Shown here piece after piece: positions 1 through 64,000 of a DNA stretch of 64,000 nt. The stretch's first letter is position 1, and every line of letters starts with the position of its first letter. The stretch is from Lingula anatina. Taxonomy: Eukaryota > Animalia > Brachiopoda. The stretch is from positions 3,410,001 to 3,474,000 of the forward strand of contig CM120643.1 of assembly GCA_051362555.1 (NCBI GenBank), in the 5' to 3' direction. A program made the translations under genes and the position numbers. The notes beneath the pieces were generated by a model, which did no database searches, was not told the origin of the DNA, and was given only the letters and a program-made list of their open reading frames with translations.

Positions 1-1183
1 AATACAGCTTCAGTAGGCAATGCAGTCTGTTTGGTAAATTTTTCTGGCAATTAAACAGTTTTTTGTGAAAATGTAATTTTTCACATATTGGCATTTCCAA
101 GGTGTGACTTAGAACCTCCACGGGCTTGAAGACCCATGCTAGTCACATTTTCTGAAAATTCATGACACTTATATTTTATTATTAAAAATCGATGGTCATT
201 ATGCCGTTAAGCATTATGTAATGTTGCATCAAAATAGAAGAAAACACAATTTTGGGTGCTGCTGCCTTGATGACCATTATGGGAAAACTGTGTTACTTAT
301 GACTGTCAAACTTTCAAAAAAGAAACACAGGACTAAAATGCAGCCTGAGTTGGAAAAGCAGTCTAATTGGCTTCTTTTTCTGGAAGCTATACATTTTAGT
401 GTAATATTCATTATCTTTTTGGCATATTCATTGTGGGACTCAGAGCTCCCATGAACATGAAGCCGAATGGTAATCATATTTTCTACATGTCCATCCTATT
501 TATAGTCAATAAACAAAAATTGGTGATAATTATTCTCTAATTTATTATGTAATGTTACATCAAAATTGACAACAATCTTTTTGCACTGCTACTGCAAACA
601 TTATGAAAAGAAAACTGTGCTACTTATTATCATTTTTAACTTACAAGTACGATTTTTAGGATTGGCCTTCAGCTCATATGAGAAAATCAGCTCTATTGGA
701 TTATCATTTTTATTGAATTTATGCATTTTTTGTGAAATTTTCATTTTTCTCATTCTGGCACTTTCTAAGTATAAACTTGAACTCCGATGGGCCTGAAGCC
801 TTATGCTTTTAATTTCGTCTGTGTTACCTGTTGTGCATAAGTTGATGTTGACTGTGCAGTTAAACATAATGTATTATTGCATCAGGATTGGTAGTCTCCT
901 ATTTTGGGCATTATGGTTTTGTGCTTTTCTTAAAGTGTGACTTATGGGCCTAAAGACCTTTGAGTGGGTCAGTCTGTAAATTACCCTTGGGTATCACTAG
1001 ATTAATTTCAGAGTTATAAAGTCATTTGCCTTAATAGGCCATTAAATGAGATTACATAAAGCACACTTGTTGATATTTCCCTGTAAACTCCCAAAGGTAA
1101 AGCTCTCTGCTAGATTAATAATAAGGAAGCAGTGATAATTATGCAGGTAAATTTTGTTTAATATTGCAAATAAGTTTTAAATA

Positions 1184-1207
1184 ATATATATATATATATA
1201 TATATAT
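1184..1207. repeat. (TA)n microsatellite
   Basis: Run of TA dinucleotides seen directly. Confidence 0.9.
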
Positions 1208-1254
1208 CAAACTGGAAGATTAAAAGTTTGAATAGCATCTTCATTGGAATTATA

Positions 1255-1489
1255 TTTACCTCAAGCTCTGCCAAGGAGGTCATATTTTCACCCCCGTTTG
1301 TCTGTCATCCACATAACACAAAAAGTTATGGACTGATTTTGCAGAAATTTTCAGGAACTGTCGGAAGTGGGCCAAAGAGGACAATGATTAATTTTTGGTG
1401 GTGGTCTGGAACAATAATCAATCAATTATCAATAATAATCAACAATTGCTGCCTTGGCAGAGGTCTGCACTCTCAAAGTGCTTTTCTAG
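1255..1489 (+). mobile_element. Short Helentron/DINE-1-type non-autonomous element nested in the larger repeat
   Basis: 5' TTTACCTC..GCCAAGGAGG, a GTTTGTCTGTC microsatellite seed, and 3' inverted CCTTGGCAGAGG + hairpin GCACTCTCAAAGTGC + TTTTCTAG. Absent from the paralogous copy near 9950. Confidence 0.65.
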
Positions 1490-2271
1490 CTTTGTTATGT
1501 TTTCCTTTATAATTTTTTCTCAAACACTTGCATTTGTGACTTTTAACTCTCATCTGCCTGGGGCTCTGCACATTTTCTGTATTTCCACATAAGCAGTTGT
1601 ATTGTTTTTTATGTCTTTAAACATTATGTAATATTATTTTATGCACTGTCATCATTTTTCAAATATTGAGAGTTTCATAATGTGAATTTGAACTCTCATG
1701 GTCCTGAAACTGTAATTTTATTGAAGGGGTGGACCATCTTCTGGGTCTTCCTGAAGACAGTCAGGTTATTAAGTTTATATTGACTGGTATCTATTTTTTT
1801 CTGTTGGAAGACCATCAAAATGGAGGATGGATCAACATAGATACTTTGTAATACTGTCAGAAAATATCTCTGGGTCCGCTCCTGTTATTGACCATGTTAC
1901 CTGTTGTGCAAGATTAAAATTCAGTGTTGACTGACAGTGCTATTATAAGCATTATTTATTATTGCATCAAAATTGACAAAATGACCTTTTTTGCATCTTT
2001 ATTTTCTGTTTTTTGTCTGTACATTTGACAGCTTTACTGCCTTGTAAATAAATATACCGTTCTGGGTAATAAGAATATTGAAACTTTTTTAATTGCGAGA
2101 ATATTTTTTTACTAAATGATGATTTTATTATTATTGGAAATTAAGCTGCGATGTGTGGTACATATGCTGTGATTACGCTATCCTACATCTGTTGCGTTAG
2201 TCTACATTTTGCTGGGAATTTTAAAAATCTGTGCGTACAATTTTTAAAGTTCTGGGTACGCCCCTGGCATC

Positions 2272-5200
2272 TTAAATTAAACCAATAGCTTGGTCAGTTT
2301 CCATTGGTTCTTTTTCCCTCTGGGATGGCTTGTAAATGCAAGCCTGTATCTGATGTAGTGCAGGGTGGATTCTGGAAACAATGCTGCAGTGCACTGGCAC
2401 TTCACTTGTTGTGTCACTTGCTGAACCAACTAATATTCCAATGATAACCCTTTTTCCATTTTCCAATTCCACATACACTGCAGAACCAGAGTCTCCTTGT
2501 TGAGAAAATGTTGGTTTATCAAGAGTAGGGGTACTTAAAACTGTTATCATATTTGAAAGTGATTTAGTAACTGGAGGGACACCATCACTGAGGTTAGTAT
2601 AAAGGCAGTAATCATACGCGGAATTGACCACCCCAGTTGTCAGCCCCGTGGTTGTACCAAATTTGCGCACAAGTATAGGGTCCTGGAGACTACGTATATC
2701 TTCTATATCCACATCACTGAATGATGTTTGCTGTGATTGTATCGGAAACAAATTGGCTTCAGCATTTTTATTTAATTCCACAAGTGCAATGTCTACACCA
2801 TATGGACTATTTGAGCCAGACCCATTGTCAAGTTCAACATCACCTGCATAACATTTTCTAACAACCCCACATCTTTTCAAAGTGCAGCTGTTTTCAACAT
2901 AGACAGATCTGTTTTTTGCTGTTTCAGGACTGCTGCCATAAGGGCAAACTACATGGGAACATGTAACAAATGCCTGTGGCTTGGTTGATGCATGACCACC
3001 CCTGTGCTGATTAACAAATACCCCAAGGCTACCCTGGCTACTTTGTAAACCTACAGAACATCCAATATGTAACTGACTATGATCATTATCTCTGTTTCCT
3101 TCATTGTCAGCATTAAGAGAAAATGTCCCTTCCCTGACTTCAACTGGATACCCCTCAAGCTTTTCTGGAAAGTGTGCCATGTTTGTTATGTCACTGCAGT
3201 ATACTGCAATACAAGGCTTTTTCTCACCAGCGCCATCTGCTTGAATCCTTGAAATAGATATTCTTGAGATGTTGGGATATCTTTGTTGCAAGGAGACTGA
3301 ATGTTTCTGGATGGCTGCTCCCATTTCTTTCCTAATATCACGTGGAACAAGATCTCTTGTTATCTTTTCTAGGACTTCTTTGCTTATAAAGTCTGGAACT
3401 GTGAAAAGTGGTTTGGAAATGAAGCAAAATCAGATGTGAACTTTGTTTAGATGGCCAACAGTATATATTTTTGAGTACATGAATGAATAAGGTGACCAAA
3501 TGTGATCAAAAAGTTCTTTACAGAACTTATTTACTGCCAAATATTATTTACCTTTGCATTTAAGTAGCTTTTCTGCAGGTTTGGGCTTCTTACATGAAGC
3601 ACTTGTGTCTGCTGTATCTGACATGCTTTGTCCTGCTTGTCTAAAACAATAATAAAGATGATGTGGCAACAGACTTTGATAGTCTTTTAAGATGATAGAT
3701 GGCACAGCTAGTGGACATTTATTTATTTGGTCACCATACTGCCACAAAATAAGACCATTACATATTTGTGCTCATTGTGAACTTGGAAACGGTATTTACC
3801 AGAAATGTTTTAAAAAAAAGAATGTCAAGTTAGATTAGCTAAGGGTGCAGTCTACATGAAAACATTCTAAATCATAAAAGTTTTTTTATAAAATTGGCTG
3901 GACAACAACAGTGTTCTGTTTAATTTTGCTGCATAATGTATATGTCATAGAGAAGATTAGTTTTTTGTGGTCTTTCTTATCCAACCTTGAAGGCGATATT
4001 TTAATGCAGTTTGCTTTGATAAGATAAAATACAGACATTCTGTGTAAAATGCATGCATGATGATAATTATACTGATGTTAATCACATTGAGATGCACTTC
4101 TCTCTTGTTCAAAGGATGTAAAGAAAAGTATTTAAAATTATCCAATAGTTGACATTTTCCTGTTTGAGTATTTGAACAAACATGACAACCATGTCATGGT
4201 CTTGAAGCCTTAGTTGATGATTGATAAATTGTGGATACAGTTGCATTGTATGAAAATTGCTGTTTTTCAATGAAGATTTTATAAGCTATTTGCAAATAAT
4301 TGTTACCTTCTGTCCAATGAACTTGCCAATTCTGATCCTTCGCTGCTTGTGCTGCTGCTGCTGCTGCTTCCATCTGTAAAAAACAAAAGAAGCTATCCTG
4401 CTCAGGGAAATGTATATGATGATAACTATTAATGTGTATAATACTTTATTCTATTTCTAGGCTTACAATTTTTAAGTAAGGTTTTACATTTTTATGAGGA
4501 TTTCTGCTGGGTACTGGCTAGATCAGATGAGTGGTGAACTGTTTAGAAAGTTACCTGTTAGTCTAAATTATCTATACAATACCATGTAATAGCAGTGATA
4601 TTCTGGTGAAAAGAGAGCACCATTACAAATTGAAAAGTATGATCTGTTTGAAGCATAGTAGATGCAAAAGATATAATTATGTGCCATTTACCATCTATTC
4701 CTTTGTATTGTTTTCCCCTCTCCTCCAATCCCTTGAACCCCTTCATTGATGCAAAGTAGTGGTGTATGTCTTCTTTCCCCATCTGATCCTTCATTGGTGA
4801 TGGCACAACGTAATTTCCTTTCAGGCTGAGATGATCCAAATGTTTAAGATCCATGAGCTGATGTGGAAGATGAGTGATTCTGTTATGTGATATGTCCAGG
4901 TGCAGTAGTGATTGAATTTTGCATATGTCTTCAGGGACGTGTGTAAAATTATTATGTCGAAGTTCCAGATTTGTGAGTTTGGTCATTTTGATGACATCAG
5001 GATGTACACTTGAGATTTTGTTCCAATTCATTCCCAGTATCTTAAGCTCTGGAATGTTGCATACTTCAGCTGGAAAATCTGTAAACTGGTTTTCACTAAG
5101 TTCCAGATTTGTGAGTTTGGTCATTTTGATGACATCAGGATGTACACTTGAGATTTTGTTCCAATTCATTCCCAGTATCTTAAGCTCTGGAATGTTGCAT

Positions 5201-6456
5201 ACTTCAGCTGGAAAATCTGTAAACTGGTTTTCACTAAGTTCCAGATTTGTGAGTTTGGTCATTTTGATGACATCAGGATGTACACTTGAGATTTTGTTCC
5301 TATTCATTCCCAGTATCTTAAGCTCTGGAATGTTGCATACTTCAGCTGGAAAATCTGTGAACTCATTGCAACCAAGGTCAAGTTTTGTGAGTTTGGTCAT
5401 GTTTATGACATCAGGATGTACACTTGAGATTTTGTTCCAATTCATTTTCAGTGTTTCAAGCTCTGAAATGTGGCATACTTCAGCTGGAAAATCTGTGAAC
5501 TGGTTTTGATCAAGGTCCAGATTTGTGAGTTTGGTCATTTTGATGACATCAGGATGTACACTTGAGATTTTGTTCCTATTCATTCCCAGTATCTTAAGCT
5601 CTGGAATGTTGCATACTTCAGCTGGAAAATCTGTAAACTGGTTTTTATCAAGGTCCAGATTTGTGAGTTTGGTCATTTTGATGACATCAGGATGTACACT
5701 TGAGATTTTGTTCCTATTCATTCCCAGTATCTTAAGCTCTGGAATGTTGCATACTCCTGCTGGAAAATCTGTAAACTCATTGCAACCAAGGTCAAGTTTT
5801 GTGAGTTTGGTCATTTTGATGACATCAGGATGTACACTGGAGATTTTGTTCTGATACATTCTCAGTGTCTCAAGCTCTGAAATGTGGCATACTTCAGCTG
5901 GAAAATCTGTGAACTGGTTTCCACCAAGGTCCAGATTTCTGAGTTTGGTCATTTTTGTGACATCAGGATGTACACTGGAGATTTTGTTCTGATAAATATT
6001 CAGTGTCTCAAGCTCTGGAATGTGGCATACTTCAGCTGGAAAATCTATGAACTGGTTTGAACCGAGATCCAAGAACATAAGATTGGTCAACTTGTTGACA
6101 TCTGGGTGAAGACTGGTGAGTTTGTTGTTCCTTATATTCAGTTCTTTTAATTCTGGCAAAGAACAAATTTGAGTTGGAAACTCTTTGAAATCATTATGCC
6201 CAAGGTCAAACTTCCTCAGATGTTTTAGCTGCGAAATAGAGTCAGGGAGATGTGTTAGATGATTCCATGATAAATATAAGTACTGTAGATTACTGCAGCT
6301 ACTAATACTGGATGGTAGACTAGTCATCTGTCTGGACTGCAGCCACAGATCTGTCAATTGGTTCATTTCCTGCCATGATGGCTCAGTTTTTTTCCCCTTT
6401 TCCAATTCTTGGAGAATAAGAAGTACATCTTTTCTTTCCCTTTCTTTATAAGCCAT
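2272..6456 (-). CDS. LRR + Nal1-like trypsin-fold serine protease fusion, 4 coding exons (6456-4692, 4373-4307, 3640-3552, 3398-2272), ~1015 aa
   Basis: All three introns are GT-AG with matching phases (1,2,1); exon sum 3048 nt = 1016 codons with no internal stop. Exon 1: 23 LRRs of 23 aa (LxxLxLxxN) plus a PSP..G..IHHYF cap. Exon 4: PEKLEGYPVEVREG pre-protease motif and triad motifs VTCSHV (His), VDIALVEL (Asp), GDSGS (Ser). No signal peptide or TM segment seen. Confidence 0.85.
4961..6064. repeat. Coding tandem repeat: ~8 near-identical 138-bp units, each encoding two LRRs (46 aa)
   Basis: Unit starts at 4961, 5099, 5237, 5375, 5513, 5651, 5789, 5927 (period 138). Confidence 0.95.
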
Positions 6457-7434
6457 TGTTCAAATTTTTATCTTCAACAAGTCTACTCCAATGTATATTT
6501 TCATAAATTTGAATTAAGAAGACCTTGTTCCAGTGGCTACGCTGTAGTATTATGTGTCCTCTTTGAAGGTATCTTCTCTGTGTTGAGTCTTGTCCCACCA
6601 ATAAATTTTCTAAGCTCTTTGGTATAAAAACTGTGATTGAGTTTTTAGCAGGCAGAGCATATATAAACTATATGGATTATATTATCACTGCTAAGTTCTA
6701 ATGTCAATTCATCTTTGCAAAATAATGCAATAAATCCTGTTTTTGTTGCATGCATGAGACTTGCTTTGAATTTGAAAAGTTAGGGACAATATTTGCATGA
6801 TGTTCATGTGCAGTCAATTTTTGTTATCAGCTCTCAGTAACAGGAATTAATACATTGCATTTTATTAGCAATGCCGGGATTTATGATATTTTATATTATT
6901 ATGGTGGACAAAAATTGCAAAATTATTATTATACATAATGATCATACTTAGAAATATATGTTCTCTGGTATGTTTCTTAAAAACACCTGTTTCTACCAAA
7001 CTATGGATGGTGTTATGTCAATTTAGTATCAGATATTAATGGTTGACTGCATACTAGTATGTAAGACATTTATGTTCTTTATTCACAAGTGATTATATCG
7101 TTTCCCTAAAAAGAATAGTTGTATATCACCTGTCTAAATTTAACAGCACATACCCCTGTATATGGACATTCATGTGAATTAACTGTATTTTTTCCTTTTG
7201 ATCCTATACTTACTATTAGTAAGCTATCTTGATATTTACTTACTTAAATCATTTCAATATTCTTGTTCTACATGTAGTACTGAGTATAGAATTATTTCTG
7301 TAAATGTGCTGTTTATTTATGTGCTTATGAATCTATGTAATCGAGTGGGAAGAAGTTAAACATTTACAAATTGAAATATGTATGTGAAGGTGCATATCAA
7401 TAAAGAAATATGATTTTACGTGTATAAAGCTTCA

Positions 7435-10400
7435 TTTTTATGTACAGACACAGATGTGTCTGTACATATAGCCATCATCTGCGTCTGTCGTCGCCGTCGT
7501 CGCCGTCGCCATGCACTTTTACCGATAACACGATAAGTGGAAAACCATTTTGCCTTTTGATTTGAAACTTGCAGAACTGATGAATATTTATAATACGCAG
7601 GTCAAGTTCGAAAATCAGCATGATCGGGTCACTCTTAGGGAATTTATGCTGTTTTTTCACTTTTTTCAACATATATACAGCACCGATAACACGATAAGTG
7701 GAAAACCATTGTACCTTTTGACTTGAAACTTACAGAACTGATGAATATTCGTAATATGCAGGACAAGTTCGAAAATCAGCATGATTGGGCCATTTTTAGG
7801 GAATTTATGCTGTTTTTTCACTTTTTCAGCATATATGCAGCACCGATAACACAGTAAGTGGAAAACCATTTTACCTTTTGGCTTGAAACTTACAGAACTG
7901 ATGAAAATTCTTAATACGCAGGTCAAGTTCGAAAATCAGCATGATTGGGCCATTTTTAGGGCATTTATGCTGTTTTTTCACTTTTCAATATAAATGCAAC
8001 ACTGATAACACAATATAAGAAAAACGGATTGGCCAATTGGCATTATATTCACAGGAGTGGTCAATCTTACTAAAATGCAGGTTGAGTTCGAAAATCAGCA
8101 TAATCGGGCCATTATTTTAGAAGTTATACTGTTTTTTCACATTTCCTCAGATTCAATTATTAGGCATGTTAACAGTCTCATTATTGAACTAATTAGATGC
8201 GTAAAAGTGTTTGTTTGATATTTCCTGCATCTTTACAACATTGTTAGTTGATTATGTAAAAAAACATGGTAAACTTGTTATCATGTATTGTGTTATAAAG
8301 TGTCAAAAATGGAAACAAACTCATATCATTGCAGTTTGTCAGATTCAATCATCCACTATGTTCAGAATCTCAGAATGGAGGAAATTGGACATTTAACACT
8401 GTTCTATCGATACTTTTCCCATCTCATCAATTTTCTTAGTTGGTCATATAAAAATGGCAGTAAAATGTTTATTTTGTTTTATGTTAAAAAAGTGTTAAAA
8501 TGGAAATAAACCCATTTCAGGACAGTGCTGTCTTGTTTACATTTTGGCATTTTCAAGATGTGACTTTGAAGTTCCATGGGCCTGAAGACCTTTGCTTGTC
8601 ATGTTTTCTGAATGTCCATGTTACTAATATTTTATTAATAACATTTGATGGTTATTATGCTGTTAAACATTATGTAACGTTGCATCAAAATTTGAAGAAA
8701 CCCCTATTTAGGGCACTGCTCCTATGATGACCATTTAAGGGAAAACATGTCACTTGCTGTTCTCAAACTTACAAGAAAGAAACATGGGTCTAACATACAG
8801 CCTCAGTAGGCAATGCAGTCTGTTTGGTAAATTTTTCTGGCAATTTAACAGTTTTTTGTGAAAATTTAATTTTTCACTTATTGACATTTTCAAGGTGCGA
8901 CTTAGAACCTCCACAGGCTTGAAGACCCTTGCTAGTCACATTTTCTGAAAATCCATGACACGTATATTTTATCATTTAAAATTGATGGTCATTATGCTGT
9001 TAAGCATTATGTAATGTTGCATCAAAATAGAAGAAAACACAATATTTGGTGCTGCTGCCATGATGACCATTATGGGAAAACGGTGTTACTTATTACTGTC
9101 AAACTTTCAAAAAAGAAACACAGGACTAAAATGCAGCCCGAGTTGGAAAAGCAGTCTAATTGGCTTCTTTTTCTGGAAGTTATACACTTAGTGAAATATT
9201 CATTATCTTTTTGGCATATTCATTGTGGGACTCAGAGCTCCCATGGACATGAAGCCTAATGGTAATCAAATTTTCTACATGTCCATGCTATTTATAGTCA
9301 ATAATCAAAAATTGGTGATAATTATTCTATAATTTATTATGTAATGTTACATCAAAATTGACAATAATCTTTTTGCACTGCTACTGCAAACATTATGAAA
9401 AGAAAACTGTGTTACTTATTATTATATTTAACTTATAAGTACGATTTTTAGGATTGGCATGCAGTTCAAATTAGAAAGCCAGGTCAATTGGGTCATCATT
9501 TTTATTAAATTTATGCATTTTTTGTGAAATTTTCATTTTTCTCATTCTGGCACTTTCTAATTGAAAACTTGAACTCTGATGGGCCTGGAGCCTTATGCTT
9601 TTACTTTCATCAGCGTTACCTGTTGTGCATAATTAAAATTTTATGTTGACTGTGCAGTTAAACATAATGTATTATTGCATCAGAATTGGGCAGTCTCCGG
9701 TTTTTGTGCATTATTGTTTTCTGCTTTTCTTAAGGTGTGACTTATGGGCCTGAAGACCTTTGATAGACAAATTTGTGTGGTCAGTCTGTTAATTCCCCTT
9801 GGGTATTCACAAGGCTAATTTCAGTGCTATAAACTCATTTACCTAATTAAGTAGCCATTAATTGAAATTTCATAAAGCACACTTGTTGATATTTCCCTGT
9901 TAAGCTCTCTGCTAGATAACATAGTGTCCATAATAAGGAAGCAGTGAATAACAGCTTCATTAGAATTATATTTTTGTTGTTTCTATTTAATTTTTTCTCC
10001 AACACTGGCATTTTTAAGATGTGATTTTTAACTCCCATCCACCTGAGGCTGTGCACATTTTCAGTATTTCCACATAAGCAGCTGTATTGGTATTTATGTC
10101 TTTAAACACTATGTAATATTATTTTATGCACTGTCATCATTTTTCATATATAGGGACTTTCATCATGTGAATTTTAACTCTCATGGTCCTGACATTGTAA
10201 TCTTATTGAAAGGGTGGATTAAGACCATCTTCTGGGTCTCCTGAAAGACAGTCAGATTTTAAAGTTTATATTTACGGGTTTCTGTTGGAAGACTATCAAA
10301 ATGGAGGATGGATCAACAAAGATACTTTGGAATACTGTCAGAAAATATCTCTGAATCTGCTCCTGTTATTGACCATGTTACCTGTTGTGCATGATTAAAA

Positions 10401-10524
10401 ATCAGTGTTGACTGACTGTGCTATTATAAGCATTTATTATTGCATCAAAATTGACATAATGACCTATTTTGCATCTTTTTTTTCTGTTTTTTGTCTGTAC
10501 ATTTGACAGCTTTGCTGCCTTGTT
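7435..10524 (+). mobile_element. Helentron-associated non-autonomous element (HINE-like), copy 2, apparently full length (~3.1 kb)
   Basis: 5': T-run, palindrome TGTACAGACACA-GA-TGTGTCTGTACA (7441-7466), then a CGTCTGTCGTCGCCGTCG microsatellite. Central tandem repeats. 3': TGTCTGTACAT sub-TIR + GACAGCTTTGCTGCC hairpin + TTGTT. Confidence 0.75.
7521..8150. repeat. ~160-bp central tandem repeat (about 4 units) inside HINE copy 2
   Basis: ACCGATAACACGATAAGTGGAAAACC-type starts at 7521, 7682, 7842 and 8001. Confidence 0.9.
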
Positions 10525-12736
10525 CACTTTTTTCAGCATATTTGCAGCACCGATAACACGATAAGTGGAAAACCATTTTACCTTTTGACTTGAAACTTAC
10601 AGAACTGGCCCCCGTTTCACAAAGAATCTTAAATCCGTAGACGTCTTACTCGAGCTGGGTGGCCTAGCTAGGTCGACTTAGCTGAAGTCGACTTGGAGTG
10701 TTTCACAAAGAATCTAACGTCTTAGCTTGGCGTGCTTACCGTAGTCGACGCGCACGAGAAACTCTTCAAGAAAAGGAGGTGTAAAATTGCAAAAGTTTCA
10801 CAAGACATGACGTTTCATGGCCTCTTTCGGCCGAGAACGATCGTTCATCAACGATAAAAGTCAGCCAAAACACAAAGTTTGTTTTTGAACTTTATTGATT
10901 AGTTTAACTTCAATACAACTTCAAAGCAACAGTTAAACATAAGCTTGTCGTGGAACACTACTGAGGGACGTCTAGCGGTCAAAAACATAAACAAACACGC
11001 GATCGGCTGGGTTAAGTGGAATTTTATTTTTTATTTCAATATTCCATAAATGTCAGTGCTATTCAAGGATATTATAACATGTAACACAATATTTTGAAGG
11101 AGGTATGTTCTTTCCAAATTTTTGTTGTTTATGCTCTCATTTACAGAGTTTTAGTTGAGCTTGCCGACTTAAGTCTCCTCCCGAGGAGGCTTGACATCGT
11201 CGACTTACAGCTAAGAAAAAAACGACGTAAGCGACCTTTTAGATTCTTTGTGAAACGGGACTTAGTGACGTAACGACTTAATTACGTTGGTAACCAAGCC
11301 CTAAAAAGTCAGGGAAACCGACTTAAGTTTTTTTGTGAAACGGGGGCCAGATGAATATTCATAATACGCAGGTCAAGTTCGAAAATCAGCATGATTGGGC
11401 CATTTTTAGGGAATTTATGCTGTTTTTTCACTATTTTCAATATAAATACAACACTGATAACACAATATAAGAAAAACGGATTGGCCAATTGTAACTATAC
11501 TCACAGGAGTGGTCAATCTTACTAAAACGCAGGTTGAGTTCGAAAATCAGCATAATCGGGCCATTATTTTAGAAGTTGTTTTTCACATTTCCTCAGCTTC
11601 AATTATTAGGCATGTTAGCAGTCTCATTATTTAACTAATAAGATGCCTAAAAGTGTTTGTTTGATATTTCCTGCATCTTTACAACATTGTTAGTTGATTA
11701 TGTAAAAAACATGGTAAACTTGTCATCATGTATTGTGTAATAAAGTGTCAAAAATGGAAATAAACTCATATCATTGCAGTTTGTCAGATTCAATCATCCA
11801 CTATGTTCAGAAACTCAGAATGGAGTAAATTGGACATTTAACACTGTTCTATTGATACTTTTCCCATCTCATCAATTTTCTTAGTTGGTCATATAAAATG
11901 GCAGTAAAATGTTTATTTTGTTTTATGTTAAAAAAGTGTTAAAAATGGAAATAAACCCATTTCAGAACAGTGCTGTCTTGTTTACATTTTGGCATTTTCA
12001 AGGAGTGACTTTGAAGTTCCATGGGCCTGAAGACCTTTGCTAGTCACATTTTCTGAATATCTGTGAAACAAATATTTTATAATTAAAAATTGATGGTCAT
12101 TAAGCTGTTAAACATTATGTAATATTGCATCAAAATTTGAAGAAACCCCTATTTTGGGCACTGCTTCCATGATGACCATTTAAGGAAAATCATGTCACTT
12201 ACTGTTCTCAAACTTACAGGAAAGAAACATGGGACTAAAATACAGCTTCAGTAGGCAATGCAGTCTGTTTGGTATTTTTATTTATTTATTTTTTTTTTTT
12301 GGCAGTTAAACAGTTTTTTGTGAAAATTTAATTTTTCACATATTGGCATTTTCAAGGTGTGACTTTAAAGTTCCATGATCTTGAAGACTTTTGCTTGTCA
12401 CATTTTCTGAATGTCCATGTTACTAATATTTTATTAATAACATATGATTGTCATTATGCTGTTAAACATTATGTAATGTTGCATCAAAATTTGAAGAAAC
12501 CCCTATTTTGGGCACTGCTCCTATGCTGACCATTTAAGGGAAATCATGTCACTTACTGTTCTCAAACTTACAGGAAAGAAACATGGGTCTAACATACAGC
12601 TTCAATAGGCCACGCAGTCTGTTTGGTAAATTTTTCTGGCAATTTAACAGTTTTTTGTGAAAATTTAATTTTTCACTTATTTGCATCTTTATTTTCTGTT
12701 CTTTGTCTGTACATTTGACAGCTTTGCTGCCTTGTT
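10525..12736 (+). mobile_element. HINE-like copy 3: 5'-truncated, internally deleted, joined head-to-tail to copy 2
   Basis: Begins inside a 160-bp unit immediately after the 3' end of copy 2, matches ~7820-8880, and ends with the same sub-TIR + hairpin + TTGTT. Confidence 0.7.
10608..11347. mobile_element. MITE (~740 bp), PIF/Harbinger-like
   Basis: TIR GCCCCCGTTTCACAAA...TTTGTGAAACGGGGGC with internal repeats of TTTCACAAAGAATCT. Interrupts CAGAACTG|ATGAATATT, which is intact in sister units. Flanks CTG/CAG (CWG-type target, one mismatch). Confidence 0.85.
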
Positions 12737-15042
12737 AACATAAAGCATAGTAACTAGTGCACTAAAGTTATAGAGAGTCTTTCTTTTTATAAATACAGAT
12801 GCATTAATATTTCATTTAATTGGACTGATTTACCAGTATCTTGCTAGGCCAAAGTATAGGTAGACAAGATCAGACCAACACTTGGGCTAAAGCTATTTTG
12901 TGAAACTAAACCTAAATGGCCATGTAATCTTTTAAAATTTCTTAGCTGCAGCAATCTGAAGATCAGATGGCATAATATTTTCTAGTTTTATGGTTTAAGT
13001 TGGTATAAGGCTTTGAATACTTCACCAAGAAACTTGTGTGCTTCTGATGAGCCATCAGCAAAACAGAAGTTGGCCATTTAATTTTTTAATTAAACATTTG
13101 GTAAAAATAATCATTCTATTTTATAAGCCTGCTCCTTATCATGTGTTGAGCATTGTTTAGCATGAATAAGACCATAATTGATAATATTGTGGTAAATAAC
13201 ATGTAAGTGTCAATTATAAAATTGGTTGGAATTTTAATGTCAAAGTACTCTGTTTGTTTTGTTTTCAAACCACATTTAATAAATAATCTGTGAAATGCTC
13301 TCGATGTGAACTTGAAGGAGCTGCATTAATTAATTCTTGGACACTAGGCATCAAGTAATGGACAGCATTCATTATTTATTTATTTCTTAATTTTTCAACA
13401 TTGTCTGAACACCATATACAGTGTATATATATATATCATCATGGCACATTAAGAGATAGAGAAAGAGAGAGGGAAAGAATTACAGTAGTGGCATAACAAG
13501 ACTTTCGCCACTACGAAACAGAAATGTGGCAATTAGTTTTACCTTGTAGCAACTTTTAAATTTTGAAAATATATTGCAAAAATATTGGAATTTTTCTAGC
13601 TTTAATTTCCTTATTTTATATTTTTAATTTCTTGGAAATAATTTAAAAATGGATGCTTAATACTTTGTTCTAAAGAATTTGCTCCCCCTGTCACAAATCT
13701 TTCTTCTCATAAATCCATAAACAAGTGCAAAAAATACTAAAACAGTATGTTAAATTATTAAAATTATATTAAAAGCAAAGAAAAAAGACAATTCTAAAAG
13801 CAGAACTTCCAATTTTAGTATAACGTAGTTTGAAGCAATTTTTTTTATTTATAGGAAATACATGCAAGAAAAAACAAATTGATGGAAGTCTTTTTTTGTT
13901 TTTTTTTTCAAACATTACTCTTTACACTCACGTCCCAGTAAAAATCGACACAACCTGCACCATTGTATCACTCATGGTACTTCATTACTCTTTCCCAAAG
14001 GTAAGCTGGGTGATGATGTCATTTTTGTGGAAACATTCTCAAAGGAGGGTATAAAAATGTGCAGAGCTAGCAATCAGTCAGACAATTTTATTGTGAATAT
14101 CTAGTGAAAAAAAACCCTGTGATCCAAGCAGAGGTTAACATTCCACACCTAGTACAAAATTGCATGATGATAGCCCTGCATAACAGATGGAGCCCTGATC
14201 AAATATCAATTACCAATTTCAAAAAGGGGTAAGTTCCTGAAGAAATCATTGATTCACCACAACAGATAAAAGCTTTTCAGGTAAAAAAAACACCACAGTT
14301 CAAAACATCTTAGTGCCCAGCTGTGCTAGAGCAGTATTCAAATGTGAAGAGCAATATGATCTTAACAAAACATTTGTCACATAGGTGGCAGATACTTTTT
14401 GCTAAAAATGCTCACAAAAATCCCCACTATTTTCAACAACGAAGCAATGTAGTGAAGGTGTTACAATTAAGTTTGAGCTACAACTTGGTTGCCTAATATT
14501 AAGACACCAGAGCTCAGATAGACAGTTTGTTGTTTTATATGATATGATGAAGTGATCATTTCTGATACTTTAAGGTAAGAAATTCAAATCAATAGAGTGA
14601 AATAACTTCCAAATTTAACAGCTAAGATTAAGGTACTATATCTATAGCTTGTTTTTTAGAAGGGGAAAAAGAAGGGTAAATTTAATGGAAAATCTTCAAA
14701 ACTTCATTTCATTAACCTTCTTTCATCTTTTTCAATATAGTACCAGTAAGATATACATGCAGTTAAAACAGAATTTTCTTCCTAATTACCTGTACTACAA
14801 GGTTTAAAAAACTAATTTGAAAATAGCTATTTTGTCTATTACAGATGACAATTATTTTGTATAAAAAATCGCACCCAAAGTAAAGTTCCCATCAGCCTCT
14901 ACATACAGTCCTCACTAACACAGTTATGCCAACAAACCACCTTCTACAACTCGAAACCTTATATCAAGAAAACTGAACAGACATTTTGCTAATTTTTATG
15001 GAAAGTGGACATTTCTTTTGTATTCAATAAAAAATATAGTCA

Positions 15043-15750
15043 AACAAGACAGCAAAGCTGTCAAATATACAGACAAAAAAAATAAATAAAGATGCAAAAA
15101 TAGGTCATTTTGTCAATTGTGATGCAATAATAAATAAGGCTTATGATAGCACAGTTATGGGTGGCCAAAAGGGCAAAAATTCATGTCATCGATTCAGTTA
15201 TGTTTCGTAAACAGTTAGACGATCGATAAGAATAGTTTGACGATCTATGAGAATAGTTTCACGCTCGACGAAAATAGTGACAGCATTGGTTTTAATACAC
15301 TGTTGACAAGAAATGTTTGACAATTGAATTGATGAAAATAGATGCTGAATTTATGATAGGGTCGTTTAAACTTGAAACTGAATCGTTAAGAAGGCACTGA
15401 ATCGACAAAATATAACTGAATCAATGACATGAATTTTTGCCCTTTTGGCCGCCCATACACAGTCAGTCAACAATGGGTTTTAATCATGCACAATAGGTAA
15501 CATGGTCAATAACAGGAGCAGATCCAGAGATATTTTCTGACAGCATTCGAAAGTATCTTTTTTGATCCATCCTTTATTTTTGATGGCCTTCCAACAGAAT
15601 AAAATAGATACCCATCAATGTAAACCCAGAAGATGGTCTCAATCCACCCCATTCAATAAGATTACAGTTTCAGGACCATGAGAGGTCAATGAAAGTCCAA
15701 TATTTGAAAAAATGATGACAGTGCATAAGTAATATTACATAATGTTTTTA
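15043..15750 (-). mobile_element. HINE-like copy 4, 3' fragment, inverted
   Basis: Reverse complement of ~1620-2045 / 10100-10524, including the terminal hairpin and sub-TIR (AACAAGACAGCAAAGCTGTCAAATATACAGACA). Confidence 0.75.
15156..15457. mobile_element. 302-bp MITE with long TIRs and a 6-bp TSD
   Basis: TATGGGTGGCCAAAAGGGCAAAAATTCATGTCAT... / ...ATGACATGAATTTTTGCCCTTTTGGCCGCCCATA. CACAGT duplicated at 15150-15155 and 15458-15463; single in the sister repeat near 10415. Confidence 0.9.
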
Positions 15751-16807
15751 AGAGGCCAATTAAGTCAGCAAGCATTGAGCTTTGCCTGTAAAATCACTGA
15801 AAGTGATGAAAAACAGATTTTTCTTGATATTAACATATTTGGTAATGCTTATAATGAGGAAAAAGAAAAAAAAGGTAAAACTTCAAATAAGTGTCTGTTG
15901 CCATGGCAACAGGCATTTTCAGGGCCATTTTTTTCATATAGAGCTGTAAATGGACTTCCTAGCAGGCATAGTGACATTGGATCAATGTTGAAAACATTCG
16001 GTCGATTGTAGTTAATGCAAGATCTTGTGGTATTGACTTCAAGAACGTTTCCCCATCTGCATGTATATTTCAATCGAACTTGAAAATAAATTGCTTATTC
16101 TTCCGAAACTTTTTATTGCTAGCAAATGCTATATATGGTCTATATGAAGGTGTTTAAGACGTATCCTTCCTACTGTGGATATTTAATTTCATCCAGAACA
16201 GACCTTTTTTTAATTCTTCAAAATCTCCCCCCCCCCCCCCCCCCCCCCCCCCACTTCACTGGCTTGAAAATTTACCGAGTCTTGCCGACGATGTGGTCGA
16301 ACAATCAGAACAAGAAAAAAATTTTTTCGCATGATTTTGACGTATGGACTAAATGTTTCAGCCAAGGAAAACTAATTTTATGATATATTTTTTTTGGTCA
16401 GATTGACTGGACCTGTCAAAATGCTTGGCACATTACCATAGTGTTTTTCTATACCATTGTTGGCTGACATCGGCAGCTCTTTGAGAACTTCCAGTGTTCC
16501 CAGAAAACCAGTGGACAGCTGGGCAAGTTCGTCATACAGTAATGTGCCATGAGTTTCAAATGGCTCTGAGTGAACTTAAAATCGGCCGTCTGGAGTAATT
16601 TATGGACCATGAATTTTAACCAGTTAGCAATTTTGCGCGATCTTGATCTTAAGAAATTATTACAAAAAAACAAACTTTTAGAGATCATTACAGATTTCAG
16701 ATTTCTTGCTATAACTGCTACTTTATGGTAAAATAGAATAATATTATATTTCTATTAGTTGTTTACAGTGTATTTATTGTGAAATATAGATCTGTTATGA
16801 AGACTTG

Positions 16808-17098
16808 TTATCAATGTGCGATGTCGGAGTAGTTATAAGAGACAACACAAACAACGTCTTCAGTTCCAAATCGTAAAGTTCCTTTATTTTTCTTTGAATC
16901 AAATTTTATATTATATTACCAGACAAAATAACATTTTTTAATGTTTATTTTTTTTTTTATTTCTCTTGAGAAAATCTAGAAGGCAACTCTCACACCATAC
17001 CTATTACATTCCAACGCATCTTTGACTTTGCTTTCATTTAGGTATGTGGGAAAAGAAAACCTTCTAGTATCTCATCTTCGAAATAACAATATCATAAT
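16808..17098 (-). repeat. 3' LTR of the Gypsy element
   Basis: Matches 37828-38117; the only difference I saw is one extra T in a poly-T run. Confidence 0.95.
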
Positions 17099-17100
17099 TG

Positions 17101-17111
17101 CTCTCCTCTCC
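17101..17111 (-). other. Polypurine tract
   Basis: Minus strand GGAGAGGAGAG just upstream of the 3' LTR. Confidence 0.85.
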
Positions 17112-18863
17112 AAATAAGTTTTGAGCCTCAAAACTTTTTCACAAATTAAAAAGATCAAATTAAAATAATTAATTAATTAACTCTATAATTCACTCTATAA
17201 TACATTAAATTTAAACTACTTAAACTAATTTGATTAAAAACTTCATTTAAATTTAAATTGAATTAAACAATAGCAATGTAATAATTTTGTTGATATAAAA
17301 CACACAAATAAAATAAAATACAATATTCATAATCACAAGTAAATATTACAATATTTAACACATATAACTTGCATAAGGCTAAGTACTTTTAATATTATCT
17401 TTACTTGTAGTCCTTTAATTGCCTTAATCATAAAAAAGTTTAACAATGGTAAACCAGTCCTGTTTATCTTCATGTAATCATTCAATTATTATGACATATT
17501 CACAAAAAAAATCCTTTAAATATGTTTAAGCAGATATATATATTAATATGCTGGTTTCATTCAAAATATAAACACAAATAACTATCTATATATGATTTTG
17601 AAATATTTAATATTAAAAAAATGAACATTCAAATATCAATATTTCTATTTATAATAAACATTTAAAATTATCATTACTCTCAATTTAGACTTTATTTCTT
17701 TATTTATGGCTATATAATCTCTAAATATCATTACTGCATAGATATATTCAATTATTTTTGATTGAACTTGCACCATATATATACTACAAAAAAAAAATTA
17801 TATAGATAATACATTGCAAAGCATATATACTTATAAACACCTATTCATCAATCACAATTACTGAGTAATTTATCATTTTCAATTAACTAATTGCTTCTTG
17901 ATTGTTACATTACAATTGTCTACTTTATTGCTAATGATAAACAAATAACTATGCAAGATTATTAAATATGTTATATTATTCCTTAACATGATATATAAAA
18001 ATTATGAGGCAAAGACAAGTAACTGTAAAAAATAAACATGCAATACATATATTTACAAACAAAAGCCAGGCAAATATAAGTAAGAGCAGAAAAAGCAAGT
18101 GTTTGAGTTATCCATCCTCCTTTTGCATATTTACACAAAAACAATCTAATTTTGGCACAATGCTAATTTCTCTCCTCCCTTAAAAAAAATATTTATTCAA
18201 TGATAAACCAGAAATTGACAATGGGCAAAATTATAAACTGCTCTTATATAGTCAATTCAATAGCAAGACAATTCTTTGAACTTTTCTTCCTTTTACATAC
18301 CCCAATCAAGATGGCAATAAGTAAAATAATAACAATGCATGATGCTATAATTGATAAGCTTTTCATGTTCAACTATTCTATTCCATTGAAACCAAGTTGA
18401 TGTTGGCATTAGTAAAAACAAAACATGGATTTGCCTTGACCTTTTGAATTGCCAGTACAGTTGTTGATAAAACTTTCACTTCGTAAGCTACTGCTTATGA
18501 AAACAAAATTGTCATTCTTTCAATAATTAAAGCTATGTAGGTTAAAGTTTCATTAAAGTTATCATTACATCTGGTAATTCAACATCTCCTGTTAATAAAA
18601 TTTCACTCAAAGACTAAAAAATAATGTGGTCCTTTTCCATTGTCTCTGCCAATGTACCAAGCCTTACACTTATTTGTGAATCATTGGCTAAAAATTCTCT
18701 AAATTAATGTGACACAGTGAATCCCACGATCCACTTTAAACAAATATTTAATCTAGATCTACTCCTTATCTAGACCAGCTAAAAATAAGGTTAACGTTAT
18801 TTCAATCCAGAAAAAATAGATATCCTCCTAACAATAATAATAGATGTTTTAATTAAGTAGCTA

Positions 18864-19989
18864 CTACTGACTTCTTTTTCTTTTTCCCTTTCATTGTTTT
18901 ATTTGCATGAAACTCTCTTATTAAAATGGAAGGTACCCTATCTGCAGTAACCCAATCAGATTTTTAAAGGTATTTCCATTTAATTCTATACCACTTTGTA
19001 CCCCTGTAATTAACACATTTGATGATTTTTTCTGCTTCATCATAGCGTTCTTTACTTTCTTGGGGTTGTTTATCAACATCTTTTTGACTTCTATTTTCAA
19101 CTGAACTATCCTCATTGTCCTGAATTAATTCCTCAGAGACGTTTTGTTCATTTTTATCATTTCCCACACTCTTTTCTTTTAAAGATTCCCTAATAACAGG
19201 ATCTACGTAAGGTTTTAACCTGTTGGCATGCACAGGAGACCTTAGTTGTTTGTTACTCTCACATTCTCCTAGTAAATATGTAGCCCTTCCTACACATTTG
19301 GCTATGTAATATGGTCCACTATATTTTTCTGTAAGTTTGGGACTCATACCTTTCTTTACTTGGTGATTTTTTAACCAAACCACGTATGTTTCCTTGAAAA
19401 CTGGGAATTCTGCATTTTTATTATAATTTTTGCAATCTTTGTGTTGAGACTCTTTTTTCAATAACATGGCTGCTTGCCTCCCTGTTTCTAATTCAGAAAG
19501 TTTCTCCTTTACAAAGGTCTGTAAAGATGATGTTATATCTTTCTCTGGCTGAACTATCCTATCAAAAGGAGTCTCCATTTCCATTCCAAACAATATATGA
19601 AAAGGTGAATAACCAGTGGCAGTTGATGGTGTTGATCTGTATGCCATCATCACTGAAGGAAGTAAAGATGCCCAATCTTTTTGATTTTTCGCACAGATTG
19701 ATCTCAAAGCTTGGCTAATGAAACTGTTCATTCTCTCACACACACTGTTACTTTGTGGATGATATGCAGAAGTACACACTCTTTCTATCTGATAGATGTC
19801 ACACAAAGCTTTAACCAACTTTGACCTAAAATTTGCACCTCTATCTGAAACTAAAACCTTTGGTGCCCCATATCGAGTAAAGACTTGAGAATACAATATT
19901 TCTGCAATTTCAGAAGCCTCTTGAGTTTTCAATGGAGATGCCTCTGGCCAACGAGAAAATGACTCTACCACTAACAAAATATATTTATA
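18864..19989 (-). pseudogene. pol: Gypsy pol 3' part: integrase core, GPY/F module and chromodomain-like tail with one in-frame TAA
   Basis: YKYILLVVESFSRW..LVSDRGANF..YHPQSNSVCERMN (D,D35E core), KYSGPY..VHANRLKPY, then AEKIIKC..WYRIKWKYL*KSDWV..LIREF ending at TAG 18866-18864. Confidence 0.93.
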
Positions 19990-20796
19990 CAGCTACAGGA
20001 TTAATTTCGAAGACACTTTAATAGCCTTGGTTTATAATCCTTATGGTAGTTAAACGACTATTATCGGTGCGTTAATTATAGGGAATTAAACCTTAAGCCG
20101 TTGGGACCCAGCAGCGATAAATACTACTCTAACTCGGCCTAAATTTACTCAGCTCGCTTTTAGCCACCCACTGTGAGCAGGACACCATCATCAATAGAAA
20201 AATACTCCTGCACTTTCATTAAGATAAACAGGGTGATAAACCCGATGGGGTGAAAATACCGGCCTTTGTTAGTCAGAACAATAGCAGCCCTCGGATCGCG
20301 TCGCGTATTTCTCGAATTAAATGCTCTCAAATTGCCTTATACTGTTGAATAACCACGAAGAAAAAATAATAACTGAAAGTCCTTGAATAATCCCACCTTT
20401 TATAATACTTTTTTTTTTACATTTCAAATGACGAACATTTTGCTGTTGCGAAACACGCTAGTAAAAATCGCGCACTATCTTTCCCGACTTGGGTTTATTC
20501 AATTTGATGCACTATAAAATTAAGAAATTTAAAAGTTATAATTATATCATTGTCAAGGTATTTAATTTCAATTTAAAAAAAATAAATAGTGTATGTATCA
20601 CAGCTGCATAAATTTTCAACATTTTTCTAGTCGTACACCATGATACACCGCAGTAGGGTTATAAGATTGCAGTCATTTTAATTATTCGTATGACAAACAA
20701 ACTGCCAAATTATGAAAGGGGGCACCTTCCGGACCTCCATACATACGGCACCTGGCAAAGCTGATAGACAAAAAGGCAATTTTCAAATTTTCAGCG

Positions 20797-21120
20797 CGAG
20801 ATCGTTTGCAATCCGAGAGAGACGAAGAGGCAATTTTCATATCTGCTAAAAAGACTTCGTTAGCCCAGGGAATTATATCCGATATAATTCCCTGGTTAGC
20901 CAAAGAGCAAGACGAGAACGCAAGTTTCGTATCGTCAGCGGGAGATCGTTCGCAATCCGAGTGAAACGATAATGCAATTCTCATATCCGTTCAAAAGCTT
21001 CTGTTTGCGGAAGATCGTCAGCCGGAGATCGTTCTCGATCTAAGCGAGACGAAGAGGCAATTTCATATTCATTCATGGGGATTGGTTCGCAAAAGAGTGT
21101 CAGCGGCAGATCGTTATCGA
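20797..21120. repeat. Degenerate sub-repeats inside the TA element
   Basis: GAGATCGTT(T/C)GCAATCCGAG..GACGAAGAGGCAATTTTCATAT-like motif near 20797, 20941, 21024 and, partially, 21107. Confidence 0.7.
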
Positions 21121-22640
21121 TTGTTATTAACCCTCCCTTCCCATTGAAATTTATTATTTTATAAAATATTTTCCACTTCATCACACTCCCACCCCATTTT
21201 GGACAGCCTGTATCCCAATACTAGGAAAATGGCTTGGTTCTGGGTGAAATGATGTAATTGAACTTAATTGAATAGCCGCAATGTATTTAATTTTATCTGA
21301 TTTTATTACTGGTGAAAACTTAGCTATGATATTTGGCGAATTAAATTTATTTTAAATTTACATTTAACCGTACCTGGGAATTTTGAAAATCTGTACTTAG
21401 AATTCTAAAAGGTCAGGTTACGCCCCTGATCCTTAACCTACCCCTCGCTGGTTAATTACTAGTTTACTTAACATCACAAAACGCAGTAGATCACTTTCCT
21501 GAAACCGCACTAATACGTGTATCAACAGATTTGCTCGCGGGGTTTATGTAAAGGGTGGTTGATTTTAACTTGTGTATAGGCAGAGCTTAGGTTTTGCGTA
21601 GCTCGTGAAGTTTATATGCACTTTTTCTCAAAAGTGTTTTAACATGTCCTGCCCCACCAGTCAGCTTTTGTTCATTACATCCGGGATATAGCGGTTTCGT
21701 TCGTGTCTCTGAAATATATGAGTCGTCGTAGAAACTTCCAACACTTTACTTGCTTCATGAAAGTCTGCCCTTCCATATCAAAGTCGAACATTCTGCGTGT
21801 GTTGCTAGACTTTGTTTTGATTATTTTTAACGACACAAGTTGATAGAAGTCTTAGCCGCCCTGACGCGTTAACAAGAGTTGCAGCTCTTTGTTAGTAACG
21901 AGCAGTGGTGGGTGGAAGGGTATCACGTGATTTTCGGGAGCCAATGAAAAAAGCGGAAATTTTACAGTCCGTAGTATGTACACAAAAGATCGCGTTTACC
22001 GCAAAATACCAGGAAATAAAAGTTTCACAGGTGCGTACATGAAATTCTTACATTATTTATATAAAATAGTTTTACGGATCCAATAAGACATATGTCAAGA
22101 ATAATCTTGCTACATAACTTTTAAATCTGTGCTATACTTAATATTTTATCACGACTTGTAGTGGACAGTACTGTGTTTTTCATCGGACAATAATAATCGG
22201 AGGTTTTACCATAAACACCCCAACTTTCGAGTGGGTTATCTCGAAAAGCACTCGGACGAATCTTTTTAAAATTTCCTCAAGCTTTCATCGTATATTGAAT
22301 TTTTAAAAAAGTCGATGGCACCCGATGGCACCCCTGGATCTTAAGAGTTATAGGCAGAGAAGTGTTGCATATAAATAGATTTACTGATTTGTAGAATCTT
22401 AGCTAGTATAATTCATGTAGATGGCCCGATAGACTGAAATGTTGTACAATATCATTCCCAATGTGTTAGAAAGTATAATAGCTAAACAATATCAGATTTA
22501 GAAATAACAACAGTGATCAAGAGTTATTTGCAGATGTGGTATTTTACAGTTGTTGAAATCCTACCGGTAGTATACTCAGCTAGTACTCGTACTGTACAGC
22601 AGTTTATAACATACAAGTAAACATAAGTGGGCGAGAGAAG

Positions 22641-25600
22641 ATGGACGAGGTAACTAACTATTTTGTTCATTATGTACACATTTAATGTAATAATATAATT
22701 CCATGGTTAAGTAAGGCATTGCATTTATGTATCTCAACATTTAAGTCATTATTAATAAGTGCCTCTCAGTAACTTACTGTACATTGAGAAGTCTAGTGGT
22801 AATTAATTGCTATTTGGTTACTTTAATAGATGCTGGAATATGGAAAAAGGTGTCGGTCAACTCCAACTGGTTCTACACCTGTGCAAAAGGAAAAACATGG
22901 TAATTCTTTATTAAATCTTTAAGACCATCAATTTGCTTTAACTGAAATGTTTAGTTATAGCTAAAACACACATTGAAAGTCAGGTAAATGGCACTGATTG
23001 GTACATTGAAGATATGTTTAGGTGCAAAGATCTACAGTAGTCATGTATTGATTGAGTTTTCATTATAGTTAGAGCCACGTCTGCCAGGTCTCTCTTCCCA
23101 AATTACAATGATCCATGGCAGAGTAATGAGGTTAGAAAGTTAGTGGAGTTCATTGGAATAGCAGACTCCACATTAACCTCATGCAATGAACACCAGTGGC
23201 CTTCTTCTAAAAATCGCTCATTTTGGCAAGAATGTGCTGAATTTATCAGCAAGGAGGCTGGCACTGTACAAAGATCTGGTAAATTGAAAAGATTTTAGAA
23301 ACTTTCAATGTTTCTTTTTATTGTTGTGAAGTGTTACCTGGTACTTACTTGTTTGTAGTTGTTAAGGATTATAAAATGTAACTAACATTTCATTTCGATG
23401 TATTTCTGAATCCAATGAATTAATAATAATTTTTGTTAATTTTGTTATTTTTTACTAGCAGATTATGGTGGAAGTTTCCAGTCAGGTTTCCTTGCTGCAA
23501 GTTAAACTACAACTGTTCGGGTGGAAGGGATTATTTTTAGGGAAAAGATTTTGTTGATTTTTACTTTTCTGACATACACCTTTGTTTAAGTTTGCTTCAT
23601 TTTGTTCTAGATGGTTATTTAAATTTTGGCTATAAGTGATGAATAGCACTCTGTGAAACATTCTTGAAGATGATTTTCAATTCAAAATGTGCTTGTTCAA
23701 TTTGCTGTGATTGGGGGTGGGGTATTAAACTGTCATGTATTGCACTTGACATGCCCCGTCAATACCCTGATACTCTCAGCATACTAAAAACAAAAGCACA
23801 ATGTATGTATGTATATATATATAGTAAATTTTAATTTAAAAAAAAAAGACCTTAAAGATTTTAAAAAGATTTTAAATAAGTTACGTTCTTTACCGCTGCA
23901 TGCTGTGGTAACTTATACAGCAACTTGTTTATCACTTTTTGTTTTGTTCAAATTTCAATAATAATCACCTTTTTCTTTTTTATTTTTTTTTAGGAAATGC
24001 TTGCAGGACTTATGCCTTGAAGCATCTAGCAAAAAAATTTGACTCTGTAGAAAAGGCTGAAGATCATTTTGGAGTTTATGAACTTGAAGAGGAAAGTGGA
24101 AAGAAAAGTCCAATTGTTGAACATGAAGATGATATTGAATTGATAAAAAGAAAGACCAAAGACATGGACACTGGCCAAATTTTTCATTTGATTGATTTTT
24201 TATGCCAGGAGTTGATAATTGGTGAAAAAGTGTTACCGGCCAATTTTTTTGAATCTCTTCTTTCTTTGGTTCAAACAGAAAATAGAACTCTAATACTTAA
24301 TTTTATAGATGCTCTTAAAAAGGATAGACTGACGCCAGGCAAAATGCCACATGGAATGATTTCATACATTTTTAGTTTTTTATCCAGTGAGGAGATGGGT
24401 CAGGTGATGAGATGCCCGCCTGACTATGAAGCATACATGACAACCATGTATGCCCACTTTGGGAACAAGTGGATATCTCTACATAATGGGCCAATGTGGA
24501 CTGGTACATGTAAGTGCAGACCTTTTATTTATTATTTTATTTAAAGTACTAATTAATGTATGGTTCATTATAAATAAAAAAGTAAGACAGATTTAAACTT
24601 AATTGTTTCTTATATAATTCTGATTTATGAAGCATACTTGTATCTATAGGTTCTGAGAGTACACGAGAAAACTCTGTAGGGAGGGGTAGAGTAGATCACG
24701 ATGAAATGGAAACAGACCACAGTTATAGTGCTGGAACAGAATCAGCTGCCCATGAAGTTGAACTTGCTGGACGGGACCTTCTCAGAGAGGCCATTGATAT
24801 GACTGTAGGTCCATTAGAATGGTGAGTAAATTTAATGGACTCGTTTCTCCCAAATCTATCAGTACACACTTGATGTAAATTTAATGGTTTCTATTTATAT
24901 CATAGTACATATAAGCGTAGACTTTTAGTTTATATAGCATGGCAATAATGACATTTTGTACAATATGAGAGATAAAAAAGACTTTTCTTTTTTACACAGT
25001 TCAACATCAAGATCAACTCTATGGGCAGCTGATTCTGTTTCAGACAGAATGGAAATAGATGAGGGAGATCTCAGCATTGAACACATTGAAAGGCAGCATG
25101 GTTTAGTGAAAGTCAATAAGCACAAACCTATGCAATTGAAGATCATAGAGGTAGGATCAATAATTATTCGAAATTACATTCCATTTAGTTATTGCTATTA
25201 TCATAGATAAGTTTTGTTTACTAATTTTCATTCCATCACATTTACATCTTCAGTACATTTCTGTACACCTCTTTAAAAAAACTTTGATTTACAGGCAAAG
25301 TGCAATATTCCTGGCATCAGTGGCAGGTCCATAAGAAATAAAATAAAGATGTCTGGACATTTTGGATCTAACTGTACGGGCACTTCTGTCCAGATGGGAA
25401 TGATCCATAAAGCCAAGCAATCTAACCCCAGTGGAAAGTGGATTATCAAGTATGATCTAACTGATGTCACTCCTGCCCTAAGGGAGAGTGTCAAACACGT
25501 GTGGGCCGGGGATGTAGACATCGGGGACGGGGAGGTGCAATTTTTACACATGTGCTACAGGGACAAAATAAAGGCTGTCGGAGAAATAAACAAAGGTAAC

Positions 25601-28600
25601 AGAAGGGATGCTGCAGTAGTCCTCAGTGATTTACAGAATCAAAGGAAGTTAGTCCTAGAAGATAGGCCATTTCTGGAAAAAAAATACAAGGAAGCTAAAG
25701 TCAAATACAACTTGAAAATAGAAAAAAAATCAACTCCACCAGAAGAGAAAATGTTAGCCATTGCATGGGACTTACAGGAATGTGAATATTTACTAGAACT
25801 GGGCCTAAAAATATCCAATTCCATTGAAAATGTGTGTACAGCTGTAAGACGGGGTTCTGAAAGATGTATCCCTTCCGATATAACTCAGGTCAAAACAGAC
25901 CTTATGCTTTATTGGAAGGGATCCTTCAAAAAGAAAAGAACTGCTGCTACACATTTACTTGTATTCATGATTTCGGATGAGCAAAGAAACACAAGACCTT
26001 ATGCTTTGCCTGTCAGGTGCCTGGCAGTAAGCACCCTGAAAGACAAGAAAGCAAAACTGCTTACTGAAGAACTAATACAGGCAATGACACAGGAGGGCAT
26101 GCATGTTGTTGGTATGCACTGTTTATAGAATAGAAATTGCAAATGAATAAGTATTAGGCCCATTTAAATGAAAAAGAAAGCATCTGATTTTTTAAAATTT
26201 TTGAAAGATAACTGTTTGTCAGTGGGATATGTTTATATAAAAGTGTTAATTAACAAATTTGTCTCATTTATATTATTATTTTTGTTTTCATTTAAACAGA
26301 TTTATATTTTGCTTTTACATTTCAGGGTCAGTTTCAGACGGTGAATTTAATTCTCTGAGAACAAAGGGAGGAAGACCAATATCAGTCATACAACTTATAA
26401 TGGATTCAAAGGAGGAGGCAAGGAAGATAAATGCAAATCAAATTGAGGTATTCCTAAAAGTACAAAAAGGACCCGGTAAGGATGACTTCATTTGTAATGG
26501 TTGTAAAAAAGATCACAATGTTTGTTTTTAATTTAAAACACACAAAGCATGAGTAATTGTGTTTAACAGACAACTCAATTTTACGCATGCCCCATGATAT
26601 GTTCTGATGAACTTAATTTTTCTTTTACTGTAGATGGAAAGCTACAATCAGAACGAAGGCATGAGGCCATACCACTTGATGACCTTGAAACATTAGCCTC
26701 ACTTCAGGACGAAGGTGTTCTATTTGAAGAAGCTATTTTTGTTTTGAGGAGGAAACATTTTCCTCACATGCATAACCCGTACCCTTGGGTTGCAGGTAAA
26801 CCAATATATCATTTCTGTGAAAATTGAGTACTAGTACATTTTTTAGTAATGTAAGTTGATGCCATTTTGAGAGACAAAAAGAGGTATTATGATGAACTTC
26901 ATATGTTTATATCTATTATTTCAAGGTAAATCTGAAACAAAATCAGACTGCCTCAAGTCTTTAATGGCAACATGGATTTTCCGAAACAAAATCGAAAAGT
27001 TTGCAAGGGAAGGGATAGATTTCAAAAGTCATTTAATGGCTTTTGAATATGATGAAGAAACTGGTAATTATTTATCACACTAATAAAAACAGCTTTAAAT
27101 CTTATTCAACGAGTATCATGCAATCATTATGATTACCACAAAGTAAAGTTTCATTGCAGAGTCAAGATAATTTCATCCTTTAGCATGTAATAATAGCATT
27201 CATAATTTTTGCATAGGTGAACTGCTGCATGAAAGGGAAGATCATGGTCATGTACTAAAAAGAATAACAGCATGTCTCAGAGATGGACAAATTCAGGACT
27301 TTGACTGCACAAAGCTTGTGGAGGCACTGCATGACAAAGACACCAACCTAACATACTCCGCACTTGTAGGGAAAAACAAGCAGAGTGTGCCTGATTGTGA
27401 AAGGTTATTTTAATTTGACCATTCCCACAGATATTTGGACCAATCTATCTCCTTAGGGATTCTCACTGAATTGCTATCAACTTAACCGTCATAAATTTAT
27501 GTCACGCTGTTAATTATCTTTACCCCCTTGCTGGTTTGATAGCAATTTAGTGAGACTCCCCAGGGAGTTAGACCAATCCGGATGGATTGATATAGGCATG
27601 GGAATCCAGGCCTAATATCTAACCTGTAAAATGTTTATAAACTATTTTAAATTGTTTATAAACTATTTTAATTTCCTGAATAATCTACATGTTTTTCCTA
27701 ATACTTACCCCTTTTCATTTTAAGAATATTTTCTAAACCTATGATCACATTCATGGAGGAGAAAGGGTACACTAATGAAGCCAACTTTCTCAAACTCATA
27801 TTCAACTGGCACAGAGCTGCTGATGGCAGAGGACTCACAGAGCAACAAAGAAGGAAATACAACCAGAACTTTTTGAACTATATACTTGATTCCTGGATTC
27901 CATGGCATGCATGGCCAGGTTATAATTATAAGGACATTGATGTCAACTGGTATGTATAGACTACATCATATACACTGAGTGTGACATAATACATTATGCA
28001 TGTACTTCATGTGGGATTTTTTATGGTGGCTTTTAATAAATTATTTTTGATATGTCATACATGGGCAAATATTTAAATTTGTCATCTTATTTGTAGCCCA
28101 ATCAAAGGCATATGTGGTTTAACAAGAGAACTAGTGGTGGCCCTTGTCTGCAATCTAGAGTCGAAGTTGCAGCGGTCTACAGATGTCTCACGCCCTCCAG
28201 AACACCCAAGGGCTTTTACAACCGATGATGTGGAAGCGTTTTTTGCAATGTTGAGGGGGCTGTTGGGAAGAACCTTTGACACAAAACAGTTCTTTGAGCA
28301 ATATCCGTAAGTATATAAGCCTTAAATCATTTTTTGGCATAATGAATGTAAACTTTGATAAAAAACAGCATATTAAATTATTAAAAAAATAACATATAAT
28401 ATATATATCAAATGAGTACTTAAAAATATATATAGATAATTTCCGCATTACTTTCTGATAACATTATTAATGTCTATTCCTTTGCATATTCAGAAAAATC
28501 ATTCAGGAGTTCTTCAAAAAGCTAGACAATGAAGAAAAGTTCCATTATTATACTGGACACTGTGTTTATGGGATAAGTGAACAACTCCCCTCATTTAATG

Positions 28601-28785
28601 AACCTGCTAAAAGTGACAGGATAGAAAAATTGAAGGGAGGGAGAAGGGGAGATCCAGGTATATTTGTGGCAGGTAGGGCAACCTACATCCCAAGAGGTGG
28701 GCAGTCTGTGAGAGCAAGATTCCACCATGCCACTGAAGAGCTACCACCTGTGCAGTTCCCTGTGCCTGATTGTCTATCTGATTGA
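22641..28785 (+). CDS. P-element-like DDE transposase with N-terminal Myb/SANT-like domain, 14 exons, ~1102 aa
   Basis: Exons 22641-22649, 22830-22899, 23069-23278, 23994-24509, 24650-24821, 25000-25150, 25295-26111, 26326-26475, 26634-26795, 26926-27063, 27217-27403, 27725-27949, 28097-28306, 28494-28785; all GT-AG and phase-consistent, 3309 nt, no internal stop (exon 1 least certain). Motifs: IKYDLTDV..GDVD (D1), AATHLLVFMI, VVGSVSDG (D2), EDHGHVLKR (DxxH), KQSV..IFS, TDDVEAFFAMLR (E). N-terminal W..E..LVEFI..WP..FW..A..RSGNACR. Confidence 0.85.
27446..27570. mobile_element. 125-bp MITE with 8-bp TSD in intron 11 of the transposase gene
   Basis: Imperfect ~35-bp TIR TATCTCCTTAGGGATTCTCACTGAATTGCTATCAA / TTGATAGCAATTTAGTGAGACTCCCCAGGGAGTTA; GACCAATC at 27438-27445 and 27571-27578. 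Confidence 0.85.
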
Positions 28786-29085
28786 TATTACAAATGATCA
28801 ATATTACAGTAAGGAATTTTCATCATATTTATTCTTTCAATTTTATTGCAAATTCCTTTGTATTTAAGAGAACATCTTCAAATTTACAGGAAAGGTTCAC
28901 AGTGATCAAAATTAATACAGATGAAATTCAGATATAAGAGTTATGGAACCGTCATGCTTGAAGTAACAGTTTGTTGATAGAAAAAATTTCTTTGTAAATA
29001 TTTTAATTCTATATCAGCAACATAAAAAAATTTCTTAAATTCAATTGGTATATGTAACCAACACTATAAAGAAAATACCAGTTTA

Positions 29086-29922
29086 TTATTGAACATATTT
29101 ACTTTTTCTTATCACTTGGATAGGCCAAGCTCCTTTTTTAGTAACAAATAACTTAACATAAAAACCTGGCACTTTCCACAACCTAAAGGAAATGTTGTCA
29201 ACTCTGCAACCAGTCACTAAATCTAAATTAACGTACCGCCATAATTCCTGTGGTAAATGGCCAATTGTAATCCACTCTCCTTCGTGCAAAATCTGGACTG
29301 CCTTGCTTCCAATAGAATAATCATTATCCAAAATGAGTCTTGTTGATACAGTTTCAATAAGCTTTTTGTTCATTTGGTTATGTATGTTTTTCAATAAGGT
29401 TTGTCTATACTGAAAATGGGCAACCCCCAATACTTTAAAAGGTAGACAGTGCTCAACATTTTCATCAGCAACATCTTCATCAGCATGTCCTTCATCAGCA
29501 ATGTCTTCATCAACAACCTCTTCATCAGCAACATCTTCATCAGCATCTCCTTCATCAGCAACATCTTCATCTTCCCCCTCCTCTTCTTCACTACTTAGGT
29601 TTTTGTTGTCATCCTCGATGAAAGGTGCACTATCAGACTCCCAGTCCCAAACAATTAGGCAGGGACCAAATAACTTAATGTTAGTTTTGAAAAAGTAACG
29701 GACAAAAATGGTAAAAGGTTCAACATTTAATTGCAGACTTAAAATATCACTAGATGAAAATAAAGCTGTCTGTCTTGATCCATTACATAGTACAGTGGTT
29801 CTAAGCAATTCAACAGAAATGCCTGGGAAACAAGGAATAGTGTGTGTTATTTTGTCTGGAAAAACTTCTAAAACAGTCATTTCCTCATCACCTCCTTCTT
29901 CTGCTTTACAAATGCATAACAT
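29086..29922 (-). CDS. Transposon accessory protein: unknown N-terminal domain, acidic repeat linker, C-terminal HIRAN-like domain (278 aa; 5' end may be spliced)
   Basis: C-terminal pattern LPFKVLGV..TRLILDNDY..KAVQI..IGHLPQEL resembles HIRAN (FxVxG..lxxxxxNxyDxxAixV..iGyvP). Tandem DEDVADE repeats. Splice acceptor TTTTCAG ends at 29925, just upstream of the ATG. Confidence 0.7.
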   Translation of the reverse strand: MLCICKAEEGGDEEMTVLEVFPDKITHTIPCFPGISVELLRTTVLCNGSRQTALFSSSDILSLQLNVEPFTIFVRYFFKTNIKLFGPCLIVWDWESDSAPFIEDDNKNLSSEEEEGEDEDVADEGDADEDVADEEVVDEDIADEGHADEDVADENVEHCLPFKVLGVAHFQYRQTLLKNIHNQMNKKLIETVSTRLILDNDYSIGSKAVQILHEGEWITIGHLPQELWRYVNLDLVTGCRVDNISFRLWKVPGFYVKLFVTKKGAWPIQVIRKSKYVQ

Positions 29923-32900
29923 GTCTGAAAATAATTAATACATAGAAAATATGTGACACTGATCTATTGCTGAGCTGCAGGTGTACCGGTATATAGAATC
30001 TGTCTTGAGATGAAATATACATTTGGTGTAGATATGGGGTATATTCCTTTCTTTTTATGACATATTTATTAATTTAAATTTTAAATTTAATTCGTTTTGA
30101 ATTATTATGGAGCAAACAATTACACCTACCTTTCCCAGTTTGTTAAAATAAGCAGGACTTAGAGCAAGATGAGTATGTATACAGTGGGCAATAAAATGAC
30201 GTCGACCACACGACCAAACGATAAATAACGACGTAACGTTACGATTCACCCGTGCACATACTAGAATTTCCAAAAACATTTCTTTTTTACAGTGACATAG
30301 TTCATTTCCGAGTTTTTTCTATCGAGTCTGACCCCTGAAAAGTCAATGAAAGCATCAATATAACATTTTATTAATTCTTCAAGCAACAAATAAATGATAT
30401 AAAATTTACGTTATTACCATGTAAGTGTCGCATTATTGAACGACGTTACAGGAAGACGTCGCCGGGAGCTCACTTTCGATGTTTACTCTTCGACGGCAAA
30501 ACGTCAAATGAGACATGTGCGTGCGCATCTTTTGACGTATCACGTGATACCCTTCCAACCACCACTGGTAACGAGCTAATTGCACTCTTAACCTACCCCT
30601 CGCTGGTTAATTACTAGTTTAGTAAACAGTACAAAACGCAGTGCAAAACGAAGATCACTTTCCTAAAACAGAAAAAAACTCTGTATCAGTTCACATATGC
30701 TATCTCATCCATCTTCACTACACAAATATGAGCGGTAGCTGTCGTGTGTACTGGGTAAGGGGGTAGCAGTGAAACATTTGTTATAAATATAGATACAAAT
30801 AATGTTCGCATCCTTCACCCCCTGGTAAATAATTAAAAAAGTGGGTTGATATGTATTGTAGGGTGGCGTTCCGTAATCGTTTTTATTATCTTATCATTTT
30901 CTTTTGTGTGAACGTTCTTTGTCATGAAGTGCGTTGAGTCAGATGGTTTTATCCCCCGAATAGCTGAACGATTCACTGTCCATCTCATGCGTGTGACAGT
31001 TGCTTTTTATATATGTTTTAATTTTGTTCGCAATGTATGTATATTATTTGGTATACGATGCGGTGTACAGAATGTGGTCACAGACGTAAATATTTGCATC
31101 GTGATAGACTGGGCTTCGAGATCTAGGTGGAAAAGGCAAATTAGGTTAATAACGAAGTTTATGGCCACAGTAATTAGTGGCCGATTTCTCACCTCATTCT
31201 CTTCAACCAGAGGTAGTTACAGATAACCATCGCCTGTCTTTATTTCAGGGACATTAGTGCTGGCTCATGACAGCATTGATAGTTTCCTACTCTTTTGTCA
31301 CTTCCTCTTCCATTGTCTGTTGAGGTATGTCCGATGAATACCGATAAGGACAGAGACAACAGCACGCATATAACAATACTGCTGGAAGGCTCAAAATTAT
31401 CACAGTTTATGTAATTTTATTTCAGAGATCAACTTAAAGATTGAAAGCACTCACTACCAACACTCGAAATTTGTACAAATACTTTTTTCGAAATGAACGT
31501 TCTCAAACGGAATGTTGAGATGTTGGTATGTGCTTTGTAGGCTGTTGATTGAGATCGGGTTCAGCCCCGTCGTAAGAAAAAATATGTTATAGTGATCCAA
31601 AACTATGCGATATTATACTCATTTTTGCTTTATTATTATTTAAGATATATTATAATATTATCTGTAGGTGAAACAAGAATGTAGTGATGAAAAAAAAGTA
31701 GGAGGGAAAACCAGAGGACTAGCAGACTCCTTATATAAAATAATGACAGGGAGAAAACCTGATGTGAGAGTGGCCTTTGTCTTCTGTCTTTCTTTCAAAT
31801 TTTACTGCACTGCAGATACCAATGTTTCTAACTTTTTTGTTGAAGAATGCTGATACTGGTACGTGTTACTTTGGAACGCTTGACCCACGTAGCATCCTAG
31901 GGGTATATAAGTTTTCACTGTGACAGGAAAAAAAAAAACAGAAGAAAAAATTGCTGAAGTGTTTCCTTTTATTTATACTGATGAATCTGTTATCTGTTTG
32001 CCAAAAAGCATTTTTGGTTTGACCACATTCTCTATTGTGTCTGTCTGAAGAGAAAAAAGGATACAGGGTATATATTAGAAGCGTTTTACTTGGGAGGGGG
32101 GTCTACATATTCAATATACAATATGTATGCGTACATGAAGAACAATTGCATTATCATAAAGAAGGTTTAATTAAGTTTTGTTTACATTAATACAAACGCT
32201 GGATAATTTTTACAGAAAGTTAATTGTCCTTAAAACGTCCTATATTTTATCAAATTTTCAGCAAGCAGTAATCTGTAAAATGAAGCAAATAAAAACAAAC
32301 AATTTAAACACTGAAAATTCTTATGAAAATTAGGCTATTTAAGGGCCCTTTTATTACTTAATATGAAAAACGGACCTATTTAAAACAACTTTTACCATCA
32401 AGCAAATGTTGATAACAAAATAATACTGAACGTTGCATGAAGTGAATATGTTAGTTCGAATGTTAGTTTGATCTTTTTTCCACAATTTAAAAGTTTAACT
32501 GTTTTAAAGGTTTAACTTGTTACTTAAAAGTCTAATTTAGTTTAATAGTCTAACCGAACAAATGTTGATTCCATGCAATTAATGGTTATAAAATTTAAGT
32601 TGACTTTTAGATGAAACATTAAAACAAAAATAGTGAGCAACATGGCAACATAAAAATAACCGCAAACAAACCAATAAATTAACACTGTGGTCGCATAAGG
32701 CATGTACATGTGCCTACATCGTCTGAATTACCTTTGTAACCGTACTTGTAACCTGGAATTCAATTGGATATAAAAGTGTAAAGTAAACAAAAAGGTTACT
32801 GAGGTGCATAAGCACTTTTAACAGTTCTATCTAAAAGCTATAACGACTTTGTCGCAATGTAGTTAGCGCGTTCGATATACTGTTGCTTGCACATGTAAAA

Positions 32901-33564
32901 AATGGCGCCAATGAAATATCAGCCGCGTGCTCAAAGTCGACTCGACGCGGAATGTAGTTATTGTTTTGAAAATAAAGTTTCTGTGAATGGTGGCCTGAAA
33001 AGATGTTTACAGTGTAATATGAAGTTTTAAAGAACATATTAAACCACGGCAGCATTAGTATATTCATATCAAGCAGACTCTGTGCATATACGCTAGTCAT
33101 GCCCTGCAATGTGAGGGTCACGCTGTCGAGATCGCCCGTTCAACTGTTCAGGTAAAATTTAAGTAATGCTCGGCAAATCCATAGTGAAATAAGTCAATCA
33201 AGTTGTCTAGCGAGATATATGATGCAAGCACGTTCCACAAGGTTATAATTAACTGAAGCGATCTTAATAGCTGATTCAACGAGCCACACGTCGTTTACCG
33301 GATTACATAACAAGCAAAGATAAAGTGGTGTTGGCGTCCCGCTGCGGCTTCAACAGCTTATTTTGACAAGGCTCGCGCTACGTGATGGCTTGAGAAAAAC
33401 ATCATTGTTAAACCTTAGTGTCGATGCGTTAATTACTTATGGTCGCATTGTCTTCTTCCCACGGCGACCATTCATAAAAAGGGGGCGTAGTTAGGTATTA
33501 GACGAATTTTTTAATCACCCAACGCGTTAGTGGTGCGTTGTCCTCTGACATAATCCGTTACCTG

Positions 33565-36395
33565 TATCTCTCATTTGTCTCTGGTAGTGGCCCTAAAATG
33601 TCCATATGCCATGTATGGAAAACATCATTGATAGGTAATGGTTGCAATGGAGCTGGATGATGGTGATATTTTCTTTTTGACCTTTGACAAACTTCACAGG
33701 ATTTTACGTAATGTTTGACATCCTTGTAAACAGTGGGCCAAAAATACTTCAGTCGAATCTTTTCTAAAGTTCTTTGAAACCCTTGATGACAACCACCTAC
33801 TTTAGAATCATGATAAAATTTCAACAATTCACTTCTCATTCCCTTAGGAATTACTATTTGTTCAACAACTCTACAATCACCTACTCTTTTCTTTTGTTTA
33901 CTTTGGTAATGATGACACAATATTCCACACTCATCTATGAAATAATTATCTTTCAGATATTGCTCACTTTTATTCAATGGAAATTCTGTAGAAGCTAGAG
34001 CCTTGAAAATCACATCCAAATCCACTGAATTCTTTTGTTCCTTAACCAGATCTTCACTTTCAACAGTTATTGAGTACACAGATATATCTTCCTCAATTTT
34101 TGTTTCTTGACTGTGTCCTTCACTGACCTCATTTTCCTCATCATATTTCTGTCTAGACAAACAATCTGTTGGATTCAACCGACCTTTCTTGTAAACAATG
34201 TCAAAGTCTAAATCCTGCAATTGCAGCGACCATCTCTCTAATTTCTGATTTGTAGACCTTTTTGATTTGAGCCATTCTAATGGTTTGTGGTCTGTCACTA
34301 CAGTAAAGTGATTTGTTTGCAAAAATTGTCTAAATTCTTTTACACCCTCAACCAGTGCAAGACATTCCTTTTCTGACGTGCAGTAATTCTTTTCTGAACT
34401 TCTTAAAACTCTTCCACCATATGCAATTGCATGCTCTCTATTGTCATCACCAATCTGACTCAACATGTAACCAATCGCAAAATCAGATGCATCAGTAGTC
34501 AACTTGAAAGGCTTATTCATATTTGGATAAGCTAAAATTGGAGCTTTCACTAACTGGTCCTTTAACTCATTAAAGGCTTTATTTGTTTCCTCAGTCCACT
34601 CAAATTTTTCTGAATCTCTTGTTAATCTACATAGAGGAAATGCTATTTTATCATAATCTCTAACAAATCTTCTGTAATAATTGGCCATTCCAAGAAAACT
34701 TTTCATTTCTTTTTGATTTTTTGGTTTTTGAATTTTCTTCACTGCCTCAACCTTTGACATATCAACTTCTATACCATTTTTGGAAATAATATGTCCCAAA
34801 AATTTAATTCTTTCTGTGACAAATTTACATTTGTTTGGTTTTAAAGTCATGTTTGCCTCTCTCAATCTCTGAAATATCAACTCAAGATGTTCTAGGTGTT
34901 CCTCAAAAGTCTTACTAAAAACTAGTATGTCATCTATGTATGTCAAAGCACATTTCCAATTCAAATCTTTGAGAATTCTTGCCATAACAGACTGATATGT
35001 CGCACCGGCATTTCGAAGGCCGAAAGCTAAACGCTTAAATTGAAAATGCCCATGATGAGTAACAAAAGCTGTCTTAGGTTGAGATTCTGGATCTAACGGA
35101 ATTTGCCAATAACCACTCGCACAGTCCAATGAAGAGAAATACCTACTTTCACTTTCTCCTACAGTGTCAAAAATATCAGACAATCTTGGTAATGGAAAAT
35201 GAATAGGCTGAGTAACACTGTTAAGTCTACGATAGTCTATAGCAAATCTTAATGTACCATCTTTCTTTTTTACTAAGACTACAGGACTTGCCCATGGACT
35301 ACTAGATTCTTCTATGATTCCATACTTCAACATTTCATCCGTTTGTCTTTCTATCTCAGCTCTGTTAGCTGGTGTCTGCCTATAATGAGCTTGTCTTTGA
35401 GGTAGTGCATTTCCAGTTTCGATAACATGACCTGAAATTTTAACCTCTCCTAATTCTTCCAAAGACAATGCAAAAACATCTCTATTTTGTGCTAAGAACT
35501 TTGTCAAAACAATTCTCTGAGTCTCCGTCACATCAGATGATGAAAGGTCAATTCCCATGTTCTTCACTACTTCATTAGCATAAACATTCTGAGATTGTTT
35601 ATCCTTAACTACACTAGTATCATCTCCTGAGATATTCATATCAATACTTGCTTTGTTCTCTAAACTATAAATTTTCTCACGTTCTACTGCAGTCGCTTTG
35701 GCTAAAACCTTATTTTTGGGAATAACAATGGATCTCTCTGTTGGATTGTAAACTCTACATACTGTTGAACCCTTCTTTGGTTGTAAAACTGACTTTGCCA
35801 ACATAAATTTGGTATTAGTAGGTTCTACTAACAAACAGCTATTTTTGATTCTATTGATTCTTGCCACCCTGACTGGAATAATAGTTTCGGATCTAGGTTC
35901 CAGAACTACCTTGCTAGATGTTCTTACTAAACCAATATAATTAGGTTTTTGCAAAGTATGTTTATTTCTGTTTCCTTGCAAATACAGAGAATTATCATTC
36001 AAGTCAATGATGGCTCCATTTGTTTTCAAAAAATCTAAACCCAAAATGATTCCTCTAGGTAAATTTTCAAAAACATGAAAAATATGAGAAAATGTTTGAC
36101 ACCCAATCTTCAGTTTCAAAAGGGTTTGACCTAAGGTGTTATATTTTTGACCTCCTACACCAGATATACTTTTGATTTTTGAACTTTGCATAGAACTTTT
36201 GAATTCTGAATCTATTCTTTCAAATGTCTTCTTGGATATACAGGATATACTTGCTCCTGTATCAACTAAGGATAAAACTGAATTTTTGCCAATAAAAACC
36301 TGAATTAAATTGTTGTTTTGGGGATCTTCAGAAAAAATTTCACTCATGTCCACTTTTTGATCAGAGATTGAAGATTTCACATTGTGCCCGTACCC
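33565..36395 (-). pseudogene. pol: Gypsy pol 5' part: protease, reverse transcriptase, RNase H, integrase Zn-finger; truncated by the insertion
   Basis: LVDTGAS; WASPVVLVKKKDG..DYRRLN; FGLRNA; YIDDILV; TDASDFAIG..EKECLA..TDHKPL; HDSK..GCHQG..CEVC; WHMDILGP. Confidence 0.96.
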
Positions 36396-37766
36396 CTATT
36401 GTTTAACAGATCGGCAAACCGCCGCAAAATGACCCATTTTCCTACAATTAAAACATTGTTTGTTTTTAGCTCTACATTTGTTTGGAGGATGGTACTCACC
36501 ACAATAACTGCATCTTGCTTCTCTTCTGCGCCAACTCTGCCATGGCCTAAAATTTCTGTTCGGAAGGTTAGATGGTCTTCCTCCCTTCTGAAAGTAAACT
36601 TGTTGCGAATTAGATTTGTCTGTGCTATTTGCAACACTAACCTCTGCATTTTCACACTTCAGGTTTTGAAATATGTCAATCATTTTATGTAAACTATTCT
36701 CTACTACTTTCTCAATGCTGTGCTCAAGTGCACTTACAGTAGCTGAACTATTTTCCTTGACAGCATTTTCTGCTAAGACTGAAGATTTTATCAAGTCATT
36801 AATTGATCTTGGATTTTGCTGCACCACTATTGTTTTAATGCTACTATCTAAACCATTTATGATAGCCATTTTGAGATGTTCTTCGGGAAGATTTGTGTCT
36901 TTCCCTAGATTTATCATTTTTGCAATATAGTCTTGTACATTTTCACAATTTTGCTTCAAAGAAAATAAATGAACCATTTTGGCTCTGATAGATAGATTTT
37001 TTTCACCATATCTCTGTTTGAAATGTGTTACTAAAGAATCAAAATTATTTTTCACATTGTCTTCCAAAGACAGAAACCATTGTCTTGCTTTTCCAGTCAT
37101 AAAAAATTGAAAAAGTGACACTTTCTGTTCATTTGAATATTTCATTAGTGTACAATATTGAATGTACTTCTCTATCCATTCCCTTCCATTTTCACAACTT
37201 TCTCCTTGAAATGGCAGTGGGCTTACATGTTGAGGAATTGTAATAACAACAGAATTGTTTATCTGTTGCTCTCTATTCGTTGACTGGCTAGCTGATGATG
37301 TATGGGGAACTTCTCGACTTGCTGTTGTGGTTAGGAGATTGTCATAAAGTGGAAAATGTCTCGTAGCTGTTGTTACTTCTGGGGTCTGATGAACACTTGC
37401 CCGCATAGAGGTTCCTTGATCACTTGGATGCCATGGGAACTGCTGGCTCTCTGTACTCATTGCCTTTGGACGTACAATCGGATTCATGGTGTAGTTTTCC
37501 ATCACTGCAGTTGGTTTGCTGATACCAGTAGCTTGCAGTGGAGAATGCTGTCTGCTTGGTGTTATAGTTACTGAACTCGTGTAAATTGGCGACATCATAG
37601 CATCTGGTATTAATTTTGCTGCCTTTGTGCTTTCTGGATTTTTATCATTTTCATTCTCTCCGACATCTTCATTGATAGTTCTCAATTTATCTTTTATGAT
37701 GTCTCTTTCCATTTTTCTGGCAGCTGATGTATAACTTCGTGTTTCTTTAGGAGAATATTTTTTCAT
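36396..37766 (-). CDS. gag: Gypsy gag (456 aa)
   Basis: Capsid-like region (FQG..EWIEKY..GKARQWF..LKQ..VQDY) and C-terminal zinc knuckles CSYCGEYH..C and CFNCRKMGHFAAVC; lies directly upstream of pol. Confidence 0.93.
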   Translation of the reverse strand: MKKYSPKETRSYTSAARKMERDIIKDKLRTINEDVGENENDKNPESTKAAKLIPDAMMSPIYTSSVTITPSRQHSPLQATGISKPTAVMENYTMNPIVRPKAMSTESQQFPWHPSDQGTSMRASVHQTPEVTTATRHFPLYDNLLTTTASREVPHTSSASQSTNREQQINNSVVITIPQHVSPLPFQGESCENGREWIEKYIQYCTLMKYSNEQKVSLFQFFMTGKARQWFLSLEDNVKNNFDSLVTHFKQRYGEKNLSIRAKMVHLFSLKQNCENVQDYIAKMINLGKDTNLPEEHLKMAIINGLDSSIKTIVVQQNPRSINDLIKSSVLAENAVKENSSATVSALEHSIEKVVENSLHKMIDIFQNLKCENAEVSVANSTDKSNSQQVYFQKGGRPSNLPNRNFRPWQSWRRREARCSYCGEYHPPNKCRAKNKQCFNCRKMGHFAAVCRSVKQ

Positions 37767-37812
37767 TGTGAAAGTCTGGGATCTTCCTTTTAAACAATAT
37801 TATTAAAAGTTT

Positions 37813-37825
37813 GGTACCTCCACCA
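37813..37825 (-). other. Primer-binding site, probably tRNA-Ala
   Basis: Minus strand TGGTGGAGGTACC two nt after the 5' LTR; complementary to the ...ACCUCCACCA 3' end typical of eukaryotic tRNA-Ala. Confidence 0.75.
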
Positions 37826-37827
37826 AT

Positions 37828-38117
37828 TTATCAATGTGCGATGTCGGAGTAGTTATAAGAGACAACACAAACAACGTCTTCAGTTCCAAATCGTAAAGTT
37901 CCTTTATTTTTCTTTGAATCAAATTTTATATTATATTACCAGACAAAATAACATTTTTTAATGTTTATTTTTTTTTTATTTCTCTTGAGAAAATCTAGAA
38001 GGCAACTCTCACACCATACCTATTACATTCCAACGCATCTTTGACTTTGCTTTCATTTAGGTATGTGGGAAAAGAAAACCTTCTAGTATCTCATCTTCGA
38101 AATAACAATATCATAAT
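37828..38117 (-). repeat. 5' LTR of the Gypsy element
   Basis: Direct repeat of 16808-17098. Confidence 0.95.
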
Positions 38118-38196
38118 GTTACCCCTAAGATTATGCATTTAAATTGTCTTAACACTTGGACAATGTACACTTTTTTTTTTCTTATAGGCAGACAAT

Positions 38197-39503
38197 ATGA
38201 CCACAGTGTGGAAGTTAGCTATCAAGAAAAACTCCACTAAACTGATGAAAGACATGGAGGTTTTAGAAATGATTCCATATTTGTATGAAAACAATATCCT
38301 CACTGATCATCAGCATGATCACATACAAAATGCTACTGGGAGAGAAACTCAGGGTAAGATTCTTCTTGGTTATATACTGAGGAAGGACCCTGCATTGGAT
38401 CCCTTCGGACATTTCATTTGTGCCCTCCAGTGTACAAACCAAAATCATTTGGCACAAGGTCTGATCAATTCATACAACTGGCTAGAACAAGAAGGCTATG
38501 GAAATATGGATATTCCAGAAGAAATTCTTAATGATCCTTGCATATGTAACTTTGAATCCATGAGTCTTTTGTATGGCCATCAGAGGGTTTCATGCAACTG
38601 CTCACTCATAATCAAAACCACGAAGAAGGTTCTGAAATGTATTCAGTTTCTTATCACATTTTTATTGGCATTTCTGCTTTCATTATTTACATATAAGCAC
38701 ATTATCAAACCACCTGCAGCAAGTTCCTGTTCATTGAGGAAATTTAAATACACTCCCTTCAAAATATTAAGGCAATTCTTTCACTCCATAGCCCTGCAGG
38801 TATATGACCATTTGATTGAACCTCTGGTTTTGAGCTCGAACTCACAGTGTTTAGTTTATCTCCTTCATTTGGTTGGGTACAACTCGGCTTATATTTATTT
38901 TCCCTTTATAATAATGACACCAGTAGCATTCCTCATATACATATGCATTACTATCGCTTTCATGCTTAGCGGAACATGCAGAGCCTCAACATGTACCTAT
39001 AGACAATGTCCAGTAACATCTAAGAGATTTTACAGGTAATTATGATATGTGTCGCTGTGGTCTTTATTCCTAAAGCACTTGAAGAAGTTAAAACAATGAC
39101 AGCTGTAGTTTTACCACCAATTACACTTGTTTTGATTATGGTCTTTGCCATGGTCAGTTTACTTCTGACCCTCTTCCCAATATTTTCTTTATCCATAATG
39201 AACATATGTTCTCTGGTATGTGTGGGTGTTGAATATGGGTACTTCTTTAATAAATCATTGTTTCTTTCAAGCTATCCACTGCTGTACATTGTGATATGTT
39301 CCATTTTAGTGTCAGGTATTGATGGCTCACGACATACATATGTCTCATTAAGACATTTAAGTTCTATATTCACATGTGATGACCAAAATTTTCTCCTAGT
39401 CTTAAGCAGAATATGGTTCTTTATGCTGGTTTTATTTGCATATACATGTATACTTGCACCGAAATATTTTTCTGATCTTTGTCAACTAAAGTCCTTCCTT
39501 TAA
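38197..39503 (+). pseudogene. CARD domain + multi-pass transmembrane protein, split into two ORFs by an apparent 1-nt deletion near 39021-39024
   Basis: N-terminal ~90 aa fit a CARD (IKKN..L..M.V..MIPYLYENNILT..H..I..T...Q...LL.YI.RK..F..F..AL..TNQ.HLA..L). About 6-7 hydrophobic segments across ORFs 38197-39039 and 39042-39503. Adding one A (TCT AAA GAG) joins them into ~435 aa. Strong acceptor poly-T..CTTATAG ends at 38187. Confidence 0.7.
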
Positions 39504-40931
39504 AGATGCATATGAAGTCAAATTTTTGCCACAAAAGCCAACCAAATGCCAGCATACAGTTTCAAGTAGTATATCTTAGAGAATTACCAAAAGGCATCGT
39601 TTAATTTTACCCAAAAAACATATTTTACTAGTAACAGATTTTTCTTCTAGCATTCTTTGCTGTATATCAATGAAGCAGAAAGGTAGGTCACAAAAGTAGG
39701 TTAAATTTCTGACCAAAAATTTAAAGAAAGGAGCAGTCTAAAGCTCTTTTATCGCTGATTGAGTGATTTTTTAGTTTATCCCTTGGCAAGGCGAATTTAT
39801 TTTAAGTCGTACAAATGTATAAGAAACTAATAGAAGTGGTTTATTCATGTTACTGGGAATCCACGCTCCACTGACGCTCTGCTCACTTGTTTCAATCAGT
39901 TCATTATCCTTGTTATATCACATGCTTCCTTTCCAAGGTAAAACATGGCAATGCACATATATAAAGTTAGAACTGTTATGAAAACATGTACAATGCCTTT
40001 TTTGTTATAAAACTGATGAAATTTACAATTCATTAAACTGGCCTACCACTGATTAATCTTGTATCAAAGTACTGTAGACTAAAATGTTGGTTTAAAAATT
40101 CAAACCAACTTTTAGGCCAAAGTTAGGCAGGTGTTTTTTAATTATTAGTTTCTCAAACTCAGCCAACCTCAAAATGGACAAAATGGAAAAAAATATAATA
40201 AAATTGAGCCCAAAAATATTTTGAACAATTAGTTTCTGAATCAGTGGTGTACCATGTTATCAAATTATGTAACTCCTGTAACAGAAGACATGCATATACA
40301 TCCACATTGTGTTTTAGTTTTCTGGAAACCAACCTCTTTATGTTTCATATATCAGTATTTCTATAATTATTTCACTTAAGAAATAACAAGAACATATACT
40401 GGCTAAATACTGATAATGTAAAGAGGGCGATTAGAAGAAAATCCTGAAACACAGGCGGTATGAATGATATCTCATCCCAACTCAAGAAATAAGGTACTGT
40501 AAAGTGTTGTCCAAGATCACAACCATACTCTAATTAACATCACAATACTACATGCATCATGATAGCATTGTGATGCTTATTAGAATATTGTTTAAGTTAC
40601 GCATTTTGTAAACTTGCCCATCACATCTGAATATTGATCTTTATAATGTTTTATTTATTTATTTATTTATTTATTTATGTTTTTGTCTTCTCTGACGTTA
40701 AAAAGGCAAATTAAAGTATCAGGGTAAATTAATTGTAAATCAAAGACACTGTATTCTTTTACAATAGGCAAAATTATCAGATAATTTTGTCCATGTTTTT
40801 TACTGGTAATTAAGGCATTACATTTTGATCCTTATGGACCACACAACACCGAGTCAGCCAAATGATCAAGGCCCTTTGATTTTATGTACTTAAATAACCT
40901 GAAAGCACACCAATAAACTAAGTTTATTTAC

Positions 40932-41013
40932 CTGATCATAATGGTTTCTTCCAAAAGAAGTTGGAGCTCAGGCAAATTAGAGGATCCACTGTATAGTCCC
41001 AGCCAAAATTATT
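40932..41013 (-). pseudogene. SMARCAL1: Orphan, frameshifted SMARCAL1 exon (NNFGWD-YSGSSNLPELQLLLEETIMIR)
   Basis: Flanked by TTTTCAG and GTAAAT. Matches the conserved WDYSGSSNLxELxLLL..MxR segment that precedes RLKxDVL. An extra TA (GAC TA TAC AGT) shifts the frame. Ends in phase 2, the phase needed by exon 48118. Confidence 0.85.
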
Positions 41014-41397
41014 CTGAAAATATTACAGAAATTACTCACCAGATCTGAACAAAACTGATCATTGACAATCGCATTTTCCAGGACAATATTAGTATTATGT
41101 TTGGTGAAATACATATAACACTGGGTCCTGTGTAAAGGTGGCAAATATGAACGCGTAAATTGAATTTTTTTACAAGTATGCCATAAGCAAGCTCATATAA
41201 CAGAAAACTTATGTGAAGCATCTGAGGGCATTTGAATAATGGGAGTTATTACTAAATGCCATTAGAAAATGTAACTAGAAGTGTTGTCTATGTAAATAAT
41301 TGTGCACATCTTATGCCATTTTACAATGATTTTTTAATTTGTGTGATAAAATTGTTCTGTTTACATCTTATGCCATTTCATAATGCTTTTGTATGAT

Positions 41398-41399
<2 letters not shown>

Positions 41400-41444
<45 letters not shown>
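41400..41444. repeat. Poly-T tract (~45 nt)
   Basis: Seen directly. Confidence 0.9.
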
Positions 41445-41446
<2 letters not shown>

Positions 41447-44124
41447 ATTAATGGTCATATGTAATTACTTGTATTATAAAATTACTATAATTATCATGAA
41501 TTTATTATAAATTTCATATCTACTCTAACTCGGACTACGTATAAATCTAGAAAGTACTACCTGGTGTGTAAGATAAGTAAATACTGTGATGTTCAAGATG
41601 CAAATATATTCACTGAAAGTTGATGGTTGAACTAGCTCTTGAAAACAAAGATGACCTTGTAAAATATCAGCTCTAAAGTTCCATGTTAAAGCTGACCAAG
41701 CCAGTAACAAGTCTGTTACTTTATTAATTATCACTATATATCATTTTTAGTAGTAGAGTTACTCATAATATTTAGGCATATTAGTTGGAAAAGATTTGCA
41801 ATTGGTATACATGTAATATTATACACAATGATCAAAATGAATTAAGAACAGGTGTAGGAGAGAATCAGATATACCAGTACAACTTAGTAACTACTGTATC
41901 AGTATATATATTTTCAAATTGGCTAAAATCAGACAAATTGCTGGCATGACTAATGTGCTGTATGGCTTTGTTGTACATGTTATACATATATATTGTATAT
42001 TTGTTATGTGCATTGATTCACATGTGCATATAATGCTGAATTTCTTGATGATGATCGACACAGCTCTGGGACAAATAAGCAGTAGTCCTGAATACCTTTT
42101 TAGTGCATTTATTTATTTATTTACTCAAAAATTAGATGATAGTCATGTACCATGTGTCCGAGAAAAAAGAAAATTACAAAATGGATGGATACAAAATTCA
42201 GATCACAGTCAACATTGAAAAAGTTTCAATTTTTTTTTTTTTCATAAATGTTCACTTTGATAAGTGACCAGTTGCCAAAGATTTGTAAAATTTAGGTTCT
42301 GAGACTCTGGCAGTGAATAGGGGACATCTTTTCTGGCATTTTTACTTGAATTTTTATGAAAATTTCTGTGGCATTTATATTATTTTCAAGTCGATTAACT
42401 TAGCAATGAATTAATTTTTTTCATGTGGTCAGTCACAAGTATAAGGTAAAAAAAATCACAAAAAAGTCAGGATTAGTGAACTGCACATACATTATGTACC
42501 CTATTCTTATTAAAAGTGTGATCATTATACTGGAAACCTTGGCTTCAGTGTCATCATTAGTATGGGATTTTATTTGTAAATGCTGCTTAATCATGTATTA
42601 TTTTCATAATGTTAAGACTGCCTTTTAGTTTGTATCTTTGCAACCCCACAAACAAAATTTGTGCAAAATTGTTTGTAAATAAAAACTTTTTCTGACTCAT
42701 TGCATCAAAATGTTTAGGATGATGAGTCGTATCAAATATTTGATATATAACTTTTATCCCTTAGGTCAAAACATTTATAACAGGCAACAATATGTTACAT
42801 TGTTAGTATAGTGGGGTTATATAATAAATGCGGCCTTGTTTGGCCAAATATCGACCAACCAATATTCTTTGTTCCCTTCTTTCTGGTTGTGAATGGAATT
42901 ATGAAAGTTTGTGGTGCACTAGGAAGGAGGAGGAGACATAAAGGATATAGACTGGACCTGTAGAGGCTAGATCTGTATTTATGGACCCGACAAAATATGT
43001 ATTTGAATCTAAATGTTCTGTGGTTTACATTATATTACCCAACTTTTTATCTATAAAATACTTTTTCTTTTCTAATAACATTTTGCATATTTACAAACTT
43101 CCTGTAGGAATCATTTTCAACCCATTGTAATTCCTCATTTTGTTTTCCCTTATTTTTCATTCCACATACGTGTAGTGCAGCAGAATAATTTTTTTTACAC
43201 ATATGCAAGCAAGGAATTTGCAAAATGCTGTAACAAAATGTATCGTGATTTGCAGTTTATCTTTTTTGTTGCATTTGTCCAAAATTTGAATTAATTTTAA
43301 TTAGAATTTCTCATCTGTGCTCAGTATGGCTATTATACTGACTACAGATGCATTGGTAATCCAATTAAATTTTTTTTTCGGAAAACAAGACTTGGTACTA
43401 ACAGAATAACAGTGAGTAGTCCTTTTATGGTTTCACAGTTATTTCATTTTAATTAAAAAATTATAGAAAATGAAAAATCATTTCTCATTATATGCTTTTT
43501 TTTCATAGGTCACAATTTTAATATCATGTAAACTAATATTAAATAAAACAACTTTTCTTTACGAGCTGGTTTTATTTTGACTTCTGTCCGGTAAATTTGA
43601 CTTTTTATCTCTCTTTTGTGGATGATTGTTGGAAACAAAGTAGTCAAGTAATGAATATCAACACAAGCAGAATGTAGCTAAACAAGTAATAAAACAGATC
43701 CAGACATTTTCTGACAGTCTTCCCAATTATCTGTGTTGATCCAGCCTCCATTTTGCTGTCAATGTAAACTTAATCTAACTTTGATTGTCCTCCCTTCGCC
43801 CCTGTAGAGTTTAACTAAATAACCTCCTAATTTTAAACATCGTGCTCTTAGGTAACATGCCAACAAATTGCAATATGGCACCGTGGTTCACAACCTGACA
43901 CTCCTACCAAGTACCTCCCCCCCACCTCCCCCCTCGAGTTCCAGAGGTCACAAGGAAACCCATTCCATGACAACGTTTGTGTTAACATCTCTGCCCTCCT
44001 TGAATACTCCAAAGGCCCCCTGTATTCTTAACATACAGATATGTCAGCAGTCTCCTTTATTACACTGCATCATTAAGGTGATATTTGCCCTATTTCCTGG
44101 TTCTGTCCTTAGGCTGCCAGTTGT

Positions 44125-47100
44125 TCACCTTTCGCTGTGGGCTACTTTCACTTTTTTCTCCACAGGTTCGTCCCATTCTTTGTCAAGTTCGTCCAGCCAG
44201 TCACCCGTTAGCTCTTCATCCACACTCATTACACTGTCTTCATCCTTCAGTCTCTCTGTTGCCAGTTGTTCCCCCTTTACAGTGCTCCCCTTGCTGCCAT
44301 TTGATACAAACTGTAGCATGCTTCTTTGACCTCTAGGATGTTCAGATTTTTGATTGGATGAAGATGCCAGGGTTTGATTGTTGGTGGCACCTTTGTCATG
44401 AACCTGTGGAATGTCACTTTCCTCCATAAATGATTCTTCAAAATAGGAGAGGATATCTTTCTGTTTCTTGTCCTACAACAGCAAATGATGATGCATTTAT
44501 AATTTTTTTTCTTTATGAAATACTATTACAGTATAAAATAAGCATTGAAGACAGAATCTACTGGAATAAATGTAAATGAAAGGCTGCTTTTCTTTTAATT
44601 ATCAAATGTCTTCATTGCCTGTGTTTTACAAAAAGTTTCCTTTTCTTACAAAGTTTGTTTGCCTTATATGCAAGCTCATTTCTAATTTATATGAAAGAGA
44701 CCACTGGTGATAACAAAAAAATTCACTACATGTCAAAGTACGACATATCCAGATTCTAACTCAAAATTATTTTATTTCTATGACTGAATATTTTCTCATT
44801 TCAAACAATTACTATTTTGGGCTACCTTAAGAACTGTAGTGTCTGCCTCAGAAAAGTCTTCCTTGCTCAGACCAACCTTGCCCAGCACTGACAGCTTCTT
44901 CTGTACTAAAGGCCTGAAACAGTAGGAGACTCATTATCCAGGGACAGTCATTTTGTTCTACTAGTTAAATTAAAAATGTTTCTTTTCCTTCCAAAAGATT
45001 TCAATAACATCAAAACTGACACTTACCAAATATAATCATCTGCCGTCTTCTGTGCCACCAGGTAGTGAATGTTGACCGAGTCCTGCTGTCCAATACGATG
45101 ACAGCGATCTTCTGCCTGAACCAGAATCTGAAAAGATTGGCTACATTATTGTGATCAAAAGAAAACACGACTGGTTCTTATATTGTAAATGTGAATGGTT
45201 TCTTTGAGTTGGACAGATAATCTATAATGTTATTAAAACTTATTAATTGACAAGCCTTTTGGCAATCAGGACCTAAGAGTGGGCTAGTGTTACATACTAC
45301 ATATTAACTTAAAAGTAAACTTTTTACTAGCCTGGCGCCTCTCTGGCTAGTGCTTTATATGGTGCTAATTAGTGTTATAAGGAAATACCCTGCTCACCAA
45401 AACATACGTAATTTGTTACTAGACATACACAAATACAACCAGAGAAACAAATCCACTAAACCTTTTACGCGGGCACACACACACAGAACAGTGGACTAAC
45501 TAGTCTTTGGGTCTAGTATGGCCAACCCACTTGAATTCTTCCCCACAGGGTATCTATTCAGTATCTATTAGCAGATTAGACGGCAAGCTTTGTAGTGGGT
45601 CGCCACATTTGACCCTTGGACTTCTTAGCCCCCTATTCTGAATGGAGCCATAGACTTACCCCTGGATTCCAGAAGAGTTCAGCAAACACCACCAGGGCAG
45701 TGCTAGTGAGGTTCAGACCAGCGTTGGCAGCAGTGATGGACAATATGGCAACCATGACATCATCACGGGTCTGGAACTTCTGGCAGAAAAAGTTACGCTG
45801 CTCTGGATTAGTCTTCCCATCAATTCTAATGTAGCCATACCTCTGGATACAAAAAATATAATTTAAAAGCATAAAAACAAGTGTGGAAATACTGCTGCAG
45901 TGTATATGGCAAACTAAGCTGCAGATGACTTTTGAATAAATTTATGATGGAAGGGGGGGGGGAATATTTCAGTATTATACTTAATGTATTGTGGTACAAC
46001 TAAATTGTTTTTTAAAACATTACACATTTCGTGAACCTATGAAGCAGCACAATATTTTTACATAAAACTGTTCACTTTTTTTACATTAAATTAAAGCTGC
46101 ACCTTACGGAGCTTTTAGCCACTCTGTAGCCTTCCAGTGCTACTATGTGTTACTATGAGTGAAACTACTGCTGTTTGGTAAATACCTCTTTCCTCACTGC
46201 TTCTTCTAAGGCATCTAGCACCTCTTTATGGTGGGCAAACACCAGGAACTTGTGGCCGCTTTCCAGTAGGTCTATCACATAATCTCTACAGGTAAATAAT
46301 AATTATAATAAAATATTGTAATAAATAAAATGCAATGGCAATTAACATTACAATTTTCATTACACAATAATAAAAATTCATTCAGCTAAAACATTAGAAA
46401 CTGATTTCCTTAAACACACCAAAGCTAAAAATATAAAGCAATGAATAAATACAAAGTAAAGGAAATGATAATACAGAATTAAAAATTGTAACCATTGAAG
46501 AAACAAAATAGCAATAAAACTGTGGAAAGAAATAAGTATAAATTCTAACCTCAATTGGTAACTCTGTGGAATGCCATTCACGCAAAAAATGCAGACGTCA
46601 ATTCAACAATCTATCGGCACTATTTAACAGCCAAAGTTCTATATAACTCAATTCAGAGTTTCACCTTAGTATAACTTACTTGCAAATCTATGCAAATTAT
46701 TACTCTACCAAAATTTTTATCTACATAAGTAACCTAATTAACATATCATACTTTAAATGTGATGTCTTAACAATTATATTTATTTTACCTGGCAGCTTTC
46801 ACTTTTGCCTGTCCTGTGTCATGGAAATATGTCAATAAAAAGCCATGGCGGTCAGACCCCTATAATAAAAAAAAATGCAACAGTTTGCATAAACATCATT
46901 ATAACATTTTTAGTTACCGGGTATGCTAATCGGAATTTTCCATGAAAAAAATGATTTTCTCTTAATATAGTACAGTGACTGTCAATGTAACTCACAAATC
47001 ATTGCTTGATCTGTTCCTGCACTTGGATTCTGTGTTTTATACCATTTTAATGAAATGATTTTGTTTTCAAATGCATTTTAGAAGGAAGTATTGACATTTG

Positions 47101-48118
47101 GTACTTTCACTTGTAGAGGTTTACTAGACTAAGTCATGTTGTTTTTAAGGTCAAATTGGGATATTTAATTTAACAGTTTTGCAGGATATGTAGACACAGA
47201 AAATTTGACTTTGAGACAGTTACAAAAGAAGAAAGTGAATGTACATTTATTCAATACTTAAATTTAGTGAAAATTCAGCATTCGTTTAGGTAATACAATG
47301 GTACTGTAACATCTTATATATATTTAATACATCTAGCATCAAGTGTATGCTATACATAAAGCGTATATCTTTCTAGGTCAGTTTGAGCAGGTACGTTACT
47401 GATAAAAGCACACCTGCTGTAAAATTTTCATCCCCTATTTATAGTACACAGTATACAACATCACTACTTGTAAACAGGTGACAGACAAACCGACAGTATT
47501 CATTATTTCATACATGCAGTGAAGGTTTACTCTCTTTAAAACTGAAGGTGGGTTTTTATATTTTGTTACAGGCATACGTTCAATTTGTCTGTTTATAATT
47601 TTTACAGGCATACGTTCAATTTGTCTGTTTATAATTTTTAAATTATAAACAGACAAATTGAACGTATGCCTGTAACAAATATAGAACTTAGACTCGTTGA
47701 CTAAGGGAAATTGTTTAAAAACAATTTCCCTTAGTCAACGAGTCTAAGTTCTATATTTACCACAAGTAAACTGTTTTCATTTCCAATATGAGACAAATAC
47801 TTGCAACTATGATTTCAATTTCAGAGACGTGTGTCTTTTAATAATATGGAAAATCCAACCATAAGAAGGCACACAAATCTAAACAGGGGTGTTGGGGGCA
47901 TAAATATAACCCAAATTACCCAATTTCCAGATAAATCTTGAGGACTTTCTTCTCTTACATACATGAAAGCTTGAAAATAATTCACCTTGATTTTGTTTGA
48001 ATCCAGCAACATTGCAGAAGACTTGAGATTCTTGTCAATCTTCACAAGCTCTGGGTCCAAAACTATCATCTGCCGTCTCTTAGCAGGTAACTGCTGTAAC
48101 ACATCCTTCTTCAGGCGT
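44125..48118 (-). CDS. SMARCAL1: SMARCAL1 (SNF2-family annealing helicase), last seven coding exons; 5' exons not found in the window
   Basis: Exons 48118-47986, 46859-46789, 46285-46186, 45842-45660, 45127-45027, 44913-44826, 44472-44125; GT-AG, phase-consistent. [76 protein letters not shown]. The short C-terminus without HNH/NZF favours SMARCAL1 over ZRANB3. Confidence 0.93.
47562..47758. repeat. Short tandem duplication followed by two adjacent perfect palindromes
   Basis: 47602-47675 (36-bp arms, 2-nt loop) and 47677-47758 (40-bp arms, 2-nt loop); the left arm of the first is also duplicated in tandem just upstream. Confidence 0.95.
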
Positions 48119-48463
48119 CTGAAATAAAGTAAATAAGTGAAATGGTATTTATATTAAATAAAATAAATGGGATTGTATACAGGTAAATCTAATCTTAAGA
48201 TTTTAATCACTTAGACTAAGTTGAACAAGGAAATAAATATCTGATATCAGGTCACCGTGGTGTTAATATTGAAAATGACACTTAAACAGGCAACTGCTAC
48301 CCAACCATCATTTGGAAGACCATTGGCTTCAAAAGACAGCCTCTATTTCCAAAGACAGCTGGGAGGCTTACTAATAAAAAAATAATAATAATAAGTTGTG
48401 TGGTTGGTTTGGCTTACTGGGGTTGGACTCTCTGTAAATTGATGACCATTAAATTTACATACG

Positions 48464-48590
48464 TGTAACTTTGAATCTGTGAGTTTTTTATATGGTAATC
48501 AGAGGATTTCATGCAACTGTTCATTTTTTGTCAAAAGCATCACAAAGGCTCTGAAATGTATTCAGTTTCCTTTCACATTTTTGCTGATAC
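48464..48590 (+). pseudogene. Fragment of a paralog of the CARD-TM gene
   Basis: CNFESVSFLYGNQRISCNCSFFVKSITKALKCIQFPFTFLL aligns without gaps to CNFESMSLLYGHQRVSCNCSLIIKTTKKVLKCIQFLITFLL (38545-38670). Confidence 0.85.
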
Positions 48591-48612
48591 TTGTGTTATA
48601 TATAATCATAGA

Positions 48613-49156
48613 AAGCTTGCGCACATATACAACGTCGCACGCAACCACAGAGTCGCGACAACAGAGAACAAACAATGAAATCAGAAAACAATACCTTCAC
48701 GTCATTTTGTAACGTATATATATGTATCATATTAACGTAAAAAATCAGAATGAGGACCGTAAAACGAAAAGCGCACATATACAAAGTCACACCCACTCAC
48801 AAAGTCGTGACATTTGGTCACGTACATATATATCGGTAACGTATGAATCAAATGGACAATTTTCACAGATAGTTGAAGGCAAGAAATCTTATTTGTCTCG
48901 TTTTCTTTCATTTTAATGTAGCATTAAGACATAAGTGCTGGCCCACAAAACGAAAGAAAACCAATGAAAATAGAATAAATAAATATTTACACGCTTCATG
49001 ATAACGTATGTATCAGTAACGTATGTATCATTTTAGCGTAACAAAGAAGAATAAGCGACGTGAAAACAAGCTTGCGCACATATACAACGTCGCACGCAAC
49101 CACAGAGTCGCGACAACAGAGAACAAACAATGAAATCAGAAAACAATACCTTCACG
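48613..49156. repeat. Direct repeat: 89-bp identical copies (48613-48701, 49068-49156) with degenerate units between
   Basis: AAGCTTGCGCACATATACAACGTCGCACGC...AATACCTTCACG occurs twice; a related GCGCACATATACAA motif lies near 48770. Confidence 0.85.
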
Positions 49157-52100
49157 AATGATGCGTAACTCAGTAAACTGATTCTTATGTGATTTGTTTT
49201 TTCTAAGAAGCATATTTGAGTTCATATGTACTGCTGAATAAAAATAAAAATGTTAGATATACATGTACAAACCTAAGTCGCCACAACTCTAGTGTTAAAT
49301 ATTTACAGTGCTAGAGCAATAGGCGACATCATGTTTTAATTGGGATTCTTTAATAATAATAACCTCATTTATTTGGGATGAAGGTCTATAGATGGACAAA
49401 ACAAAATGGTCTGTTTGTACAATAATCTGATGGTAACGTTTTAGATTGTGTTAAGCCACATCGTGTCTTCTCTAACGCAATCCCGCGACAATGCTATTAT
49501 TATTATGTAAACCAGGTGAGCATTTTGGTGAGAGGTATTCAGATAGGACCAAGGTCAGGAGGAAGAGGAAGAAGCTTCACGTGCCACATTGCCACAATTT
49601 CCACACGTAGACTGAAATTTTGGCACTGAGAACTGATGTGGTTTGTTGTAAGTACTGTATAGATGATATAAGGCAACACTGGTCGGTTTATGTTGACGAT
49701 ATTTTATCCGAAAGTATGCATTTCCCACTTCAGACGTAATGGCTCTTGGATATATTTCATTGAAATGAATGCTGAAATGAGCTTGGAAAGTTTAATAACT
49801 TTTTATATTGCTTTTTCCAGAAGGAAAGTATTTACTCATAAAGAAGTGAGAAGATTATTCCAGCCGTCCAAAGGTCTGAACGCGTTATTCCGTCTTAAAC
49901 AAAGCAAGACGACAAAAAAGGTAACTACTGTAACATTCTCAGCTCCCAATGGGTGCCTTTTTTATTTTTTGACAGTGACCTGTACAAATATATCCTGTTT
50001 ATTAAAGTTAACTGACAATAAACAAATTATTTTATAGAGAACTATCCGCGACCAGGAAAGCAAACGTATATTTGCTTGGCACTGTCGACCTCCCTTGACT
50101 TCATTTTTTTCTGATTGCAATTTCGATTACATACCGTCCTTGATATTATAATCTGAAATAAATTGTTTGCATAAAGTATTTGATTTTTAAAAAGTTGAGC
50201 TAAAGTGCCAGTATTCGGATTACGAATTTATTTAAGTGTGGATGCATTGGTATAAAGGAAGTGTTGAAATCATTCTGAAGAAGTTTTAAAAAGCACATGT
50301 AGCAATAAAATCCTGAATTTATATCACACTACCCACAAAATACGCAAAATAATGTATAACTAAGAAAGCCAAAAACCAATCAAGATTTTTATTAATATTA
50401 TGTATTTCACTTTGTCAAATCCTAAGATATTGTTATGAATTTTGTTTAATCCATTTCATTTTCACTTAATTTCAGTGCCTCATAACAACCGTCTACGATG
50501 AGAATGGACGCACTCCCAGAAAAGACATCAGATTCGTGTTCGCCAGTCACCCATGTCAACGTTGTCTTGTGTGCCGAAGTTTGTCGTATAGTCAACTTGC
50601 AGGGTTGACATTTGCTTTGGTTTGAAATGTGTGCTTTGGGTTGTAATATTCTGCATCAAAACGTGTATCAAATGAAGTGCAGCTTGTAACGAGTGTTTTT
50701 TTCATGAAACTTCCGATAAAATGGACTAAATCCAAGCGTCAACCTTGCACGTTGCTGTTTTATTATTATACATGTGTAAAAAAGTTGTAGTACAGCACTC
50801 TATCCTCGCACGATGTTTTTATTTTAATTTAAATTTTTGTTTATACTGACCAGTTTTCGAATCTGAAACGACACTTTTGAGGTTATACTAAAATGTCTTG
50901 CTTAGGTGATCTATGAAAATGAAAGTAATTGTAAAATTATCATTAAATAAAGTCCAGGCAGAGCACAGTGCTAGTACGACCGGTTCAATGTTTGATTGTG
51001 AAATTATATGTGTGGGCAAATATGTAATAAGACGCTTTGTTGTGCACTTAAAAATGCATGATTATTCATATAAAATTGAATACAAATATTAATTTTTATG
51101 AAGTTAAATTTAGAATAGAAAAATACGTAAAATGCATTCAGGAATCTTTTATTGTGGGTTCAAAGGAACAAATGAGCGAAACGTAAATTTACAACAAACT
51201 GTAAACGCTGTAATCCAAATTATGACACTTTTAAGAGTTATTGCAGAATTGCCCACACGTCTTAAAACGGGACTTTCTAAAATTGTGAATATGCGGTTAT
51301 GTCGCATGGTAAGAATAAACTTCCTTGGGTTCCCGGTATTTTGATATACTAGTACTATGTCTGATCAGTGATAGACCCATAGTTTTATTGCTGGGAGGAG
51401 TTCGTTTTCAGAAAATCAAATCAGGGGTTGGGTTAGTTTTTTTTCGCAATTAATAAGTTTTTGTTATTAAAGAAGGGAAATTAACTTTATACCTTCATTA
51501 CAAAGCGAAAATACTCACAAAGAGAAACTGTGATTAGTAGAAAGTGTTACCTTTTGCGTCAATTAAAATGTACATGTAGAACTGGCATTTATCGCATCTT
51601 TTACAAGTTGAAATTTTGAAAAATCCGAAACTAAAGTTGTCGCAAAGTTTTGATTTGGGGGAAATGGGTATTTCCCAGTAATTAAAGAAACTTGGTCAGT
51701 TACACGCCTAAAAACCCTTTTTCTTTTGTTTTTTTTTCTAATCAAACATGAAAAAACAAAAAAAATTATAAGAAAAATGACACTTTGATTGGTTAGAGTA
51801 AAAGATTTCCACAAAATTGGAAAGTCAGTGTTTTACTTAATGTTGATCTTGTTCTTGGTTCTTTCTTAATTCTATATTTCGGTCGGGATCAAGGAGTGAT
51901 TGAGAACAAAAGGCCTGATTAGGTGCCAGTCCTGCACGTGCTGTTGGGTTATTTTTGTTGAGTGTATCTTGACCACTGAACACCAGTGACCGTAGAGTTT
52001 ATTAGCATTTTCTGAGTTTTTTTAAGTAAACTTGTTTTTGCATAACCTTTTCTAATTTTGTGTACATATTGTTCATAAAAATAACTATGACTGGGATGAG

Positions 52101-52879
52101 GTTGTAAACTTGCCATGTCTTCATGCTGGTCTTGATTCGCAGGACGCATACATTTAAGTGTTCACTCAAAATTGTGCCACCTAAATCCTATTTTAAGATT
52201 TTAAGAGAAGAAAAATGAAGCAAAATATAAGGTACATATCCATTTACCTACAAGAAAAGCACTCATCAAATTAACAGAACTGAATAATGTTTGACTGCTG
52301 TTTGGTGTTGTGTGCGATCATCAGCATGGGGACATACGGTTAGTTGTGGGGTCATGAGTGTGTTCCCGCGTGCGGGGGGGAACGCTTACATGAGATCATA
52401 TGCATTTTGAATTTTCCATACTACCACCACCCTTGAATTTTGGATAAAAATGTCCCTTGGTGAAATGTTAGCTCACTCATAAGACAAATACTCCAATGTC
52501 AACTTTGAACGATTGCTGTAAAATACTTCCCTGCGAATCTACAACTTTCTTTTTTAACTTTGGGCAAAAATATAAAAAAGGGAGATTTCATGTTCTTTAT
52601 TAAAACCAAAACGATTGATCTTGAGCGACACTTTTCAAAATGCATAGAATCTCCCACACATTTAGTTGTAGATAGTTGTATTTAAGATTGATTTATATCT
52701 CAAATTGCGCAGTCGTTATGAAAATTACTTTTTATGTAGAGCCAAAATGTAATGTTTGGATTTTGCATACATCTGTATGGTGCAGTTGTTTGTATTTGTT
52801 ATAATAAATGTACATAAAAGTTGTAAAAAAAGATGATGTGTGACATGTCATATGTTCATTCTTGACTTTCTTTTCTTCA

Positions 52880-53260
52880 GCTCGACACGAACCTTTGGTT
52901 ATTAACTGAGTCGTCGTCTTCTCTTTCTTGGTCTGTCGCCTTACCTACTGCGCTACTGCCTCGGCTTGTTTTTCCTCATTCGTATGATCTTCTTGTAGTA
53001 GTTCAAATTGTTTATTTGAGTTTATTTTTGCAAAAGGTAATTTGCTGGGACCTAGAAGCGCCAGGAATCGAACATGGGGACCTTCTGTCTCTGAGGCAAG
53101 CGCGTTACCTACTTCTCTAAGTGTTCCCACCCACCCTCCCCGGGTAGACTTTCTTCTTATAGTAACCAAAGAAAAATTCTAATAGCACCCCTTTGTAATT
53201 CCAAAGTGCCCGAGCCAGGAATCGAACCCCAACCCCAGACTACCACTGAGCCATGTAGCC
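52880..53260 (-). repeat. Three tandem degenerate tRNA-derived (SINE-head-like) units
   Basis: A-box/B-box-like pairs: TGGCTCAGTGG..GGTTCGATTCC (53260-53206), TAGAGAAGTAGG..TGTTCGATTCC (53128-53051), TAGCGCAGTAGG..GGTTCG (52965-52880). None gives a complete cloverleaf. Confidence 0.55.
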
Positions 53261-53843
53261 ATCAGTAAAAACACTAAGACATTTTGAACATTCAATAAGT
53301 TTATTATTCGAGAAGTACAGATTGCTGTTATGTATTCAATTATTTTGAAACATATATCTGTAAAACATAATTGTCTTGAGTCTTTTTATTACTACACGAT
53401 TTAAAAAAATGTTTGAGATTCTGAAAGAAAACTTTTGATGTTTGCTATTCAATTCACTTCAAGATGTAACATGTAACATTCTTATCTATTCAACTTGACA
53501 AATAAACTATCTACCACACTTATGGTCTTATGTTTGCTCTTAATGACACAAAATAAACATTTCAACTTAAAAAACAATGGCGGATCTAATCTCTGCCCCC
53601 CTCCCCCTAGGAGAGAGACCCATTCTGGACTTACATGATAAAGTTCTCAAAATACTCCATCTCGCCCCAAATGTCAACATCTGACCCCTTTAAAATGTCC
53701 TGGATCCGTCATTGTTTCCTTTATATAGCAATGAAAATTATGAGACTTATATTTATTCTAAATGCTCTGTTTAAAATTGAGTGCTTTTTAAAGTCGAACA
53801 CGTATCGTTAGGAAGAAAAAAACTGACACAATTCCGTTGTTTA

Positions 53844-54056
53844 ACCCCCTTTACACTGGACGGCGTCTTTTCTGCGTCCTTTGTGCGACCATGAAATTGG
53901 CATCGGTCGTAGAAAGGACGGACAAGCAGCACTTTGGTTGCAGAATGAATGCTCAATGATTGGCCAGTTGTCGGCACGCAAAGTATTTCTTTTTCACTCT
54001 CAAACGGGGCCGTACTACGGGACGCAGAAAGGACGCCGTCCAGTGTAGAGGGGGCT
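53844..54056. mobile_element. ~213-bp MITE, PIF/Harbinger-like
   Basis: TIR CCCCCTTTACACTGGACGGCGTCTTTTCTGCGTCC / GGACGCAGAAAGGACGCCGTCCAGTGTAGAGGGGG; TTA on both flanks. Confidence 0.85.
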
Positions 54057-54190
54057 TTAATTAAGCAAAAAAAAAAAAGTGTCAAAATACGTAAAAAACA
54101 AATACAGCGTTTAACCAGCTTTTAACAAAATTGAAAGAATAATGAACATTAGATTATAAAAGAAATATGAAATTGAAAAAAAATCCTTTT

Positions 54191-54546
54191 TAGAAAACAA
54201 ACTACATGTTCACTTATGAAATTTGGGTTAAAATCCAAGGAACAGATCACGATATTTCTCACATTTCCTATATCCATTTTTTAATTAGAAAACAAACTAC
54301 ATGTTCACTTATGAAATTTGGGTTAAAATCCAAGGAACAGATCACGATATTTCTCACATTTCCTATATCCATTTTTTAATTAGAAAACAAACTACATGTT
54401 CACTTATGAAATTTGGGTTAAAATCCAAGGAACAGATCACGATATTTCTCACATTTCCTATATCCATTTTTTAATTAGAAAACAAACTACATGTTCACTT
54501 ATGAAGTCTGGGTTAAAATCCAAGGAACAGATCACGATATTTCTCA
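54191..54546. repeat. 95-bp tandem repeat, ~3.7 near-identical units
   Basis: TAGAAAACAAACTACATGTTCAC starts at 54191, 54286, 54381 and 54476. Confidence 0.95.
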
Positions 54547-57500
54547 TTGTTCTAAATACGAGAAAACAACCCTAATTTCTGCATCATTTAGTCGATAGAA
54601 TGAAAGATACTGGTAAGGTATAATACCCGAAAACGATTAAATTTGGAAAATAAAACAAATTTCATTCACATAAATGGTCCCATCATCTTTACCCAGAACC
54701 TGTACTTTTTCAACAGATTAATGGCAAAAATGTATATTTCAGAATAAAACGTGTCATATCTTATATTGTAAGAACTACATTCAGAGATAAGTAAAACACG
54801 AAAGAACATGTAGTTGCTTTTCCATCATATGAATGATATTTACATGAACAAAATAAGCTTTTCAAGAAGGGAATTTTCGCAAATGGAAATTGATATTTGT
54901 AAATTCTACATACTTTTACAAGTAAAACAAAATAATCGCTCTTGGTTCATAAAAATACATCTTTTACAAAACAAGACAGCAAATGCCTTTTTATCTGAAC
55001 ATTGAAAGAAAGACACACAATGAGCGTCAATCGTAAAGTTCTAGATTTCAGTCCATTTGGAGAATGAGGCTGAAAAATTACCCTCTGCTTAGTGACTTAG
55101 AACCAAATGAACATCTGTCATCTATCTATCTATCTATCTAGAGACATATCTATTAATATCTGTAAAAAAAAAAAATCTATCAGTCGCCCTGGTAGAGGGT
55201 AGTGAAGAATATAGTCACACCGGTAAAAAAAAGGGAAATTAACAATTCGTAGAATTTATCAACGGTTTTGATGATGTGTCTTGGTGATTTAGGTGAAATT
55301 GCTGGCTAATATAGAAAAATATTTGGCTTTAAACCGACATAAAATTGGTATATTTTTGCGCACTTAATTCGCATTCGATCTAAACTAGAAAGTCACCCTT
55401 TGCTGTCTTGCTAAAGAATATCACATATAGCACCATTTCGCACGACACGCGTGACGAACTTGAAACTACGATAGTAAAGAACATATTTCAGTGCAACAAA
55501 ATAACTTTTCTAACTGAATACCATACATTCTAATATAACGTTCTAAATATTCCAATAATAATAATAACAGAATAAAATTTATTTATAGTCTAAAATCCAT
55601 ATAAAATGTTCAGTAGACTTTACAGGGGTAAAATGGACAGAATGAGATTAATCGAGTAAATAAATAAATACACAGTAAAAATGTTAAGATATTAAAATGG
55701 ATAGTAGGTACAATGTAAAGATAAAAAGGCCAGTCAAATCAGTTATAAAACTTTTTGAAAATAAAAATTTTAATTGTCTTTTTAAATACTACATTTAATT
55801 TGTAAAAAATCCAAATTCGTGATGTTATGTTGATAAAAAACACGAAAAAGACACCTTTGGACAGAGCCCTTTCAACTCGGTTCCAAACAGCATTTCGAGC
55901 CATCAGCTCGCCCCTTATGTATTGAAGGCTTTATCTTATAATATGTCACGCAGAAATCAATACAACTACAATTTAGCTCAAAAATTTCATTGAAATGAAA
56001 TATTAAGTCTTAATATCGCAAATATTCGAAATAGAGGTATATTAATATATTCCCTTTATACTTGAATAATGTTCTTTACTTCGGAAATGGACGTTTGTTA
56101 CTATACCTATGATATATTCTATAATTCCACTACCAACCGCTCACTAAATATCAATATGCCAATAGCCAGACTCTCACAATACATATCACAACATTTTCCC
56201 CTCCTTGGCCATTTCTCACGGTAAACATCCACTGCCACTACTAATTCTATCGACGAAGGTCAAAATACTGAACATGAAGTGCAACTGCATCTTCCTTTGT
56301 TTTATGAGACGTGATGAGATGAAGTGAATGTGGAAATAAATGGTACGTGGGGAAAATGTTGGGAAATGATCAAAAAACCACTTTTAAACAAACGGGCGTC
56401 AAAATATTTTTCAAAAATGAATCACAAATAACTTATCACCAAATACCTAACATTGATTTCTTAAAACGTTATACTGATATGGCTGAAATTACGATATTCT
56501 TATACTTAATATCTAAGCCGCCTTCGCTCCACTTCCTGATCACTCAGCACTGAGGCAGTGACGTCTCCTTCCAGGCTGTCCATCCCATTACATTCATGGT
56601 AGGGGGAGGTGACAGGCTGAAGTGACCGCCTTTCCTTTTCAACTCTCACCAATATTTTACGGATGAAACTTCATTTGTAATTTACAACATTAAAAATACA
56701 TTGGACAAGTTTGTGTTCAGTATATTTCAAAAAATGCCAGACAAAAATTAACTTCAGATCCTTATCAACCCCGTGACGACATTATGTAGGTCACTGGCTT
56801 TCTTGATATGACTCAATAAGGTCCACTGATTTGAATATCTGAGCAGTTTTTGCTATGTTTGACCAAGTAGACCTTACTATAGAGACTTCGGTGTTTTGAT
56901 TCTGATGCTGCCTCAACCATGATTGTGACGGACCCCACAAAATATCAGCCCATTGTGTTAGTGAAGACATAACGCGAGGCGGGGAGGGGGGATAAAAAGT
57001 TCATACAGAAATTACCTAATAAGCCATTGGAAATGACAATATGATATTTTAGTTTAAATTAGATGTCGACGAAGCATTCAATAGAGAAATATGGATTAAA
57101 AAGAAATACGTTGAAATAAAACGGCACAAATATTATGGGGGGAGGGTATGATGATGGTATAAAAGGTTTGGGAGAGTCGGGGAAATTGAGTTTTGAGTGC
57201 GTTCGGGTGTTTACCGGTGTCCTTTAACTTTAACACACCAGGTTATACAAACTTTTACAACTTTTGTCTCTAAAAAAACCTGTTCAAATTTATATTTTTC
57301 TACTTATATAACTACCGTATGTTTCAACTATAATAATTCACAAAGATGGACTTCGAATTCCAAGATGACGTCTATTGAGAAAGAGCGCCATTACTAAAAA
57401 CGCAGCACTAGAAAATTAACTGGCAAAGCGTCAACGCTACGAAAGGAACTAAAATTGAAATAAGTTCCAGCAAATGTTATGCTGATGTTATGCTAGAAAA

Positions 57501-58411
57501 TCACCGTGACATTATAATTTAGCGCTGATTTACTCTATCAAATTCTTCCTCTGAAATGTTGTCCCAATGAATAAAATTGAAGCTTACATACTTGTCTATC
57601 ATGTCTTGAATTTGAAATTTTAAAAGATTAAAATAGAAAGAAATTATAGGCATTTTTCATTGAATTTAGCGTTTTTACACACAACGAACGCGACACAACA
57701 TAATGGCGCGTGAAAAAACGACGTAAAATCTCTACGCAGTGTCGACAGAATTTACGTGAAGTCAAATTTTGCTATTTTTGAACTACACAAACTGTCGGCG
57801 ATTATCACATTAAGTATGTTTGCCAACTTGCACGAAATGTTGCACATTTTCATATATGCACTAGGGCCTATTTGTGCAATTATCCAGAATACATCAGAAA
57901 ACATAAGAAATGCTAATGAATGGGATTTAATGTTTTTGCCGAACTGTCCCCATAGGCAATGGGCTAAAAGAGAGAGTTGTACAGATTGCGGTTTGAAGGA
58001 CAGAATGATAATTTGTTTTTTTAAATAAAGAAAAAGTGATTTTTTTTTCGAAGTGAGATATTTGGGACTTCACAAAGAAACCTCAACTATATTTAAAAAA
58101 ATGTTCCAGTAACAAAGCTAGGCTAACGACGTGAGTGTCACCTCTACCTGAGGTGTGCAATAAGCTGAATCCCCGATGAAAGCAACATAACGGAGACTGA
58201 AACGGAGCGCAAAAATTGTCTTGTTTTAATTATTGATTAAAACAGGCTGTTAGTATGACCAATCTGATGAACCTCTTGAAACATTGAATGACTTTCTTAA
58301 TTGCAGATTTGATTTTCCTGTATCATTTTGTGTAGTTAAAGCATTCTACTATAGCAAACTGCTAACAACACATTTCTAACCGAGGCGTTATTTTCCTAAG
58401 CATAAAAGTTA

Positions 58412-58413
<2 letters not shown>

Positions 58414-58454
<41 letters not shown>
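58414..58454. repeat. (TG)n microsatellite
   Basis: Seen directly. Confidence 0.95.
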
Positions 58455-58456
<2 letters not shown>

Positions 58457-59117
58457 CGGGGTGGGGGACGTAGGTCGTGCGAGGGAAACTTCCTCTCTGG
58501 CAATTGTCCATGTTGACAGGTATTTAATGGTCCGGGAGAATAGAGGAAGTTGAGTTACAACAGTGATTATGCTACAGTATTTGACCTCAAACTTTCTCAA
58601 CATGACCGTGACGTTGTCCATGAATTTCATCATATTGTGCTAGTGAAGACAGTGATAAATGATAGAGGGCGCTGATATGATCATTTTTCTTATAATATCT
58701 TCGGAGTCTCATAATAATTTTTTTTAAATACTCGGAACTTTTTGTACTGAATTCACTTATTTCAAAAGTGTCCATATGTCATTAATTTCATTTATATGAA
58801 AAAAGAGTTCCAAATAACAGTGGTAATCGTACTTGAGGCCCCTGCAGGCGATGTTTTTTTCTCTGGGAATTCACGTGGAGACGTTGTCCAGGATCGAGAA
58901 GCTATCTCTATCTAAGAAGCTAATTCCTTGTAAAATTTTACCTGTATATAATAACACGCTTTATATAAATGATCATGGACCGATTTGATCAATACTTTCA
59001 TCAAAATGCAAGCTTTATTATTTTCTTATTCTTTTCTTAAAAATTCCAGTCCTGGGGGAATCTGTCCAGTGCGGACGGCTCCTACAATTTCTTTGTAGAA
59101 TAAAAGAACTCTAACAT

Positions 59118-59395
59118 CTCGTGATTGATAGATATCAATCAAAGCTGTCAAATTTGACAGTTTGAGTAAACATACGTCAATCACATCCATACCGCCAAAG
59201 AACTTTTATCTCCTGTGATTGATAGGTGTCAATCAAAGCTGTCAAATTTGACAGCTCGATTGACGGTTAGTTAAACAAACGTCAATCACAATCATCCTGC
59301 AAAGGAGCTTTTACTTCCTGTGATTGAGAGGTGCCAATCAAAGCTATTAGAAGTGGATGGCTTGATTGGCAGTTATATAAACAAACGTCAATCAT
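59118..59395. repeat. Three degenerate ~95-105 bp tandem units with internal palindromes
   Basis: GTGATTGA..TCAATCAAAGCTGTCAAATTTGACAG..ACGTCAATCA recurs near 59120, 59213 and 59318. Confidence 0.75.
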
Positions 59396-62300
59396 CATAC
59401 TGGTGATCAAGTACAGCTGTTGAACAATGAATACGCCGTATGTCCCCGGGATTATTTAAATGAGTAAATTAAAATTAGGCGTCATTAATGAGTAAATACA
59501 GTGTATAGGCATGTGCAAAAAACAGATATCTTTTACAGTTTAGGGTGCCCGTGTTTAAATTAAAAAGTCTCGGTCTTGCATTTCTATACAAGCAGGAACT
59601 TTTTTAGTCATGTTAAAAATAAGTCCAAGCTACGCTTGCGGTTGGAGATTGTCAGCAGGAGGACTGTTCAGTTTAGATGTTTAGAAGATTGAGAGCACAG
59701 GAAAGAGTTTGAAATCCCCAAAAAATGCAAGTCTGCTCTGCGCCAGTATAGCTATGTAGTCTCACCTTGTTTTGAGGGACACATTTTACTTTGTATTGTA
59801 GACTCCAAAGGCTATCCTTCAGTTACATGTACACATCAACTCTATGGCATGGAGTGTGTTCACCCGGATTGAAAGAAAAAGGGAATAGGGCACAGGATAA
59901 TTACCCACAAAATAAACAAAATAAGAAATAAATACACGATAATAAATGAAGTTCGCAGTGAAATACATATGTTAAATCCCAGGTCAAAATAGATAATAAC
60001 TAGAAGTATTAAAAACTACTTTAAAGGTAATGTATTGGCCGTTTTAATACATACATTGATTTTCTGTGACAAATAAACCCAGTGTAGTTTCGGTGTCTAC
60101 TCTATACCCGCATATTAGTACAACACATAATCTACGTTCACATTTAAAAATGTCCTCATGTCTACCTTTTTTATCATCAGCCTGTGATGCAAACAACGAA
60201 ATTTAGAGAAAGTAGATGCGTATATTATGAATATTTCCAGCGTTATGATTTCGGTTTAGAAATGTTTTGAAACTTATCGATCTTGCACGAAGACAGTCCA
60301 GTCTGACCTGCAAAGTTTTCCAAAAAATAAATGTTATTTCCAGCCCACACGTACTCAAAACCAAAATTTATTTATTTCTTTATGATAAGTACCGTAGGCT
60401 GAGAAAAATGTTTGCCGGGGGGGGGGGGGGAGTATAGAGCTTACTCCCCTCACCCACCCCGCCCTTACATTTTCAGCCACGTCAGTTCTTAGCGGAGAAG
60501 AGGATGCTGGGCCCAGTTCATTTCTTTACGCCTTACATATTTATAAACAAGTTCTTGATACATGGCATCGAGGACCGTGACCCCAGTCAGTCCTAGGCCA
60601 ACTTCAAGTGAGTAAATTTCTCGTTGCCCCCCCCCCCCCCCACCTCCCTTCTCCTACTCAGCGATTCAGTGTTTGCACTGATGTCATATTTGCCTGCAGC
60701 TTGACAGACGAGACACTTACTTGACATGGAACACCCCCTGACGTATTTTACTGATAAGGTTGGACCTAGAGGAGTGGTCAGGAACCCATTACGGAGAACG
60801 ACTTCTCACTGTCCTTGTTCATCCCCTAGCTTCAGGTTAAACATACCATATCTCATAACATTGGTTTATAGTCATGTTATTCAATTGATGTTTTCATTCT
60901 TGCAAAATCAGTTGTTTGTGTGGACAGAAATTTTGCTATTTTACAGAAAGAGCTTATATTGTTATCATGGTGACGATGTGGTAAGTGTGCTTGTAAATGA
61001 AATTAGCTAGAGGATTACGTGGGCTTCATTGCGGCAGTTGCCCCTCTCCCAAAATATGGGCTCCATGAATATTTGAAGACAATGCAAAAAACGATGACTT
61101 AGACAAAGACGAATGACGGGGAAAAAACAATGAGCAGAAATTTCGGTATCTTTAATTATTACTTTTAGTGTTGGTGTTTTATTGTAGAAAGTGCCCTCAC
61201 CAATCTTTCATTGCTTTATTCGTTTTTTATCAACGTATTATGATGGACCCGGGAATGTTCAAGTTGGAGCACTGATACAAGATCTGTAAAAGAAAAAAAC
61301 TAAAGAAAATGGCATGAAGAAGGTCTAGAAAAAAAGGTGTCTGGCAACCCCAGTACACGCTTTACATTTTTCTGTGGGAACAACTCAATATTTTTCACAA
61401 GGGCCAGGCTGTCATCCATCAAGAGAAGATCGGTGAGGATGACACAGCACTATTGGACCTGTTCATCTGTTCAGTTTAACCCCTTGTCTGTTACGTAAAA
61501 CGCTTTAGTTAAAGCTCAAGTTAGGATTTAATATCTTTATCTACGTCAATATAACCGCTTTACGTCTTCTCCAGTATTGATTTTGTCAGCAATGGAATCC
61601 GGTAGAATAAAACCGAGACCTCAGTCTAATGTAAAAGTAATGATAAATAAAATTTTATTCTAGTAAATAATCTATTTTTGAGATAGTCTGATACATGCAT
61701 CAATGTTTTATATTTACTTCGTCTCTGTGTAACAGCAGCAGAAGTCTTTAAAGAAGTCCTCAAAGCATTGTGTACCATTGACTGATTTGCAGCTACCTAC
61801 AGGACAGTCTACTTGATGTGTACCAGTAGTATTGCGGGGATTTTGTCATTAATGAGCAGATATAAAGTACAATGGTTGGACCAGCTCGAGATTAAATTCC
61901 TTATTATCTGTGTAAAAAGCAACACTGTTTTGTAATGTAAACGTATTCGCCGTAGCCCGTAGCCCGTAGCCACTTACGATGCAAAATAAAATTTAAAAAA
62001 AAGCATGGAAAATCGTTTACGATTTCATCGCGCAGTACGCTTTTCAAATGTAATCTAGGCATGAGAATTAAATTTATAATCTAATAACGGTAATAAAATG
62101 AAAATACACTTCTCCGGTGGATATGAGTTATCACTTTTTTGGTGTTTTTGATATGATGATTCTGCTGCATCTAGAGTATTTCGATACAAAAAAAAAATGC
62201 CTTTAGTGTAGTATAGATATACCGCCTCGTATCAAATCCTGTCGAAAGAAACAGCAAAAGTTTTGGAGTGATATATCAATCATATTTGTTTCTTTTGTAT

Positions 62301-64000
62301 TAACTTATTTTTGCGTAGTATTCTACTAGTTTTTTTTTCGAAAATTCATAATTAAATCATGCTTATATTTTTACAGGGCTATCACAAAGTACACGTACAC
62401 AAAATTAAAGACATCAAGGGGTGTTTCGTCAGGTCTTACGTGTAGCCGAAATATCAAAAAGACCTTCTTCTTCCTCTACATGTAGATTACCTTATCTAGA
62501 CAAGCACATATACACCTGTATTTAAATAAGTACACATATTCTTTACATCAGCGAGTTTCCTAGACATGAGAAATTTAAGTAATGGCAGCTGCACAGGTTT
62601 ATAAAGTATATCTATGTATGGAATGTGTTGTTTGTTAGTTTAATCATAGACAACGTAACAACTTGACTTTGTTAAAAAAATTAAGTAGGTAAAAAATCCA
62701 AATGTTGTGAGAATAACGACTCAAGACTTTACTTGTTGCTTATATTAAACTTGAGCTTATTTACAACAAACAGGCCTATTTTCCGCACTTAAACAGTAAG
62801 AGAAGACAAAAAAAAAAAAAAAAAACACACAATTTGACACAAGCCAAAAATTTAATTGTCTAATGTAAAATGTAATTTTGCCACAAGTCAAGGCGGTTTT
62901 AAGTTGTGTATCACGAATATCATTAAAAAGCGCGTAATCGGATGGTTATCAATTTATACAAAGTAAGATGTCTTAAAATTTCCCCGTGAACCACCACGAC
63001 GAGTGACCAAGAAGATTTTAAACTTTGAAATCTTTTTACTTCTAAATATTTTGACTTTTATGCCTAGTTTTCGCTTTAAAAAAGAGAAAGAAATTATCCA
63101 TGTAAAAGTCACCTTTGTCGAACCAGATAAATAGAAATGCAGTCAAAATTTTAATGGAAGCCTTAGACACGCATATTTTTACATCATAATCATCACCTAA
63201 TATCTAAGGCGTGCGATTTTCACCCAAAAGCTGAGACGTATGCAGTTTACTATCTATTTTTCACTTGTGAAAAGATTGTGTTAGTGCAGAAAAAAATTCT
63301 TTCACACCAGATGACAACTGAAAACTTTAACAAGATTTTTTAAGCATCATTTATTATCATTAAGATCATCATCATTACAAATCTCTGATATGAACATCAC
63401 TTCCGGCCAGTCATATATTACTTCAAGGAACCCAATTTGCATATAAGAGAAAAAATGCATTTTTTCTGATTTTGGCTTGTTTCCAATTTTTTCATTACTT
63501 TCAAAAAGTAATGTCCCCTTAAGCTCACAAATCGGAACACTTTTGAGTCATATGCACTGATCGTAAATTGTGTAATTAGTAATAACTTTTTTATATCACA
63601 GACGTGTATCACGTTTTCACTCCACAGCCATAAAACTCGTTGATAGCTGCATGGGTATAAAAGTAGGTCAATTGCCTGTATAAAATTACGATTATTGATT
63701 TTTAGTATGGACCGTTTTACGGGGGAGACAGAAGTGGAAAATGTATCAAGATGCCAGCAAAATATTTCGGTTGCATAGGGTTGGTGAAAGGCAGAGTATA
63801 TTGAGAACTTTTAAAGAAAAGAATTAAACTAGCCCACATCTCCAGCTTCAACACGTAGAACTTTATATATGCCTCGGTTCCTCTCTATTTCATCTGACTC
63901 TCCCTAAAATTTTTCAGACCGCGTTAATTGTTCAGCTCCCGGGAACCGCGAAGCATCCAGCGTGGTGGCAGACGCTGAGCTCTGCAGACGGCACATTGCA

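Follow-up and report, generated by a model that had tools for sequence, protein, structure and literature searches.

A leucine-rich-repeat protein fused to a NAL1-type serine protease in Lingula anatina, a candidate one-chain immune sensor

The intracellular immune receptors of animals are generally assumed to signal via caspases, TIR domains or kinases. Among the closest known systems to the protein described here is rice NARROW LEAF 1 (NAL1; PDB 7Y77, 8PN2, 8PMG and 8HAU; Pfam NAL1_N PF25608 and Nal1_C PF25819), an intracellular developmental protease and the sole characterized member of the NAL1 type, which degrades FZP and OsTPR2, requires its hexamer for activity and is impaired by the K139A substitution (PMC12012508). 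Yeast Ssy5 (peptidase S64, PF08192) is an intracellular chymotrypsin-clan protease in a sensing pathway; it reportedly processes a transcription factor, depends on a distinct membrane sensor for its activation and, unlike our protein, has no leucine-rich repeats (LRRs) (PMC5567314). The gasdermin-activating proteases (the Runella caspase-like protease with LRR and NTPase, a bacterial trypsin-like group and Podospora HET-Q2) are also intracellular and place a repeat sensor and a protease in one chain, but they reportedly come from other protease families (CHAT or subtilisin for those tested) and adjoin their gasdermin (PMC13475620).

Within the window (i.e., the whole 64,000-nt stretch of Lingula anatina DNA analyzed), we found a minus-strand gene of four exons that yields one open frame of 1,015 aa, with GT-AG sites at all introns and exon joins in phases 1, 2 and 1. 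Exon 1 (4692..6456) carries the start codon (6456–6454), an N-cap, 23 cytoplasmic LRRs of the SHOC2/LRRD1 type (aa 34–562) and a C-cap; exon 2 (4307..4373, 67 nt) encodes a poly-Ser linker whose length varies among copies, and exon 3 (3552..3640, 89 nt) the remainder of the linker; exon 4 (2272..3398) encodes the pre-domain, the catalytic domain, a short C-tail and the stop codon. The first-pass annotation had proposed that the separate LRR and protease ORFs are joined through the two small exons (4373–4307 and 3640–3552), and the in-frame 1,015-aa product agrees with this.

The RNA sampled (eight runs under the species label, with 6 to 30% of each run read) bears out two of the three proposed junctions. 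Specifically, intron 1 (4374..4691) is spliced in seven reads from close copies with a slightly shorter poly-Ser tract (X6, four; X8, three), and intron 3 (3399..3551) in six reads from close copies (X6, five; X8, one). Exon 4 has four candidate acceptors, two of which keep the frame open, and the RNA reads choose 3398. The joint across intron 2 (3641..4306) is absent among the RNA joints listed at at least three reads, and X6 shows depth over parts of this intron; its prediction rests on the L. anatina RefSeq model XP_013395621.1, itself a prediction, in which the sequences of exons 2, 3 and 4 are joined in the frame found here. The unlisted joint and the intronic X6 reads would fit a gene whose LRR part (exons 1 and 2) and protease part (exons 3 and 4) are made mostly as separate or intron-retaining transcripts. 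We consider this highly improbable, since the two small exons are flanked by strong splice sites and preserve the reading frame, the RefSeq model joins exons 2 and 3, and exon 3 has no evident promoter or independent start. Moreover, exons 2 and 3 add up to 156 nt; a 150-nt read over joint 2 would therefore in most cases also cross a second joint and might go unlisted.

The spliced protein contains the elements expected from the first reading: the 23 LRRs (21 by a strict pattern and a further two of variant form, at aa 34 and aa 80, recognized by eye), a Ser-rich linker of ~52 aa between the LRR array and the pre-domain, and the pre-domain itself. Among solved structures, those closest to the LRRs are LRRD1 and SHOC2. 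LRR sensing is shared with animal NLR and ROCO proteins, but the window protein lacks their switches, as had been suggested: a Pfam scan of exons 1 and 4 returned no NACHT, NB-ARC or ROC-COR. The earlier view that no signal peptide is present is likewise consistent with a hydropathy scan, in which no 19-residue segment at the N-terminus was hydrophobic (means peaked at about 0) and no segment of the protein exceeded 1.2.

The protease unit was modeled with AlphaFold2 from a 59-row alignment, with the linker outside the model (pLDDT 88, pTM 0.90), and the predicted catalytic domain (2332..3072, aa 750–996) has a chymotrypsin fold of the NAL1 type. Alignment columns place an intact catalytic triad at His789 (codon 2953..2955), Asp843 (2791..2793) and Ser944 of the GDSG motif (2488..2490), which upholds the triad reported at first pass. 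Across 85 aligned rows, the His column is invariant, Asp occurs in 76 (Glu in nine) and Ser in 73 (nine rows being truncated and three having other letters). The proposed NAL1-type trypsin-like fold also holds up: with the model as query, Foldseek returned NAL1 for all matches listed to rank 34 (best E-value of 8.8e-17), and the VIA structural comparison gave NAL1 a Z of 24.6 (rmsd 4.2, 295 residues aligned, 19% identity) versus 18.1 for the next structure. The alignment spans residues 20–354 of the model and 92–443 of NAL1; the unaligned NAL1 part before residue 92 includes the N-terminal strand (aa 48–53) that stacks trimers into the hexamer. Similarly, a profile-to-PDB search ranked NAL1 best (E-value of 1.2e-16; next, 9e-4), with the match extending through the pre-domain, and a single-sequence PDB search gave chance matches only.

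The window protein and NAL1 thus share a pre-domain followed by a two-barrel serine protease, with matching folds, as well as a His-Asp-Ser triad and an intracellular nature, but the N-terminal region of NAL1 is replaced by 23 LRRs and the Ser-rich linker, and the animal protein is multi-copy and variable. The Pfam scores for Nal1_C (13.7 bits; gathering cut-off, 26.1) and Peptidase_S64 (11.4 bits; cut-off, 23.6; E-value of 0.11, a weak profile similarity to Ssy5) fall below their cut-offs, and for this reason annotation has overlooked an effector of this type. The Peptidase_S64 family is reported to include a Crassostrea sequence, whose membership the same source doubts (PMC5567314). PADLOC left the window protease unmatched and gave one weak match among ten relatives.

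The pre-domain (3130..3339, aa about 661–730) is, as judged from the model, the ATP-binding domain of NAL1 (limits taken as 89–172) without its key lysine. Ile711 stands at the position of NAL1 Lys139 and Glu727 at that of Asp166, the loop is four residues shorter than the family mode (23 versus 27), and of the ATP-binding set R120, R122, K123, K139 and D166 a basic residue is kept, by eye, only at the R120 position. Of the 81 aligned segments, 70 have the K139 equivalent, with XP_023930657.1 among the relatives that retain the lysine, but it is absent from both the window protein and XP_013395621.1; to judge from the sequences, its loss could mean a weak or dead enzyme. A TRADD-N identity for the pre-domain was also weighed but discarded in view of the match to the NAL1 domain. 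In a profile search of animal relatives, a tandem second pre-domain was unsupported (weak double matches in 5 of 89).

The window gene belongs to a broad family found in brachiopods and bivalves. In Lingula and bivalves, the NAL1-type protease unit is present on ankyrin, ROC-COR, CARD-NACHT, DED or NACHT modules. Nine of 81 relatives have another Pfam domain clearly above cut-off, all of repeat, switch, death-fold or DUF4559 types (LRR, one; ankyrin, two; ROC-COR, one; CARD-NACHT, one; DED, one; DUF4559, two; DUF4559-NACHT, one), and the remaining 72 have no clearly recognized partner domain. Longer cluster members and one extra match add ankyrin with a weak NACHT-like domain, Neuralized with a weak CARD, a weak nSTAND3 and Sel1-NACHT. 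In the tree, the five Lingula relatives, whose N-termini all differ, form one clade with the window protein and two further proteins (support, 0.96 and 0.92), and such variety within one clade is how lineage-specific shuffling of immune domains usually shows itself. The animal clade as a whole (60 tips, no bacterial locus inside) has a support of 0.50, and therefore we make no claim of gene transfer. Insensitive word-index protein searches gave one match among 2,847 longer candidates and one among 1,594 of similar length, and an alignment search, confined to proteins of 1,386–3,955 aa so that animal LRR fusions of 650–1,400 aa could be missed, gave one among 5,182. Our literature search found no description of an LRR and NAL1-type protease design in animals.

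Both the concave LRR face and the catalytic domain show signs of diversification at the sequence level. Eight tandem 46-aa (138-nt) LRR doublets (4978..6081, aa 126–493) vary mainly at concave-face positions, where pN is 0.33 and pS 0.22, compared with 0.03 and 0.14 elsewhere; amino-acid-changing and silent variant codons number 21 and 1 on the concave face versus 8 and 9 elsewhere (Fisher p = 0.0009), statistics that are indicative only, because repeat copies are not independent. For the catalytic domain, the comparison is with XP_013395621.1, which is an allele or recent paralogue of the window gene. It has the same architecture, with 98% identity over aa 1–170 and the pre-domain and 93% in the linker, but it has fewer LRRs, no C-cap in the model and an earlier stop. 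Its RefSeq name, "leucine-rich repeat and IQ domain-containing protein 4," does not reflect the protease, for which no Pfam match at an E-value of 0.01 was among those listed. The two catalytic domains differ at 56 of 247 positions (77% identity), whereas the pre-domains differ at 2 of 109 and the N-terminal stretches at 3 of 170, an excess in the catalytic domain with a Fisher p of 4e-8. These differences cluster (p = 0.002 to 0.006) where family conservation is low, among other places at the two residues preceding GDSG.

This joint variation of the LRR face and the catalytic domain, down to the residues before GDSG, is what would favor a direct-acting restriction factor, i.e., a ready protease whose LRR targeting arm binds a pathogen protein and which destroys that same protein, with no host signal. 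A changing cleft would be easier to explain by a substrate that is foreign and itself changes than by an invariant host protein. FAM111A, an intracellular trypsin-fold protease with an antiviral role in animals, offers a precedent; it is structurally distant from the window protease (Z = 10.2, rank 38). However, the NACHT, ROC-COR, CARD and DED domains of relatives, as switch or adaptor domains, imply regulated activation in the family, and the difference from XP_013395621.1, compared at the protein level only, could stem from paralogue recombination; overall, we regard a restriction factor as rather unlikely. The same catalytic surface, highly variable among copies, together with the lost ATP-site lysine (cf. 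K139A in NAL1; PMC12012508), would also suit a decoy or a self/non-self recognition protein, in which a weak protease, or bait for pathogen inhibitors or for the product of an incompatible allele, leaves signaling to a separate partner. As the triad, the GDSG motif and the predicted fold are intact in both copies and the window shows no evident partner gene, we give this possibility little credence.

The bacterial relatives show no clear defense context. The gene most often found near them encodes a RimK-like ATP-grasp protein (14 of 80 loci), and 6 of 65 neighbor representatives have a PADLOC match, mostly partial or generic looking. The link to gasdermin-activating proteases suggested in the first-pass annotation found no support: no gasdermin name occurs among these 65 representatives, and the seven long ORFs scanned in the window, a scan in which short exons would be missed, gave no gasdermin match. 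The RimK-like neighborhood, the LRRD1- and SHOC2-like repeats, the degradation of FZP and OsTPR2 by NAL1 (PMC12012508) and the processing of a transcription factor by Ssy5 (PMC5567314) are all compatible with a non-immune regulatory protease that trims host regulators in development or nutrient signaling, with the LRRs as an ordinary substrate adaptor. We find this improbable, because a housekeeping regulator would not be expected to expand within one lineage, to have shuffled NLR, ROCO and death-fold partners, to diversify its LRR face or to differ so much from copy to copy.

The gene and splice structure (two of three joints, in close copies), the predicted fold, the triad, the family context and the diversified LRR face and catalytic domain make up the established part of this analysis. 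Beyond it, we give about an even chance to the window protein being a one-chain intracellular innate-immune sensor-protease. The proposal made at first pass stands here in its immune-type context, which follows from relatives carrying the protease on ankyrin, ROC-COR, CARD-NACHT, DED and NACHT modules and from the diversified LRR face; activation by linker cleavage does not, as NAL1 is reported to need oligomerization and the word "autocleavage" is absent from the text (PMC12012508). In the sensor-protease that we favor, the resting protease would be off, either monomeric or restrained by the LRR arm, until a non-self or damage ligand, probably repetitive, is bound on the concave LRR face. Binding would cluster the chains or free the protease and thereby order the His loop, as oligomerization does in rice NAL1. 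Since the ATP site that stabilizes the NAL1 assembly appears lost, control of the protease has probably passed to the LRRs. The active enzyme would then cleave a host protein further down the pathway, one that signals or kills, and so fill the role that caspases have behind other sensors of animals.

Slightly short of even is the chance that we give to the broader reading, in which brachiopods and bivalves use the NAL1-type cassette as a swappable, caspase-like effector behind NLR, ROCO, ankyrin and death-fold modules, and the window gene is the simplest, switch-less one-chain receptor, its LRR face and catalytic cleft diversifying and its ancestral ATP site traded for LRR control. If true, a plant/bacterial NAL1-type serine-protease effector on many sensors of brachiopods and farmed bivalves would add an output class to invertebrate immunity. 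The LRR fusion is the easiest family member to test, with sensor and enzyme in one chain and a known catalytic serine, and the two natural catalytic variants (the window protein and XP_013395621.1) allow a comparison of specificity.

Expression of the gene was low, with 112, 159, 0 and 171 reads in one set of four runs. At 90% likeness, four other RNA runs gave almost no coverage (near zero in three) and no splice joint. The catalytic-domain variants listed for X6 mostly have the letters of XP_013395621.1 rather than those of the window, and the window's own version is thus not shown as expressed. The consensus built from loose read ends at the 5′ leader matches no other place in the window. 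Exon 1 has RNA depth in X6, X8 and X9, and transcription extends upstream into a 5′ leader (6457..6668, minus strand; approximate extent from binned depth), where X6 depth is 4.85 at 6518–6668 and 0 beyond.

Four minus-strand exons (6456-4692, 4373-4307, 3640-3552 and 3398-2272), all with GT-AG borders and in-frame joins, make up a single 1,015-aa frame, so that the LRR ORF and the protease ORF form one protein as the first-pass annotation had proposed, and both of these long ORFs are real. The rest of the proposed layout was also recovered: 23 LRRs (21 by pattern and two variant repeats by eye), a Ser-rich linker of ~52 aa, and a pre-domain followed by a protease domain with the triad His789, Asp843 and Ser944, with neither a signal peptide nor a membrane segment by hydropathy. 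The nearest protein, the predicted Lingula anatina RefSeq model XP_013395621.1 (P0001), has the same LRR-linker-protease order and is 83% identical over exon 4. The LRR-protease fusion gene is a real feature, a sensor-protease fusion built on a NAL1-type unit, and no second copy was found within the 64-kb window. The poly-Ser tract of exon 2 (4307-4373) is of unequal length among the window, the RNA runs X6 and X8, and P0001.

Eight RNA runs were aligned to the window (6 to 30% of each run). At 90% likeness, four runs gave near-zero coverage of the gene and no splice joint; at 82% likeness, the exons were covered at low depth in three of four runs, with intron 1 skipped in 7 reads and intron 3 in 6. 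Splicing is thus borne out for introns 1 and 3 of the three proposed junctions, but the exon 2-3 joint was not among the splice joints listed at 82% likeness, and X6 shows depth in parts of intron 2. That the LRR and protease parts are carried on split transcripts seems very improbable. First mates in X6 lay mostly on the plus strand, which fits minus-strand RNA in most stranded libraries. Many reads were only 82-95% alike to the window, indicating that related copies are expressed as well. The catalytic-domain variants listed for X6 mostly carry P0001 letters, including P0001's earlier stop, so the transcript seen is a close copy and not the window's exact catalytic variant.

Pfam matches of exon 4 were weak and all under the cut-off (Trypsin_2, E 0.002; Nal1_C, 0.035; S64, 0.11). 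A search of 1.84 billion representatives yielded 81 relatives, and in a PDB search with a 59-row profile the best match was rice NAL1 (E 1.2e-16, against 9e-4 for the runner-up). The model predicted from the 59-row alignment was confident (pLDDT 88, pTM 0.90), and its comparison again ranked NAL1 first by both Foldseek and VIA (Z 24.6, rmsd 4.2, 295 aligned), ahead of alpha-lytic-type proteases (Z 18.1) and FAM111A (Z 10.2), in agreement with the earlier assignment to the trypsin-like proteases of NAL1 type. The top look-alikes in the Atlas (0.96-0.97) were for the most part bacterial clusters, several of which carry Nal1_C, S64 or trypsin labels on a minority of members.

Passages of PMC12012508 place the ATP-binding domain of NAL1 at aa 89-172, with contacts from R120, R122, K123, K139 and D166, and report that K139A causes aggregation and impaired activity and that proteolysis needs a hexamer. 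As modelled, the pre-domain of the window protein is this ATP-binding domain, lying inside the structural match. Lys occupies the K139 position in 70 of the 81 aligned rows in which the segment is present, and Asp the D166 position in 68/85; the window protein, bacterial proteins and two isoform duplicates are counted among these rows. Unlike NAL1, the window protein and P0001 lack this Lys and have Glu at the D166 position, and their ATP-site loop is four residues shorter; from these residues we infer that the window protein has probably lost nucleotide binding.

Another Pfam domain clearly above cut-off was present in nine of the 81 relatives (LRR, 1; ankyrin, 2; ROC-COR, 1; CARD-NACHT, 1; DED, 1; DUF4559, 2; DUF4559-NACHT, 1) and absent from 72. 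Longer cluster members and one extra match added ankyrin with a weak NACHT-like match, Neuralized with a weak CARD, a weak nSTAND3, and Sel1-NACHT. Source was checked for 29 distinct proteins, among them 5 from Lingula, 11 from bivalves (one via a cluster member) and 1 bacterial. In a protease-unit tree built from 69 of 87 rows, without 16 that were truncated and 2 isoforms, and again in a repeat with bacterial loci, the window protein, all five Lingula relatives and two more proteins formed one clade (support 0.96 and 0.92). Since the N-termini of its Lingula relatives are LRR, ankyrin, ROC-COR, CARD-NACHT or no recognised domain, the clade indicates expansion and domain shuffling within the Lingula lineage. 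P0078, a Mercenaria relative (XP_053378860.1), is an apparent NLR with DUF4559-NACHT, leucine-rich repeats by eye and a C-terminal protease, and another relative, P0085, has a Sel1-NACHT-protease layout.

Eight LRR doublets of 46 aa each have nearly the same DNA sequence. On the concave face (ten positions in every doublet) pN was 0.33 and pS 0.22, versus 0.03 and 0.14 at the remaining 36, and distinct variant codons were 21:1 (changing:silent) on the concave face versus 8:9 elsewhere (p 0.0009), statistics that are indicative because the repeat copies are related. The likeliest reading, held at about an even chance, is that the LRR face would detect a ligand, clustering or release would turn the protease on, and the activated protease would cleave a host target. 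Against P0001, identity is 167/170 over aa 1-170, 43/46 in the linker and 107/109 in the pre-domain, versus 191/247 in the catalytic domain, where the differences are clustered at positions less conserved in the family and include the two residues preceding GDSG; this pattern is compatible with selection acting on the cleft as well as with recombination among paralogues. This variable catalytic domain favours the main rival, a direct-acting restriction factor that would itself bind and cut a foreign protein, which we consider distinctly less probable than ligand-triggered cleavage of a host target. A non-immune regulator is improbable, and a decoy or self/non-self protein slightly more so.

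Genome contigs were scanned with four bacterial-type relatives. Among the best 80 of 568 loci, the top recurring neighbour was an opposite-strand ORF cluster overlapping the protease, followed by a RimK-like ATP-grasp gene (14/80), with the protease upstream (L002, L003, L005, L006, L010, L013, L017, L019, L021, L025, L026, L028, L037 and L041); the two genes are possibly a peptide-modification cassette. These loci span several phyla, and frequently an additional conserved, unannotated gene lies between the protease and ATP-grasp genes. Small stand-alone pre-domain copies adjoin the protease gene at L029:1174-1473, L035:4957-5256, L036:4975-5256, L049:3923-4258 and L072:4984-5262. Among 65 adjacent-gene representatives from 58 loci, PADLOC matched six and none was gasdermin-named. 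The suggested link to gasdermin-activating proteases is therefore a likeness of architecture, as in the LRR-carrying Runella protease (passages of PMC13475620), and not of family.

The open-licence literature, which omits most subscription papers, yielded no description of NAL1-type proteases in animals or of their fusion to LRRs. Passages on trypsin from PMC8195603 concern bacterial systems, and four Lingula accessions and the word Nal1 were absent from 12 of its 13 supplementary files; a passage of PMC5567314 notes a single oyster sequence assigned to S64 but doubts that it belongs there. What the window contributes is an LRR fusion that lacks a switch, together with evidence of splicing, loss of the lysine at the ATP site, and diversification of both the LRR and the catalytic end.

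Direct repeat copies of at least 2 kb, ~89-96% alike in most blocks, flank the gene (2-2045 and about 8500-10523) and could drive its duplication or loss; reads at 2045 have many differing flanks, as for a dispersed element. In run X7, five reads pass from the end of the repeat (2044) directly to 6443 with no splice signals at the junction; they reflect either a copy missing nearly all of the coding sequence or an independent insertion of the repeat close to where a diverged copy begins. Ty3/gypsy-type retrotransposon sequence occupies 33558-37799 (−) and 18964-19992 (−), comprising ORFs for gag and for protease, reverse transcriptase and RNase H as well as a detached fragment of an integrase. 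Three ORFs of 210-283 aa without a Pfam match at E 0.01 (23912-26128 (+) and 29086-29934 (−)) are possibly transposon- or virus-derived. An ORF at 38188-39503 (+), overlapped by a second hydrophobic ORF in another frame, encodes an N-terminal CARD (E 6e-9) and then hydrophobic, possibly membrane-spanning stretches, a possible CARD-membrane immune gene.

Follow-up and report, generated by a model that had tools for sequence, protein, structure and literature searches.

The window, a stretch of 64,000 nucleotides of Lingula anatina DNA, contains a DNA transposon of the cut-and-paste type (21903–30567) that is intact, ~8.7 kb long and likely autonomous. This element probably represents a divergent P-type lineage, in which a Myb/SANT-like domain likely grips the transposon ends and a likely HIRAN-like helper, apparently old and optional, would bind the single-stranded 3' ends created by excision. 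Direct support comes from the terminal inverted repeats (TIRs), the target site duplication (TSD) and an empty site, from an open spliced transposase gene with the residues D430/D653/E982 and a DxxH signature, from the P-like fold predicted for the homolog P0007, and from a tail-to-tail partner gene found in both deep transposase clades. The family is widespread in marine invertebrates, comprising 2,327 clusters with members in amphioxus, acorn worms, a brittle star and bivalves. Those with a name carry the annotation 'uncharacterized' or 'hypothetical', so that a large set of such invertebrate genes gains an identity. Among the papers listed, our literature search found none on this lineage and, by title or abstract, nothing on HIRAN in a eukaryotic DNA transposon; term searches of PMC10294476 and PMC10027918 brought up no mention of the lineage, and Repbase, Dfam or supplements may hold the family.

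The element starts with CA and ends with TG, its TIRs are identical at 28 of 29 positions, and the same 8-mer flanks it on both sides. The first 18 nt of the TIR occur twice in the 64-kb window, compared with 0.02 occurrences expected by chance. In contigs of the DNA runs X1 and X2, position 21894 is joined to 30568, and the 8673 skipped nucleotides correspond to the element plus one TSD. The short side of this joint measures only 24 letters and the joint is absent from runs X3 and X5; it probably stems from further host-repeat copies. The 28/29 TIRs and perfect 8-bp TSD of the original prediction are thus borne out by both the sequence and the empty site. Among the loose ends listed, no second TSD was seen. 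No TIR pairs were recovered at the relative loci, where contigs are short, and Rfam gave no match.

The transposase gene consists of 14 exons that form a single open frame of 1102 aa, with GT-AG boundaries at all introns. Spliced contigs of run X4 support 9 of the 13 introns (1, 4, 5, 6, 7, 8, 11, 12 and 13; the intron 8 joint carries one variant letter), in agreement with the gene structure first proposed, an open 14-exon gene of ~1102 aa. These contigs stem not from the window copy but from a related one that lacks 1 nt at 25529, and none of the listed runs holding element sequence is on record as RNA. No spliced joint for introns 2, 3, 9 and 10 was present among the X4 matches listed. In relative loci, HSPs break again at the intron positions near aa 97, 649, 697, 937 and 1010.

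Table 1. Features of the P-type element and the elements that enclose it.
Feature	Position	Strand	Basis
Left TSD, 8 bp	21895..21902	.	Flanking-repeat comparison; empty-site joint
Left TIR, 29 bp	21903..21931	+	TIR comparison; count of 18-nt TIR start
Right TIR	30539..30567	-	TIR comparison; count of 18-nt TIR start
Right TSD	30568..30575	.	Flanking-repeat comparison; empty-site joint
Transposase exon 1, start codon	22641..22649	+	Gene model; intron 1 joint in X4
Transposase exon 2	22830..22899	+	Gene model
Exon 3, helices 1–2 of Myb/SANT-like domain (aa 27–97)	23069..23278	+	
Exon 4, end of Myb/SANT-like domain and helical region	23994..24509	+	
Exon 5, acidic linker; in P0007-type relatives, missing from P0001/P0002-type	24650..24821	+	
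Exon 6, linker	25000..25150	+	
Exon 7, D430 (first catalytic Asp), insertion of a helical bundle, then RNase H strands	25295..26111	+	
Exon 8, second catalytic Asp D653	26326..26475	+	
Transposase exon 9	26634..26795	+	Gene model
Exon 10, skipped in one X4 contig	26926..27063	+	
Exon 11, D807xxH810 and KQSV	27217..27403	+	
Exon 12, insertion-domain motifs FS and WH..DGRG	27725..27949	+	
Exon 13, D979 and catalytic E982	28097..28306	+	
Exon 14, C-terminal domain and stop	28494..28785	+	
ORF2, 278 aa: N-terminal domain, acidic linker, HIRAN-like C-terminal domain	29086..29922	-	
HIRAN-like domain of ORF2	29089..29451	-	
Host DNA element flanked by TA, with CAG..CTG ends and repeated in genome; 4.9 kb when the P-type insert is left out	19990..33564	.	
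Gypsy LTR retrotransposon; LTRs 16808–17098 and 37828–38117; integrase split by 4.9-kb host element	16808..38117	-	

The predicted fold of P0007, a full-length homolog 37% identical to the window transposase, is most similar to that of Drosophila P transposase. In a VIA comparison with 48,161 representatives, the model matched 6p5a at Z 16.5, with 275 residues aligned at rmsd 11.4, and 6pe2 at Z 16.1, with 322 aligned at rmsd 9.0, followed, among the best 50 rows, by helical bundles with Z no higher than 10.1; the likeness is that of the homolog, not of the window protein itself, and the rmsd is high. The catalytic residues are conserved among aligned relatives (D430 in 64/66, D653 in 27/34, D807 in 41/44, H810 in 44/44 and E982 in 7/7), and a D(2)H signature, D807xxH810, lies between the second catalytic aspartate and the glutamate. 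Together with the fold of P0007, this conservation supports the P-superfamily catalytic traits that had been claimed. Long insertions in the catalytic domain had also been anticipated and are present: ~150 extra residues separate the first and second catalytic aspartates (spacing of 223, compared with 73 in Drosophila P transposase), and the distance from the second aspartate to the glutamate is 329 rather than 228.

To our knowledge, P elements are THAP-bearing and single-gene, and encode the only GTP-using transposases. Cleavage by P transposase is GTP-dependent and produces a 17-nt stagger. Its GTP pocket is formed by D528, K385, K400, V401, S409, F443, D444 and N447. Mapped by motif spacing and not by residue-level superposition, V856/S864 and D979/E982 reproduce the spacings of V401/S409 and D528/E531 and are conserved in relatives, whereas the aromatic and Asn positions differ, and W889/H890 would take the places of F443/D444. 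By this measure the pocket survives in part, so GTP may still be used by the insertion domain. Which parts of P chemistry are essential becomes testable with an element that is intact, apparently recent in its position and equipped with a likely different DNA-binding module and a changed pocket.

An origin in a different C/DxxH superfamily (hAT, Kolobok, MuDR or Dada) is highly improbable. PDB sequence searches with A1 and A2 found no transposase, and Foldseek gave no match at E ≤0.001; its weak matches included Transib (E 0.09) and Hermes (E 0.39), with P transposase not among the matches listed. VIA, in contrast, places P transposase far above all other representatives, and the recurring Pfam hint in the catalytic core is the P-type TNP-like_RNaseH_N (E 0.00015–0.1). 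The best 50 VIA rows include no Hermes-like hAT fold. The 8-bp TSD would also fit hAT elements, which produce duplications of the same length. A C/DxxH transposase is common to hAT as well and, in the KolobokP and other Kolobok lineages, is accompanied by a second gene that lies downstream on the other strand and that some families lack; Kolobok elements nevertheless have a TTAA TSD and RR..YY ends, together with long terminal direct repeats and a partner that is a His-Me nuclease (PMC9587614). The window element shows none of these features, its TSD being 8 bp and its ends CA..TG. With the P superfamily (Drosophila P, THAP9, 1360 and Galileo), as far as the accessible parts of the sources describe it, the element shares short TIRs, an 8-bp TSD within the superfamily's range of 7–9 bp, and transposase introns (PMC7776569, PMC3698922), as well as D(2)H, a split DDE core of the RNase H type and a helical insertion domain, and this superfamily is the best structural match of the P0007 model. 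It differs in having a probable Myb/SANT-like domain for THAP, 13 introns, a length of 8.7 kb and a second, convergent gene.

No C2CH pattern of a THAP domain was found in the gene model, in 10 homolog N-termini or in three frames of the 5' region, and there was no Pfam match to THAP. Because it lacks an N-terminal THAP, the element is filed as P-type and not as a canonical P member. Pfam Myb families were matched instead, with E values of 0.0004–0.08, in the window as well as in 4 of 21 proteins and in 3 of 6 locus segments; all these matches are sub-threshold, the best scoring 20.9 bits against a cut-off of 24.4. Both matches of a PDB profile search up to E 10 begin at Myb/SANT-type Trp motifs, and three helices are predicted for the region with a pLDDT of about 95. 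A Myb/SANT-like domain conserved across the family therefore likely stands in for THAP, as the original prediction had it. In PIF/Harbinger elements, whose TSD measures 3 bp, the Myb/SANT domain forms a second protein of its own. The window element resembles them in having a Myb/SANT-like domain and two genes, but its Myb-like domain is part of the P-type transposase itself.

The second gene, ORF2, runs on the opposite strand (29922–29086) and converges with the transposase gene, their stop codons lying 300 nt apart, just as had been claimed. A splice acceptor just upstream of its ATG suggests a 5' non-coding exon. Its identity as a HIRAN partner, the other half of that claim, held at the level of features and of homology to the P0156 family and fell short at Pfam's cut-off and at the EPxN-x-D-x-NAI end-binding motif, which is kept in the P0156 family and degenerate in ORF2. 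In an Atlas feature search, 27 of 30 matches were HIRAN clusters (score 0.92), and global alignment of ORF2 with the P0156 family gave z 6.4, reached in 0 of 1000 shuffles. The P0156 family itself is only weakly similar to Pfam HIRAN (9/16 proteins; 12–17 bits versus the cut-off of 24.7 in 13 of 20 scanned). ORF2 did not match Pfam HIRAN (PF08797), and against the P0156-family profile it scored only 6.7 bits, a value as high in 6 of 2000 shuffles, with an hhalign probability of 3–12%. Searches with ORF2 alone returned no homologs, its N-terminal 110 aa had no Atlas match, and PDB sequence searches with ORF2 and A6 found no HIRAN. HIRAN domains form a six-stranded beta-barrel and bind 3'-OH ssDNA through an Asn-containing pocket; the single-sequence model of ORF2 has a pLDDT of 35.5. 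Compared with HLTF/Rad5 and standalone bacterial HIRAN domains, as presented in the available parts of PMC4666394 and PMC11237066, the likeness consists of feature-level and weak profile similarity and a strand pattern with an FxVxG start and IG[HY]; unlike HLTF/Rad5, ORF2 has no motor or nuclease, its Asn-rich pocket motif is degenerate and it carries an extra C-terminal K[KR]GxW. Judged from these sequence comparisons, ORF2 is probably HIRAN-like.

Relative groups with >1 kb of sequence downstream of the transposase (n=6) were informative about the partner: a related tail-to-tail gene is present in two, ambiguous in one and undetected in three. Because it occurs in both deep clades and yet is undetected in half of these groups, the HIRAN-like partner looks old yet dispensable to some groups. 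The groups in which it was undetected go part of the way towards the refutation foreseen in the original prediction, homologous transposases without a linked HIRAN gene. It is not a one-off cargo to the extent that related genes lie beside L017 and L035. Within the window, it is ORF2 that the piece downstream of L017 matches best (E 1e-4; 0 of 2000 shuffles), whereas the link of the P0156 family to L015 and L035 is by construction, because pieces of both were its search seeds. No partner was found downstream in L044 (5.6 kb), L049 (1.5 kb), L031 (1.1 kb) or L012 (2.8 kb), and that of L015 is truncated, ~220 nt past the point where L012 and L015 diverge. Scans of viral and prokaryote contigs with transposase and partner gave nothing, and P0161 had only chance matches to phages.

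These gaps, together with the degenerate end-binding motif, would suit a promiscuous passenger, gained repeatedly or without a role in transposition (for example, host-manipulating or anti-silencing cargo), on a real P-type element. We regard this as rather unlikely, given that side, strand and orientation of the partner agree in the window, L017 and L035, and its domain order in the window and L035. The L017 partner is also nearer to ORF2 (score 66) than to P0161 (47), and its transposase is likewise closer to that of the window, a concordance of four points only.

According to the available parts of PMC4666394 and PMC11237066, the HLTF HIRAN recognizes nascent 3' ends at forks, and the isolated domain binds a post-cleavage 3' end and is a dominant negative that blocks HLTF (PMC11237066). 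In the helper reading that we favor, the Myb/SANT-like domain, in place of THAP, would grip the element ends, and the RNase H core would make a P-like staggered cut and integrate with an 8-bp offset. By analogy with HLTF, the motor-less HIRAN protein could then cap 3' ends at the donor break or on the excised element and compete with host HLTF, so stabilizing the post-cleavage complex or steering repair; this is the most speculative step, conceivable though somewhat less than an even bet. If it holds, it would be an example of a transposon managing how the host repairs transposon-made breaks, with relevance to transposon tools. More doubtful is the fullest version, an ancient, undescribed marine-invertebrate P-type branch in which Myb replaced THAP and a motor-less HIRAN, carried since the root, caps transposition 3' ends and blocks HLTF; if true, the transposon would encode an antagonist of a host factor that processes DNA ends. 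The fork-binding activity of HLTF HIRAN could alternatively point to integration targeting, with the transpososome led to stalled or reversed forks or other free 3' ends and not to protection of the excision break. This is quite improbable: it would require a purely hypothetical ORF2–transposase contact, and the sole insertion site seen is an ordinary repeat.

That repeat is the 4.9-kb TA-flanked DNA element, which itself lies within a Gypsy integrase. The predicted position inside a young LTR element is accordingly right as to the surrounding Gypsy and wrong as to direct insertion and, because of the intermediate host element, the LTR-based argument for the age of the P-type element is indirect. 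The Gypsy LTRs are identical at 290 of 291 columns, and the retrotransposon hosting the nest is young.

The 8.7-kb P-type element is an intact transposon with terminal inverted repeats (TIRs), a P-type DDE core and an 8-bp target site duplication (TSD). The start of the TIR occurs twice in the window, at the two ends of the element (chance expectation 0.02). In contigs of the DNA sequencing runs X1 and X2, position 21894 is joined to 30568, which skips exactly the element and one TSD. Because the short side of this joint spans only 24 letters and the flank is repetitive, the contigs most likely derive from empty paralogous sites; the joint nonetheless fixes the element boundaries, in accord with the original prediction.

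The element had also been placed inside a young LTR retrotransposon and described as probably recently mobile. The Gypsy retrotransposon is indeed young, but an intermediate layer had been missed: its integrase is split by a 4.9-kb host DNA element, which in turn contains the P-type element. The joint 19987–33565, corresponding to the host DNA element, is present in runs X1, X2 and X3, and the host DNA element itself has high read depth. A recent insertion of the P-type element is likely, given its intact frame, perfect TSD and single TIR mismatch, but LTR similarity provides no strict date because the element could have arrived within the host DNA element. Exact interior contigs of X1, which end at 22143 and 30340, have a depth of 46–50, compared with about 1,000 in the left end bin; although read depth in X1 is not copy number, this suggests many short relatives with the same ends.

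Features of the Lingula anatina window (window coordinates)
Feature	Position	Description
Left part of window	1–15700	Large interspersed and tandem repeats
Open frame	4558–6459 (−)	633 aa
Tandem array	4776–6180	138-nt unit, within the 633-aa frame
Gypsy retrotransposon	16808–38117	gag, protease, RT, RNase H, integrase; LTRs identical in 290/291 columns
Host DNA element	19990–33564	4.9 kb without P-type insert; TA-flanked; imperfect CAG..CTG ends; only short ORFs
Direct repeat in host DNA element	about 21432 and 30586	Internal
P-type element	21903–30567	29-bp TIRs, 28 positions matching; identical 8-mer on both flanks
Alternative internal donor	23128–23460	Within Myb exon; run X18
Inverted repeat	24731–24769, 25005–25043	39 nt (87%), common to exons 5 and 6
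Exon 7 skipping	25148–26324	Run X4
Exon 10 skipping	26793–27215	Run X4
Intron 11	27417–27609	Fragment of a very abundant repeat; bin depth of DNA runs 39,000–63,000; present among RNA reads as well
ORF2	29922–29086 (−)	278 aa
Overlapping open frames	38188–39503	Right of Gypsy LTR; 283 and 159 aa

The predicted transposase gene holds up, with 14 exons, GT-AG introns and an open frame of 1102 aa. Spliced contigs of run X4, catalogued as 'DNA?', show 9 of the 13 introns as well as skipping of exons 7 and 10. Since they differ from the window, including a 1-nt deletion at 25529, these contigs come from a related copy. Truncated splice forms that retain the DNA-binding part could be repressors; truncated forms of Drosophila P act in this way. 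The repeat shared by exons 5 and 6 may reflect inverted duplication of part of the linker. The second gene, ORF2, lies on the opposite strand as proposed, its stop 300 nt from that of the transposase. Raw RNA reads are sparse, reaching a maximal depth over ORF2 of 2.6 in run X18, with the strand not clear.

A four-sequence transposase profile matched 2,327 clusters at E ≤ 0.001, whose named members, from Branchiostoma, Glandiceps, Ptychodera, Amphiura, Mytilus and Mizuhopecten, are mostly annotated as uncharacterized or hypothetical. The full-length homologue P0007 is 37% identical to the window transposase over 1161 aligned columns. Its AlphaFold model (140 sequences, pLDDT 73.7) gave no Foldseek match at E ≤ 0.001; the best of 48,161 representatives in the VIA comparison was Drosophila P transposase (Z 16.5, 275 aligned, rmsd 11.4; next 10.1), and the score against 6pe2 was Z 16.1.

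Among aligned relatives, the putative catalytic residues and the DxxH pair D807/H810 are conserved (D430 in 64/66, D653 in 27/34, D807 in 41/44, H810 in 44/44 and E982 in 7/7). In Drosophila P the catalytic residues are D230, D303 and E531 (PMC7776569). Compared with that enzyme, about 150 more residues, modelled as a helical bundle, separate the first two aspartates and a further ~100 precede the catalytic glutamate, which bears out the long insertions expected in the catalytic domain. The insertion domain may still use GTP: the V856/S864 and D979/E982 spacings match those of V401/S409 and D528/E531 in the Drosophila pocket, but F443/D444 would give way to W889/H890.

The THAP pattern is absent from the gene model, ten homologues and the 5′ region. 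All ten homologues instead share a W-x-E-L...WP...FW domain with three confident helices and repeated, sub-threshold Myb hits, consistent with the Myb/SANT-like module originally proposed. Model residues 67–135 align in VIA with residues 2366–2435 of chain 9caf_A (Z 7.5, rmsd 2.7), which we take to be the EP400 SANT region. The element would work like a P element, and we assign it as P-type rather than as a canonical member because it lacks THAP.

The HIRAN assignment of ORF2 is only partly upheld. Within residues 165–278, 27 of 30 Atlas feature hits are HIRAN clusters (0.92), whereas neither a Pfam match nor a direct homologue was obtained for ORF2, and its pocket motif is degenerate. The highest-scoring Atlas hit (0.93) is a eukaryotic cluster of 133 aa that has no name. 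Partner pieces from relative loci, used as seeds, recovered the P0156-type family, with one named member, from Desmophyllum pertusum, and an EPxN-x2-D-x-NAI motif; 9 of 16 proteins in the family match Pfam HIRAN weakly. With domain boundaries picked by the analyst, ORF2 aligns globally to this family at z 6.4 (0/1000 shuffles as high), but the similarity is weak by HMM (6/2000 shuffles) and hhalign (probability 3–12%).

Metagenomes contain at least 50 loci of the transposase; those listed sort into 20 groups, six of which have >1 kb downstream. That the partner is one-off cargo is contradicted by two loci: L017 has an opposite-strand piece about 1 kb downstream that, compared with all 64 kb of the window, matches the end of ORF2 best (E 1e-4), and L035 has a decayed gene laid out like ORF2, with cysteines in its N-terminal part, then an acidic tract and a HIRAN-like domain that ends in KKGxW. 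On the other side, no partner was detected in 5.6, 1.5 and 1.1 kb downstream at L044, L049 and L031, respectively, or in three more groups whose 0.6–0.8 kb are too short to count. The L015/L012 group is ambiguous: L015 carries the truncated first part of such a gene beyond its divergence point from L012, and the 2.8 kb downstream in L012 show no partner. A midpoint-rooted FastTree of the transposase core (the window, 20 hand-picked loci of the 50 listed, and nine proteins) has two deep clades, one with the window and L017, the other with L035 and L015; partner similarity matches this split, on four points only. Since it occurs in both deep clades and was not seen in several groups, the partner looks old and optional, or has often diverged past detection.

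We hypothesize that binding sites for the Myb domain lie near the element ends and that excision and integration by the core proceed as in P. A 17-nt staggered P cut leaves 3′ overhangs. Published work describes this stagger for Drosophila P (PMC7776569), binding of HIRAN to the 3′-OH of single-stranded DNA, and an isolated HLTF HIRAN domain that stops HLTF from stripping the Cas9 post-cleavage complex (PMC4666394, PMC11237066). A motor-less HIRAN protein might cap these 3′ ends, holding off HLTF or steering repair; we tentatively favour this as its most economical role in a P-type element, although HLTF function needs N90/N91, at odds with the degenerate ORF2 pocket. That ORF2 is a passenger without a role, or is host-directed, seems rather unlikely, and fork targeting, also raised originally, quite improbable.

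Among the titles and abstract openings screened, none dealt with this lineage or with HIRAN in DNA transposons of eukaryotes; the transposase lineage may well be catalogued in Repbase, Dfam or supplements. KolobokP offers a precedent for a convergent accessory gene that is sometimes missing (PMC9587614), and the P-type element resembles it in carrying a convergent, apparently optional partner.
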